Notes: a model not told the origin generated them from the letters alone. Numbered from the stretch's first letter, positions 1 through 41,341 are shown. The stretch: 41,341 nucleotides of DNA from Candidatus Kaiserbacteria bacterium (GCA_007116405.1 SKIN01000038.1:1-41341), one strand, 5' to 3'. Numbers and translations are program-made.

Positions 1-1779
1 GCCGGTACCACCGCGGGTGGTGGCAAGGGTTCCCTGCCAGAACGGTGAGAAGGTGTGGGTGTCGCCGATTGAGGTGATGGAAAGGCCGATGTTGGTGTCA
101 CTCGTGGTGGCGAAGGCCTGTGAGGAGGCGGTGAGATCATTAAGAGATTCAATGCCACTACTTACAGTACCAACTTGGTCCTCACTACAGAAGAACGTGC
201 CTGTCACACTATCATACAACAATTTGTCTGTGTTAGTTGCTGAACAGTTGACAAGTCCTGTTTGAAAAAAACCACCTGTAACAGCAAGCGTATCAACAGA
301 AGTAGTGCCAGTGAGAAGAATGCTACCGTCCGGAGTCACCGTTATAAGCGATGTGCCGATGATGGCAGTGCCGTCGGCTGCGTAATACGCCAATTGACCA
401 GCAGTACCTACTCCCACATCCCCCGATCCGCCAACGATAGTGGTACCTCCACCACCACCTGCAGCGCGAGCACTGATAATAGGGTTCTGAGGATCGCTGT
501 AGTCAATGGTGATGTTTCGCCCGGCAACAACGTTGTACAGTAAATTGGACCCAAAGACAGAACCTGCTCCCGCGTCTATGTCAGCACCATCGGTCGCGAC
601 GCCACCCGATGCCGTGAATAAGCCGGTTGTAGTTGCAGAACCATCAATGAGTGTATCGCCAGCAACAGAAAGAGATGCATTCATTATAGCGTTACCCTGC
701 ACAAAGATGTCAGAACCGAGTGTTGCACTACCCGACACCGCCATCGTGCCCCCAACGATAACCGAGCCGCCGACTGATGCCCCTGCGTCTACAGAAAGTG
801 CTCCGAAGGAACCTTGAGGTGCTCGTACCTGTCCCCCGAACAATCCTGTACCGGAAACCGTCAGACTGCCTCCGACCGACGCATCCTGCCCCAGTGTTGT
901 GGTGCCAACGACGAATAATTCGTCTTGAATGGAAACATTGGTACCGATTCGCAATGTCCTTGGGGTCGCCGTGGCTGCGGGTGGACGTGAAAGCAATACC
1001 ACCGGCCCTCTGGGCAATGCATCTAGTGAGTCCTCTCTCGTAAGTAAAGTATTGTCGACACGGACATCAGTAGAGGGTGTGTCTTGCTCCTGTGAAGGAG
1101 TCTCATCGCCACGACTAAACAGTCCCATGAACCAGGCACGTACCGATGATATGACATTTGCAGCCAGAGTATCTTCTGTTGCGGTGTCTTGAGCTATTGC
1201 ATCGTACTCATGTACACCATCGGTCTGATACTGTGTAGATGGATTAGAATCTTCCTTTACCCCGGTGCGAGTGATCATTGTAGCGGAATCCATGATCATG
1301 GAACCGACACTCGCAAACATTCCACGCACTGCATCAGGTTGTGAGAAAAACGTATACGATACTGCCACCAAAACAAGTGTCGCAAGGGACAGTTGGGCAG
1401 TCCTGCGCAGAGCTACAGCAAAAGTACCGAGGATACCGCTTGGAGATCGACGTATGTGTGATGCCGGTTCTGTGAGGGCATGTGTGGGACGTGATGATTC
1501 ATTATCTGTATCTTTCTGCGCGTCTATTCCCACGTTCCTTGCATACTCGGCGCGACGCTCAGCAGCCAGCTCCTCCCGTCGTCGTTGTTTCGCTAGTGCC
1601 ACTCCCTCCAAGTGCGCTGAGAGTGACTCATAGTTTACGTACCACACGTTACCGATCTTCCTGCCCTCTACTACGCCCGTTCGGCACAACCGAGAAACGT
1701 AGTCAGAAACAATACCTGCACGCGAGGCGGCCTCCTTGGAAGGTATCCAATTAATCTGTGGTGGAACGGGTTCGGGCAT
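1..1779 (-). CDS. Large membrane-anchored surface protein, 3'-partial (runs off the left edge): N-terminal MerR/excisionase-like HTH, one TM helix, then Gly/Ser/Thr-rich beta-helix or fibre-like repeats
   Basis: Absent from the supplied ORF track because it has no in-window stop. Manual translation from ATG at 1779 gives MPEPVPPQINWIPSKEAASRAGIVSDYVSRLCRTGVVEGRKIGNVWYVNYESL..., then TM LSLATLVLVAVSYTFF, then ...GSLTVSGTGLFGGQVRAPQGSFGALSVDAGASVGGSVIVGGTMAVSGSATLGSDIFVQGNAIMNASLSVAGDTLIDG.... I translated the 5' ~290 codons line by line without a stop and read the remaining ~300 codons to position 1 more quickly. An in-frame TAG lies 27 nt upstream of the ATG. The + strand track ORFs 17..1754 are antisense shadows. 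Confidence 0.8.
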   Translation of the reverse strand, partial: MPEPVPPQINWIPSKEAASRAGIVSDYVSRLCRTGVVEGRKIGNVWYVNYESLSAHLEGVALAKQRRREELAAERRAEYARNVGIDAQKDTDNESSRPTHALTEPASHIRRSPSGILGTFAVALRRTAQLSLATLVLVAVSYTFFSQPDAVRGMFASVGSMIMDSATMITRTGVKEDSNPSTQYQTDGVHEYDAIAQDTATEDTLAANVISSVRAWFMGLFSRGDETPSQEQDTPSTDVRVDNTLLTREDSLDALPRGPVVLLSRPPAATATPRTLRIGTNVSIQDELFVVGTTTLGQDASVGGSLTVSGTGLFGGQVRAPQGSFGALSVDAGASVGGSVIVGGTMAVSGSATLGSDIFVQGNAIMNASLSVAGDTLIDGSATTTGLFTASGGVATDGADIDAGAGSVFGSNLLYNVVAGRNITIDYSDPQNPIISARAAGGGGGTTIVGGSGDVGVGTAGQLAYYAADGTAIIGTSLITVTPDGSILLTGTTSVDTLAVTGGFFQTGLVNCSATNTDKLLYDSVTGTFFCSEDQVGTVSSGIESLNDLTASSQAFATTSDTNIGLSITSIGDTHTFSPFWQGTLATTRGGTG

Positions 1780-1847
1780 GTATCCGTAACTTCTATGTCT
1801 CCTCTAGCTAAATCGGACGTGCACAAGATCAGGGTGTTTGCATCACG

Positions 1848-1863
1848 TATACTTGAAAGTATA
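1848..1863. promoter_or_regulatory. 16-bp palindrome TATACTTGAAAGTATA carrying a -10-like TATACT on each strand; candidate promoter or operator about 70-85 nt upstream of the 1779 gene
   Basis: Perfect 7-bp arms with a 2-bp spacer. TATACT is the hexamer recurring at other promoters in this window. Confidence 0.3.
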
Positions 1864-2149
1864 GCGCGTCACTGGGTGTCGCACGTACACTCGATAGAAA
1901 AATACTGTGGAAAACAAAAATACAAACATCACTCGCAGGATGAGGCGAGAAGTAATATGAAGTGGAGAGCAGGTACTGACATATTGTCACAAGCTGTAAA
2001 GGCTATGATGATGGATATACAAACTAACAGTCCTCCGTAAAATACGCTGGCAACGGATTTACTCGATGCCCTCAGAAAAGATTGGTGATGTGAGGTCCGC
2101 CTACAACACACGCATTATGTATGTGTGACTTTTGATAATGAATCCCCTA

Positions 2150-2172
2150 CAAAACGCATATGATGCAATGCG
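2150..2172 (-). terminator. Weak candidate intrinsic terminator downstream of the ATPase operon
   Basis: Minus-strand CGCAT-TGCATCAT-ATGCG followed by TTTTG, about 80-100 nt after the epsilon stop. Only a 5-bp stem. Confidence 0.3.
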
Positions 2173-2248
2173 AGTGGGAAAGAATCGATGTGTACACGTT
2201 CGAATTACATCTACATAACGTTCGTACATGTATCGCTTAAACGAGATA

Positions 2249-2509
2249 CTATGTAATTTCTGTGTATATTCTGATATTATTACCTTTTACGTACATGACC
2301 GCTTGCTCGAACTGGTAGGTCATGTCACCCTCCTGTGCGGTATGAACAACGATAGGCTCATTCCGAATGAGGGTGACGAAGTTGGCGTGCATAGGTAGTA
2401 CGTCAAAAGGTCCGTCACTGTTCTTTGACGATACGGCAGTCGCATCCCCTTCCCACACCACAGTTGTGGCCTTACTTATCCGCACCTTCAATGTCTCGTC
2501 TTCACTCAT
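2249..2509 (-). CDS. atpC: F-type ATPase epsilon subunit, short form (beta-sandwich domain only, 86 aa)
   Basis: It is the last gene after beta. The pattern LKVRISKATTVVWEGDATAVSSKNSDGPFDVLPMHANFVTLI matches the N-terminal epsilon fold (l.v.ivtP....f.g.v..v..p...GefgiLpgHap.it.l). There is no C-terminal helical hairpin. Confidence 0.75.
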   Translation of the reverse strand: MSEDETLKVRISKATTVVWEGDATAVSSKNSDGPFDVLPMHANFVTLIRNEPIVVHTAQEGDMTYQFEQAVMYVKGNNIRIYTEIT

Positions 2510-2518
2510 GATCTCTTA

Positions 2519-4730
<2,212 letters not shown>

Positions 4731-4743
<13 letters not shown>

Positions 4744-6179
4744 AACGATTGTAGTGGTGGAACAACCTCGTGCTCAACCTTGGCGAGGAACTTGTTCAGG
4801 TCTCTTTCTTTGGAAACCAGGTCACGTACCGATACGCATGCATCAGAACGCACGTATTCGAGGATGGGGTGGAGGTTCTTTGAGAAAAATGTAGCATCCT
4901 TGCCCGTACTAAAACTTGTAAAGACAAGTGCCAAAAGAACGACCTGAACATCCACAGGTAACCGCTCACCCTCATTTTGATTCATGAGTAAGCGTAGCAC
5001 CGACCCCATTGCAAGTATCGTTCGGGATGCTTCCGAGAGCTCGGACCCGAATTGTGTAAACCGCTCTTGCTCCTTGGCATCGGCAAGAAGTGTGGTGATG
5101 CTCGTGGCAAGCTGTTTTTGTATCACGGTATGTGCGTGCTTTCCGACACGGGTAACAGACTCTTGTTCAAGAATAGGTGGAAACGTACCCTGCGCATACA
5201 ATGCACTAGAGAACTGCAAATGGCCGTCTGTAGTACCCATGACGTTGGTCATGATCAAGTCTGTGGTAGCTTCAATATCCGTCTGTAATAGCGGAAGTAA
5301 TGTGATAGAACCACCTTGTTCGAAACTACCAGCGCGTTCGATAAGATGAGCCTGTTGGTAGAATATGTCGCCAGGATAACTTTCACGTCCAGGAAGACGA
5401 CCCTCAAGTAATGCTTTCTCCCGGAGATATTTAGCATGCGTATAAAGGTCGTCTAAGATCAGCACTACATCTTTTCCTTGCTCGGAGAAGTATTCTGCCA
5501 TGAACATCCCGACGGAGGGAGCGATCGTATTAAGAGGTGCTCCATCCTCGGATGTGCCCGCAATGATGTAGGTATACGCAGATGCACCTCCCTCAAATAG
5601 CACCTCTGCAAGGCGTCGGATCATCGCTCCTGATTTGCCGATAGTAGTGTAAATACAGACCGTGTCGGTGCCTGCTTGATTCCGGATAAGCTCCCTGCAA
5701 AAAGGTTCGACGCCACTCTGGATGGGACCCATGAGAAGTTGCCGTTGCCCCTTGGCTATCGGGAGGACCGCATCGACAAGCGCGTACCCGGACATTAGCT
5801 GACGCTGTATGGGTCCACGCCGAGCAAGATCACCCGCCTCACGCTCAAGCACGAGGGGCGCATTTCGAGGTGGCAAGGCCCCTTTCCCGTCAATTGGGTC
5901 ACCGAGCGGGTTGATGACTCGACCCATAAGAAAGTCACCGATAGCCAGCTGGTCCTCTTGCGCCCTAAGTTCAAACTGTTCCCCCGGACGCACATCACTT
6001 TGGTCAAGCAACACAGCCTCTATCGCGTCATGGGAGAGTCCGGTCACAAGCGCGCGCTCACCTTCACTATTCACAATGATGTCATGCACGCGCGCTGACG
6101 GAAGTCCCTCTATCGAAACCAAGTAGTGCTTTGTAGCGCGTACGATACCTATTTCCTTATTGTACAGTTGTTGCTCCAT
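4731..6179 (-). CDS. atpA: F-type ATPase alpha subunit with degenerate Walker A
   Basis: PIAKGQRQLLMGPIQSGVEPFCRELIRNQ aligns to E. coli alpha [29 protein letters not shown]. Also LILDDLYTHAKYLREKALLEGRLPGRESYPGDIFYQQAHLIERAG versus [45 protein letters not shown]. Confidence 0.93.
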
Positions 6180-6681
6180 GGAGATGTGTATTGAAGGTTT
6201 GCACTATTTGCTCTCGATCCTTCTCGATAAAGTAGTGAAGTGACAGGTCATGGTAAATGTGCTTCCAGATGATGCCACACCCACCGGTTGCGCGCGGGTC
6301 TATATGAAGCGACATGAGAATGTTCGGCTGGATATTAGCACGTAGCCATTTGCCAAAGCCTTCTATTTGCTCTGGTTTGAAGCGAACAGGCACATACAGC
6401 GTGACGGATGGCACGGTAGTGAGTTCTTCTTGAACTGTATCTAGCGCTTCGTAGACCATGATCGGTTGAATATCAGTGGTGTTGAAGTCGCGCTCCCACT
6501 CCTTGAGTGCATCAATGGTGTATCGGTCGCATTCACCCCGTACCACTTCCTCTAAAGTCCGCGTGCTTCCCTCAACAAATAGGCGCTCCCCATAGTACTT
6601 ACGCATAAGCCCGAGTCGCTCGACCAGAGCGTCGGTGGTATACGTGTTCTTGAGCATGATACTAATGATCTTGACGAGCAT
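6157..6681 (-). CDS. atpH: F-type ATPase delta (OSCP)-like subunit
   Basis: Sits between the b-like gene and alpha. The C-terminal half VTLYVPVRFKPEQIEGFGKWLRANIQPNILMSLHIDPRATGGCGIIWKHIYHDLSLHYFIEK follows the delta pattern (..l...q...i...l......v.l....D.sl.GG..i..gd.v.D.S). The N-terminal half is divergent. Confidence 0.7.
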   Translation of the reverse strand: MLVKIISIMLKNTYTTDALVERLGLMRKYYGERLFVEGSTRTLEEVVRGECDRYTIDALKEWERDFNTTDIQPIMVYEALDTVQEELTTVPSVTLYVPVRFKPEQIEGFGKWLRANIQPNILMSLHIDPRATGGCGIIWKHIYHDLSLHYFIEKDREQIVQTFNTHLHGATTVQ

Positions 6682-6690
6682 GGTACTATG

Positions 6691-7551
6691 TTAGACGAAT
6701 ACCCCCCTACGCTTTGCTTCTTCTAGTGAGCGGTACACGAGGTCTGCTTGATCCTGTAATGACAGTTTCTTTTGCAATGCTATCTGTGCAGTCTCCTCTA
6801 TGAGGACCAGGATTCGCTCATTGACAAGACGCATTCGAGCCTCCCTGTATTTCCCTAATTCGTGAGAGAGGGTCGCAAACTCTTGTTCAATGTTGACCCG
6901 AAGCGCTTCATCGAGACCTTCTGCGACTTTGACGATCGAGTGGGCTGTTTCTTGTCCTATTTTACGCATCTCCTCCCTCACGACCTGAGCGTTCTTGTCG
7001 GATTCATTTGCTGCAGCCTCTTGAAGGGCAAGTGCAAGATGCTGTATCCCTTTCTCAACGTTCTCTATCTCAAGCGATAAACGGTCGAACAACTGACTTG
7101 ATTGACCCGTAAAACTCTCCATACTGTGCTTTGCCTCGTCTGCATTAAGAGCAACCCGCTGTTCGATGTTCTGAAGAGCTTCAACAAAACGACTGGTTGC
7201 TCGCATATGCTCTTTCTCTACCCCGTACGACAGCTCTTTGATGGACTTCTCGAGCTGAAAACGGTATGCATCGAGAAAGTGTTCTATGCTCTGCTTGTCC
7301 TCATGAATCGCTTTTATACGTTCACGCTCTATGGAATCACGTAGCGAGCGGGCCTCCGCCATTGCCTCGTCGACGATGATCTGCGCTCGTTCTTCAGCTC
7401 TGACTATTACTTCTTTTGCCTTCTCCGGAGTCAAGGTGACTCGCTGGCGATAGACCATGAGACCCAACACGACGATAAGCCCGAGCGTAATGAGCACCAT
7501 GAGCACAAGTGCTATCAGTAAGATGTGTGGTGAGTTTGCGATGGTATCCAT
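6691..7551 (-). CDS. ATPase b-like peripheral stalk protein, unusually long (286 aa): N-terminal TM plus about 240 aa of coiled coil
   Basis: TM ILLIALVLMVLITLGLIVVLGLMV, then Glu/Arg/Ala-rich heptad sequence. The C-terminus ERILVLIEETAQIALQKKLSLQDQADLVYRSLEE resembles the b C-terminus ([34 protein letters not shown]). The track start at 7593 is TTG; I prefer the ATG at 7551, 13 nt after the upstream stop. Confidence 0.6.
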   Translation of the reverse strand: MDTIANSPHILLIALVLMVLITLGLIVVLGLMVYRQRVTLTPEKAKEVIVRAEERAQIIVDEAMAEARSLRDSIERERIKAIHEDKQSIEHFLDAYRFQLEKSIKELSYGVEKEHMRATSRFVEALQNIEQRVALNADEAKHSMESFTGQSSQLFDRLSLEIENVEKGIQHLALALQEAAANESDKNAQVVREEMRKIGQETAHSIVKVAEGLDEALRVNIEQEFATLSHELGKYREARMRLVNERILVLIEETAQIALQKKLSLQDQADLVYRSLEEAKRRGVFV

Positions 7552-7564
7552 AATGTGCACGTTA

Positions 7565-8404
7565 TCAAGGAGCCATGATAATGGCGACGGCAACAGCGAA
7601 TCCTATGCCGCTAATAACAATAAGTAAGAAGGCGTTCCAAAGTACCATCGAACGGATCTGCGACCTGGCAAGTGGATTGCGACCAACGGATATGACGCTC
7701 TGGGAAAAGGCGTCTCCAAATCGACGTGCTGCGACGATGACCGTCCCCACTGCAACAATAGACGCGAGCAAGTACCGGAACATTTTGAAGAGGTCCAGAC
7801 CCCGTTCGCCGTCCGGCTGTGTTGAGCCGGGCATATATCCCAGTGCTGTCGTCGACGCAAGGAACGCGGAACTCTGGCCGCTTACGTACGGACCGATACG
7901 CAATGCTACAGGCACACTACCGACGCGAATGGTCCTACCTTCAAGGTCGAGAATATCTCCGGTCAGAACCATGTCCTCAAGAGCAAACCCCATGACGTAC
8001 GCTCCTTGGTCACGACTGATGCGCTGGCCTTTGCCCGCAATGTACGAGGTGGTTACCAGATCCCCTGCCAGTATAGGGCCTGTGGCGTCTGTCACGTTGA
8101 CCGAGACATTTCCATATCGAACAACAGGCACTGCACCCTCTTCATCAGCGCCATCTGTCATGTACATGACTGGTTCGAGTACAACAACACCAAACATCAT
8201 TTCGTCTTCAGGCAACTGGCTGGGGTGCACGGTTCCCGACTCGGCATCATACGAAACTATGTCACCGTCAATGACATCCCCACGAGCAACGAAGGGAGAT
8301 GCTACGGTGGCTTCAGGGCCGAACGAAACCGCCGTCGCGCTCAAAGGCACGACGACGAGTCCAATAAAGTACATAAAACAAGCAACGAGCCCTGCAGCCT
8401 TCAT
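7565..8404 (-). CDS. First gene of the ATPase operon: signal peptide plus about 200-aa beta-rich extracytoplasmic domain plus a C-terminal two-helix hairpin resembling ATPase subunit c
   Basis: Signal peptide MKAAGLVACFMYFIGLVVVPLSATA. The C-terminus SQSVISVGRNPLARSQIRSMVLWNAFLLIVISGIGFAVAVAIIM aligns with chloroplast c [44 protein letters not shown] (R-N/Q-P loop and the following IR conserved). The position of the essential Glu is Ile. Confidence 0.55.
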   Translation of the reverse strand: MKAAGLVACFMYFIGLVVVPLSATAVSFGPEATVASPFVARGDVIDGDIVSYDAESGTVHPSQLPEDEMMFGVVVLEPVMYMTDGADEEGAVPVVRYGNVSVNVTDATGPILAGDLVTTSYIAGKGQRISRDQGAYVMGFALEDMVLTGDILDLEGRTIRVGSVPVALRIGPYVSGQSSAFLASTTALGYMPGSTQPDGERGLDLFKMFRYLLASIVAVGTVIVAARRFGDAFSQSVISVGRNPLARSQIRSMVLWNAFLLIVISGIGFAVAVAIIMAP

Positions 8405-8410
8405 GAAAAC

Positions 8411-8419
8411 AGTATACCA
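8411..8419 (-). promoter_or_regulatory. Extended -10 promoter TGGTATACT, 6 nt upstream of ATG 8404 (leaderless ATPase operon mRNA)
   Basis: Minus strand reads TTGGTATACT-GTTTTC-ATGAAG. No SD sequence. Confidence 0.5.
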
Positions 8420-8499
8420 ATGGACTCAACGAAAAAGAACGCAAGGGCTGTGTACAGAGAACATTTTGCATCCGCCACAACCCCGCAACCAGCGATGAC

Positions 8500-9510
8500 T
8501 TAAGATAAAAGCAGATAGAGAAGGAGAAACATTGCGAAGACCACGAGCGCGCCTAGGACAGGAATGGCGAGTGAACGCTGCCTGTGCTCGCCCCTACGTA
8601 CGCTGCGAGTACCCTGATCGAAGGAACGATGTCCGTACGCATCAAGAGTGGCATCCCCCGCATCGATGCACAAGCGTGCATCACGCCTTGGCGCTCGACG
8701 ACCTGAGTGTTGTCTTGTCGCTGAGGCGATCACCACGCCGTCAACAGATACACTCTGTCTTGGTGACGCAGAGGAAGTGACCAAGGGCCGAGGTGTATCC
8801 GAGATATGATTCAAAATAGCGCCTGCATTCCTTCTTGAGTGCCTCTTAGGTCGCACGCCGGAGAGGGAGGCGGTTGAACGTTCACGCGCCAACAATGAAC
8901 GCGAGCGAATGGGTACAGTCTTCACTCCACCAACAACATCGCTCGGGACATCGTGCGCTTCCGTGTCTAAAGGTGTCTGGGGGGAGTCTTCGCTCTCAAC
9001 CGATCGTAGTAATGACTCTGAAACGAAGGGCTCGTAGCGAATGTCCGAGCGGACGAGAGGGTCAAGGGTTGCGTTCCTGCTTTTTTTTGGTGCCGGGAAG
9101 AGATCACCTGACCACACTTCAACATCAACCTCCGAGTGCTCTTCGGGGGGTATTTCCGCATACATTGGTGCCCCTCTTGAGGTCGGCGCGGAGAAATGCA
9201 TATCCTGACGATCGTCTTCTGTCGCTATTGCTCGGCTATCCGAAATCATTTGATTTTCTGTTGTTTTTTCGTCAGTCCGTCGACCTTGAACTCTCGGCTT
9301 CTTAGGGTTCTTTAGTGTGTAATGAACACCCAGCTTATGTTTCCGAATAGAGTCCTCAGACACATACCAACTTCTGCCAATGAGTTGCGCGTCGAGCTTA
9401 CCAGCACGGCACAGCTGCCCTACGTAGTCCTTTGTGTAGCCATACAACTGGGAAGCTCGTCCTGACGATACATATTTTCTCCCCTCAAGTACTATGGAGT
9501 CATCAGCCAT
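8500..9510 (-). CDS. Tail-anchored protein: N-terminal MerR/excisionase-like HTH, long low-complexity linker, C-terminal TM
   Basis: YVSSGRASQLYGYTKDYVGQLCRAGKLDAQLIGRSWYVSEDSI is paralogous to the N-terminus of the 1..1779 protein (shared S..AS...G...DYV..LCR.G......IG..WYV). C-terminal TM AIPVLGALVVFAMFLLLYLLL. Confidence 0.8.
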   Translation of the reverse strand: MADDSIVLEGRKYVSSGRASQLYGYTKDYVGQLCRAGKLDAQLIGRSWYVSEDSIRKHKLGVHYTLKNPKKPRVQGRRTDEKTTENQMISDSRAIATEDDRQDMHFSAPTSRGAPMYAEIPPEEHSEVDVEVWSGDLFPAPKKSRNATLDPLVRSDIRYEPFVSESLLRSVESEDSPQTPLDTEAHDVPSDVVGGVKTVPIRSRSLLARERSTASLSGVRPKRHSRRNAGAILNHISDTPRPLVTSSASPRQSVSVDGVVIASATRQHSGRRAPRRDARLCIDAGDATLDAYGHRSFDQGTRSVRRGEHRQRSLAIPVLGALVVFAMFLLLYLLLS

Positions 9511-9516
9511 GTGCTT

Positions 9517-9522
9517 AGTATA
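9517..9522 (-). promoter_or_regulatory. -10 hexamer TATACT, 6 nt upstream of ATG 9510 (leaderless)
   Basis: Minus strand reads GCAGTATATACT-AAGCAC-ATGGCTGAT. Confidence 0.45.
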
Positions 9523-9603
9523 TACTGCAATACGCTTACGGCGTTGCTCGATCAGGTATAGACTGTGGAAAACTCGACTGCACGATATCCTTTCTGGTTA
9601 CGC

Positions 9604-11034
9604 TCAGTTCTCGTTCAGTGCTTTCATTATAATCTCGGAAAGAATCTTAGGATCTGCCGAACCTTTCGTCATTTTCATTCCTTGACCTATAAGGAATTGT
9701 AATGATGATGCCTTTCCGTTGCGGTACTCTGTGGCTACTGCGGCGTGCTCTTCTATGACTCGCATCGCCACATCGCGCAGAGCGTCGATATCGGATACCT
9801 TGATAAGTCTGTGTTTACGCGCTATCTCGTTTGGGTCTCCGCCCTCTGTTGCCCAGATCGCAAGTGCATCCTTTGCTCCACGCGATGATACAGCTTCTGT
9901 GCGTAGCATGTCGATGAGGATCGCGAACTCGGCCGCATCCATCGAACTGATACTTTTGCTCTTGCCGCCTTTTTTACTGAGGAGGCCGAGCAGATCAGTG
10001 GTCAAGTAGTTTGCGACGAGATTTCGAACGTCATCATTGACATTCTTCAGACTCTGCAGGACAGACTCATAGAACACATTTAGCTCTGTGTCGCTTACAA
10101 GCACTTCGACCACACTAGAGTGCATGCCCTGCTTGGTATATCGAACTCTTCTATCCCAAGGAAGTTCCGGTATCGTATCGAGCAGATTAGCATTAGAAAA
10201 CTTGGGTATCTCGGATACTATCACTTTTGGCAGGTCCGGGTCCGGGAAATACCTGTAGTCGTGAGAGCTTTCTTTTGCTCGCTGCGAAAACGTCTTTTGC
10301 CTATTCTCGTCCCACCCTCTCGTCTCCTGCAATATCGACTCTCCACGAGAGAGGGCTTCCTTTTGTCGCTTTATCTCATACGCGATCGCTTGTTCAACGG
10401 CTTTGAAGCTGTTGAGGTTCTTCACCTCTACCTTTGTACCGAGAGGTTCTCCAGGGGCTGACAAGGAAATATTTGCTTCGATCCTCATTTCTCCCTTCTC
10501 TAGGTTTGCACGGCTCGCGTCAAGATATCTAAGCAGCAATCTGAGGTCCCGTGCAAATGATACAGCGGTCTGGGCGTCATGTATGACCGGCTCCGTGACC
10601 AACTCCATAAGGGGGACACCCGCCCTATTGAAATCCACAATGCTCGTATCTGTCCCGTGTGACGACCTGGCCGTATCCTCCTCCAGATGGATGCGTGTGA
10701 CAGCTACGGGTCCAATGGCGCCACCGGAGACAAGGGGGTAGGCGTACTGACTGATCTGATAGTTTTTCGGTATGTCAGGGTAGTAGTAATTTTTGCGATC
10801 AAACTCGGTGAAATCCGCGATGGTGCCGCCGATAGCGGTACCGACACGCAACACCTGGAATACCGCTTCCTCGTTGATGACCGGCAACGTACCCGGATGC
10901 GCCATACACACAGGACAAACGTGTGTATTCGGAGCGACGTTGTCAGGCTCATTCGCGCAGCCACAGAACATCTTGCTGTGTGTATTCAGCTCCGCGTGTA
11001 TCTCAAGTCCTATCGTAGGTACTAGTTCCTTCAT
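9604..11034 (-). CDS. gatB: Asp/Glu-tRNA(Asn/Gln) amidotransferase subunit B
   Basis: MKELVPTIGLEIHAELNT..SKMFCGC, DRKNYYYPDIPKNYQISQY, GVPLMELVTEP, EANISL, KNLNSF, and a C-terminal GatB/YqeY tail. The track start at 11097 adds 21 non-conserved residues, so I use the ATG at 11034. Confidence 0.95.
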   Translation of the reverse strand: MKELVPTIGLEIHAELNTHSKMFCGCANEPDNVAPNTHVCPVCMAHPGTLPVINEEAVFQVLRVGTAIGGTIADFTEFDRKNYYYPDIPKNYQISQYAYPLVSGGAIGPVAVTRIHLEEDTARSSHGTDTSIVDFNRAGVPLMELVTEPVIHDAQTAVSFARDLRLLLRYLDASRANLEKGEMRIEANISLSAPGEPLGTKVEVKNLNSFKAVEQAIAYEIKRQKEALSRGESILQETRGWDENRQKTFSQRAKESSHDYRYFPDPDLPKVIVSEIPKFSNANLLDTIPELPWDRRVRYTKQGMHSSVVEVLVSDTELNVFYESVLQSLKNVNDDVRNLVANYLTTDLLGLLSKKGGKSKSISSMDAAEFAILIDMLRTEAVSSRGAKDALAIWATEGGDPNEIARKHRLIKVSDIDALRDVAMRVIEEHAAVATEYRNGKASSLQFLIGQGMKMTKGSADPKILSEIIMKALNEN

Positions 11035-11150
11035 GTAGAGAAATGATGCTACATACATTAGCGCACATAGACCTCCCGCGCAAATATCCTTGCCCAAGGA
11101 GCAAGTGCACGGGCACTGGGGGTGCCAGATACCACCCGGTCGTCAACCTC

Positions 11151-12131
11151 TTAGTCTTTCGTCTTGCGAAGGAGATCGACTAACATATCGCCGAGCTCTT
11201 TAATGTCATCATCGTCAAGCACGGTGACCGCACCAAGAACAGGCACGGCACGCTCGCTTGATAGCTTTGTTTTGATATCTCGGATTGCGTCATCCGAAAC
11301 AAGGTCACGCTTTGTTAGAAGTACATGTCGTGGAATCGCAACAAGCGAATCGTAAGCCGAGAGTTCTTGCTCAACCGTGTCATATGATGCCAGTACATCA
11401 CCTCGTTCAAGCGAGATACAGTGAATGAGTGCACGCGTACGCGATATATGGCGTAAGAACTTATGTCCGAGACCCTTACCGGATGATGCGCCTTCTATGA
11501 GGCCGGGGATATCTGCTATGATGTGCCCGTAGTAAACACCGAGATTTGGGTCAAGTGTTGTGAATGGGTAGCTTCCCACTTTTGCATCTGCATTGGTGAG
11601 TGCATTCAAAAGACTTGTCTTACCTGCGTTCGGAAGACCAACCAAGCCTAAGTCAGCGATAAGTCTAAGTTCAACATGAAAGTCACCCTTCTCTCCCGGC
11701 TGCCCTTTCGTTGCTTGCATCGGTCTTTGGTTGGTAGAACTCTTGAAGTGCTCGTTTCCGAGTCCCCCCACTCCTCCTTGTAAAATTGTATATTCCTTCC
11801 CTTCTTCGAGTATCTCTATTGCTTCTCCACTGCCTCTATTTGTGACTACAGATCCTATGGGTACGTTGATATAGAGGTGTGGCGCATCCGCCCCGGTCTT
11901 ACTACTGGAAGCGCCGGGTTCTCCATCCTGTGCAGCGTACTCGTGGCGGTACATGAGTGGCCTGAGGGCATTGTTATCACGTATGCCACGTATGCGCACG
12001 TCTCCTCCCCGACCCCCGTTGCCGCCCGCCGGTCCACCTTTTGGCAAGAACTTCTCACGGCGCCAGCGTACAACACCGTCGCCACCCTTGCCTGCGGAAG
12101 CACTGAAATCATATTCATCAATCAGACTCAT
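11151..12131 (-). CDS. obg: Obg-family GTPase
   Basis: Gly-rich Obg fold GKGGDGVVRWRREKFLPKGGPAGGNGGRGGDV. G1 GLVGLPNAGKTSLLNALT, G3 DIPGLIEGAS, G4 TKRD. Confidence 0.95.
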   Translation of the reverse strand: MSLIDEYDFSASAGKGGDGVVRWRREKFLPKGGPAGGNGGRGGDVRIRGIRDNNALRPLMYRHEYAAQDGEPGASSSKTGADAPHLYINVPIGSVVTNRGSGEAIEILEEGKEYTILQGGVGGLGNEHFKSSTNQRPMQATKGQPGEKGDFHVELRLIADLGLVGLPNAGKTSLLNALTNADAKVGSYPFTTLDPNLGVYYGHIIADIPGLIEGASSGKGLGHKFLRHISRTRALIHCISLERGDVLASYDTVEQELSAYDSLVAIPRHVLLTKRDLVSDDAIRDIKTKLSSERAVPVLGAVTVLDDDDIKELGDMLVDLLRKTKD

Positions 12132-12140
12132 GATATCTCG

Positions 12141-12476
12141 TTATGTTAGTTTATGGGCAATCCAACTCATACTTGCCACTATGAGTGAGCCCAAGAGTGC
12201 CGGGATAAAACCTGCGACCGTGAATCCATCGACGAAGGTGCCGACAAACCAAAAAAGGAGGGCGTTCAATACCCACACAAAAAGCCCGAAGGTAACGATG
12301 GTGATGGGCAGTGTGAGAATGATCAGTATCGGCCGCACGAGTACGTTCAAGAGTGCCAGAAGTACCGCAACGATGAGTGCCACATACAACCCCGCAACAT
12401 CGATACCCGGAACAAGGTGGGCCGCTATGAAGAGGGCCAATACGACCGTGAAGAATCTGGTGAGGATGCGTATCAT
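12141..12476 (-). CDS. Small 4-TM membrane protein, DUF360 / phage-holin-4_2 (YvlD-like) family
   Basis: AAHLVPGIDVAGLYVALIVAVLLALLNVLVRPILIILTLPITIVTFGLFVWVLNALLFWFV is the family signature as I remember it. Confidence 0.75.
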   Translation of the reverse strand: MIRILTRFFTVVLALFIAAHLVPGIDVAGLYVALIVAVLLALLNVLVRPILIILTLPITIVTFGLFVWVLNALLFWFVGTFVDGFTVAGFIPALLGSLIVASMSWIAHKLT

Positions 12477-12482
12477 TCACAC

Positions 12483-12488
12483 ATACTA
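12483..12488 (-). promoter_or_regulatory. -10 hexamer TAGTAT, 6 nt upstream of ATG 12476 (leaderless; the spacing to obg suggests co-transcription)
   Basis: Minus strand reads TGTAGTAT-GTGTGA-ATGATA. Confidence 0.45.
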
Positions 12489-12530
12489 CACGAAATACCG
12501 GAAGTCGCCAGAGTCATCTACCGGCAGAAC

Positions 12531-12554
12531 GAAAAGGCCGGGTCAGTACCCGGT
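12531..12554 (-). terminator. Candidate intrinsic terminator after the GH15 gene
   Basis: Minus strand CCGGGT-ACTG-ACCCGG followed by CCTTTTCGTTC, about 30 nt after the stop at 12581. Confidence 0.5.
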
Positions 12555-12580
12555 GCATATCATGTACTCTGCAACACACA

Positions 12581-14548
12581 TCACTCCTTCCCGGGTGTCT
12601 TGCATATCCCAAGCTCAGTGAGTTTTTCGATGTATTCAAGAAGTGTTATCACGTACGTGGCATGGCTCCAGGTGAGCGGCATTACCGACGTCGGGAACCC
12701 GCCTACTGCATCATACTGCTCTGCAAGCATGCCTGCTTCATTACATTTACTCAGCACCCACTGAAGCCGCTCTTTGACCGGTTCAAGGTCCTTCGGTCTC
12801 TTCGCCTTCGCTATCTCATACTCAGCAAGCCACAGTGTGGTGAGTATCCAGGGATTTCCCGGAACACCTTGCGCGGTACGGAAATAATTGTCACCTTCGT
12901 AGCGCGCAATACCACCTCCGGCAGACAGCGCTTTGTTTGTCTGTTCATAGATCTTGAACAATCTCGGATCATCGACCGACAAAATATTGTATTTAAAGAG
13001 ACCATAAAAACTTGATACATCGATGGTCCTGTCCTTCACCATGGTGCCGTGTTCATGGCGAATCGACTTCAGCGCTGTGCCATCTGTGTCGATAAGGTGC
13101 GTGAGAATGCCCTCTTCTATTTCTCGAGCTGCGTTATTCCAACGCTTTGCAGCAACGTGTTTGCCGAGCATCTCGGCAAAACCAGCCGCTGTCTTTAGCC
13201 CCGCGTGCACTGTACAGGTAGTATATGTGAAGGTCGCGAACTGCTCCTCCCAGAGGTCATGACTTGGTAATGGAAGTCCTGTCTTCTTATCTCGGTAACG
13301 CGTGAGAAAATCGGCGACTCGGCGAATGTATGAATTGTAGAGACCCTCGATAAATTCAAGATCGCGCGTGTGCTCGTAGTGGGCTCCGAGTGTGACGAGT
13401 GTGATGGCACTCTCGTCCTCCTGTATGGGCGGTTGCGCTCTTCCGTCCCTCACCCAAGGATGCCATGAACTCCCTAGTGACTTGTCAGAACGATATTTGT
13501 GCAACAGATACCCGTCTTCAGTGAGCACTTCATTATAGAAATGATGGAATTCCTTACTCGCGCTGACGTGACCGGCGCGCAAAAAGGCAAGCATGATGTA
13601 GGCACCATCTCGGGGCCACGAGTAATTGTACGTATCTCGTCCCCACTGGAGGATGGATGAGTCTCCTGAGGCGATGATGGCACCTTTGTTGTCGGTGTGT
13701 GTTCGCATCACAAAGAGTGAACGCCGATAAAGGTTGATGTACTCCTGCTCAATACCACACGTATCGATGTCAATACGGTTCACCCATGCCCTCCAGAAAT
13801 CACGTGTCGTGCGACGAAGGTGCTCAGGACCTCGTGTGAGTATATCGCGATGCATCTTCTCTACCTTACTGTAGCTTTCGCCAGCAGCAAGCCAATACGA
13901 AACGGTACGAGTCCCCTTCCCGCGCATGAAAAGTGAGATGCCGAGAACCGAATCGACACTGCCGTGTTCGACAGCACTCTTCTGGAGCATGCCGTCATCA
14001 GCATCCCGCCAGGTTCCCTCTTTCCCTTCGATACCAAGCAGTCCTACGCTGTAATCATCAAAATAGGCGTCATTCGTGCGAGCGGAGGCGAGAAATACAC
14101 GACGACCCTTGTAGTGAATGATTGCATGCAGCTCGGGGGAGTAGTACGCGGTGTCGCCTCGATGTGATTCACTTATATGGAACTGTTGATTGAAAAATAC
14201 TTTAATATTCCTGTCCTCTTCAAAAAGATTCATTACTTCTATGTGACGTACAAAAATATTATGTTCGTTGTAGACGATGTCTGAAAAACGAAGTTCCACG
14301 CCGATCTTCTCATTTGTCGCAACCACCGACGCGACCAATGTGTCTTGCTCATAGTTTGTGCTAACACGAAACCCCCCATTGGAGAACCAATGGGTCTTGT
14401 CACCGGTGAAAACACCGATGCGATGCATAAGTTGATCCCCCACATGGTTCTCGAGTCCCACTTGGGGGAAATGGAAATCACGAACCTGACCCCACTCATC
14501 ATAACAGACAAGCACATTCCCGTTTCCGAGCACTAGTGAGCGGGCCAT
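12581..14548 (-). CDS. Glycoside hydrolase family 15 (glucoamylase / glucodextranase-like)
   Basis: N-terminus MARSLVLGNGNVLVCYDEWGQVRDFHFPQVGLENHVG is typical of prokaryotic GH15. The (alpha/alpha)6 part carries SWPRDGAYIMLAF, HDLWEE and LAEQYD. Confidence 0.9.
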   Translation of the reverse strand: MARSLVLGNGNVLVCYDEWGQVRDFHFPQVGLENHVGDQLMHRIGVFTGDKTHWFSNGGFRVSTNYEQDTLVASVVATNEKIGVELRFSDIVYNEHNIFVRHIEVMNLFEEDRNIKVFFNQQFHISESHRGDTAYYSPELHAIIHYKGRRVFLASARTNDAYFDDYSVGLLGIEGKEGTWRDADDGMLQKSAVEHGSVDSVLGISLFMRGKGTRTVSYWLAAGESYSKVEKMHRDILTRGPEHLRRTTRDFWRAWVNRIDIDTCGIEQEYINLYRRSLFVMRTHTDNKGAIIASGDSSILQWGRDTYNYSWPRDGAYIMLAFLRAGHVSASKEFHHFYNEVLTEDGYLLHKYRSDKSLGSSWHPWVRDGRAQPPIQEDESAITLVTLGAHYEHTRDLEFIEGLYNSYIRRVADFLTRYRDKKTGLPLPSHDLWEEQFATFTYTTCTVHAGLKTAAGFAEMLGKHVAAKRWNNAAREIEEGILTHLIDTDGTALKSIRHEHGTMVKDRTIDVSSFYGLFKYNILSVDDPRLFKIYEQTNKALSAGGGIARYEGDNYFRTAQGVPGNPWILTTLWLAEYEIAKAKRPKDLEPVKERLQWVLSKCNEAGMLAEQYDAVGGFPTSVMPLTWSHATYVITLLEYIEKLTELGICKTPGKE

Positions 14549-14580
14549 GATACAACTAAAAGATCATTACGAAACCTTTT

Positions 14581-15027
14581 CTACTTACAACACGTGCTTT
14601 TGAGTGCGCGTATAGTAGTAGTTCGGGTCTTTGCTTTCTCAACACGCCTTGCGCATGCATCATCTTTGAGGCAGTCGCGTATCCAGCGCGCAAAATCGTT
14701 ACCGTCACGACGAGTATGGTATGCGAACTGCGCCTCCGACATGTCTTTGAGAGCACTGCGGAGGTGTTCAAGAGACTGTACTACTGGTCCATCACAGACC
14801 CAGAACGATTCCTCCGGACTACATGTCCGTACGCAGATGCACCCTGCTTGTTTCTTACCTGCCTGCTTTTTTGTTGCCTTAGCCTTAGGTTGTACTACCG
14901 CTACGGCGACCTTCTTTGAGACAAGGGCCTTCTTTGGGGCCTTGGATGCAGCACTCGAGGTTTTCTTGTTCGGCGCTTTCTTTGCTGGGGTCCTTTTAAC
15001 TACTGATGATTGTTTCTTGGTTGGCAT
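14581..15027 (-). CDS. Hypothetical protein: histone-H1-like Lys/Ala-rich N-terminal tail (about 61 aa) plus a Cys-rich C-terminal domain
   Basis: MPTKKQSSVVKRTPAKKAPNKKTSSAASKAPKKALVSKK...KAKATKKQAGKKQAG, then CICVRTCSPEESFWVCDGPVVQSLEHLRSALKDMSEAQFAYHTRRDGNDFARWIRDCLKDDACARRV...STCCK (8 Cys). Tightly packed between the GH57 and GH15 genes. Confidence 0.7.
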   Translation of the reverse strand: MPTKKQSSVVKRTPAKKAPNKKTSSAASKAPKKALVSKKVAVAVVQPKAKATKKQAGKKQAGCICVRTCSPEESFWVCDGPVVQSLEHLRSALKDMSEAQFAYHTRRDGNDFARWIRDCLKDDACARRVEKAKTRTTTIRALKSTCCK

Positions 15028-15033
15028 GGTGTG

Positions 15034-16311
15034 TTATGAGGTTAATGCTTGTAATACTCCGCGGGTCTTATGTCTGAACGATTGCCAGATACCCCGCTTC
15101 ACAGGCTGTGGCCTTTTGGACGTCTGCGTACGTAACCGTACGTCATTCAAAACATTCATGTAAGCGATGTATGCTTCATACGGTGACTCGTAGGGATTGA
15201 AATAGGCGTGCACATCACCGTCCTGAAACCACTTCGTACACATGTAATAGAAATGGTCGGAGGTTGACAGGCGTCGCCAGTCACGCAGTAACACCTCATC
15301 ACCTGTATTTTTTACGTCTTTCTCGAGCGCAAAGAACGCACGTAGGGCATCATGTTGTATGGCGTTGCTCTTCCATGCAGACAGATCACGCTCAACGTCA
15401 GCCCATGAGACATAGTGCGGAGCATCTACTTCGCCGACGGATTCAAACGTTGACATTGCCTCCGTGGGGGTCATGAAAGTGTTATCGCTATGCCTGAGAA
15501 TCTCGCGTGGCATCTCTCGTATGAAATGGAATATACCGGTGTCTTCCCATTGATGCTCGCCAAACGTCTCATAATCCATGAACAAGTTGATGACATGCCC
15601 GTCACCATTATGCGCATTCACCCATTGTGCAAACTTAGGGGCGGTAAGCGGCCACTCTTCCCAGCCTTTGTTGCTGAATCGGAAAGCAATATCATCTGAG
15701 AGCTTGTAGTGTTTGAGTAGTACACGTAATGTCGGATCGTTCTTTGCATGATACACGTACGTGGGTTTACGCCATCCAAGCAGATGGTCAGCACCCTCCG
15801 CTAGCATGCCTAGGTATCCCATATCTGCCACCTGCTCGGCAATGTCATTACGGTAGATAAGCTCGGTGTTGCGAAACACGTACGGCGTAACTCCAAAGAG
15901 GTCCTTGACTTTGTCGGCATGAAGTTGTACTTGCTCACGAAACTCCTCCGGGGACTCAAGGAACGACAGCGAATGGTAATATGTCTCGGAGAGTATCTCC
16001 ACCCTACCTGTCGCAACCAGACGCTTGAACGATTCAATGACTTCGGGGGTATACTCTTCAAACTGTTCTAGTGCGATGCCGGATATGGAGAATGAGGCCT
16101 TGAAATCAGGATAATCATCAAGGTTTCGAAGTAACGCCTCGTTAGCAGGTAAGTAGCACTTATCTGCGACCTTACGTGCGATACGGGCATTATTGGTATC
16201 CCGTTCACTCGAATCATTGAAGTATTCCGAATCATTTCCGATATCGAAGAACCTGTATCGCTTGATGCGACGTGGCTGATGTACTTGAAAATAAAAACAG
16301 ACTGCACTCAT
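15034..16311 (-). CDS. Glycoside hydrolase family 57 (alpha-amylase / alpha-glucan-acting enzyme)
   Basis: MSAVCFYFQVHQPRRI, SETYYHSL, FMDYETFGEHQWEDTG. The ATG at 16311 overlaps the upstream TGA (ATGA), so I prefer it to the track start at 16383. Confidence 0.88.
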   Translation of the reverse strand: MSAVCFYFQVHQPRRIKRYRFFDIGNDSEYFNDSSERDTNNARIARKVADKCYLPANEALLRNLDDYPDFKASFSISGIALEQFEEYTPEVIESFKRLVATGRVEILSETYYHSLSFLESPEEFREQVQLHADKVKDLFGVTPYVFRNTELIYRNDIAEQVADMGYLGMLAEGADHLLGWRKPTYVYHAKNDPTLRVLLKHYKLSDDIAFRFSNKGWEEWPLTAPKFAQWVNAHNGDGHVINLFMDYETFGEHQWEDTGIFHFIREMPREILRHSDNTFMTPTEAMSTFESVGEVDAPHYVSWADVERDLSAWKSNAIQHDALRAFFALEKDVKNTGDEVLLRDWRRLSTSDHFYYMCTKWFQDGDVHAYFNPYESPYEAYIAYMNVLNDVRLRTQTSKRPQPVKRGIWQSFRHKTRGVLQALTS

Positions 16312-17540
16312 ATGTTGGTTCGTGAAAGTGATTCTGTTAGCTTCTTGTAAACCATCATACACCGCTCTGCTACCCTCCTCCAAACTTGACCGCGCGCCTC
16401 ACGCATACCTTCGGTCGCAAGCGTCTCCTTTAGGCTCGGATTATCCAGTACCGATACCATCTTGTTGGCCATCTCGTCCGTGTCCCAGAAGTCTGTCTTC
16501 AGCGCATTGCGGATCACTTCGGCGACTCCCGACTGTTTACTGATGAGCACCGGCGTGCCATTCAATAGGGACTCGAGCGGAACGATACCAAATGGTTCTG
16601 AGACTGAAGGCATAACTACAAGGTCTGCGGCACCGTAGAGTCGCGCGAGTTCCTTTTCTCGCAGGAATCCCGTGAAGAGTACTTTGTCACCAATGCCGAG
16701 CTCTGCAGAACGGTCGATGATCTGCTTGGCCATATCTCCTGAACCCGAGATGACAAACAATGTGTTGGGGCGATGTGTGATGACCTTTCTTGCGGCGTTG
16801 AGGAAGTAGTCGGGGCCCTTTTGAAGGGTGAGTCGCCCGACGAAGAGGACTACGCCCCATCCCGAATCCTTGAGACGTTTCATCTCGGCTTCTGTTGCAC
16901 TCGAGACCGCGGTGTCATCAGGATCAATGCCATTGTGCACGACATCAACCTTGTCAGGTGAGATACCGTAGTGGGCCACGATGACGCGCTTGGTGTACTC
17001 GGATACTGCGATTATCCTGTCCGCCTCATGCATACCTCGACGCTCTACGTCATACACGGCCTGATTGACCGACCCGAACCCTGTCCGGTCAAACTCGGTC
17101 GCGTGGACATGTGCAACAAGCGGAAGACCCGTTACCTTCTTTGCGGCAATACCTGCAGGATAGCAAAGCCAGTCATGCACATGAATGACATCAGCCGGAT
17201 ATTGAAGTGCGACCAATGGGGCAAGAGCGGCATATCGTAACACCTCATCAAAAAGACTGGGACCATACCGAAGCTCCGGGTATTGACCACGCAGGAAGTT
17301 AAGCTGCTCTTGTGTCAGGTAACCGGAGTTGAATTGTCGTGCCTGCAGTGAATCGAGAGGGTTCGCCTCGTCAGCGAAGACTATCTTTGCACCGGACGGC
17401 AGTACGGGAAATTTGCGCGGGAGGACAAAACGGACGTCCGCACCCTCAGCAACAAGTCCACGAGTAAGCCCATAGCAAGCTACGCCAAGCCCGCCACTGT
17501 TGCTCGGCGGGAACTCCCATCCATACATGAGAACTCGCAT
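16308..17540 (-). CDS. GT-B glycosyltransferase, archaeal-type glycogen/starch synthase-like
   Basis: MRVLMYGWEFPPSNSGGLGVACYGLTRGL, VHDWL, and C-terminal PSVSEPFGIVPLESLLNGTPVL (E-x7-E). Confidence 0.85.
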   Translation of the reverse strand: MRVLMYGWEFPPSNSGGLGVACYGLTRGLVAEGADVRFVLPRKFPVLPSGAKIVFADEANPLDSLQARQFNSGYLTQEQLNFLRGQYPELRYGPSLFDEVLRYAALAPLVALQYPADVIHVHDWLCYPAGIAAKKVTGLPLVAHVHATEFDRTGFGSVNQAVYDVERRGMHEADRIIAVSEYTKRVIVAHYGISPDKVDVVHNGIDPDDTAVSSATEAEMKRLKDSGWGVVLFVGRLTLQKGPDYFLNAARKVITHRPNTLFVISGSGDMAKQIIDRSAELGIGDKVLFTGFLREKELARLYGAADLVVMPSVSEPFGIVPLESLLNGTPVLISKQSGVAEVIRNALKTDFWDTDEMANKMVSVLDNPSLKETLATEGMREARGQVWRRVAERCMMVYKKLTESLSRTNI

Positions 17541-17590
17541 TATATATATGGATGCGAATAGAGATTAGATGCGGAAGCGGCTATTCGCAT
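17540..17590 (-). other. Leader of the glycogen-synthase operon: candidate leaderless 16-codon uORF (MRIAASASNLYSHPYI) containing a 10-bp hairpin; its TAA overlaps the downstream ATG (TAATG)
   Basis: TATACT-GTAGGAT-ATG geometry. ATGCGAATAG (17590..17581) pairs perfectly with CTATTCGCAT (17561..17552), with a 19-nt loop. Confidence 0.3.
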
Positions 17591-17597
17591 ATCCTAC

Positions 17598-17603
17598 AGT
17601 ATA
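17598..17603 (-). promoter_or_regulatory. -10 hexamer TATACT, 7 nt upstream of the AUG at 17590
   Basis: Minus strand reads CTGTAGTATACT-GTAGGAT-ATGCGAATAG. Confidence 0.4.
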
Positions 17604-17629
17604 CTACAGTCACCCCCTACCCTGGGCTT

Positions 17630-17641
17630 GCACATATGTGC
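17630..17641. promoter_or_regulatory. Perfect 12-bp palindrome GCACATATGTGC between the secA stop and the glycogen-operon promoter (possible operator)
   Basis: Read directly. It lies about 27 bp upstream of the -10 at 17598..17603, around the -35 position. Confidence 0.3.
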
Positions 17642-17702
17642 ATAACTTGGCTATAAATATTGGCGAAATGGTGGCCTGAGGCAGATCTCTGAACACCAGC
17701 AC

Positions 17703-20240
17703 CTACGGGACCAGCTTCCACTCCCCCCGGGCGAGCAATGACTCGGCCTTTTTATACTTCATTTGCTTGGTTTCTTTGCCGTTGGTGACGGTGACGAGCT
17801 CATTTCTCCCTATTTTCTGCTCGGTGCGCGCCGGTACAGGAGTAGTGCCGCCTTGGGTCACGCGAGAGGCCTGTTGCGCCAGCGTACTTTGTCGCTTCAT
17901 GCGTTCCTCCTCGCTCTCGAAAGCCCCCACTCCCATCTCAGGCAGCAGTTCGATCACTCGTTCGATGATACCTGTCTCAAGCGACCTGAACATGCGTAAC
18001 CCTTCCTTGCGGTACTCGATGAGCGGATCCCTCTGCCCGTATGCTCGGAGGTTCACCGAACTGCGGAGATGCTCCATGACGTCGAGATGTTCGAGCCAGA
18101 AGAAGTCTATGGTCTGCAAGAGCATCCTGCGCACTACCGTGTAAAACTCATCCTCACCCAGGAGGTCTTTCTTGTTTGCAATGATGTCTCCCGCATTCGC
18201 GTCGTGCGCCATCACCTCATCAAGGAACGCGTCTATCGCCTCACGATCCGCCTCAAGATACCGACGTCGACGTTCGTAGATGACCTGACGCTGATGGTTC
18301 AGCACGTTGTCATACGAGAGGATGCGCTTGCGGGCATCAAAGTTGAATCCTTCGATGCGCTTTTGCGCACCCTCGAGCTGCCTACTGATGATACCCATTT
18401 GTATCGGCTCATCCTCCGATGTCGTTGCTCGAGACATCGTCTTACGAATGAGATCATTGTTGCCGAACACGCGCATGAGATGGTCATCAAGCGACACAAA
18501 GAATTGCGTCTCACCGGGATCTCCTTGCCTGCCCGCTCGACCCCGCAACTGATTGTCGATGCGACGTGCCTCGTGGCGTTCGGTACCTAACACGTAGAGA
18601 CCACCAATCGCTTTCACCTCCTCGTAGGCCGCCTTGTCGACGGGACTGCCACCGAGCTTGATGTCAACACCGCGACCAGCCATGTTGGTGGCAATGGTGA
18701 CCGTGCCTTTACGACCGGCTTGAGCGATGATCTCACCCTCCCGTTCATGGTTCTTTGCGTTCAATACCTCGTGCGGTACGCCCTCTTTTGTGAGGTAGGC
18801 GGACAGTTCCTCATTCTTCTCAATGGAGGCGGTGCCTATGAGTACAGGTTGCCCCTTCTCGTAGAGTTCGCGCACCTTTCGCGCAATTGCCTTTTGCTTG
18901 CCTTGCTCGTTGATAAAGATCATGTCGGGATTATCGATACGTGCCACGGGTTTGTTTGTGGGTATCTGGACAACGTCGAGTTTGTAGACGGTGTAAAATT
19001 CCTCGGAAGATGTCTCCGCGGTTCCTGTCATGCCGGCGAGTTTTTCATACATGCGGAAGTAGTTCTGGAACGTGACTGAAGCAAATGTCCTACTTTCACG
19101 CTGAACCGAGAGACCCTCCTTTGCCTCAACTGCTTGGTGCAACCCATCGCTCCAGCGTCTCCCTGGCTGCATACGCCCAGTAAACTCGTCGACGATGACC
19201 ACCTCGCCATCGCGCACCACATAGTGTTTGTCACGCTCAAACAGCGCCTGCGCGCGGACCGCGGTCTCAAGATGGTGGACGTATTTGATGCCTGCCTCCG
19301 TGTATATATTGTCGACACCTAAAGCCTTTTCCGCTTTTTCTATACCCGCATCGGTCAACTGCACCGCACGAAGCTTTTCGTCCTTCGTGTAGTCCTCTCC
19401 CTCGGTGAGTTTGCGTGCTATCCCAGAGAACTGAGCGTAGAGATCCTCTGATGCATTTGCCGGAGCGCTGATGATAAGCGGGGTTCGTGCTTCATCGATG
19501 AGTATCGAGTCGATCTCGTCTACGATGGCGAAGTAATAGCCACGTTGTCTGAGGTTTGCGACGTCGTATTCAATATTGTCACGCAGATAATCGAAACCAA
19601 ACTCGTTGTTCGTGCCGTACGTGATGTCGGCCGCGTACGCTTCCTTGCGCGTACACGGACGCAGGAAATCATGCACGACCTTAAAGGAACCTGTGGCATC
19701 GCGTTCTTCATCCTCTGCGGAACCCTCCTTGATATCCGGGTCATAGAGGTATGACGCCTGAGAGTTGATGACCGAGACGGTAAGACCAAGGAATGTATAC
19801 ACCTGCCCCATCCATACAGCGTCTCGGCGAGAGAGGTAGTCGTTCACTGTGACGACATGCACACCTTTACCAGTGAGGGCGTTGAGGTATGTTGGCAACG
19901 TCGCGACCAAGGTTTTACCTTCACCGGTACGCATTTCCGCTATGGCGTTACGGTGCAGCGCGGCACCACCCATCACCTGCACATCATAGTGGCGTTCTCC
20001 GAGGACTCGCTTCGCAGCCTCGCGCACTACGGCAAACGCCTCCGGCATGAGTACATCAACGCTCTCTCCCTTTTCCAAGCGTTGCTTGAACTCTTCCGTC
20101 TTTGCCTTGAGTCCGTCGTCAGACATAGCCTGCATTTCATCCTCATGTGCATTGACCGCCGTCACCACCTGTTGCAATTCACGGAGTATCTTGCGATTGG
20201 TACTGTCTCTATATAGCTGTTTCAGTGAAAACGAAAACAT
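17703..20240 (-). CDS. secA: Preprotein translocase ATPase SecA
   Basis: HYDVQVMGGAALHRNAIAEMRTGEGKTLVATLP, AIVDEIDSILIDEARTPLIIS, GMTGTA, TNMAGRGVDIKLG, RIDNQLRGRAGRQGDPG. I use the ATG at 20240 (MFSFSLKQLY...) because a -10 box lies 6 nt upstream. Confidence 0.97.
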   Translation of the reverse strand: MFSFSLKQLYRDSTNRKILRELQQVVTAVNAHEDEMQAMSDDGLKAKTEEFKQRLEKGESVDVLMPEAFAVVREAAKRVLGERHYDVQVMGGAALHRNAIAEMRTGEGKTLVATLPTYLNALTGKGVHVVTVNDYLSRRDAVWMGQVYTFLGLTVSVINSQASYLYDPDIKEGSAEDEERDATGSFKVVHDFLRPCTRKEAYAADITYGTNNEFGFDYLRDNIEYDVANLRQRGYYFAIVDEIDSILIDEARTPLIISAPANASEDLYAQFSGIARKLTEGEDYTKDEKLRAVQLTDAGIEKAEKALGVDNIYTEAGIKYVHHLETAVRAQALFERDKHYVVRDGEVVIVDEFTGRMQPGRRWSDGLHQAVEAKEGLSVQRESRTFASVTFQNYFRMYEKLAGMTGTAETSSEEFYTVYKLDVVQIPTNKPVARIDNPDMIFINEQGKQKAIARKVRELYEKGQPVLIGTASIEKNEELSAYLTKEGVPHEVLNAKNHEREGEIIAQAGRKGTVTIATNMAGRGVDIKLGGSPVDKAAYEEVKAIGGLYVLGTERHEARRIDNQLRGRAGRQGDPGETQFFVSLDDHLMRVFGNNDLIRKTMSRATTSEDEPIQMGIISRQLEGAQKRIEGFNFDARKRILSYDNVLNHQRQVIYERRRRYLEADREAIDAFLDEVMAHDANAGDIIANKKDLLGEDEFYTVVRRMLLQTIDFFWLEHLDVMEHLRSSVNLRAYGQRDPLIEYRKEGLRMFRSLETGIIERVIELLPEMGVGAFESEEERMKRQSTLAQQASRVTQGGTTPVPARTEQKIGRNELVTVTNGKETKQMKYKKAESLLARGEWKLVP

Positions 20241-20246
20241 GGCGCG

Positions 20247-20255
20247 ATTGTACCA
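20247..20255 (-). promoter_or_regulatory. Extended -10 promoter TGGTACAAT, 6 nt upstream of the secA ATG (leaderless)
   Basis: Minus strand reads CTGTGGTACAAT-CGCGCC-ATGTTTTCG. Confidence 0.5.
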
Positions 20256-20301
20256 CAGATGAAAGAAAGCGTCAGTCTCCCATAATGCCGACCCCAAACA
20301 G

Positions 20302-20328
20302 CACAACATCCGCCGTGCGGATGTTGTG
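20302..20328 (-). terminator. Strong hairpin (11-bp perfect stem) between the KKA-repeat gene and secA; terminator or attenuator
   Basis: Minus strand CACAACATCCG-CACGG-CGGATGTTGTG followed by CTGTTTGGGG. The U-tract is poor. Confidence 0.45.
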
Positions 20329-20352
20329 AGGTCAAAGAGTGGAAGGTGCGGA

Positions 20353-20511
20353 CTACTTGCGTCGCGTCGCTTTCTTCTTTGTCGTCTTCTTGGTCGCTTT
20401 CTTTGCGGCCTTCTTTACGACTTTCTTTGCCTTCTTGACCGTCTTCTTTGCCTTCTTGGCAACCTTCTTGACGGCCTTCTTTGCCTTCTTGGCTGCTTTC
20501 TTTACCGGCAT
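20353..20511 (-). CDS. Small (52 aa) extremely basic Lys/Ala-repeat protein (histone H1-like / nucleoid-associated-like)
   Basis: Below the track size cut-off. The minus strand translates to MPVKKAAKKAKKAVKKVAKKAKKTVKKAKKVVKKAAKKATKKTTKKKATRRK*. The + strand track ORFs 20326..20628 and 20339..20524 are its shadows. Confidence 0.65.
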   Translation of the reverse strand: MPVKKAAKKAKKAVKKVAKKAKKTVKKAKKVVKKAAKKATKKTTKKKATRRK

Positions 20512-20539
20512 GATGTCAATTTGAATTGTATATGTAATG

Positions 20540-20584
20540 AACGACGTCGACCGAAGATAGCTGCGAAGATATCCTCACGTCGTT
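20540..20584. repeat. 8-bp inverted repeat AACGACGT / ACGTCGTT flanking a direct repeat TATCTTCG x2, just upstream of the KKA gene
   Basis: Read directly in the intergenic region between the murB stop and the KKA start. Function unknown. Confidence 0.3.
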
Positions 20585-20667
20585 GTAATACTTCTATTAT
20601 GGTGCAAAAAAAATTTTTACAAAGATGAAAAAGAAATTTTATGTGGATAACATGACGCAACCTCCGG

Positions 20668-21708
20668 TCATACCGAACGAAGTTCGACGTCGATACAACG
20701 AACCTCCGGTTCCAGGATGATCGTTGTGCGCTCTTTGACATCTTCAATGATGGTGTTTGCAAAGGCAATCAACTCCGACGTCGAACCGTCGCCATAGTGC
20801 ACCAAACACAAGGGTTGCGTATCCCAGCAGCCGACATGCTCACCCCTTCTTCCCTTCCACCCGAATTGTTCAAGTAAGTAAGCGGCGGAGAGTTTGTACA
20901 TTCCTTCACCGTGTGGATGTGCGGGAAGATATTCGAACCAGCGAGTCAGTTCCTTGTATACCTGTTCTGGGACGACGGGGTTCTTGAAAAACGAACCCGC
21001 GGTGCCTACCTCGGTCACATCGGGAAGTTTCCTGTTGCGTATCGTTCTCACCGCATCACTCACTTCCTTTGGAGTAAGTCGTCCGGTATCGGTGTTCTCA
21101 AAGTACGCCGCAAGGTCACGGTACGAGAGCTTTGGTATGGGATATGTACTCAACCGAAATGCGACCCGCGTCACAATATACTGCTGTCCTTCCGGGCGTT
21201 TGAATATCGATTCACGATACCCGAATTCACAATCAGCGACAGAGAAGATGTGTAGGGTGTTCTCCTTCGTGTCGAGCACTTCCACCCAGTCGATCAAGTC
21301 TCGTACCTCAACCCCATATGCCCCGACGTTCTGCACGGGCACAGCACCCACGGTGCCGGGAATGGCAGAAAGGTTCTCCATGCCCCAAAGCCCCTGCGAC
21401 ACTGTCTCCGCCACAAGGTCGTCCCACAGCTCACCCGCACCGGCCGTAACACGTGCGTCACCTTTGCTGTCCTCTTCATAATGACGACCCCGTATGTTGA
21501 TACGTATCACGAGGCCATCAAAACCATCGTCACTAAAGAGGACATTGCTCCCCTTACCGAGTATAAAAAAAGGAAGCCCGCGGGTGCGAGCGTACGCCAG
21601 TGCATCACGCAACTCCTCCAGTGAGGTGACCGAACAAAAAAAACGTGCCACACCACCGAGACGAAATGTGGTGAGCTCTTGGAGTGACACATTGGTAAGT
21701 ACACGCAT
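20668..21708 (-). CDS. murB: UDP-N-acetylenolpyruvoylglucosamine reductase
   Basis: LQELTTFRLGGVARFF, FFILGKGSNVLFSD, GMENLSAIPGTVGAVPVQNVGAYG, AGSFFKNP. Confidence 0.95.
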   Translation of the reverse strand: MRVLTNVSLQELTTFRLGGVARFFCSVTSLEELRDALAYARTRGLPFFILGKGSNVLFSDDGFDGLVIRINIRGRHYEEDSKGDARVTAGAGELWDDLVAETVSQGLWGMENLSAIPGTVGAVPVQNVGAYGVEVRDLIDWVEVLDTKENTLHIFSVADCEFGYRESIFKRPEGQQYIVTRVAFRLSTYPIPKLSYRDLAAYFENTDTGRLTPKEVSDAVRTIRNRKLPDVTEVGTAGSFFKNPVVPEQVYKELTRWFEYLPAHPHGEGMYKLSAAYLLEQFGWKGRRGEHVGCWDTQPLCLVHYGDGSTSELIAFANTIIEDVKERTTIILEPEVRCIDVELRSV

Positions 21709-21718
21709 GTCCTGTTCT

Positions 21719-21808
21719 CTATTCGCGTTTGTGCCCGGTATGGAACGCCGGTGCGAGCTCCAAATGAAAAACTTTAATGAGTGCCGCGGCGCTCCATACC
21801 AGGCGCAC
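21719..21808 (-). other. murB leader: long imperfect hairpin (17-bp core stem) inside a candidate leaderless GTG-initiated 29-codon uORF
   Basis: Arms 21803..21787 and 21750..21734. The two mismatches are C.A/A.C on the + strand but G.U on the minus-strand RNA. The stem extends with one mismatch to 21807/21730. The uORF is MRLVWSAAALIKVFHLELAPAFHTGHKRE*, ending 10 nt before the murB ATG. Confidence 0.35.
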
Positions 21809-21814
21809 CAGGAC

Positions 21815-21823
21815 AGTATACCA
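21815..21823 (-). promoter_or_regulatory. Extended -10 promoter TGGTATACT (identical 9-mer to the ATPase-operon promoter), 6 nt upstream of GTG 21808
   Basis: Minus strand reads GGAATGGTATACT-GTCCTG-GTGCGCCTGG. Confidence 0.45.
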
Positions 21824-21896
21824 TTCCCACAAGAACCACCAAAATATTGCCGCCATTGTCATGCGCGAGACAAAGGGTAGCTCCCAGACACGCAAA

Positions 21897-21914
21897 TCCC
21901 CCTGTGAGGGGGGA
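21897..21914 (-). terminator. Short GC hairpin about 90 nt downstream of the AbrB-like gene (weak terminator candidate)
   Basis: Minus strand TCCCCC-CTCACA-GGGGGA followed by TTTGCG. Confidence 0.3.
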
Positions 21915-22003
21915 CTTACGCAGTTTTTCATTTTGCAGAGCTTTTACACTCTGGCACTCACTTGGCAGTATAGCACATCTGCAAATAAATGCAAGTCCAC
22001 GTG

Positions 22004-22180
22004 CTATTTTCGCAGCTGCTCGATGGCAACACTGGCACCGCGCTTCCGCACGACCACTTTTTGCCCATCTTTCCAACCAAGCTCCCGAACGAGGTCCGCA
22101 GGCAGTACCACCGTGGTGGAGCCATTTGCTTGACGCTGTATCTTGCGTACATTTACAGGTTCTGTCTTCTTTTTAGCCAT
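22004..22180 (-). CDS. SpoVT/AbrB-type (MazE-like) DNA-binding protein, 58 aa
   Basis: MAKKKTEPVNVRKIQRQANGSTTVVLPADLVRELGWKDGQKVVVRKRGASVAIEQL fits the swapped-hairpin AbrB pattern. I use the ATG at 22180 because the upstream gene ends at 22215. Confidence 0.8.
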   Translation of the reverse strand: MAKKKTEPVNVRKIQRQANGSTTVVLPADLVRELGWKDGQKVVVRKRGASVAIEQLRK

Positions 22181-22214
22181 ATATCGTGTGAATTGGTTAT
22201 TGGAGAGCACGGGG

Positions 22215-24488
22215 TCACCACCCACGCACCTCTTTGATAAACTCTTCAATTTGCTCGGTGTGTTCTGGATATTCCTCAATTATTGACTCAAGAAGAGCCA
22301 CTGCTTCGTCCCTTCTCCCGAGTTCACGGTACGCCACCGACAGTGAGACACGTTGTTGTATGTCTGCCGGGTTGTTCTCTATGCGCCGCTCAAGCGCCTC
22401 GGCTACAACATCATAACGACCTGCATTCGCCCATTCTCTAATGAGTCGATCGTCATCAATCGCCGGGGTCCCAAAGCGTTCCGCCAACAGATCGACCGCT
22501 TCCCTGTCACGACCGGTACGTATGAGCAGCAACGCATACAATCGGCGCGCCTCGTCATATTCAGGCGCAAGCTCGAACGCCTTACGGAATAATTCATATG
22601 CATCTTCAGTCTCTCCCTGCACCAGACGCACCTCCCCGAGTTGGAAGATAGCAGATTGTTTACGTGGTGTAAGCTCGACAGCTCGTCTGAACGCCCGCTC
22701 GGCATCGCCAAGGGCACCGGTATTCGCATACAGAGTGCCCATGAAAAGCCAGAGCCGTGCGGAGTTCGGGTTACGCTCGATCTCTCTTCGCATCTCCTCA
22801 ATAGCTAGATCCCTGAAAGCTTGGCGAGTCTCCGCGGTGACGTTCTCAGCGCGCTGCATGTTGGCGGCCATCTGCGCAAGCTGTTCACGCACTTCTTGAC
22901 GCCCAAGCTGATCGAACACAAGAGCGCGCTTGTATGTTTCCAATATCATTTCCGGAGAATTAGCTACTACCTGACCGTTTGGTAGACGTTGTTGTGGGAT
23001 CATCGCACTGATGAGCGTCTGACTAGTGCGGATACCAGGTACGTTCACGTAGTAGATCACCAATCCTGCGACGACGATAACGATAGGCAAGATGACTGCT
23101 ACTACCGTCTCCTTGCGAACGGAATACTCCCCACATAGCGGTTCGTGGTTGTCGCTTACCCGCCAATGAATATACGCAAGCAGTGAGAAGAAGAGGATGT
23201 AGCTAATGATATTATCGAACACCGTGAGGTTGTGCAGGAAATACGCGACGATGAGTCCTGACCACAATGCGCGTTCAGTGGCACCAAACGTATGATCACG
23301 CTTACGGAAAAGTGCTCGAATCGTCTCAATGGACGCGAGAGCGCGCCATGTCCATCTACTCTCTCGAGGGGTCAAGACCCAGAGATGAGCCAACATTGAG
23401 ACAGGCAACAGTAGGTACGCAATGAGGCCGGCAAACCCTGCTGCAATGAGCCAGTCAAACACGACATTGTGCGTACGGTCGAACCATGGTTCCTCACCAT
23501 ACATGTAGGGGTCGAAGTGTTTAGAGAATACGTACTCATAGTTGTCTTGACCCCAACCGAGAACCGGGCGTTCTTTCACTCCTTCCCATGCCATGCGCCA
23601 GTTCATAAAGCGTGCGTTCACCGTCCCGGAACTCATACTTATCTGAGTGAAGCGGTTGACGACCGGAGTATCTTTCGCCCACTCAGTGTCCTTGAGACCG
23701 AACAAAACTCCGACCACTACCACCACCGTAAGCAATGCGCCAATGGCAGCGGAGCGTAGTATCCTGCGCTCGCGTTCAAGGAGGGCGATGAGGAGTGCGG
23801 TGACCATTGCCCCACCAATAAAGCCGAGTACCGTGCCCCGAGTGAGGGTGAGTACCATCACGATAAGGTGGAGGAAAGCGACCACTCCAAGGAGTGCTTG
23901 ATGCCAGTGGGTGCCCTTCCACCGCGCCATCAGCACGAGCGCAATGAAGATGTGAAAGAGCGAATAGACAGCAAGGTAGATGGGGTTACCAAACTTAGCG
24001 TCAATACGAGGTATCGAGGAGATGTCTGGGAACGCCTTGATGATCGGATCGAGTGCAATAAAAAGGACCAGGACACTTGCGCCCAGCGTACTATACCAGA
24101 ATATGTTCCAGAGCTTCTGCGTGTTCAAGACCGTGCTCGCGACAATAAAGTACGCGAAGAGATGGAGCATCGTGATATATCCTTCCATCCGCTCAAAGTT
24201 GCTCCAAAAACTCTTGAACGGGTTCTCGCCGAGCATGCTGGCAAGACCGACCACAGCCATGAAGAATACAATGGCTGCAAGGATCCAAGAAAAACGAGGT
24301 CGGTAGCGAGCATCGATCAGCGCGAGTAAGACCCATGCCGCGAAAAGTATCTCTACGACGATGCGAAACGTGAAATTCTTTCCCGTGATATAGGGAAAGA
24401 ACATGGACGCGGAAACAATGAACGGCAACATGACGGGGAGCGCGACGACGCCTCCCACCACCAACCAGCGCAGCGTATCTTTGAGCAT
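22215..24488 (-). CDS. Polytopic O-antigen ligase/polymerase-like (Wzy_C-type) membrane protein fused to C-terminal TPR repeats
   Basis: About 12 TM segments (FPYITGKNFTFRIVVEILFAAWVLL..., LTLTRGTVLG...), then TPR-like repeats (ARLWLFMGTLYANTGALGDAERAFRRAVELTP, AIFQLGEVRLVQGETEDAYELFRKAFELAPEY, ...). The track start at 24527 is GTG; I prefer the ATG at 24488. Confidence 0.85.
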   Translation of the reverse strand: MLKDTLRWLVVGGVVALPVMLPFIVSASMFFPYITGKNFTFRIVVEILFAAWVLLALIDARYRPRFSWILAAIVFFMAVVGLASMLGENPFKSFWSNFERMEGYITMLHLFAYFIVASTVLNTQKLWNIFWYSTLGASVLVLFIALDPIIKAFPDISSIPRIDAKFGNPIYLAVYSLFHIFIALVLMARWKGTHWHQALLGVVAFLHLIVMVLTLTRGTVLGFIGGAMVTALLIALLERERRILRSAAIGALLTVVVVVGVLFGLKDTEWAKDTPVVNRFTQISMSSGTVNARFMNWRMAWEGVKERPVLGWGQDNYEYVFSKHFDPYMYGEEPWFDRTHNVVFDWLIAAGFAGLIAYLLLPVSMLAHLWVLTPRESRWTWRALASIETIRALFRKRDHTFGATERALWSGLIVAYFLHNLTVFDNIISYILFFSLLAYIHWRVSDNHEPLCGEYSVRKETVVAVILPIVIVVAGLVIYYVNVPGIRTSQTLISAMIPQQRLPNGQVVANSPEMILETYKRALVFDQLGRQEVREQLAQMAANMQRAENVTAETRQAFRDLAIEEMRREIERNPNSARLWLFMGTLYANTGALGDAERAFRRAVELTPRKQSAIFQLGEVRLVQGETEDAYELFRKAFELAPEYDEARRLYALLLIRTGRDREAVDLLAERFGTPAIDDDRLIREWANAGRYDVVAEALERRIENNPADIQQRVSLSVAYRELGRRDEAVALLESIIEEYPEHTEQIEEFIKEVRGW

Positions 24489-24497
24489 ATGGCACAC

Positions 24498-24506
24498 ACT
24501 ATACCA
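24498..24506 (-). promoter_or_regulatory. Extended -10 promoter TGGTATAGT, 9 nt upstream of ATG 24488 (leader of 0-3 nt)
   Basis: Minus strand reads GTCGTGGTATAGT-GTGTGCCAT-ATGCTCAAA. Confidence 0.4.
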
Positions 24507-24565
24507 CGACGGCGACCTCCAGTGCACCTTGACCGCCGTGTGGAAAGCGTTTGGGCATACGACCC

Positions 24566-25273
24566 TTACCGCCCCTTTCGTTTTTGCCTGGAGCGCAACG
24601 CATCGGCAGCCATGAATGTTCCTGTGCGCCAGAGCATGTCTCTCACGAATGAGCGGGGTGACGTCACATTAGTGAATGCTCCGGAACGGACAGCCTCAAT
24701 TACGGAGCGTGTATTCTTCTCCGCCCTCAAGACCGCGTAGCTGTCGTCCATGAAATCAAGGAAATGTGTGTCTGATGTCGCGATGTACGGTTTAGCGTGC
24801 TGTTCAGCTACCAAACGTGCCTTCTTGTTGCGGTCAAAAAAACGTGAGTAGAACCACGACTGCTCAACGGCGTCGAACAGGTGAATGTACTGCTCGAGGA
24901 GTCCGTGGAGGCTGAACCCACCAACGTGATACGGATGAGGGGCAATGACCAATACCTCCTCGTGTCTCGCGCGGTACTGGGTAAGGTCGTCGAAGGTGCG
25001 CACCTCCTCGACGTCGCTTGTCGCGTTCAAGATGAGTACATGGTTGCGGTTGCTGCCCTCGTAGATATCAGCTTCGATACCAGGAATGAGCAGCATGTCG
25101 CGCTCGGCCGCGTACGCTACGTGCTCACTCGTGCAAACGTATTTGCGGTGACATGTCACAGCAAGCACATCGAACCCCTTTTCACGGGCATGGTCGATGC
25201 CGGTATAGAGGTCGTACGCAATGTCATGCGCATCGTCTTCCGCTGTATGAAAGTGAAGGTTGGTCTTTAGCAT
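24566..25273 (-). CDS. PHP-domain metal-dependent phosphoesterase
   Basis: MLKTNLHFHTAEDDAHD, VLAVTCH, IAPHPY and SDTHF are histidine-rich PHP motifs. The start is uncertain: 25273 (GGAGG just upstream) or 25303. Confidence 0.8.
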   Translation of the reverse strand: MLKTNLHFHTAEDDAHDIAYDLYTGIDHAREKGFDVLAVTCHRKYVCTSEHVAYAAERDMLLIPGIEADIYEGSNRNHVLILNATSDVEEVRTFDDLTQYRARHEEVLVIAPHPYHVGGFSLHGLLEQYIHLFDAVEQSWFYSRFFDRNKKARLVAEQHAKPYIATSDTHFLDFMDDSYAVLRAEKNTRSVIEAVRSGAFTNVTSPRSFVRDMLWRTGTFMAADALRSRQKRKGR

Positions 25274-25293
25274 ACCTCCGTTTGATGCACCAC

Positions 25294-25302
25294 AGCATAG
25301 CA
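25294..25302 (-). promoter_or_regulatory. Candidate extended -10 TGCTATGCT (same 9-mer as the rsmI promoter), about 20 nt upstream of ATG 25273
   Basis: Minus strand reads ACATGCTATGCT-GTGGTGCATCAAACGGAGGT-ATG. Confidence 0.35.
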
Positions 25303-25305
25303 TGT

Positions 25306-25342
25306 AGAAAAGAAAAACACCCTCCCGGAATATGGGAGGGTG
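25306..25342 (-). terminator. Rho-independent terminator after the CDP-alcohol phosphatidyltransferase gene
   Basis: Minus strand CACCCTCCC-ATATTCC-GGGAGGGTG (9-bp perfect stem) followed by TTTTTCTTTTCT. Confidence 0.75.
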
Positions 25343-25358
25343 TGCACGCTACCAATGC

Positions 25359-25985
25359 TCATGCTGCGGCCTTATACGCGGACACGAAACGGCGGGTATA
25401 GACCACAAGACCGGCAAGCGAAGCAAGTGCCATGATACCTATCAGTGCAAGAAACGGGACGCCAAAGTCATACCAGTATAGTTGCACGATGATGGCCGTT
25501 GCGGCCGTCAGATTTACAGCCTGACGAGCTTTACCCAGCACATGTACGCGCAAGACCATACCATGGAGACGTCTCCAGGCACCCTCAGCAAGTACGACCG
25601 CCTCAGCAACGAAGACGATCAGCGCAAGTGCAATGAACCATCCAGATATCTCTAACCGAACCGCTTCGTGGAAGATGTTGCCGATCACCGCGAAGGTCAG
25701 CAGCTTATCTCGAATGGGGTCAAGCCATTTGCCTACGGTGCTGTGTTGGTTGAGATGCCGTGCAGCAAAACCGTCGAGCGCGTCAGTTATTGCGATCAAA
25801 ATGACCGTGACGGGTATCAGAACGACCCACAGTTCAGCTATGTACTGATAGACGTAGAACAGGGTGAGAAGGATGCCGGAACCTGTGATCAGGTTTGGGA
25901 TAGTGAACCACGCGTCTTTAATTGTTGAGTGGTCAGGTTCGGAAAAAAACTCTTGCTTTAATGACTTGATCGTGGAGCGCTTCAT
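25359..25985 (-). CDS. CDP-alcohol phosphatidyltransferase family protein
   Basis: DALDGFAARHLNQHSTVGKWLDPIRDKL matches D-x2-D-G-x2-A-R-x8-G-x3-D-x3-D, and the protein is multi-TM. I prefer the ATG at 25985, preceded by AAGGAGAG, to the TTG at 26012. Confidence 0.9.
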   Translation of the reverse strand: MKRSTIKSLKQEFFSEPDHSTIKDAWFTIPNLITGSGILLTLFYVYQYIAELWVVLIPVTVILIAITDALDGFAARHLNQHSTVGKWLDPIRDKLLTFAVIGNIFHEAVRLEISGWFIALALIVFVAEAVVLAEGAWRRLHGMVLRVHVLGKARQAVNLTAATAIIVQLYWYDFGVPFLALIGIMALASLAGLVVYTRRFVSAYKAAA

Positions 25986-26075
25986 TACACTCTCCTTTCT
26001 GCCAATGGGCAATAATACACCTCATATTATTATATCACAAAATATGATTTTGTACAGCACAATGCTATGCGAACC

Positions 26076-27071
26076 CTATCGCAGCATTGCTACTATTGCA
26101 GCGGCAAGCTTGTTGGGGTCATGACGGATGAGCGTGCGCCGGAGGGGGTCGCTCCGCGTGGGAACATGGAGTGTTTCGCTAAGGAGGTCGGCTCCGACGT
26201 ACGTGATACCCCGCGCTTCCCTGCCCGCACAGAGTACGGGCTCCCCTTCGTCAACATACCGTTTGAGAAGTCGGGGTGAGATGGGAGTGGTGTTGTATAA
26301 TACGACGTCGATACTACGACGAGTTGTGGCAAGTCGCTCTATTTCCTCGACATAGCGGGCACAGGTAAACCCATCGGTGTGCCCGTGTTTGTTCATGAGA
26401 TTGGCGACGAACACCTTCGGAGCCTTTGCACGTTTGAGCGCCTGTGGAAGGCCACGTACAAGCATGTTTGGGAGCAGTGATGAATACAGGTTGCCGGGAC
26501 CGATGATGATAAGGTCTGCTTCACGTATCGCGCTTCTCGCCCGGGGATTGAGGGCGGCCTCGGGTCTAAGGCCCATATCCTTGACTCCGAACTTGGAAAC
26601 GAGTAAGTACCCCGCAAGCGCATCTTCTCCTTTGAGCACCTTACCGTTGCCGAGCTTGGTCACCAGCTCCGTCTTGTCGAGCGTAATGGGAAGTACGGTG
26701 CCACGTATCTTGAGTATCTTTCCCGCTTCTTCGACAGCTCGGTCGATCGAGCCCGATACTTGTTCGAGTGCACTGATGAAAATGTTGCCGAAGGTGTGCC
26801 CTTTCAATGACCCTCGGGGAAAACGATGCGTGAAGAGCGCGCGCATGGTCTCATCCCCTTCAGACAGTGCCACCAAGCACTGGCGCAGGTCACCGGGGGG
26901 AAGGACCCCCAACTCGTCCCGCAACATCCCCGTAGAGCCACCGTTGTCAGACATCGTGACAATAGCGGTAATGTCGACGTCGTGCTCTTTAAGGCCCGAG
27001 AGCAACGCAAAGTGGCCGGTGCCGCCGCCAATGGTGACAATTCGCTTCGTTCGTGTGGTTGTCTCTGACAT
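26076..27071 (-). CDS. yvcK: YvcK / CofD-like (UPF0052, gluconeogenesis-factor family) protein
   Basis: IVTIGGGTGHFALLSGLKEHDVDITAIVTMSDNGGSTGMLRDELGVLPPGDLRQCLVAL, IIIGPGNLYSSLLPNML. Confidence 0.92.
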   Translation of the reverse strand: MSETTTRTKRIVTIGGGTGHFALLSGLKEHDVDITAIVTMSDNGGSTGMLRDELGVLPPGDLRQCLVALSEGDETMRALFTHRFPRGSLKGHTFGNIFISALEQVSGSIDRAVEEAGKILKIRGTVLPITLDKTELVTKLGNGKVLKGEDALAGYLLVSKFGVKDMGLRPEAALNPRARSAIREADLIIIGPGNLYSSLLPNMLVRGLPQALKRAKAPKVFVANLMNKHGHTDGFTCARYVEEIERLATTRRSIDVVLYNTTPISPRLLKRYVDEGEPVLCAGREARGITYVGADLLSETLHVPTRSDPLRRTLIRHDPNKLAAAIVAMLR

Positions 27072-27091
27072 ACAGATGTGGGGCTATTAGT

Positions 27092-27100
27092 CCTATACCA
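27092..27100 (-). promoter_or_regulatory. Candidate extended -10 TGGTATAGG, 20 nt upstream of the yvcK ATG
   Basis: Minus strand reads GCCATGGTATAGG-ACTAATAGCCCCACATCTGT-ATG. It lies directly downstream of the terminator at 27143..27173. Confidence 0.35.
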
Positions 27101-27142
27101 TGGCAGACTTTGCCCTCCGTAGCAAGCACTCTGACCACGCAC

Positions 27143-27173
27143 ATAAAAAGAACCGCCGGCGCAGGCCGGCGGT
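27143..27173 (-). terminator. Rho-independent terminator after the HAD hydrolase gene
   Basis: Minus strand ACCGCCGGC-CTGC-GCCGGCGGT (9-bp perfect stem) followed by TCTTTTTAT, 5 nt after the stop at 27178. Confidence 0.8.
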
Positions 27174-27177
27174 GATG

Positions 27178-27837
27178 TCAGAGGTGTACGGTACGTGTTG
27201 TCAGACCGTGAGCATCAAGTATGTGACGCAAGCGTATCGGTTCGTGTTCGAGCAGGCTGAAGTACGCGGTTGTTCCTCCCATGGCCGAGAACGTTGCAAG
27301 ATTGTCTCGTATATCATCAATATAGAGTACTTGCTCGGGCCGGACATGCGCCCGCGCGAGCGCTCGTTCAAAGAACTTCTTGCTTGGCTTACGCACCTGT
27401 ACGTCCGGATCGTAACTCCGGATGTATTCCTCGGGCCGGAAGAGGCGCACCGAAGGAACCCGTTCCAAGTAGTTCCAATGCAGCTCCATGGTATTCGACG
27501 TCAAGAACTTACGCACTCCATGCCGGAGATCCTGTATCGCCTCCAGTATCACTGAGGGTGGGTCGAGAAAGATGTCCCCCATCCATTCAGCAAATACCTC
27601 GTAGCTAACCTGTTCCGGCAAATCGAGGTCGCGTGCGAGTATTTCGTAGAACATCCTACCGGATATGGTGCCCGTCTCGAGTGGGTCAACCCATTCGGGA
27701 CGCACATAAGTTTCAAGTAGTTCTTCGACCGTACGGCCGGAGTGTCTCGCCAGCTCTTCACATGACCGCCGGATACTGAATTCCACAAGTACATTCCCCA
27801 CATCAAAGAATACAGTGTTTATGGTCCTCTCCATCAT
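27178..27837 (-). CDS. HAD-superfamily hydrolase
   Basis: Motif I VFFDVGNVLV and a C-terminal YIDDIRDN (motif IV-like). The SD GAGGAG lies 3-4 nt upstream of the ATG. Confidence 0.85.
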   Translation of the reverse strand: MMERTINTVFFDVGNVLVEFSIRRSCEELARHSGRTVEELLETYVRPEWVDPLETGTISGRMFYEILARDLDLPEQVSYEVFAEWMGDIFLDPPSVILEAIQDLRHGVRKFLTSNTMELHWNYLERVPSVRLFRPEEYIRSYDPDVQVRKPSKKFFERALARAHVRPEQVLYIDDIRDNLATFSAMGGTTAYFSLLEHEPIRLRHILDAHGLTTRTVHL

Positions 27838-27864
27838 ACTCTCCTCGTTCGTTGTCCTAGGATG

Positions 27865-27873
27865 ACTATGTCA
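27865..27873 (-). promoter_or_regulatory. Candidate extended -10 TGACATAGT for the HAD gene, inside the palindrome ATGAC-TAT-GTCAT of the divergent intergenic region
   Basis: Read directly. It is followed by an SD-containing leader of about 27 nt (27838..27864). Confidence 0.35.
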
Positions 27874-27919
27874 TACATGCCATACATACACCAGATGCGT
27901 ACTCCGCACCCATATTCTG

Positions 27920-27928
27920 TGATACAGT
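27920..27928 (+). promoter_or_regulatory. Extended -10 TGATACAGT, 9 nt upstream of ATG 27938
   Basis: Plus strand reads TGTGATACAGT-ATTTTTTAT-ATGAAG. No SD. Confidence 0.4.
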
Positions 27929-27937
27929 ATTTTTTAT

Positions 27938-29056
27938 ATGAAGATCGTCATCGCTACACCGGTATTTCCACCCGAACTGCATGCGGACGCGCAACGCCTC
28001 TTTGGCCTTGCGACACACCTTGCGAAGGAGCATACGGTACACGTGGTCACGTACGGAACAAGTCACGTGCCGACAGCCGATGTCTCCGTCACCTGTGTAG
28101 ACCGGCATGTACCGCTACGCAAGCGTATTCGGGCGTTCACGAAAGCACTTATTGAAGCTTGCGACGGCGCTGATGTTCTATACGTACACGGCAGCGGCAT
28201 CATAGGACTCTCCGCGCTACGGGCACGGCGCAAGCGCCGCGTACGACTCGTGATACACGTACCACATGACGCGGTATGGGAGTACGCGTCTCGATACTTC
28301 AATGAACCCCCATCGGAGCTGCTGGAGGATCTCTACGCTGACATGAGCGTCCGTGCACTACTGCTTGGGTACGCACAACGGTTCTTGTTGCGTCGGGCTG
28401 ACACCATCATAACCGAGACACAACGGCATGCCCGCCTCCTCGAACGAAGATACGGCATTAAACCGGGTGTCTGTGCTGTGGCTCCCACTCGGGCGCAGGA
28501 CCCCGTTGTGCTGCCGTTTACTCCTGCACGTCGTGTGCATAAACTACTCCTCACCATCCCCTCCGACGAGAGCAGAATACTTGCCGGGGAGTTGCACGCG
28601 CTCGAGGTGCTGCAGCAGCGATACCCGGATACGGAACTCGTGCTCTTGCGGACGACATGCTCGAACTTTAGAACGGAGGAAGCAAGCGGAAAGAACATAC
28701 GCTGCCTCAGTGCCACGACTCGTGCCGAACGCTGGTACGAAGCACAGACCGCCGACGCACTCGTGATGCTCGACCACAGCTTTGCCGACCAACGCGCGCT
28801 CGTGGACCTCCTTGGGATGGGGATACCCATCGTCGCATCAGAGACCGGACTGTGTGCGGAACTCTTTGGTCTCAATGTCGTACATGGGTATGAACCGGAG
28901 AAACCGGATACCTTGACCGAAGTGCTCGCGGGTCTCTTTGATGATCCGGCACAAGGTGAACGCAGTGTCCGCGCGGGCACCGCTCTCCTTAGCGAACGCC
29001 ACAGTGCAACACAACACATGCAGGATGTATTGGCCATCTTTCAAAAAGGATCATGA
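27938..29056 (+). CDS. GT-B (GT4-like) glycosyltransferase
   Basis: MKIVIATPVFPPELHADAQRLFGLATHLAKEHTVHVVTYG and C-terminal LLGMGIPIVASETGLCAELFG. Confidence 0.85.
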   Translation: MKIVIATPVFPPELHADAQRLFGLATHLAKEHTVHVVTYGTSHVPTADVSVTCVDRHVPLRKRIRAFTKALIEACDGADVLYVHGSGIIGLSALRARRKRRVRLVIHVPHDAVWEYASRYFNEPPSELLEDLYADMSVRALLLGYAQRFLLRRADTIITETQRHARLLERRYGIKPGVCAVAPTRAQDPVVLPFTPARRVHKLLLTIPSDESRILAGELHALEVLQQRYPDTELVLLRTTCSNFRTEEASGKNIRCLSATTRAERWYEAQTADALVMLDHSFADQRALVDLLGMGIPIVASETGLCAELFGLNVVHGYEPEKPDTLTEVLAGLFDDPAQGERSVRAGTALLSERHSATQHMQDVLAIFQKGS

Positions 29057-30048
29057 AGCAATTCAACCAAGAGACGTGGGAGGCATACCTTGAAAAGGAA
29101 CTTGGTGTCCTTGTACCACTCCTTGCCAGCGAGGGGGTGACTCTCGATGAAGACCCGTATCTTCCAGGTGCCTATGCAGTGCCTGAAGCGCCGATACTCA
29201 CACTGCTCGGCACTCACACCGAAAGCGGAAAGCGGGTGGTGGTGCAGGTGACTTCCGACCCGGGTACCGCAAAAGAGCTGACGCGCGACACCGAGCGCCG
29301 CGAATGTGTCGAGCGACACGGGTGCCTTCCCCTCACTATACGTCTGCCGGAGGAAGTTGCGTTTGGAAGACGTGACATGCACACGTTCATGGTGACTGAA
29401 TACCTCTATGAAGATCGATCGTTTTCAGAGCTGTCCCTTGAAGATGCATTCTTTTTTGCACTCCGCATCCTTGAGGCACAAGAACAAACTCCTCCGATGC
29501 CGTATCGGGCAATGCGTGCCGCAAACAAGCTCTTTGATACCTACACAGCGGAGCGTTATGTGAACACCCTGCAGCGGTATCGCCGGGAAGTGTCGAAACT
29601 GCTCTCTGAACACCAGCAGACGCAGGAAATGCTCGCTTTGGCCGGAGCGACACTACTGCGTGAACGGGAGCGCATTGACCGTTATACGGGCACCCTACTC
29701 TACCGCAAAGCATCTCCGGAGACTGTACGCATCTCCGATGGAGAGATGTACCTTCTCGACCACGCCCTCTTCCATTTTGGCAACCGATATGAGAGCTGGG
29801 CACATTTCATTAATTACTGCGCTCTACACCGACCCGAGGTCGAGGCCGCGCTTGTCGACTATGTGCACGCCAATCGCGGCCCTGAGGTTGCAGAGGTGCT
29901 CCGCATCATGCGACTCTTCACTCTCGTGGAAGTGATACATGAGGATGCTCGTGCTCGCGAACGGGTAGAAGCGAACAAGGTCGCTGACATCGAAGTCCGT
30001 ATCGATTTTTGGACCGCCGTACTGCAAACTCAATTATCGACACGATAG
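29053..30048 (+). CDS. Hypothetical protein with an aminoglycoside-phosphotransferase/protein-kinase-like fold and a non-canonical catalytic loop
   Basis: ATGA overlap with the GT gene. LLYRKASPETVRISDGEMYLLDHALFHFGNRYESWA aligns to APH(3')-II [40 protein letters not shown]..N becomes YRK..T, while the metal-binding D (LLDH) is kept. Confidence 0.6.
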   Translation: MKQFNQETWEAYLEKELGVLVPLLASEGVTLDEDPYLPGAYAVPEAPILTLLGTHTESGKRVVVQVTSDPGTAKELTRDTERRECVERHGCLPLTIRLPEEVAFGRRDMHTFMVTEYLYEDRSFSELSLEDAFFFALRILEAQEQTPPMPYRAMRAANKLFDTYTAERYVNTLQRYRREVSKLLSEHQQTQEMLALAGATLLRERERIDRYTGTLLYRKASPETVRISDGEMYLLDHALFHFGNRYESWAHFINYCALHRPEVEAALVDYVHANRGPEVAEVLRIMRLFTLVEVIHEDARARERVEANKVADIEVRIDFWTAVLQTQLSTR

Positions 30049-30092
30049 GAGATATTCCGGTCGCACGGGAGGATCCTGCCTCTTCTCACCTG

Positions 30093-31544
30093 TTATTGTT
30101 TTCCGTCCTCTATCTCTATCTCGATATCTGAAAGTGGATCGTCTTCGACGCGTTCCCTGCGTGTGATGGTGATCATGACAAAGACCGCAAGGATGCTTAC
30201 AACTAGCGCAAGTACCGACCACCATAGGAAGGACGCGGAGTCATCTTCTCGTGCAACCACAGCGATGACCTCATCCTGCACCGGTTCCTCGGCTTGCTCC
30301 TGTTGCTCGATCGCGGGTGGCGGAGGAGGTGTGGCGGTGGCAACAGGTACGGCTCTCTGTATCTCGGGACTCGTTGCCGCTTCAGCGAGCACCATGGGTT
30401 CAACGGTACGGAAGGTGGAAAAAACGGCGCCGCTCGGATGGAGAAGTGTGACAAGTGAACGAGAGGCTCTGCTGAGACCGGTCACGGCTGAGTGAAAACG
30501 AATAGTGTGGTCCGCAAGGATGCGGGTGCTGTCCGGGATACGAAACCGTACATCGCCTGCAACCAGGGTGAACCCGGAAAGGTCAACCTCTACAGCACTC
30601 TTGTTCTGTACCTCGATGTACTCATCCGTCGCGCCGATGATGTCGAGTTCCGGGGCGGCAACGCGTACGACCATGCGCGCCTCCGCGGAAAGTTCACGGG
30701 TGAAGTTGGTGCGTTTTCCTACTACCAAGACCGCGTAAGAGCCCGGGTAGCGATAGGTGTGTGTTGGAGTGGCTCCACGCACCACTGTGCCGTCGCCAAA
30801 GTTCCAGACCGCTTCATGAAGGTCGGTCTCGGTGCCTCCCTCCCGGAATGCCTGGACACGAAACGTGGTGGGAACCCCGGCGGTGACTGTCTGCTCAAGC
30901 GGCAACAGAAGCGTGAGTGCGGGCTCCAAACGAACGCGCACTGTACCGCCGTCGACCGTTGATGACTCTATGGTGCGTACACTGCTCCCGATCGCGGGTG
31001 GTGATACAGAGGTGGATGGTGGACTCTGCCCTGCCGCAGGTTCAGGAGCGCGCGGTGTCCCTCCCCCCATTCCCGGAGTGGGTGGCGCAGTAATGAAGCT
31101 ACTCACCGGGGGGTTGCCGGAACGCTGTAAGGTGTCTTTGGTGACATTGTCACCGCCTATCGCCCAGTTGTCCGACCCGTCCACGCGGTCAATGAGGACA
31201 CCATTTGCATCGCGGAGTTCAAGTATCTCGCCTGTATTCCCGAGTGCGCCGGTGTAGATGAGGAATGCCGGAATGCCGGGCACAGTATCATCACTGGTGC
31301 GCTCAAGGAGCGCGAAACTGTTCTCACGGAGAGTGCCGGAGAGCTTGATGTGCGGCTGACCATCGACAGCCGAGAGCGTCCATCCGTCGAGAGTTTGTGT
31401 GGAACCGGTATTGTAGAGTTCTATCCATTCGGCATTTGCATTACTCGCGCTTCCCATCCACGCCACTTCACTGATGACTATCGACGCATGCGAAATAAAC
31501 GGTACACTCGCGGCAATGATGGCCGCGATGAATGCGTAGGGCAT
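30093..31544 (-). CDS. Surface protein: signal peptide, lamin-tail domain (LTD), PKD-like domain, second LTD-like domain, C-terminal TM anchor with an acidic cytoplasmic tail
   Basis: IVISEVAWMGSASNANAEWIELYNTGSTQTLDGWTL (LTD), AVWNFGDGTVVRGATPTHTYRYPGSYAVLVVG (PKD), DEYIEVQNKSAVEVDLSGFTLVAGD (LTD), TM WWSVLALVVSILAVFVMITI, and tail RRERVEDDPLSDIEIEIEDGKQ. Confidence 0.85.
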   Translation of the reverse strand: MPYAFIAAIIAASVPFISHASIVISEVAWMGSASNANAEWIELYNTGSTQTLDGWTLSAVDGQPHIKLSGTLRENSFALLERTSDDTVPGIPAFLIYTGALGNTGEILELRDANGVLIDRVDGSDNWAIGGDNVTKDTLQRSGNPPVSSFITAPPTPGMGGGTPRAPEPAAGQSPPSTSVSPPAIGSSVRTIESSTVDGGTVRVRLEPALTLLLPLEQTVTAGVPTTFRVQAFREGGTETDLHEAVWNFGDGTVVRGATPTHTYRYPGSYAVLVVGKRTNFTRELSAEARMVVRVAAPELDIIGATDEYIEVQNKSAVEVDLSGFTLVAGDVRFRIPDSTRILADHTIRFHSAVTGLSRASRSLVTLLHPSGAVFSTFRTVEPMVLAEAATSPEIQRAVPVATATPPPPPAIEQQEQAEEPVQDEVIAVVAREDDSASFLWWSVLALVVSILAVFVMITITRRERVEDDPLSDIEIEIEDGKQ

Positions 31545-31548
31545 TGTG

Positions 31549-33600
31549 TTATGAGAGATTAGGTCTGTCGACTCGTAAGATCGCTTCGAGTTCTTTCTTT
31601 GGCACTTCAGGAGGTGCCGTCGTTGTTTCCTGCTTTGGGGCGACGCGCTCGGACGCTTTCAATGCGGGAGGTGCAGTGACCGCAACATCGAGCGGACGCT
31701 CTTTCTCCGGGGTGGGCGAAACGGGTGGTGTGGCGATTGCAGGCTCGGGAGTACCCGGTTCCGTTTGCTTTGGGACTGTCTTCTGTGCCTGTGTGGGCGC
31801 TTCTTTGGTGAGCTTGGCGAGCAGATTCCGCAATTCACCTTTATCCTCTTCTGTTGCTCCCTTGCCATCATCACGCCGCACAGGAGGAGTTGGTTTGGTC
31901 ATGGGACTTGGTTCCGGCCTCACCGGGGGTGCCTGCTTGCGCTCTTGTTGGGGGCGAGGAGGGTCGCCCGTCGAACGCCCGGTCGCTTCGTTGGTCAACT
32001 TGGCGAGTATGTCGCGGAGCCCCTCCGAACGCACGGGGGGCGTGTGGTTCATGGTGGTTACCGGTGCCTCGCGTGGTCGTTCGGGGGAAGCAAGAGAACG
32101 TGTGAGCGTCCGCGTGGCTGCCCCGGGATGCGGCCTGTTTGGTGCACCTGTTCCGCTACGAACTGTCCGCGGAGCTGCCGGTGGCCGACTGGAGACCGGG
32201 GGCGCGCCCCCAGCACGTTCCGCTCGACGTTCCGCTCGTGCCCGCTCTTTTGTCTCTGCGTCGGGGTCCTCGTACTTCTTGCCAACCCATGTGCTGATGT
32301 CTTCTTCGACCTCGGCTCGTGGACGGGAGTACTGCGCACGCGAGAACGCGATGACGCGGTCGCCGTGGTCGACCTCCGGTGCTTCGATGGGCGGCATCGT
32401 GACAGCGCTGAACGGCTGACTCGACACGCCATCGATCATGAGTTTCAGGTATATTTGGCGGGCGCCAAGGTTCACCAGATCATCGGCCGTAAAGACGGGA
32501 GCGAACTCCTTTTCCAGCACTTCGGCATCGTAGCTTCCCACTCGAAACGCCATCATGGTGCCGACGTTTCCGAATACAGCGGCTCGAACCTCGTCCTCCA
32601 TTTGCTCTATATACTGGTGCGCTATGGTGAGTGCGAGCTTGTATTTACGCGCCTCGGAAAGGATGTCCGCAAACGATCGGTTGGCAAAGTTCTGAAACTC
32701 GTCGACGTACAGGTAGAACGGCGGAAGGAGTCGGGCCTCCGATGCCGGCACATCGGCGCGGCTCATGGCGGCGAGGTAGATCTTGGTGATGAGCATGCTC
32801 CCCAACAGGTTTGCGTTGCCCTCACCGACCCTACCCTTTGAAAGGTTCACGATAAATATCTTGCGCTCGTCCATGAGTGTGCGTATATCAAACGCACTCT
32901 GCTCCTGGCCGATTATGTTGCGCACCAGTGCGTTTGAGGCGAACTGTCCTATCTTGTTTTGAATGGCAGGTGTCGCCTCTTGGGTGTAGCGGTCGGTGTA
33001 CTTACTGTACTCATCGACCCAAAAACTGCGCACTGACGGATCACTGATCTGTGCAATGACATTCTTGCGGTACTCCTTGTCGATGTACATGCGGTTGACA
33101 CCGAGGAGTGTCGCGCCGGGATACTCGAGGAGAGCGGCAAGTGTGTTCTGCAGGATGTAGGCCATACGCGCACTCCACGCATCGACCCATATCTTTTCGA
33201 ACGTACTCATGAGGCCGGCCACGACGAAGTGACGCTTATCCGCACCCACGTTCTCAAGGACGTTGAACGAGATCGGATACTGCATGTCAAACGGGGCGAA
33301 GTACAGGACGTCTTTGACACGCTCTTCCGGAACGTATTGGAGAAGTTTCTCCGCGGTGCCCCCGTGCGGATCGATGAAGCAGATGCCTTCCCCGTTCCTG
33401 ATGTCCTGAATGGCCATGTTCTCAAGAAGGGTGCTCTTGCCCATGCCCGTCTTTCCGATGACGTAGGAGTGCCGAGACCTGTCCTCTTTCTTTATGCCGA
33501 AGGGTGTTCGCTTATTGCGCGTGTCCGTTACCGCAAAATAGGTAACATGCTCGTCGTCGGGTACGTCTGTATGTGGTGAGGAGAACTCAGGGGGTGTCAT
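31549..33600 (-). CDS. TraD/TrwB/VirD4-like (type IV coupling protein-like) P-loop NTPase without TM segments, with a C-terminal Pro-rich disordered tail of about 230 aa
   Basis: Walker A IGKTGMGKSTLLENMAIQD..CFIDPHG, Walker B FYLYVDEFQNF, LALTIAHQY. The tail is ...APPVSSRPPAAPRTV... with a repeated LR(D/N)(I/L)LAKLT(N/K)EA motif. Confidence 0.8.
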   Translation of the reverse strand: MTPPEFSSPHTDVPDDEHVTYFAVTDTRNKRTPFGIKKEDRSRHSYVIGKTGMGKSTLLENMAIQDIRNGEGICFIDPHGGTAEKLLQYVPEERVKDVLYFAPFDMQYPISFNVLENVGADKRHFVVAGLMSTFEKIWVDAWSARMAYILQNTLAALLEYPGATLLGVNRMYIDKEYRKNVIAQISDPSVRSFWVDEYSKYTDRYTQEATPAIQNKIGQFASNALVRNIIGQEQSAFDIRTLMDERKIFIVNLSKGRVGEGNANLLGSMLITKIYLAAMSRADVPASEARLLPPFYLYVDEFQNFANRSFADILSEARKYKLALTIAHQYIEQMEDEVRAAVFGNVGTMMAFRVGSYDAEVLEKEFAPVFTADDLVNLGARQIYLKLMIDGVSSQPFSAVTMPPIEAPEVDHGDRVIAFSRAQYSRPRAEVEEDISTWVGKKYEDPDAETKERARAERRAERAGGAPPVSSRPPAAPRTVRSGTGAPNRPHPGAATRTLTRSLASPERPREAPVTTMNHTPPVRSEGLRDILAKLTNEATGRSTGDPPRPQQERKQAPPVRPEPSPMTKPTPPVRRDDGKGATEEDKGELRNLLAKLTKEAPTQAQKTVPKQTEPGTPEPAIATPPVSPTPEKERPLDVAVTAPPALKASERVAPKQETTTAPPEVPKKELEAILRVDRPNLS

Positions 33601-33606
33601 ACCGTA

Positions 33607-33612
33607 AGTATA
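33607..33612 (-). promoter_or_regulatory. -10 hexamer TATACT, 6 nt upstream of ATG 33600 (leaderless)
   Basis: Minus strand reads CTCATTTATACT-TACGGT-ATGACACCC. Confidence 0.45.
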
Positions 33613-33699
33613 AATGAGAAGGGTATCTCGACAAAGGCGCCTGGCGGTATTGTCTGCGCCGTTCTTTCAGGTCACTCGACTGTAGCGCGCCGTGACGCG

Positions 33700-35112
33700 T
33701 TAGGCATCCAGTAATGCCTCGCGTGTGTACCTGTTGCTGGGCGCCCACAGCATCCATGAGTGAAGACCCACGTCGTAGGTTGCCTGGATCTGGGCGCGTA
33801 CTTCCGCCGGACCGTAGGTGCCTCCGTAGTTAAAGTCCTGCAGCCAAGGACGGATGATATTGGGGTCATAGACCTCTTTGGTGTAATACCCGGTGAAGAC
33901 CTCCTTAGTGGTGGTCGCCGTCCCTGTCGCTGTGGGCGGAACGATGACGGTCTCCATGATGGGGGTTCCGCCAAAGTGTGGCACGCGCGTCCTGTCGGCA
34001 ACCGCGCGCTGGACGCCGCTTGCAAGCACATACTTGATGAGTTCGTAGGGTACAGTGTTCGGGTTCGCCCAGCCGTTGAACCCGCGCGGATAGTGACTCG
34101 GATAGACCATAGGGGCGATGTAGTCAAAATAGGGCATGGCACGCTCGAGCACTTGCCCTATACCGAGGTCGTCGAAATTAGTGGTGACCATACCGAATAG
34201 ATCCGCTGAGATAATTGGGGGCTCGACTCCGGCGGGAAAGTTGTTCGGGTCGCGCATCTCCTGCGAGAGGTAGACAAAGAATTCTTCGAGCGCCTCCGCC
34301 TTTACTCTGTCACCTGACCATTCGTACTTGATGTTGCCCATAGGGCCATCGGAGGGATAGCGGATGTAGTCGTAGTTGAGCTCGTCGAAGCCGAGGGCGT
34401 GCGCTTCTTTACTGATAGTGAGTATGTAGTCCCAGAAGGGTTTCGCACCGACGTCGATAAAAGCAAGGCCCTTGTGATCCTTCCAAATGGCGCCGGGAGG
34501 GTCGGCAAACTTGACCGCCAATTCCGGATGTTTGTTGGCGTAGAACGGATCTTGGAACACAGTGATACGTCCGATGACAAAGATACCTTTCTCATGGAGC
34601 GTGGCGATAAAGCCTTTCATGTCGCGGGCACCGCATTTGTCGGACACTGAGTCACGCAGGTCCGGGTGGTCAGTGGTAAATGCAAGCTTGCCTGTGTAGT
34701 CCTTGATGTCGATCATCACCGCATTGAGCTCCGTTTCCTCAATGAGGTGCACCAGTTCCGAGCGGAACCATGGGGTACCGACAACGCACTGGGTCATGTA
34801 AATGGCCCGCACCGAGTCCGGTATGGGGACGTAGTTTGGAATGGTTGTGGCGATAGGGCGCTCCGGGGTTGTGGTCGCTACGACAGACTCGGTCTCTATC
34901 TGCTCTACCGGCTCAACGGCCACCACGCCATCATCCTTCACCGCTCGAGGGTCACGCGGGTCGTAGACCACCTCGTGGAAGGTGGGGAGTATGAAAAAGA
35001 GTCCGGCACCTGCTGCAGTAGCAACGGTCCCAAGGACAACTACCATTTTCCCCGATGGACCTCGGGGAGGACGCCGCTTATTGTTCTCTGTCTGCGCTCT
35101 GGACATGTTCAT
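33700..35112 (-). CDS. Membrane-anchored putative glycoside hydrolase-like TIM-barrel protein (DUF4015 / GHL family)
   Basis: AIYMTQCVVGTPWFRSELVHLIEETELNAVMIDIKDYTGKLAFTT, GFDELNYDYIRYP, APMVYPSHY. N-terminal basic segment plus TM VVVLGTVATAAGAGLFFILP. The start is ambiguous (35112, 35106 or 35046). The track start at 35247 would run through the upstream gene. Confidence 0.78.
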   Translation of the reverse strand: MNMSRAQTENNKRRPPRGPSGKMVVVLGTVATAAGAGLFFILPTFHEVVYDPRDPRAVKDDGVVAVEPVEQIETESVVATTTPERPIATTIPNYVPIPDSVRAIYMTQCVVGTPWFRSELVHLIEETELNAVMIDIKDYTGKLAFTTDHPDLRDSVSDKCGARDMKGFIATLHEKGIFVIGRITVFQDPFYANKHPELAVKFADPPGAIWKDHKGLAFIDVGAKPFWDYILTISKEAHALGFDELNYDYIRYPSDGPMGNIKYEWSGDRVKAEALEEFFVYLSQEMRDPNNFPAGVEPPIISADLFGMVTTNFDDLGIGQVLERAMPYFDYIAPMVYPSHYPRGFNGWANPNTVPYELIKYVLASGVQRAVADRTRVPHFGGTPIMETVIVPPTATGTATTTKEVFTGYYTKEVYDPNIIRPWLQDFNYGGTYGPAEVRAQIQATYDVGLHSWMLWAPSNRYTREALLDA

Positions 35113-35341
35113 GTTCACCGACGGGATGCGTCTCCGGCTCGGAAGGCCCATGCTCCCGGTGGGAGAGGTCTTCTTGCTTGCGCTCCCTCCTCCGTTCGTC
35201 GAGGCGGAAGAACAGCGCGAGCATTGTAATGACGGCACCGAGGGCAAACACGACGTATTCCTTCAATGACCTGGGGATGCCGAGGAGCGGCGTGATGAAC
35301 ACAAAAATACCAAGTATGAACAGCAAGGTCGTCTTACGCAT
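35078..35341 (-). CDS. Small two-TM membrane protein with a charged His/Glu-rich tail
   Basis: MRKTTLLFILGIFVFITPLLGIP...VVFALGAVITMLALFF, then RLDERRRERKQEDLSHREHGPSEPETHPVGEHEH. It has its own leaderless-type promoter. Confidence 0.6.
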   Translation of the reverse strand: MRKTTLLFILGIFVFITPLLGIPRSLKEYVVFALGAVITMLALFFRLDERRRERKQEDLSHREHGPSEPETHPVGEHEHVQSADREQ

Positions 35342-35348
35342 ACGCCAT

Positions 35349-35354
35349 ATTGTA
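35349..35354 (-). promoter_or_regulatory. -10 hexamer TACAAT, 7 nt upstream of ATG 35341 (leaderless)
   Basis: Minus strand reads CAGTGTACAAT-ATGGCGT-ATGCGTAAG. Confidence 0.4.
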
Positions 35355-35395
35355 CACTGTATCGCTTTGAGTGCGAAATATGGGGTCCACTGGGG

Positions 35396-36079
35396 TTATG
35401 GTGAGACAACAACCACAAATTCTCCTCGTACACGTTCCGGGTGTTCATGGAAATGGAGCGCGACCTCAGTCACACTGCCTGATATCACTTCTTCGTAAAT
35501 TTTTGTGAGTTCGCGACAGACGGTAACAGTGCGGTCAGGCTTCAGAAGGTCGTTGAGGGTGTCGAGTGTCTTTAGGATGCGATGAGGTGATTCAAACAGC
35601 ACCGCCGTGTGCTCTGCTGCCGCGACCGTTTCGAAGAATGTCTTTCTTCCCTTCTTGTGCGGAGGGAAACCAAAGAACGTGAAGCTGTCTGCGCTGTGGC
35701 CTGCGACCTGAAGCGCCGCGAGCACGGCACTCGGACCGGGAATCGTCTCTATCTGTATGTTGTCACCGAGTGCCCGTCGCGCCACGGCGACCAGATGAGC
35801 GCCCGGGTCAGAGACTGCGGGAGTGCCGGCGTCTGAGACAAGTGAGAGCCACTTTCCGTCACTAAGCTCGGCAAGAATGGCGTCGTGTGCTGCATTGCTT
35901 GAATGAGCATGGTACGAACGTACAGGCGTATGAATATCGTAGCGCGCAAGGAGTTTTTTTGTGACCCTTGTGTCTTCACAGAGGATGAGGTCACACTCTT
36001 TGAGCACACGAAGTGCTCGAAGGGTGATGTCCTCGAGGTTACCTATCGGCGTTGCGACTATGGAAAGTTTTGCCTGCAT
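35396..36079 (-). CDS. rsmI: 16S rRNA (cytidine1402-2'-O)-methyltransferase
   Basis: LSIVATPIGNLEDITLRALRVLKECDLILCEDTRVTKKLL, SDAGTPAVSDPG, FESPHR. I use the ATG at 36079. Confidence 0.92.
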   Translation of the reverse strand: MQAKLSIVATPIGNLEDITLRALRVLKECDLILCEDTRVTKKLLARYDIHTPVRSYHAHSSNAAHDAILAELSDGKWLSLVSDAGTPAVSDPGAHLVAVARRALGDNIQIETIPGPSAVLAALQVAGHSADSFTFFGFPPHKKGRKTFFETVAAAEHTAVLFESPHRILKTLDTLNDLLKPDRTVTVCRELTKIYEEVISGSVTEVALHFHEHPERVRGEFVVVVSP

Positions 36080-36085
36080 ACGGAG

Positions 36086-36094
36086 AGCATAGCA
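36086..36094 (-). promoter_or_regulatory. Extended -10 TGCTATGCT, 6 nt upstream of the rsmI ATG (leaderless)
   Basis: Minus strand reads AACCTGCTATGCT-CTCCGT-ATGCAGGCA. Confidence 0.45.
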
Positions 36095-36133
36095 GGTTGG
36101 CTTCAAAAATACAGCCTTTGGTCCTTTGGCAAC

Positions 36134-37315
36134 CTAGAATGTCGGTGTCACAACGTAGATGAGTGTCGTCGTGTAGTCGCTGCCTGCTTCCTGAAGACCG
36201 GATATCTCGAGTTTGTAGCCAACTCTTGTGGCACCGATACCTGGCGTTATGCCATCCGCAGCACCATCATGATACATCACCTCGCGGGGTTCTTGGATGA
36301 AATTACCCGCATAGAGCGCACCATCAAACGAGTTACCATCGGTAAGCGTAGTGTCGCTGGTAGTGAGCCCCCAATGACCGTATGTACCCGGAGCAGCGGG
36401 GTCGGCCGACGGAACAACCCATCCCGTGGGTACTTCCGTTCCCAGACCGTCGATGAATGAGCTGATGGTAGCGCCCGTAGAGCTCAATAGATCTGCTGTT
36501 GCCTCTACAGTTACCACAAAGCCCTCCCCTGCGTTCGTCGTGACGGAGATGTCCTGCGCAAGCAGGTACTCGTTCCCCGACTCAACGGTCCCGAAAGCAA
36601 GTGAGGTGGCTGTGGTGGTTGCAAAGGTGGTAGTTGTGTCACCGTTCACAGTCTCACCTGCATCGACGCCGAATATCTCAAACGAGAGGAATGTCGCCAC
36701 TTCACCGGTCACCAGCACCGGTTCGACAATGACGATTCGCGTGCGACCGTCATCAGGCATCGTGCCACCGAGCACGAGCTCATAGCTTCCGGGATCGGGG
36801 TGATTAATGATGCGATTCGTGCCCGAAGTCGTATTTTGACCCACTCGTATGGTAACAACACTATCTTCATCAATGTTGGTACCTCCGACACATAGTTCAA
36901 TGGTAATGGTCTGCCCACTTTGACTGACGGCAGCGTCCACACTCCCGCATGATGCGCCAACCGTGAGAGCTGTGGCGTCATCATCGATCTCGACATCATC
37001 AGGCGTAATTGCTGAAACATCAAAGCCGCTCGGCAGAACAATGTCGATAGTGGAGCCGTCAGCGGGAATCCCTGACGGGGTCTTGAAACGAATTGTATGA
37101 TCAGCGCCAATGCCCGGACGGCTGGTTGAAAGCGTGTCGCTAAGCTCGACAAGTTGCTCCGCTCCTGCGCGGGCAAGAAGACCGGGCAAGCCCATTGCCC
37201 ACATACATATTGAAACTATCAGTACTGCTCCGGCATAGGAATACCAGGGCCGCAGTACGTGACCGCGTGATGGTGAATACATGACGTACATGTTTCGTGT
37301 GGTGCGTGACGCCAC
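36134..37315 (-). CDS. Secreted/cell-surface protein of unknown function (two beta-rich domains)
   Basis: Signal-like N-terminus ...WYSYAGAVLIVSICMWAMGLPGLLARA. Thr/Gly/Val-rich beta-strand sequence ending ...AGSDYTTTLIYVVTPTF. The start is uncertain (GTG 37315, ATG 37291 or ATG 37282). Confidence 0.75.
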   Translation of the reverse strand: MASRTTRNMYVMYSPSRGHVLRPWYSYAGAVLIVSICMWAMGLPGLLARAGAEQLVELSDTLSTSRPGIGADHTIRFKTPSGIPADGSTIDIVLPSGFDVSAITPDDVEIDDDATALTVGASCGSVDAAVSQSGQTITIELCVGGTNIDEDSVVTIRVGQNTTSGTNRIINHPDPGSYELVLGGTMPDDGRTRIVIVEPVLVTGEVATFLSFEIFGVDAGETVNGDTTTTFATTTATSLAFGTVESGNEYLLAQDISVTTNAGEGFVVTVEATADLLSSTGATISSFIDGLGTEVPTGWVVPSADPAAPGTYGHWGLTTSDTTLTDGNSFDGALYAGNFIQEPREVMYHDGAADGITPGIGATRVGYKLEISGLQEAGSDYTTTLIYVVTPTF

Positions 37316-37495
37316 ACGTCTCGCTTGCGCGAGTGCTCCCTCCTTGTCGGCGCCCGCTCCGCCTATTCACGTTTGCTCGATGCGGGGCGGGACCAGGGGG
37401 TACTTAGATAGTAGCACAATAGTGTGTATAACCTGTGCCAAAGTTGTGGAAAAGCGTGGATGAACTTGTGCACAACTCGCCCGCAGGGCATGTTA

Positions 37496-38794
37496 TCAGT
37501 TTTGTGTTAGCGCGTCCGCAACCTTGTGGATGTCGCCAGCTCCCATGGTGATACATATAGTATCGTTTACTTCGTCATCGGCAAGACGACCACACAACTC
37601 CTCAATCACTACCCCAAGTGAACTGCATGCCCGTGCCGGTTTCCCTAAGGTCGTGACACGTTCGGCAAGCGCTTCACTCGTCACACCTTCGATGGGCGCC
37701 TCTCGTGCAGCATATATGGGTGCGAGCACCACCTCATCAGCAAGTGCAAGCGCGTGCGCGAACTCATCCATCAGGTCTCGAGTCCTACTATAGAGGTGCG
37801 GGTGGAACGCGACGACAATGTGTTTTGTTGGAAACTCCTTTCGGACCGCCTCAAGGGTCATGCGTATCGCGGTTGGATGGTGGGCGTAGTCGTCGTATAC
37901 CGTTGTCCCCGCAGCTGTCGTACCTCGATACTCAAAACGACGCCACGTACCTCTAAACTCACTCAGCGCCTTGTCGATATCGGCCTCATGGAGGTCCGGG
38001 TCACACGCATACGCAAGCGCCTTCGCGGCACGCGCATTCATCTTGTTGTGTTCTCCTATGGCACGCAAAGGCGGGATGGTCACGTCCTGGTACGGAACGA
38101 CGCGCACTTTTAGGTCGTGGAGTACGGGAATGACGGTTGATGAACCGGTGTCCGTGACCAGTGTCCCGTGCCCCGGGACGGCGCGTGCTATCGAACGAAA
38201 TGCATCCGTGATGTCGTCGAGGTCCTTGTAATAGTCGGTATGATCAAGTTCGATGTTGGTGATAGCGAGGATGGTCGGATGGAGCTGTAGGAAATGGCGA
38301 CGGTATTCGCATCCCTCAATGATGAATAGGTCCGGACGTCCCGGCACAAAGTTGCTTCCCTGTTCGCGGAGGATGCTTCCCGCTATTACCGTGGGCTCTT
38401 TGCCGGCGTCGATGAGTATCTTCGCAAGCATCGCCGTCGTGGTGGTCTTGCCGTGCGTGCCGGCAATGACGATACTGATGCCGTCCTTCGTGGCTTCACC
38501 AAGTGCTTCAAAATATGACACCTCACGCACCCCTCGCGTACGGGCGAGAACACGCTCGGGGTTATCCTCCGGCACCGCGTCGCTGTAGACGAGCAAGGTC
38601 GTGGTGTCCGCCACGTTACTTGCGTCATGCCCCACGATGACCTCGACACCTTTTGCGGTGAGGAGCTCGGTCACCGGTGATGTGTCGCGGTCACTGCCCC
38701 TCACCCTGTGGCCCAGAGTCGCATAGAGCTGAGCGAGGGCACTCATGCCAATGCCGCCGATACCCACCATGTGTATGTTTTGTGGGGTACTCAT
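37496..38794 (-). CDS. murC: UDP-N-acetylmuramate--L-alanine ligase
   Basis: IHMVGIGGIGMSALAQLY, IAGTHGKTTTTAML, DDYAHHP. ATGA overlap with murD. Confidence 0.95.
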   Translation of the reverse strand: MSTPQNIHMVGIGGIGMSALAQLYATLGHRVRGSDRDTSPVTELLTAKGVEVIVGHDASNVADTTTLLVYSDAVPEDNPERVLARTRGVREVSYFEALGEATKDGISIVIAGTHGKTTTTAMLAKILIDAGKEPTVIAGSILREQGSNFVPGRPDLFIIEGCEYRRHFLQLHPTILAITNIELDHTDYYKDLDDITDAFRSIARAVPGHGTLVTDTGSSTVIPVLHDLKVRVVPYQDVTIPPLRAIGEHNKMNARAAKALAYACDPDLHEADIDKALSEFRGTWRRFEYRGTTAAGTTVYDDYAHHPTAIRMTLEAVRKEFPTKHIVVAFHPHLYSRTRDLMDEFAHALALADEVVLAPIYAAREAPIEGVTSEALAERVTTLGKPARACSSLGVVIEELCGRLADDEVNDTICITMGAGDIHKVADALTQN

Positions 38795-40152
38795 AGACGA
38801 TTCACATACTCGATGAAACGGTCATTGCGTTCGTACTCATTTGCAAACATACCGAAGCTGGCAAATGCCGGTGAGAAGAGAATGCAGTCACCGGGCTGTG
38901 CAAGGTCGAGGGCAGTCGTGACCGCGTCTTCAAGTGTGTCCGCGCGATGAAAATGTTCTTGACCTCCTTCCCGCACCAACAGCTCGGTCCCCGTCCCGGG
39001 CAGGAGCACGCACGCACGTGCATGGGCTCGAACGCCGTCGAGCAGTGGCGCGACGGGAATATCCTTTTCCGCCCCGCCCGCTATCAAAACAACGCACTTC
39101 TTGTTCTCAGGGTCGAGTGCTGAAAGTGCTGCGGCGGCCGCGTCGGGAGTCGTCGCATTGTTGTCATTGTATATGGTCACCTCTCCCACCGTACGAACGG
39201 GCTCAAGGCGCCCGGGCAGTGGCGTGATGCTCGAGACACCGGAGCGGATCGCGGCATCGTCGACACCCAGTTCCCGCGCAACGGCAATGGCGATACCCAC
39301 GTTGTAGCGGTTGTGCGCTCCGAGGAGCGGCACAGACCACGCGGGGGGTACGTCGTCCGCGTCAGCAACAACAATTCGGGCTCGTATCCTCTGTCGATAC
39401 GGTTCAAGCAGTGTAAGGATGTCTCGTCCGACAACAAGAATGTCACCTTCCTTCTGGTGCAAGAATATCTGCGCTTTGTCTTCAAAGTAACGCTCCATGT
39501 CACCTTTGTAGTAGTTCATATGGTCGCGCATGAACGTAGTGAACACGGCAATACGGGGGGAATGCGGGCCTTGACGGACTCCCTCCGCGTCGAGTGATCG
39601 CTCTTCGCCAAACCCCTGCAGCTGCCATGAGTCGAGCTCGAACACTGCGGTCGCATCCGGCGTGACCTCATCGAGAAGCGCGAGGTTGGAGACACCGCGC
39701 ACGTTGCCGCCAAGAAGGACGGTGCGGTCGTCGTGGCGAAGGAGGTGCGCCACCACGTGTGTGACGGTCGACTTGCCACGGGTACCGGTGATACCCACCA
39801 TGGGTATGTCTGCTATCCGCGCGAAAAGTGACGCGCTCATGTCGACAGGCACACCTTCATTTCGCGCATGAGCGATGTGTGGCGAGTCGAGCGGCACCCC
39901 GGCACCTTTCAGGACGAGTGACCTGTCGGCGAAGTCTGCGAGCTCATGCGCACCTAGGCGATAGGTGATGGAGGGATACGGGGCGAGTGCTTCGATGGAG
40001 GATGTAAGTGCTTCGCGCGGCTTCAGGTCCGTAACGATAAGCTCGGCCCCATGACGAGCGAGGAATGCGGCGTCACCAATACCCCTCCCCAGGAGACCGA
40101 GGCCCATCTGGGTGATACGCGCCCCTTTGAATATCGTTGTCGGATCTCGCAT
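38791..40152 (-). CDS. murD: UDP-N-acetylmuramoylalanine--D-glutamate ligase
   Basis: GLGLLGRGIGDAAFLARHGAELIVTD, VGITGTRGKSTVTHVV, YNDNNATTPDA. Confidence 0.95.
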   Translation of the reverse strand: MRDPTTIFKGARITQMGLGLLGRGIGDAAFLARHGAELIVTDLKPREALTSSIEALAPYPSITYRLGAHELADFADRSLVLKGAGVPLDSPHIAHARNEGVPVDMSASLFARIADIPMVGITGTRGKSTVTHVVAHLLRHDDRTVLLGGNVRGVSNLALLDEVTPDATAVFELDSWQLQGFGEERSLDAEGVRQGPHSPRIAVFTTFMRDHMNYYKGDMERYFEDKAQIFLHQKEGDILVVGRDILTLLEPYRQRIRARIVVADADDVPPAWSVPLLGAHNRYNVGIAIAVARELGVDDAAIRSGVSSITPLPGRLEPVRTVGEVTIYNDNNATTPDAAAAALSALDPENKKCVVLIAGGAEKDIPVAPLLDGVRAHARACVLLPGTGTELLVREGGQEHFHRADTLEDAVTTALDLAQPGDCILFSPAFASFGMFANEYERNDRFIEYVNRL

Positions 40153-40185
40153 ACGTGTATAGTGGTAGCATACCAGAATCGTCTG

Positions 40186-40947
40186 CTACCGCACCTCGAT
40201 GTTGGGTTGTGTGATGCCGCAGTACTCCTGCACAAACTTCACGAACACGGGACTGTCTTCGGTGATGACAAAGCGAGTCGTGCCGCCACCTGCGTCTCTA
40301 AACCTCTGTGCGACGACGCCTGCAACTGAAAGTGCCGGGTCAACAATCACACATGTCGGTTGCACCTCCTTCACTACATCAGTAAATATCGTGCGAATGA
40401 GTGGAAAGTGAGTGCATCCAAGCAAGAGGTGCGTGTGGTCTTCTTTGAGTTCCGGAGCAAGGGCGTTGTGTACATACTCACGCATCGCGTCATCAGAGGC
40501 CCCTCCTTCGATGAGTGAGACGAGGTCCGGCAATGCGAGGCCGTCCGCCGATACACCAACCATGCGCAGACCATCTTGGTACGCATTGCTCTCTATGGTA
40601 GCGTGCGTGGCAACGACAAGCACTTTACCCTCCGTGCCACGAAGACCGGAGACGGTGGGGCCAACCATCTCAACAATATTTGCGTGTGGGAGGTCGAGTA
40701 TCTCGAACATTGGCAACACGATAGATACGGAGACACTATTGCACGCGCTCACTATCTCGGTCGCCCCTTCCCGGATGAGACGCTCGATGCCAAGGACAGT
40801 AAGGACTCCGAGCTCTTCTCTACTCTTGTTGCCGTATGGAGCGTTCTTGATGTCTCCAAAGTACACGATGTCCACATTCGGCATGCGCTCGCGCAGCACC
40901 CGCAACACCGTGAGACCCCCCGACCCGCTGTCAAATACTCCGATCAT
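40186..40947 (-). CDS. murI: Glutamate racemase
   Basis: MIGVFDSGSGGLTVL, SACNSVS, LLLGCTHFPL. The ATG at 40947 follows the upstream TGA by 1 nt. The track start at 40986 overlaps the previous gene. Confidence 0.93.
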   Translation of the reverse strand: MIGVFDSGSGGLTVLRVLRERMPNVDIVYFGDIKNAPYGNKSREELGVLTVLGIERLIREGATEIVSACNSVSVSIVLPMFEILDLPHANIVEMVGPTVSGLRGTEGKVLVVATHATIESNAYQDGLRMVGVSADGLALPDLVSLIEGGASDDAMREYVHNALAPELKEDHTHLLLGCTHFPLIRTIFTDVVKEVQPTCVIVDPALSVAGVVAQRFRDAGGGTTRFVITEDSPVFVKFVQEYCGITQPNIEVR

Positions 40948-40948
40948 A

Positions 40949-41341
40949 TCACCAGCTGCCTCCTCTCCCTCCGCCAAAGCCGCCACCGACCGACCCGCCT
41001 CCCGAGGAGCCGGATGAGCGCGGTGCCGCGGACGTAGCGATGTCAGTGCTGAGGACCCTCACGTCGCGGGCAAACGACGTCGCCGATAATGCCGACCCGC
41101 CACCCGAGTACCAGTGTGGAGGTTGTGTGTACACGTCTTTGAATTGTTCGGCCCATGCCTGCTCTACGCCGAGCGCAACAGCGTACGGCAGAAACGCGTC
41201 GAATCGCTCGGGAGTACGCTCGGGAGCATTGTGGAATGCAAGGCGGTCCTTCTCTGCTAACACAAGGTATCGTTTGAATCCCTCAACGTGTTCCTTCGCG
41301 TGTACTCCTTCCCGTGTCTTAGCAGGCATGAACATGCCACC
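40949..41341 (-). CDS. DUF2207-family membrane protein, C-terminal part (5'-partial; continues beyond the right edge)
   Basis: FKRYLVLAEKDRLAFHNAPERTPERFDAFLPYAVALGVEQAWAEQF...PPHWYSGGG...SSGSSGGGSVGGGFGGGRGGSW is the typical DUF2207 C-terminus with a Gly-rich tail ending in W. The frame stays open to position 41341. Confidence 0.75.
   Translation of the reverse strand, partial: GGMFMPAKTREGVHAKEHVEGFKRYLVLAEKDRLAFHNAPERTPERFDAFLPYAVALGVEQAWAEQFKDVYTQPPHWYSGGGSALSATSFARDVRVLSTDIATSAAPRSSGSSGGGSVGGGFGGGRGGSW

Follow-up and report, generated by a model that had tools for sequence, protein, structure and literature searches.

In F-type ATP synthases the ion-binding carboxylate resides in helix 2 of subunit c (Asp61 in E. 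coli, Glu in most others), while subunit a, the product of atpB, supplies the ion half-channels and an essential Arg. One question then is what kind of machine is specified by an ATPase operon in which the c-like protein has lost this carboxylate, carries a large secreted domain and is not accompanied by subunit a. Such an operon is found on the minus strand of a 41,341-nucleotide stretch of DNA (hereafter the window) from Candidatus Kaiserbacteria bacterium (GCA_007116405.1, SKIN01000038.1:1-41341). The gene under study (7565..8404, minus strand), as delimited by the ORF list, the homologues and an AlphaFold2 model, encodes a 279-residue derivative of subunit c, here termed c*, which comprises, from the N- to the C-terminus, a signal peptide, a β ectodomain, a linker and a c-type helical hairpin. 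A preliminary description made from the sequence alone had drawn attention to the last 71 residues, and translation of positions 7568-7780 on the minus strand reproduces these exactly as residues 209-279 of the 279-residue ORF. A 307-residue ORF on the plus strand (7575-8498), although longer than the c* gene, was rejected as a shadow ORF because all the homology and synteny lie on the minus strand.

The AlphaFold2 model of c*, for which 111 homologues served as input, has a mean pLDDT of 88.3 and consists of a helix (residues 2-23), an all-β domain (34-172, pLDDT ~97), a short helix (176-188), a disordered linker (189-204) and two long helices (205-242 and 244-277) that meet at G241-R242-N243-P244. 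The two hydrophobic helices and polar loop previously proposed for the C-terminus are thus borne out as a hairpin spanning residues 205-277; the hairpin as delimited by HMM, hhalign and Foldseek comprises residues 205-279 (7568..7792, minus strand) and includes the 71 residues noted originally. The first 23 residues (MKAAGLVACFMYFIGLVVVPLSA; 8336..8404, minus strand), corresponding to the hydrophobic helix 2-23 of the model, form a predicted signal peptide with probable cleavage after SATA, and in the family consensus A-Q ends the segment preceding the β domain. The intervening linker (residues 173-204; 7793..7888, minus strand), as defined by the model and the alignment, consists of the short helix followed by a low-confidence tether to transmembrane (TM) helix 1, with a pLDDT of 46-53 over residues 181-200 and below 50 over residues 189-199, and is length-variable and gappy in the family alignment.

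How closely, then, is this hairpin related to subunit c? The Pfam profile PF00137 scores only 14 bits (E 0.063; cut-off 24) against the single c* sequence, and in a full-length Pfam scan none of 111 family members reaches E<=0.01. In contrast, profile-profile comparison by hhalign of the hairpin family with nine canonical c subunits yields a score of 37.8 (probability 93%, E 3-4e-7), as against 12.9 for the reversed control and 9.5 +/- 1.9 (maximum 14.8) for 60 column shuffles, placing the hairpin about 15 sd over the shuffled controls. Likewise, when the sequences of the entire PDB are searched with a family HMM, the eight matches are every one F-type c subunits (best E 0.005), with the whole hairpin covered, and Foldseek aligns the hairpin with c subunits at TM 0.74-0.86 and an rmsd of ~2 Å. 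Several relatives also carry the JGI label of the COG type 'subunit c/K'. Since the single-sequence Pfam score is sub-threshold, the likeness is remote and becomes clear only at the profile level: the hairpin is genuinely, though distantly, homologous to F-type subunit c and falls below the curated threshold for PF00137 membership. Of the comparison with PF00137 envisaged in the preliminary description, the single-sequence search accordingly fell short, while the similarity to ATP-synt_C at the profile level, the absence of which would have spoken against the proposal, is present in the PDB search, in hhalign and in Foldseek alike. It could still be argued from the sub-threshold score of the lone sequence, and from the similar composition of hydrophobic hairpins in general, that the C-terminus is a generic two-helix membrane anchor with a coincidental likeness to subunit c. 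This highly improbable reading is already effectively refuted by the margin over the shuffled and reversed controls, by a PDB search that yields solely c subunits, by the invariance of the R-N-P loop and by the position of the gene exactly at the atpE slot, beside atpF- and atpH-like genes.

Where c* departs from subunit c, it does so consistently throughout the family. When the family is aligned by HMM with the c subunits of chloroplasts and Spirulina, the carboxylate stands opposite an aliphatic column, occupied in c* by Ile262 (7619..7621, minus strand) at 20 residues past the loop Arg, just as had been noticed at the outset, and helix 2 (R247-P279) does indeed contain no Asp or Glu. Among 334 distinct members this position is taken by I (109), V (95), L (67), A (29), F (16), G (10), S (4), T (3) or M (1) and by D or E in none, and therefore the missing carboxylate is not a local degeneration, the one alternative that the preliminary description had raised on this point, but is conserved among the orthologues. 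The sole conserved polar residue within helix 2 is Asn257 (7634..7636, minus strand), at +15 from the loop Arg, where the same 334 members have N in 292, H in 15, D in 8, S in 8, Q in 7, A in 2, and E and G in one each; helix 2 also has a conserved Gly aligning with that of the YGL motif in c subunits. Helix 1 (ASIVAVGTVIVAARRFG) lacks the GxGxGxG packing motif, again as first described, and in RYLLASIVAVGTVIVAARRFG a Gly-rich packing motif of either the GxGxGxG or the AxAxAxA form is not found, the family consensus for this helix being RYxLAxxVAxxxxxxxxxxFG. The cytoplasmic loop, identified from the alignment as G241-R242-N243-P244-L245-A246 (7667..7684, minus strand), is by contrast with the lost carboxylate strictly kept: the R-N-P motif seen earlier is part of a GRNP that is invariant in 111 aligned sequences, at least 90% of these also have L245 and A246, and xGRNPLA occurs in 312 of 334 members. 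In canonical c subunits the R-Q/N-P loop contacts γ and ε, and by analogy the GRNP loop of c* may do the same. Taken as a whole, c* resembles F-type subunit c (AtpE, PF00137; operon atpBEFHAGDC) in its two-helix hairpin, its R-(Q/N)-P loop and the location of both termini outside, and differs from AtpE in its ~200 extra N-terminal residues and in having neither the ion-binding Asp/Glu nor GxGxGxG.

The genetic context of c* is that of an F-type operon. The c* gene is the first of the cassette, overlapping the next gene by 29 nt, and lies at the atpE slot directly upstream of genes for b-like, δ-like, α, γ, β and ε subunits, giving the order atpE-F-H-A-G-D-C without atpB. The seven genes are intact, tightly packed and mostly overlapping, and the arrangement persists down to 27% identity; across the 84 sources of sequence used for counting synteny (83 related loci and the window) the b-like partner is found in 73, the δ-like in 71, γ in 68 and α/β in 73. 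All the parts of the cassette are homologues of F-type subunits. The b-like protein in the atpF slot (300 aa; 6691..7593, minus strand) has a single N-terminal TM helix followed by a long helical region, is longer than canonical b and has no match in Pfam or NCBIfam; it was recognised by a family profile that matches ATP synthase b subunits (8j0s_b, E 5e-5; 9o19_X, E 1e-3), and since these matches sit amid coiled-coil noise, the identification is weaker than that of δ. For the δ/OSCP-like subunit in the atpH slot (174 aa; 6157..6681, minus strand), the single sequence similarly has no match in Pfam or NCBIfam, and 18 of the top 19 PDB matches of the family profile are δ/OSCP (best E 9e-4, in the C-terminal domain).

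The subunits of the catalytic sector are more readily recognised by curated models. The α subunit (482 aa; 4731..6179, minus strand; PF00006, E 2e-51) scores 300-323 bits with the NCBIfam atpA models, which is under their cut-offs, and keeps its arginine finger (TRVG), [TS]R[VI]G being present in all 71 family α sequences; its non-catalytic P-loop is degenerate in this lineage (GPIQSGVEPF) and variable across the family. The β subunit (465 aa; 2519..3916, minus strand; PF00006, E 6e-58) scores 447 bits with TIGR01039 (cut-off 463) and has intact catalytic motifs, the Walker A sequence GGAGVGKT being found in 62 of 67 family β subunits and GERxREG in 66 of 67. The γ subunit (287 aa; 3880..4743, minus strand) matches PF00231 (E 5e-26) and, below the cut-off, TIGR01146 (E 3e-19). 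The ε subunit (86 aa, family median 89; 2249..2509, minus strand), covered by PF02823 over residues 7-84, is the N-terminal β-sandwich alone, without the C-terminal helical domain that inhibits hydrolysis in canonical bacterial ε. By these motifs and matches the catalytic F1 sector (α, β, γ and ε) is retained, with Walker A, the catalytic Glu and the Arg finger, and we would expect β to be catalytically competent. Sites resembling promoters and terminators occur near the operon no more often than in shuffled sequence, and for transcription units we go no further than the gene packing.

What the cassette lacks is as consistent as what it contains. The canonical atpBEFHAGDC operon includes atpB, whereas the c* operon has it neither within nor nearby: no a-like multi-TM gene is found in the cassette or within ~10 kb of it in the 83 related loci and the window, where the search extended to a Pfam scan of the remaining genes, and no canonical c gene is found within +/-10 kb of the cassette at any locus examined. 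Two neighbours were considered as substitutes for subunit a and rejected, namely a recurrent 7-TM protein, which is ComEC-like and encoded on the opposite strand, with comEA, leuS and argS around it, and a small 4-5-TM protein, which lies outside the cassette. Inspection of the b-like TM helix by eye revealed no conserved charged residue as a stand-in for the subunit-a Arg. Since the cassette includes no subunit a and the hairpin has lost its carboxylate, rotation would be unable to couple to H+ or Na+ flow. That an assembly without subunit a can be physically viable is suggested by analogy with human rho-0 cells, which have no mtDNA-encoded a/A6L, and with E. coli atpB mutants, in both of which a complex of F1, stalk and c-ring assembles and hydrolyses ATP without proton translocation. 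Those complexes are defective or vestigial and keep the c carboxylate, whereas the form in Patescibacteria (the Candidate Phyla Radiation, CPR) looks like an evolved and conserved design with a modified c.

The other distinguishing feature of c* is its β domain (residues 33-172; 7889..8308, minus strand), delimited by the AlphaFold2 model, Foldseek and a weak match to PF23982. The beta-rich extracytoplasmic domain anticipated ahead of the hairpin is recovered as a predicted signal peptide followed by ~140 residues of modelled β structure, and it is this signal peptide that would place the domain outside the cytoplasm. Foldseek matches it in the PDB to phage capsid structures, the Borrelia phage BB1 outer shell, XM1 gp53 and the Pam3 cement protein (E 1e-5 to 4e-4, TMt 0.42-0.54, probability 1.0), and in BFVD to uncharacterised phage proteins, 'preneck appendage' and 'tail protein' (E 1e-11 to 1e-8). 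In sequence the likeness to the phage cement families stays below Pfam thresholds: PF23982 gives 17.5 bits with c* (cut-off 27) and reaches E<0.01 in 23 of 111 members (best E 2.9e-5), all of them below the Pfam threshold, and a PHROGs search of four family members gave no match. Judged by its predicted fold, the β domain appears to be a module common to phage capsid cement proteins and phage tail or appendage proteins, a fold shared with the cement/decoration and tail/preneck-appendage modules PF23982 (XM1_gp53) and PF09956/PF22758 (PDB 8pkh, 7kmx and 8hdt). Unlike in these phage proteins, the domain in c* is cellular, is held at the membrane by a c-type hairpin and has its gene in an ATPase operon. 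At four related loci the same domain is found inside proteins of 850-1400 residues.

The genes that flank the cassette also encode membrane-anchored proteins. Upstream lies a gene (336 aa; 8500..9510, minus strand; HTH_17, E 8e-4) for a protein that begins with an HTH_17-like domain, continues through a long stretch of low complexity and ends in a TM anchor; its equivalent is found upstream of the cassette in 30 loci, and neither this HTH protein nor, at E<=1, c* has a match in NCBIfam. In three relatives (L081, L032 and P0119) the upstream HTH gene is fused in frame to the β domain and hairpin, such that a cytoplasmic HTH domain and one TM helix replace the signal peptide and the topology is unchanged. 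Downstream, an open frame cut by the edge of the window (at least 593 aa; 1..1779, minus strand) encodes an N-terminal HTH_17-like motif, one TM helix and a fibrous extracellular region rich in Gly, Thr, Ser and Val. Scanning the window for Rfam families and tRNAs found nothing, and the region 1-2248, which looks gene-poor, is not RNA and holds the 5' part of this large minus-strand gene. In 43 of 67 loci ε is followed by a large ORF on the same strand, which for the most part encodes a TM-anchored fibre protein, the equivalents across loci having a DNA-binding-type domain, a TM helix and a large extracellular region; the β domain of c* is also found within giant proteins of this kind. Pfam assigns to these equivalents an N-terminal MerR, HTH_17 or Phage_int_SAM domain and, on the outside, collagen or bactofilin-like repeats; it has no match for the copy in the window, the HTH of which is therefore based on a sequence motif only. 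Gene adjacency suggests that the fibre genes are probably linked to the cassette, and the varied types of DNA-binding fold in the cytoplasmic part of their products fit membrane-tethered regulators as well as partners of a motor.

The cassette is far from being a peculiarity of one genome. It is present in at least 532 species genomes of the ultra-small Patescibacteria, in both Parcubacteria/Paceibacterota and Microgenomates, so that c* is best read as a derivative of subunit c peculiar to this group, and the c* family comprises 136 homologues by word-index search and 853 clusters (50% identity, E<=1e-30). One Gottesmanbacteria assembly holds two complete and divergent cassettes, which is not a housekeeping pattern. 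Members of the c* family are labelled 'hypothetical protein' or, occasionally, plain 'subunit c', and a search of Pfam, NCBIfam and the searchable literature found no description of c* or of the cassette, in keeping with the earlier contention that such a protein is not a known ATP synthase component.

What, then, might such a complex do? We consider that it is probably an ATP-burning motor of the cell surface and not an energy-conserving ATP synthase. More precisely, we would put at roughly 55% the probability that it is an F-type-derived ATPase without ion translocation that delivers ATP-driven torque to an extracellular crown or to surface fibres. In such a motor ATP hydrolysis by F1 would turn γ, ε and a ring of c* protomers against the b/δ stalk, with the GRNP loop docking the ring to γ and ε; the torque would cross the membrane to a crown of c* ectodomains, which would probably pass it on to the giant membrane-anchored fibre proteins encoded beside the cassette. 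The output would be mechanical, not electrochemical, and a plausible purpose would be work at the cell surface, such as host attachment, movement or envelope remodelling. Ring formation, which the preliminary description assumed, and docking to γ and ε are suggested by the invariant loop and the operon context, while rotation, the crown, its coupling to the fibres and the physiological purpose are inferred. Both the rotor parts (γ, ε and the invariant GRNP loop) and the stator parts (the b-like and δ-like subunits) are retained. Several points count against a motor: the flexible and length-variable tether would be a poor transmitter of torque unless the ectodomains lock together, without subunit a the only membrane element of the stator would be a single b-like TM helix, and the DNA-binding folds of the fibre proteins would suit regulators equally well. 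In its most far-reaching form, the proposal would be of a previously unrecognised class of rotary machine, present in much of the CPR, in which an F1 motor with a stalk and a carboxylate-free c ring spins a phage-derived crown and giant fibres as a surface organelle, powered by ATP, with which to grab, move on or probe host cells, with no part in ATP synthesis or the proton-motive force (pmf); this version is tentative and, as a whole, doubtful.

An alternative is a non-rotary use, in which a static c* oligomer would anchor an F1-like ATPase beneath a surface assembly and ATP would drive either a transmembrane push-pull or the assembly or export of the giant fibre proteins, by analogy with FliI/FliJ, the ATPase of type III export, or with mechanotransmission of the FtsEX type, and not with continuous rotation. 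The flexible ectodomain linker and the lack of subunit a as a bearing or stator partner agree with this possibility, as do the conserved adjacent fibre gene, which fits a role in assembly or export, and the expected distant kinship of α and β to T3SS ATPases in NCBIfam. Yet the complete peripheral stalk is conserved, and its sole known role is to hold α3β3 against the torque of a rotor; γ, ε and the invariant c-loop are all retained as well, and we know of no protein-conducting lumen in c-rings. We regard a non-rotary use as unlikely, if still deserving of serious attention. Considerably less probable is an ion-coupled synthase or pump, which would require subunit a to be encoded elsewhere in the genome and an unconventional ion site, for example the Asn/His/Asp at +15. 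The search for atpB covered ~10 kb around the cassette, helix 2 keeps one polar site (N in 292 of 334 members, with H, D, Q or E in 31 more) and CPR papers routinely take these genes as a pmf-linked F-type ATPase. Against this, to our knowledge all the F/V/A rotor rings that have been characterised employ a carboxylate embedded in the membrane, here present in 0 of 334; Asn can be neither protonated nor deprotonated, and its helical face and depth differ from those of the canonical site. Furthermore, the canonical gene order is kept precisely, bar atpB, at ~70 loci from very divergent lineages, each protomer bears a bulky ectodomain and the cassette is duplicated in one genome.

One could also invoke decay, in the sense that the cassette would be the remnant of an ATP synthase in a reduced genome, with a hairpin and fusion of no selected function. 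CPR genomes are reduced, the non-catalytic P-loop of α is degenerate in this lineage, and α, β and γ fall below the NCBIfam equivalog cut-offs. The data already argue against a remnant, which we find scarcely credible: all seven genes are intact, tightly packed and mostly overlapping, family-wide invariant residues persist at 27-30% overall identity together with the catalytic motifs, and the distribution extends to at least 532 species, with two paralogous copies in one genome. An ATP-driven surface motor remains the reading that we prefer, and the question arises whether it belongs to a system already described.

The N-ATPase (alternate F1Fo) is, like the CPR cassette, a second and divergent bacterial F-type operon. 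In N-ATPases subunit a is retained together with a c subunit that has the full Na+/H+ site, and AtpQ and AtpR are added. For the CPR cassette the alt_F1F0 α/β/ε equivalogs give lower scores than the canonical models and stay far below their cut-offs (TIGR03324, 293 bits with a cut-off of 750; TIGR03305, 401 with 752; TIGR03166, 15.8 with 100); having neither subunit a in or near the operon nor the carboxylate, the cassette falls outside the N-ATPases. Closer in concept are the Type 2 and Type 3 F1-like ATPases of mycoplasmas, for which an ATP-driven force across the membrane to surface proteins has been proposed and the clusters of which encode a protein that has a signal peptide, with two TM helices at its C-terminus (PMC12994834, PMC3369863, PMC11864180, PMC7004002). 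The Type 2 'G1' ATPase (MMOB1610-1670) is the gliding motor of Mycoplasma mobile, and the Type 3 'F1-like X0' ATPase (MSC_0618-0624 / MMCAP2_0575-0581) is needed for the MIB-MIP antibody-cleavage system (PMC12994834, PMC3369863, PMC11864180). Like the CPR cassette, these are F-type-derived ATPases of host-dependent, genome-reduced bacteria with large surface proteins encoded nearby (PMC3369863, PMC12994834, PMC11864180). The architecture of c*, compared with the published description, is that of mycoplasma Protein 5 (a signal peptide, then a large domain and a pair of TM helices at the C-terminus), a protein of 85-127 kDa that PMC12994834, PMC3369863 and PMC11864180 discuss only as a possible stalk element or γ partner and never as c-like. 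The mycoplasma clusters consist of seven genes without b or δ, among them those for Protein 5, a 12-TM protein and a small protein of the cytoplasm (PMC12994834, PMC3369863); the CPR cassette, in contrast, has b-like and δ-like genes and lacks the 12-TM protein. For the CPR α subunit the mycoplasma models give 185 bits with MSC_0619 (the cut-off being 520) and 245 bits with MMOB1660 (the cut-off being 600), as against 300-323 with atpA, and β scores 340 and 371 bits (MSC_0618 and MMOB1670, both below cut-off), as against 447 with atpD. Given the better canonical atpA and atpD scores and the retention of b and δ, the CPR cassette therefore looks independently derived and much closer to F1Fo, and the CPR complex is analogous to the mycoplasma F1-like X0 ATPases and not a member of that group.

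These considerations bear on how the energetics of CPR bacteria are understood. In papers on CPR genomes these genes are taken for an F-type ATPase, from which the use or generation of a proton-motive force is deduced. If the ring binds no ions and subunit a is absent, this inference would be wrong for hundreds of species, and those cells would have no ATP-linked route to a membrane potential via this complex. Since the homology of every part can still be read, the cassette would also be a useful intermediate for understanding the conversion of rotary motors to other uses and for re-examining the mycoplasma 'Protein 5'. Finally, a c-type ring with an ectodomain on each protomer predicts a distinctive structure that has its F1 head within the cell, its crown on the outer side and fibres close by, and such a structure would provide an experimental handle on the biology of CPR bacteria and their hosts.

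The 71 residues that the preliminary description had singled out as a c-like helical hairpin, lacking the ion-binding carboxylate and fused to a secreted beta-rich domain, are the exact minus-strand translation of positions 7568-7780 of the window and form the C-terminus of a 279-aa ORF (7565-8404, minus strand), whose product is here termed c*. The AlphaFold2 model of this protein, for which 111 homologues served as input, is confident (mean pLDDT 88.3) and places a hydrophobic helix at the N-terminus (residues 2-23), ahead of an all-beta domain that spans residues 34-172 (pLDDT about 97). A short helix (176-188) and a disordered tether (189-204) then lead to two long helices (205-242 and 244-277), which meet at G241-R242-N243-P244. 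As had been claimed, helix 2 is devoid of acidic residues and helix 1 lacks the GxGxGxG motif. A longer, antisense ORF of 307 aa (7575-8498, plus strand) is a shadow ORF, because the homology lies wholly on the minus strand; a naive longest-ORF caller chose it over c*, and the locus may be prone to mis-annotation by gene callers. No NCBIfam model matched c*, and public records name proteins of this family 'hypothetical'.

The likeness of the hairpin to subunit c is clear at the profile level, the single-sequence Pfam match to PF00137 (E 0.063, 14 bits, under the 24-bit cut-off) being only suggestive. When the HMM of the c* family was searched against every PDB sequence, all eight matches were F-type c subunits, the best of them (E 0.005) aligned over the whole hairpin. 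In hhalign the hairpin family matched nine canonical c subunits, whose sequences may contain small errors, over 67 columns with 93% probability (E 3-4e-7); the score of 37.8 compares with 12.9 for a reversed alignment and with 9.5 +/- 1.9 (maximum 14.8) for sixty column-shuffled alignments. It is on the PDB search and on hhalign with its controls that the profile similarity to c subunits is established. Likewise, Foldseek matched the modelled hairpin to c subunits of the chloroplast, Spirulina, mycobacterial, yeast, bovine and E. coli enzymes (TM 0.74-0.86, rmsd about 2 A), and several relatives carry the JGI pipeline label 'F0F1-type ATP synthase membrane subunit c/vacuolar-type H+-ATPase subunit K'.

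The position of the c-subunit Glu/Asp was taken as the loop Arg +20. Among 334 distinct family members this position is occupied by I (109), V (95), L (67), A (29), F (16), G (10), S (4), T (3) or M (1), and by D or E in none; the loss of the carboxylate is therefore ancient and fixed in the family, and the alternative raised beforehand, that the window copy is a local degenerate, is excluded. Past the loop, acidic residues in these proteins are confined to +9, at the membrane boundary, and rarely to +15, the sole conserved polar site of helix 2 (Asn257 in the window, 7634-7636), where we find N in 292 (87%), H in 15, D in 8, S in 8, Q in 7 and E in one. Relative to the canonical carboxylate position, Asn257 is displaced by five residues towards the cytoplasmic loop, whose G-R-N-P is invariant across the family.

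At the other end of the protein, the N-terminal helix resembles a Sec signal peptide, and a family consensus A-Q precedes the beta domain. In three relatives (at loci L081 and L032, and the protein P0119) an in-frame HTH_17 domain and one TM helix take the place of the signal peptide, giving fusions of HTH, TM helix, beta domain and hairpin in a Sungbacteria locus (L081, 9314-10618) and a Kaiserbacteria locus (L032, 8858-10717). Since the HTH_17 domain is cytoplasmic and is followed by one TM helix, the beta domain must be outside, and canonical c subunits, whose N-terminus is also outside, share this topology. The confident beta fold, the signal-peptide-like helix and the fusions together bear out the extracytoplasmic beta-rich domain. 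The fusions also tie to the system the separate gene upstream of c*, which encodes a tail-anchored HTH_17-like protein (8500-9510, minus strand) and occurs in 30 loci. Among PDB structures, Foldseek relates the beta domain to phage capsid cement or decoration proteins (Borrelia phage BB1, XM1 gp53 and Pam3; E 1e-5 to 4e-4), and in BFVD to a module of uncharacterised phage proteins (E 1e-11 to 1e-8), some named preneck appendage or tail protein. PF23982 is matched weakly by 23 of 111 family members, and a PHROGs search with four members gave no match.

In the window c* is the first gene of a tightly packed minus-strand operon, with overlaps at four of six junctions, and is followed by a b-like protein of 300 aa (6691-7593) in which a long helix accompanies a single TM helix, a delta-like protein of 174 aa (6157-6681), alpha (4731-6179), gamma (3880-4743), beta (2519-3916) and epsilon (2249-2509). 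The family profile of the 174-aa protein finds delta/OSCP in 18 of its 19 top PDB matches; that of the 300-aa protein matches subunit b (E 5e-5 and 1e-3) amid coiled-coil noise. Given these identities and positions, the order of the cassette is therefore the canonical atpE-F-H-A-G-D-C without atpB. The best-scoring models for alpha, beta and gamma are those of canonical F1, yet the scores fall under the equivalog cut-offs; models for mycoplasma MSC_0618/0619, gliding MMOB1660/1670 and N-ATPase score lower. The beta Walker A (GGAGVGKT) is present in 62 of 67 family betas and GERxREG in 66 of 67, and the alpha arginine finger ([TS]R[VI]G) in 71 of 71 alphas. The non-catalytic P-loop of alpha (Walker A) is variable: other lineages keep GxxxxGKT, the window alpha has a degenerate GPIQSGVEPF (residues 151-160), and the alphas of its lineage probably no longer bind nucleotide at the non-catalytic sites. 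Epsilon consists of the beta-sandwich alone (86 aa in the window, family median 89); the C-terminal helices, which in bacterial F-ATPases inhibit hydrolysis, are absent.

A Pfam scan of the remaining window genes found no further ATPase subunits; these are ordinary CPR housekeeping genes, among them gatB, obg, secA, murB, genes for Mur ligases and glycogen-type enzymes, and one for an O-antigen-ligase/TPR protein. A glycogen/alpha-glucan-type cluster with GH15, GH57 and GT4/GT5 starch-synthase-like genes (12581-17540, minus strand) is located upstream of obg, gatB and the cassette, an arrangement that recurs in one other locus (L002). The right-hand third (about 28000-41341) is richer in G+C, at 0.55-0.59 as against about 0.50-0.52 before it. 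There, a secreted protein with LTD and PKD domains (30093-31544) and a weakly matching VirD4/TraG-like coupling-protein homologue (31549-33600) are followed by Mur ligases; this segment may be mosaic or acquired.

A word-index search returned 136 relatives of c*, and a profile search run exhaustively over 1.84 billion cluster representatives returned 853 at E<=1e-30 and 9,019 at E<=1e-10; when one genome was scanned for each GTDB species, at least 532 genomes proved to encode a relative. Where the matches listed have an informative lineage name, they belong to Parcubacteria/Paceibacterota (Kaiserbacteria, Sungbacteria) or to Microgenomates (Gottesman-, Davies- and Chisholmbacteria); the automatic labels of many MAG records, such as 'uncultured Gammaproteobacteria', we consider unreliable. 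When ORFs were called and clustered in 84 sequence sources (83 fetched loci and the window), 82 contained the c* family, 73 a b-like gene, 71 a delta-like gene, 68 gamma and 73 alpha/beta. Gene order is constant among them and is kept even in a relative at 27% identity. The assembly of Gottesmanbacteria GW2011_GWA2_43_14 holds two complete, divergent seven-gene cassettes (L037 and L038, on contigs LCFP01000017.1 and LCFP01000013.1), identical at 51% in c*, 32% in b, 37% in delta, 54% in alpha, 43% in gamma and 65% in beta. In mostly Daviesbacteria-type loci (L048, L059, L061, L063, L064, L069-L071, L073, L077, L079, L082, L083) the cassette divergently adjoins leuS, a small gene, comEA and, where the flank extends, a ComEC-like gene, which may be mere lineage synteny, a functional link not being evident.

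Directly downstream of epsilon, 43 of 67 loci have a large same-strand ORF (480 to >1,600 aa, often clipped at the contig end), most of which encode a cytoplasmic DNA-binding-type domain (MerR in Daviesbacteria-type, HTH_17 in Parcubacteria-type loci, integrase SAM-like in Gottesmanbacteria), a single TM helix and a very large extracellular part of repetitive sequence, with collagen triple-helix repeats in one case and a bactofilin-like beta-helix in another. The window copy (1-1779, minus strand, running off the left edge) has an HTH_17-like N-terminal motif, IPSKEAASRAGIVSDYVSRLCRTGVVEGRKIGNVWYV, then one TM helix, after which come at least 400 aa of fibrous, Gly/Thr/Ser/Val-rich sequence; as its product has no Pfam match, the HTH is recognised by sequence motif only. 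The c* beta domain also occurs inside proteins of 850-1,400 aa near four cassettes in Microgenomates-type loci (L001 16637-20788, minus; L061 3947-6529, minus; L068 1-3201, plus; L047 3-3554, plus). That of L061 begins with two MerR-like HTH domains, and that of L068 contains, by eye, SSLRYKNNV, which we take to be a tail-spike-like intramolecular-chaperone motif.

Overall, these data show an F-type ATPase that is short of just two parts, the carboxylate of c and subunit a, and it is these two that make such an enzyme an ion machine. It has kept a competent F1, gamma and epsilon, b and delta, and a c-type hairpin whose F1-docking loop is intact. The simplest reading we can infer is that ATP would turn a c* ring against the stalk and that mechanical work would be delivered at the membrane's outer face through a crown of ectodomains, which could engage the neighbouring fibre proteins. 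Two features weigh against a rigid rotary drive: the tether is flexible, and the membrane holds no obvious partner for a stator. The main rival is a non-rotary push-pull or an assembly role. The other explanations are poorly supported. Ion coupling via an unconventional site would place atpB elsewhere in the genome; neither a multi-TM a-like gene nor a canonical ectodomain-free c gene was found within about 10 kb of any cassette in the 83 loci and the window. Genetic decay of an ATP synthase sits poorly with the retained catalytic motifs and with the spread of the family over at least 532 species genomes. Chance resemblance of the hairpin to subunit c is countered by the shuffled and reversed controls.

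The earlier interpretation is thus supported and extended, its observation confirmed, and we class the cassette as an F-type ATPase derivative put to a use other than ion coupling. Mycoplasma F1-like ATPases have been proposed to use ATP to exert force on surface proteins across the membrane, and in their 'Protein 5' a signal peptide and a large domain precede two C-terminal TM helices connected by a short loop (PMC3369863, PMC12994834, PMC11864180). A similar working is proposed here, but the cassette belongs to neither the Type 2 nor the Type 3 mycoplasma ATPases: unlike them it keeps b and delta and is without the 12-TM protein, and its alpha and beta are closer to canonical F1. CPR genome papers speak of an 'F-type ATPase', complete or partial, tied to proton motive force, and we found no description of c* or the cassette in the literature. 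The cassette occurs widely in a major bacterial radiation and is, so far as we found, undescribed; it bears on CPR bioenergetics and on the evolution of rotary motors.

Follow-up and report, generated by a model that had tools for sequence, protein, structure and literature searches.

Layout of the locus

The minus strand of the window (the whole 41,341-nt stretch analysed here, from a Candidatus Kaiserbacteria genome, G000, that is only 79% complete) carries two closely packed genes. The first encodes a T4CP-like ATPase of 683 aa (P0001; 31549..33600), recognised from its ORF, Pfam, AF2, Foldseek, blastp and an ML tree and read below as the probable motor half of a split protein. The second encodes an LTD-PKD-LTD type-I membrane protein of 483 aa (P0002; 30093..31544), recognised from its ORF, Pfam, AF2 and Foldseek. 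The ATPase stop codon TAA is separated from the ATG of the LTD gene by only 4 nt (CACA; 31545..31548, minus strand) without a Shine-Dalgarno sequence, a junction suggestive of termination-reinitiation type coupling. Across 19 loci the median gap is 3 nt, and many of the pairs overlap.

A promoter-like site (33607..33634, minus strand) precedes the ATPase gene and comprises a -35 box TTGTCG, a 16-nt spacer and a -10 box TATACT (33612-33607), the last ending 6 nt 5' of the ATPase ATG at 33600. The consensus promoter scan is weak alone (2 sites found against 1.4 expected); a TATACT/TATAAT box stands 5-10 nt before the ATPase ATG in at least 15 of the 28 orthologous loci. A leaderless-type start is plausible for the ATPase gene on these grounds, and so is the leaderless operon of the original prediction, although the boundary it gave, 33612, belongs to the -10 box and not to the start codon. 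Since the promoter lies ahead of the ATPase gene, the two genes would be placed on one transcript.

The neighbours in the window include Mur ligases, an rsmI-like gene, DUF4015, GT4, CofD, SecA, an F-type ATPase operon and GatB. As had been noted earlier for T4SS and conjugation genes, no relaxase, VirB4, pilin or integrase gene is found within the 41-kb window, which also has no tRNA or Rfam match.

The surface protein

The LTD protein begins with a signal peptide (aa 1-20, ending in SHA and followed by S; 31485..31544), which is read from the sequence, forms a helix at aa 2-12 in the model and corresponds to a hydrophobic N-terminus in all orthologs. It is followed by lamin-tail domain 1 (aa 22-155; 31080..31481; Pfam LTD 3.4e-16), a PKD domain (aa 209-297; 30654..30920; PKD_4 1.4e-10), lamin-tail domain 2 (aa 298-380; 30405..30653; the second LTD stretch, with a beta-sandwich at 300-378 of pLDDT >94), a TM helix that opens with a conserved WW (aa 437-461; 30162..30236; AF2 helix 437-467) and an acidic cytoplasmic tail of 22 aa (30096..30161), all on the minus strand. 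The Pfam scores are 60 bits for LTD over 2 stretches (cut-off 34.3) and 41.5 bits for PKD_4 (cut-off 27). The AF2 model (pLDDT 83.8) places three beta-sandwich domains between an N-terminal helix and the TM helix, in agreement with the type-I protein first proposed, with two LTDs around a PKD domain and a 22-aa acidic tail. In Foldseek lamin-tail domain 1 matches the tails of lamin B1/B2 (TM 0.65-0.72) and the PKD domain those of collagenases such as ColG (TM 0.62-0.65). The ectodomain consists of three Ig-like domains strung like beads along a Pro-rich stalk, and no nuclease, phosphatase or other catalytic domain is found in it by Pfam, the AF2 model or Foldseek. The first lamin-tail domain is acidic (pI 4.2), so that DNA tethering gains no support from it.

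Of the 22 residues of the cytoplasmic tail, RRERVEDDPLSDIEIEIEDGKQ, 9 are acidic and 4 basic. The tail contains the motif [DEG][FYW]x[IL][IVE][DE], here DIEIEIE, which occurs across most of the order and is unique to the LTD protein within the genome. The LTD partners of sister orders stop right after the TM helix, without a cytoplasmic tail, and a tail-less ortholog of the same lineage (P0304) still sits behind the ATPase. Judged by these sequences, the acidic tail is specific to the order and is not a general feature of LTD partners.

The ATPase core and its tail

The core of the ATPase (aa 1-465; 32206..33600, minus strand) is modelled as an N-terminal beta-hairpin, a P-loop NBD and an inserted all-alpha domain in a TrwB-like fold. 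Walker A (GKTGMGKST, aa 49) is followed by Walker B (LYVDEFQ, aa 297) and the AHQ-type sensor motif (IAHQ, aa 326); Walker A/B, DEFQ, AHQ and R353 are invariant among 150 homologous sequences. Pfam matches above the cut-off are TrwB_AAD_bind (PF10412, 27.1 bits against 20.5), TraG-D_C (PF12696, 26.7 against 22) and DUF87 (26.7 against 23.2), and T4SS-DNA_transf (PF02534) falls just under it (19.8 against 20.1). The profile searches proposed at the outset returned TrwB_AAD_bind, TraG-D_C, LTD and PKD_4, with T4SS-DNA_transf below threshold. Against the TraD/VirD4 equivalogs of NCBIfam the ATPase reaches 36-47 bits, far under their cut-offs (250-650). The observation of a coupling-protein-like P-loop NTPase with intact motifs holds.

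The AF2 monomer model has pLDDT >90 across about aa 20-465. In it the helices of aa 120-230 sit between core strands and form the inserted all-alpha domain, and a beta-hairpin (aa 19-37) alone precedes the NBD. The top Foldseek TM-scores are to TrwB, Cag-beta and DotL, with TrwB (TrwB-deltaN70) at TM 0.58-0.66 when about 415 of some 420 residues are aligned, and TrwB is the only match of a PDB sequence search. On its predicted structure the ATPase groups with TrwB, Cag-beta and DotL and not with HerA or FtsK, the housekeeping families that had been named as the competing assignment; canonical FtsK is a separate 752-aa gene, beside recA, in a relative (G012). No TM segment was detected in the ATPase, the top 19-aa Kyte-Doolittle mean being 0.99.

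The C-terminal part (aa 466-683; 31552..32205, minus strand) is a Pro-rich basic tail (19% Pro, pI 10.1) predicted to be disordered from its low pLDDT, in which AF2 places helices at aa 526-539, 584-599 and 668-675. Three short conserved motifs, helical in the model, are found there on the minus strand. The first, LRDILAKLTNEA (aa 528-539; 31984..32019), reads [S/A]L[K/R][D/E][A/V/I]L in orthologs; the second, LRNLLAKLTKEA (aa 590-601; 31798..31833), was identified from the sequence and the comparison of orthologs. The C-terminal motif, EVPKKELEAILRV (aa 665-677; 31570..31608), has the order-wide consensus E[IV]PE[ED]xL[KR]x[LIM]L and is present in all 28 orthologs read from the order, including those that have no LTD neighbour. 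Long disordered C-terminal tails with short docking-type motifs are known from TraD and DotL.

A separately encoded anchor half

The absence of an N-terminal TM anchor, part of the original prediction, is true of the polypeptide, but not of the system to which it appears to belong, since another gene encodes the N-terminal half. In G000 the anchor gene encodes 419 aa and lies on a contig other than that of the window (G000:C25:5534-6793). Its product aligns by blastp over aa 32-419 with residues 26-425 of a fused protein of another genome (G046; E 5e-30), and the window's ATPase aligns over aa 17-555 with residues 430-941 of the same protein (E 4e-170). These alignments adjoin without overlap, the anchor followed end to end by the ATPase. 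In 26 of the 28 loci sampled phylum-wide an anchor-like gene immediately precedes the ATPase gene; the anchors there have N-terminal hydrophobic segments with KD19 of 1.6-2.6 and a C-terminal PPxNLP. The anchor is present in all 41 relatives, and in all 41 genomes of the window's order it is unlinked to the ATPase, being on another contig or more than 100 kb away. The hydrophobic segment is weak in the window's own genus (KD19 0.9-1.7).

A sigma70-region-4/HARE-HTH gene lies upstream of the anchor on C25 of G000, in 5/5 loci of the genus and in 12/14 loci of the phylum. The ATPase itself occurs in 99 of the 101 genomes that were sampled phylum-wide, with two paralogs per genome. In the ML tree the ATPase of the window and its order form a clade (100/100) that is nested among anchor-adjacent motors and is sister to a member of the same class (100/99); the paralog fused to PF26449 stands apart from this clade (100/100). 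From these comparisons of sequence, the ATPase is taken to be the motor half of a split protein. The split HTH-anchor-motor module is seen in the genomes compared and is absent from the literature searched. As a separate anchor half exists, the LTD protein need not be a tether.

Distribution of the gene pair

The LTD gene lies directly downstream of the ATPase in about 30 of the 41 genomes of the order and is not beside it in about 11. The pairing also occurs in 9 genomes from other families of the class, so that the gene pair is conserved in related genomes, as the original prediction required, and several other orders of the class have contiguous arrays of HARE-HTH, anchor, ATPase and LTD genes. 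ATPase-LTD adjacency extends over at least five families or orders and two upstream contexts (the anchor, or DUF4015). Outside the class 28 ATPase loci were examined, and no LTD partner was found at any of them. A minimal self-contained device, as first proposed for the two genes, fails on this count, the ATPase being nearly phylum-wide and the LTD partner not found outside the class.

Recruitment of the ATPase by the acidic tail of its partner, a second element of that proposal, is made unlikely by the separate anchor in 41/41 relatives and by the tail-less partners of sister orders and P0304, which are nonetheless behind the ATPase. In the roughly one quarter of the order without an LTD neighbour the tail motifs of the ATPase are unaltered, and the hydrophobicity of the anchor does not follow the presence of the LTD gene. 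The sequence comparisons indicate that the LTD protein is a facultative, probably co-transcribed companion of the ATPase, and they argue against its being an obligatory membrane tether. A functional link between the two, if any, would be dispensable, and simple inherited synteny could be the explanation.

Interpretation and alternatives

The explanation that probably accounts best for the whole is a split coupling-type motor with its anchor elsewhere and the LTD protein as an optional companion. The 683-aa gene would encode the motor half of a chromosomal VirD4/TrwB-fold ATPase of almost all Patescibacteria, and the 419-aa gene the other half, with an N-terminal hydrophobic membrane segment and a cytoplasmic domain of ~380 aa. 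In most of the phylum the HTH, anchor and motor genes appear to be contiguous, or the anchor and motor fused; in the window's order the motor gene would have been relocated, with its own leaderless-type promoter, and co-transcribed with the LTD-PKD-LTD gene. The LTD surface protein would then be a class-level companion that remained next to the motor as the module came apart.

The motor may dock on the cytoplasmic domain of the anchor at the membrane as a TrwB-like hexamer and use ATP to pass on or translocate a polymer; the T4CP fold and homology and the HTH partner make DNA the likeliest one. Short helices conserved in the motor's tail may recruit partners, as the tails of TraD and DotL do. 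The LTD protein could serve as an outward Ig-like stalk for contact or adhesion beside the motor, with or without its order-specific cytoplasmic motif reaching the motor.

The alternative that survives best, though it is judged rather unlikely, holds that the two genes have no functional link, the LTD-PKD-LTD protein being an ordinary surface or adhesin protein of an envelope/glycan neighbourhood (DUF4015, epimerase, GT4/GT2) whose adjacency is inherited in compact genomes. The conserved order of rsmI, DUF4015, ATPase, LTD and then an epimerase and glycosyltransferases is in line with this, as are the loci without an LTD gene, where the glycosyltransferases come straight after the ATPase. Homologous LTD-PKD-LTD proteins are unlinked to the ATPase in 21 of the 31 class genomes having one, and the LTD proteins evolve fast (22-48% identity, against 57-88% for the ATPase). 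However, the retention of the adjacency over several families and upstream contexts, the frequent start/stop overlaps and the common transcript expected from the promoter in front of the ATPase speak for more than chance neighbourhood.

Slightly less probable again is that the ATPase serves a relaxase-less Patescibacteria T4SS as its usual coupling protein, feeding effectors or nucleic acid to a VirB4-type channel encoded elsewhere, with the LTD protein as a surface adhesin comparable to those of Gram-positive T4SSs. Besides the T4CP fold, this is favoured by a 611-aa VirB4-like ATPase (P-loop_TraG/AAA_10) elsewhere in the genome of G012, with small unannotated genes on either side, and by weaker AAA_10-type matches of similar size in 19/21 relatives; T4CP genes are often far from virB4 and monoderm T4SSs employ adhesins, according to PMC12102498. 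Yet the same source counts only 148 of 5,713 VirD4-type homologues near virB4 (in 2,918 of 3,035 Patescibacteria genomes) and reports the t4cp homologue of Southlakia as non-essential where the T4SS is essential. Further, PF03135 is found in 1/21 relatives, no VirB4-like gene was detected in the incomplete G000, and the conserved partners of the ATPase are not T4SS parts but an HTH protein and an anchor that bears an additional domain of 380 aa.

A bolder and distinctly improbable reading treats HARE-HTH, anchor and motor as an autonomous, phylum-wide and T4SS-independent nucleic-acid machine of the envelope (for example, for the acquisition or processing of host DNA/RNA). The LTD-PKD-LTD protein would have been gained in the class, and the order's strand-like cytoplasmic LTD motif [FYW]x[IL][IV][DE] would replace in trans the 'LKPGDTIKF'-type C-terminus of sister-order motors, so that surface protein and motor would be in direct physical connection.

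Least probable of all is a minimal device of just two proteins, the soluble ATPase and the LTD protein, by which nucleic acid would be taken up, exported or tethered and in which the acidic tail recruits the basic-tailed ATPase to the membrane: the tight coupling, the pair remaining joined as the module broke up, the genome-unique tail motif and the precedent of T4CPs that have no TMD and bind a membrane protein encoded next to them (TraJ/TraI of pIP501) suit it, but the dedicated anchor half, the tail-less partners, the loci and lineages without an LTD neighbour, the indifference of the anchor to LTD presence, the acidic first lamin-tail domain and the non-catalytic ectodomain do not. The split motor with an optional LTD companion is hence preferred, and the ATPase and LTD genes would not be a self-contained new machine.

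Comparison with known systems

The ATPase shares with HerA and FtsK/SpoIIIE the ASCE pumping-ATPase superfamily and a DUF87 match, and its Foldseek E-values to HerA are similar. HerA/FtsK identity was considered and rejected, as the HAS-barrel and the FtsK alpha/gamma domains with 4TM are missing and the TM-scores to HerA are lower (0.34-0.48). The LTD protein is comparable with ExeM-type extracellular LTD nucleases and other bacterial LTD surface proteins in its secreted N-terminal lamin-tail Ig-like domain; unlike the nucleases it has no nuclease or other catalytic domain, and NCBIfam ExeM scores 17.4 bits (cut-off 1300), in the LTD region only.

With the VirD4/TrwB-type T4CPs (TrwB of R388, Cag-beta, DotL) the ATPase has in common the P-loop NBD, the inserted all-alpha domain and Walker A/B plus the sensor. 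It differs in that its polypeptide has no TMD, that its separate N-terminal half bears an extra domain of ~380 aa missing from canonical T4CPs, and that it is a near-universal chromosomal core gene, off mobile elements and with no relaxase or T4SS nearby. The T4CP homologues of Quinonero-Coronel et al. 2025 (PMC12102498), about 2 per genome and rarely near virB4, are almost certainly the same proteins; that paper holds exaptation to be 'not ruled out'. Its passages retrieved by term search describe neither the split architecture and its anchor half nor the HARE-HTH neighbour and the tail motifs, and the word 'lamin' is absent from PMC12102498.

There are T4CPs that lack a TMD and depend on a small membrane protein encoded separately (PMC7434980). 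For example, TraJ/TraI of pIP501 and the TraG-TraJ pairs likewise combine a soluble T4CP with membrane association through a separately encoded protein (PMC7434980). Their partner is adjacent and inside conjugative T4SS operons, whereas the anchor of the window's ATPase is unlinked, stands in no T4SS operon and has a large cytoplasmic domain.

The ATPase and its family

The upstream gene of the pair (31549-33600, minus strand, as an ORF call) encodes an ATPase of 683 aa, P0001, referred to here as the motor, in which the Walker A (GKTGMGKST, aa 49), Walker B (LYVDEFQ, aa 297) and AHQ (IAHQ, aa 326) motifs are all intact, as had been claimed. It exceeds the Pfam cut-offs for TrwB_AAD_bind, TraG-D_C and DUF87 and falls 0.3 bits under that for T4SS-DNA_transf, and the NCBIfam TraD/VirD4 equivalogs match its P-loop region only, with scores far under their cut-offs. 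Its sole PDB sequence match is TrwB. The AlphaFold2 model (150 homologs; pLDDT >90 for ~aa 20-465) combines a beta-hairpin, a P-loop domain and an inserted all-helical domain, and in Foldseek searches of the PDB its top TM-scores are to TrwB (0.58-0.66, ~415 columns), Cag-beta and DotL, with HerA reaching comparable E-values at lower TM-scores (0.34-0.48). The relative G012 encodes a canonical FtsK (4TM, alpha and gamma domains) in a distinct gene, which adjoins recA. Hence, on the ranking of folds and the separate FtsK gene, the motor does not group with the HerA/FtsK housekeeping families. A HerA-type defence system was likewise rejected, as the PADLOC mad8/HerA matches are weak only and the ATPase is a core gene.

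The tail of the motor (residues 466-683; 19% Pro, pI 10.1) is modelled as three short helices amid disorder, namely LRDILAKLTNEA, LRNLLAKLTKEA and the C-terminal EVPKKELEAILRV, and all three motifs are kept across the order, including the genomes that have no LTD neighbour. Orthologous ATPases of other classes carry in their disordered tails a treble-clef zinc finger (PF23477 zf_Tbcl_2, E 1e-10 to 3e-12) of the pattern CxxC...VPFxP...RPxYCxxC (loci L060, L062, L063, L067, L074, L081, L085 and L087); this finger is lost in the window's order. At L064, the same finger is found just downstream, as a stand-alone 50-aa frame at the start of an ORF (3554-3862, 102 aa).

Conservation of the ATPase core is extreme. 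A match was obtained for every one of the 8,000 database candidates scored, and the best 120 of these share 75-96% identity over the core. The source names of the homologs (Pacebacteria, Taylorbacteria, Paceibacterota) point to the Paceibacteria-type Patescibacteria as the group of the window's genome. Orthologs are present in 41/41 relatives and in 99/101 genomes sampled across the phylum, with 57-88% identity inside one order. A second paralog of ~920 aa, with a PF26449 N-domain fused to the ATPase, is usual in each genome. This ubiquity and the paralogs agree with a published survey of 3,035 Patescibacteria genomes, which counts 5,713 VirD4-type homologues in 2,918 of them, only 148 of these homologues near virB4; it describes the VirD4-type gene as non-essential in Southlakia, its authors considering exaptation possible (PMC12102498). 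Redundancy of the two T4CP-like paralogs could account for that non-essentiality.

A split protein, probably membrane-anchored

The motor had been described as having no N-terminal TM anchor. This stands for the polypeptide itself, whose highest Kyte-Doolittle mean over any 19-residue window (KD19) is 0.99 and which therefore has no TM segment; it does not stand for the system, since an anchor half is encoded separately, on another contig of the window's genome (C25:5534-6793; assembly of 600 kb, 79% complete). The ATPase ortholog of the genome G046 is a single 941-aa protein consisting of a hydrophobic N-terminus, a ~380-aa domain and then the ATPase, and its N-terminal part matches this 419-aa C25 ORF by tblastn. 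In blastp, aa 32-419 of the C25 ORF align to residues 26-425 of the G046 protein (E 5e-30) and aa 17-555 of P0001 to residues 430-941 (E 4e-170), the two alignments being contiguous and free of overlap. Likewise, an anchor-like gene ends where the ATPase gene starts in 26/28 non-fused loci of the phylum. These anchors are clearly hydrophobic in an N-terminal segment (KD19 1.6-2.6), and their C-termini read ...PPxNLP, which that of the C25 anchor (...APANLPV) resembles. In a maximum-likelihood tree, the clade of P0001 and its order (100/100) is nested among the anchor-adjacent motors; a member of the same class is its sister (100/99), and the PF26449-fused paralog (100/100) is distant. These results make the ATPase one of the two parts of a split protein. 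A PDB sequence search with the anchor gave no match, and its relation to DUF8128 is suggested by phmmer and blastp only.

The anchor is flanked in the window's genome by LeuRS and a Sigma70_r4/HARE-HTH protein on one side and by YceG/MltG and MnmA on the other. The HTH gene precedes the anchor in 5/5 loci of the genus and 12/14 of the phylum; together with the adjacency of anchor and motor, these counts define HTH, anchor and motor as the conserved core module. Within the window's order, the anchor is found in 41/41 genomes and never beside the ATPase, lying on a different contig or >100 kb off, and the motor is, from gene order, separated from its HTH and anchor partners.

Several further features of these loci were observed. 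The N-segment of the anchor is weak in the window's genus and closest genera (KD19 0.9-1.7; C25:5534-6793, L090-L094, L120-L123), with Arg residues around a conserved YxPYWxPP turn, as against KD19 1.6-3.0 elsewhere in the order and phylum; in the window's genus, it may be re-entrant or peripheral. The LTD protein was considered as a stand-in for a degenerate anchor and rejected, as anchors keep hydrophobic N-segments throughout the order regardless of LTD status. In many loci of the phylum (L099-L110), the HARE-HTH, anchor and motor array is immediately preceded by SecD/SecF-like genes, assigned by eye from N-termini such as GLDLQGGTHLVY and GLxxGIDFTGG. One family, f140, has an additional T4CP-like ATPase paralog (492-494 aa, 42-44% identity to P0001; L112 3268-4746, L113 2693-4177), which together with small ORFs separates the anchor gene from the motor ortholog; the LTD gene lies downstream of them all.

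The LTD protein and its pairing with the ATPase

The second gene (30093-31544, minus strand, as an ORF call) encodes the LTD protein of 483 aa, and its ATG follows the TAA of the ATPase gene after four bases, CACA. The protein runs from a signal peptide through an LTD (60 bits, in two stretches), a PKD domain (41.5 bits) and a Pro-rich stalk to a TM helix that starts with WW and a 22-residue tail, RRERVEDDPLSDIEIEIEDGKQ. The LTD-PKD-LTD type-I architecture, the 4-nt gap and the 22-aa tail are thus all seen in the sequence, and the gene pair as first observed is confirmed. Upstream, a predicted -35 (TTGTCG), 16 nt and a -10 (TATACT) end 6 nt ahead of the ATPase ATG, and at least 15 of 28 orthologous loci have a TATACT/TATAAT box 5-10 nt ahead of the ATG. 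Hence, the description of the operon as leaderless is reasonable, and the transcription unit begins at the ATPase gene.

In its AlphaFold2 model (pLDDT 83.8), the LTD protein has three Ig-like domains, and the ectodomain matches lamin B tails (TM 0.65-0.72) and collagenase PKD domains (0.62-0.65). Neither the model nor structural matching revealed a catalytic domain, a PDB sequence search gave no match, and LTD1 is acidic (pI 4.2). Neither DNA binding nor nuclease activity finds any support; on the simplest reading, the ectodomain would serve as an adhesin, a spacer or a contact element.

In ~30/41 genomes of the window's order, the gene directly behind the ATPase and on its strand is an LTD-PKD-LTD ortholog, at a median gap of 3 nt and with frequent overlaps. 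In those without it, glycosyltransferases directly follow the ATPase, whose tail motifs are unchanged. Across the class, 31 genomes have a near-full-length LTD homolog, which is directly behind the ATPase in 9, at 6 kb in 1 and elsewhere in 21. Five loci of other families carry HTH, anchor, ATPase and LTD together on one strand, strictly contiguous in L114, L116 and L117, interrupted by one extra small ORF in L115 and by an extra ATPase paralog and small ORFs in L113. These arrays imply that the LTD gene accompanied the module before the relocation of the motor and travelled with it. Outside the class, a custom HMM built from alignment A2 found an LTD gene downstream of the ATPase in 0/28 loci, the genes there being mnmA, pgk, cca, HAD and others. 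The pairing, whose conservation in other genomes had been put forward as decisive, is real, old and recurrent, but facultative. That it reflects mere synteny of the two genes is possible on these distributions, if rather unlikely.

Genomic neighbourhood

The rest of the window is housekeeping: Mur ligases, an rsmI-like gene, a TM-anchored DUF4015 glycosidase-like gene, GT4, CofD, SecA, an F-type ATPase operon and GatB, with no match to tRNA or Rfam features. The DUF4015 gene (33700-35247) precedes the ATPase in most genomes of the order (17 of the 28 loci read, L022-L049), and in relatives the LTD gene is followed by genes for a sugar epimerase and GT4/GT2. The motor, as relocated, is therefore inside a conserved envelope/glycan neighbourhood. 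Two ORFs have no Pfam match, at 29053-30048 (plus strand, 331 aa) and 36134-37315 (minus strand, 393 aa). The former is convergent with the LTD gene at a distance of 44 nt and has a homolog in the same neighbourhood of L022.

A DNA-uptake link via ComEC was rejected, as the gene is common (19/21 relatives) but unlinked to the ATPase-LTD locus; in the window's own, incomplete genome, ComEC was not detected. With regard to secretion, G012 encodes a 611-aa P-loop_TraG/AAA_10 VirB4-like ATPase amid unannotated small genes, and weaker AAA_10-type matches (ORFs of ~605-715 aa) occur in 19/21 relatives. PF03135 matched in 1/21 relatives, probably owing to the insensitivity of this profile to monoderm types; PF12846 and PF19044 did reveal a VirB4-like gene in relatives. 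A conventional role of the motor with a distant T4SS, for which such a gene would be a candidate component, is doubtful, and it is compatible with parts of the split-module reading.

The acidic cytoplasmic tail

The LTD tails of the order carry the motif [DEG][FYW]x[IL][IVE][DE], for example EVIEGFEIESDE, DAFTIVEE and EEYKIIE. As a general sorting signal it was rejected, since a scan of all 699 ORFs of the window's genome found it only on the LTD protein. The original prediction had the acidic tail recruit the ATPase to the membrane. However, the LTD partners of sister orders end a few residues past the TM, the tail-less ortholog P0304 overlaps its ATPase gene by 8 nt, so that the tail is not needed for adjacency either, and anchor hydrophobicity does not track LTD status. 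The tail is therefore not an obligatory tether. A self-contained two-protein device, as first proposed from the pair, is improbable.

Motors outside the order (L061-L086, L113-L118) end in a strand-like ...(L/I)KPG(D/E/Q)x(I/V)x(F/L), of the LKPGDTIKF type in sister orders. Those of the window's order lack this strand and end in a helical E[IV]PEExLKxLL, and a similar strand-like acidic motif stands at the C-terminus of their LTD partner (30096-30161 in the window). The strand motif may have been transferred between the two proteins; this would be a single event, with exceptions in L050 and L119, and is a lead rather than evidence. Besides one polytopic protein on C10, the only other membrane protein of the window's genome with a strongly acidic cytoplasmic tail is a 130-aa single-TM protein (C34:8253-8645), whose C-terminal tail is very acidic and repetitive (...IEADLDLGIPEIDDIDAELAEIELMIDMEVEDL).

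Interpretation and comparison with known systems

The ATPase is probably best explained as the motor part of a T4CP-like ATPase module that is split, anchored in the membrane and partnered by an HTH protein, its gene having been relocated in the window's order and being co-transcribed there with an optional, class-level LTD-PKD-LTD surface protein. In annotation, such a gene pair should not be read as a novel minimal system for secretion or uptake. A large part of bacterial diversity falls within the Patescibacteria, which rely on host cells for nucleotides and other building blocks. The motor is retained in nearly all sampled genomes, with 57-88% identity inside one order, and the partners conserved with it comprise an anchor that has an additional domain, an HTH protein and, for the window's class, a surface protein; this makes it a concrete candidate for a core envelope machine. 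The locus sorts its neighbours into the obligatory anchor and HTH and the optional LTD protein, and experiments can therefore target the right partners.

In the literature searched, there are counts of VirD4-type homologues only, and nothing was found on the split, the HTH partner, the LTD companion, DUF8128 or HARE-HTH with a coupling protein. Judging from this locus, the 'orphan, anchor-less T4CP homologues' counted in the literature are each one part of a protein that has been split. T4CPs without a TMD that use a separate anchor are known (PMC7434980), and by analogy with them the motor would dock on its anchor. Likewise, it may form a hexamer as TrwB does, its substrate would by homology be nucleic acid, and its tail motifs could recruit partners in the manner of the TraD and DotL tails.
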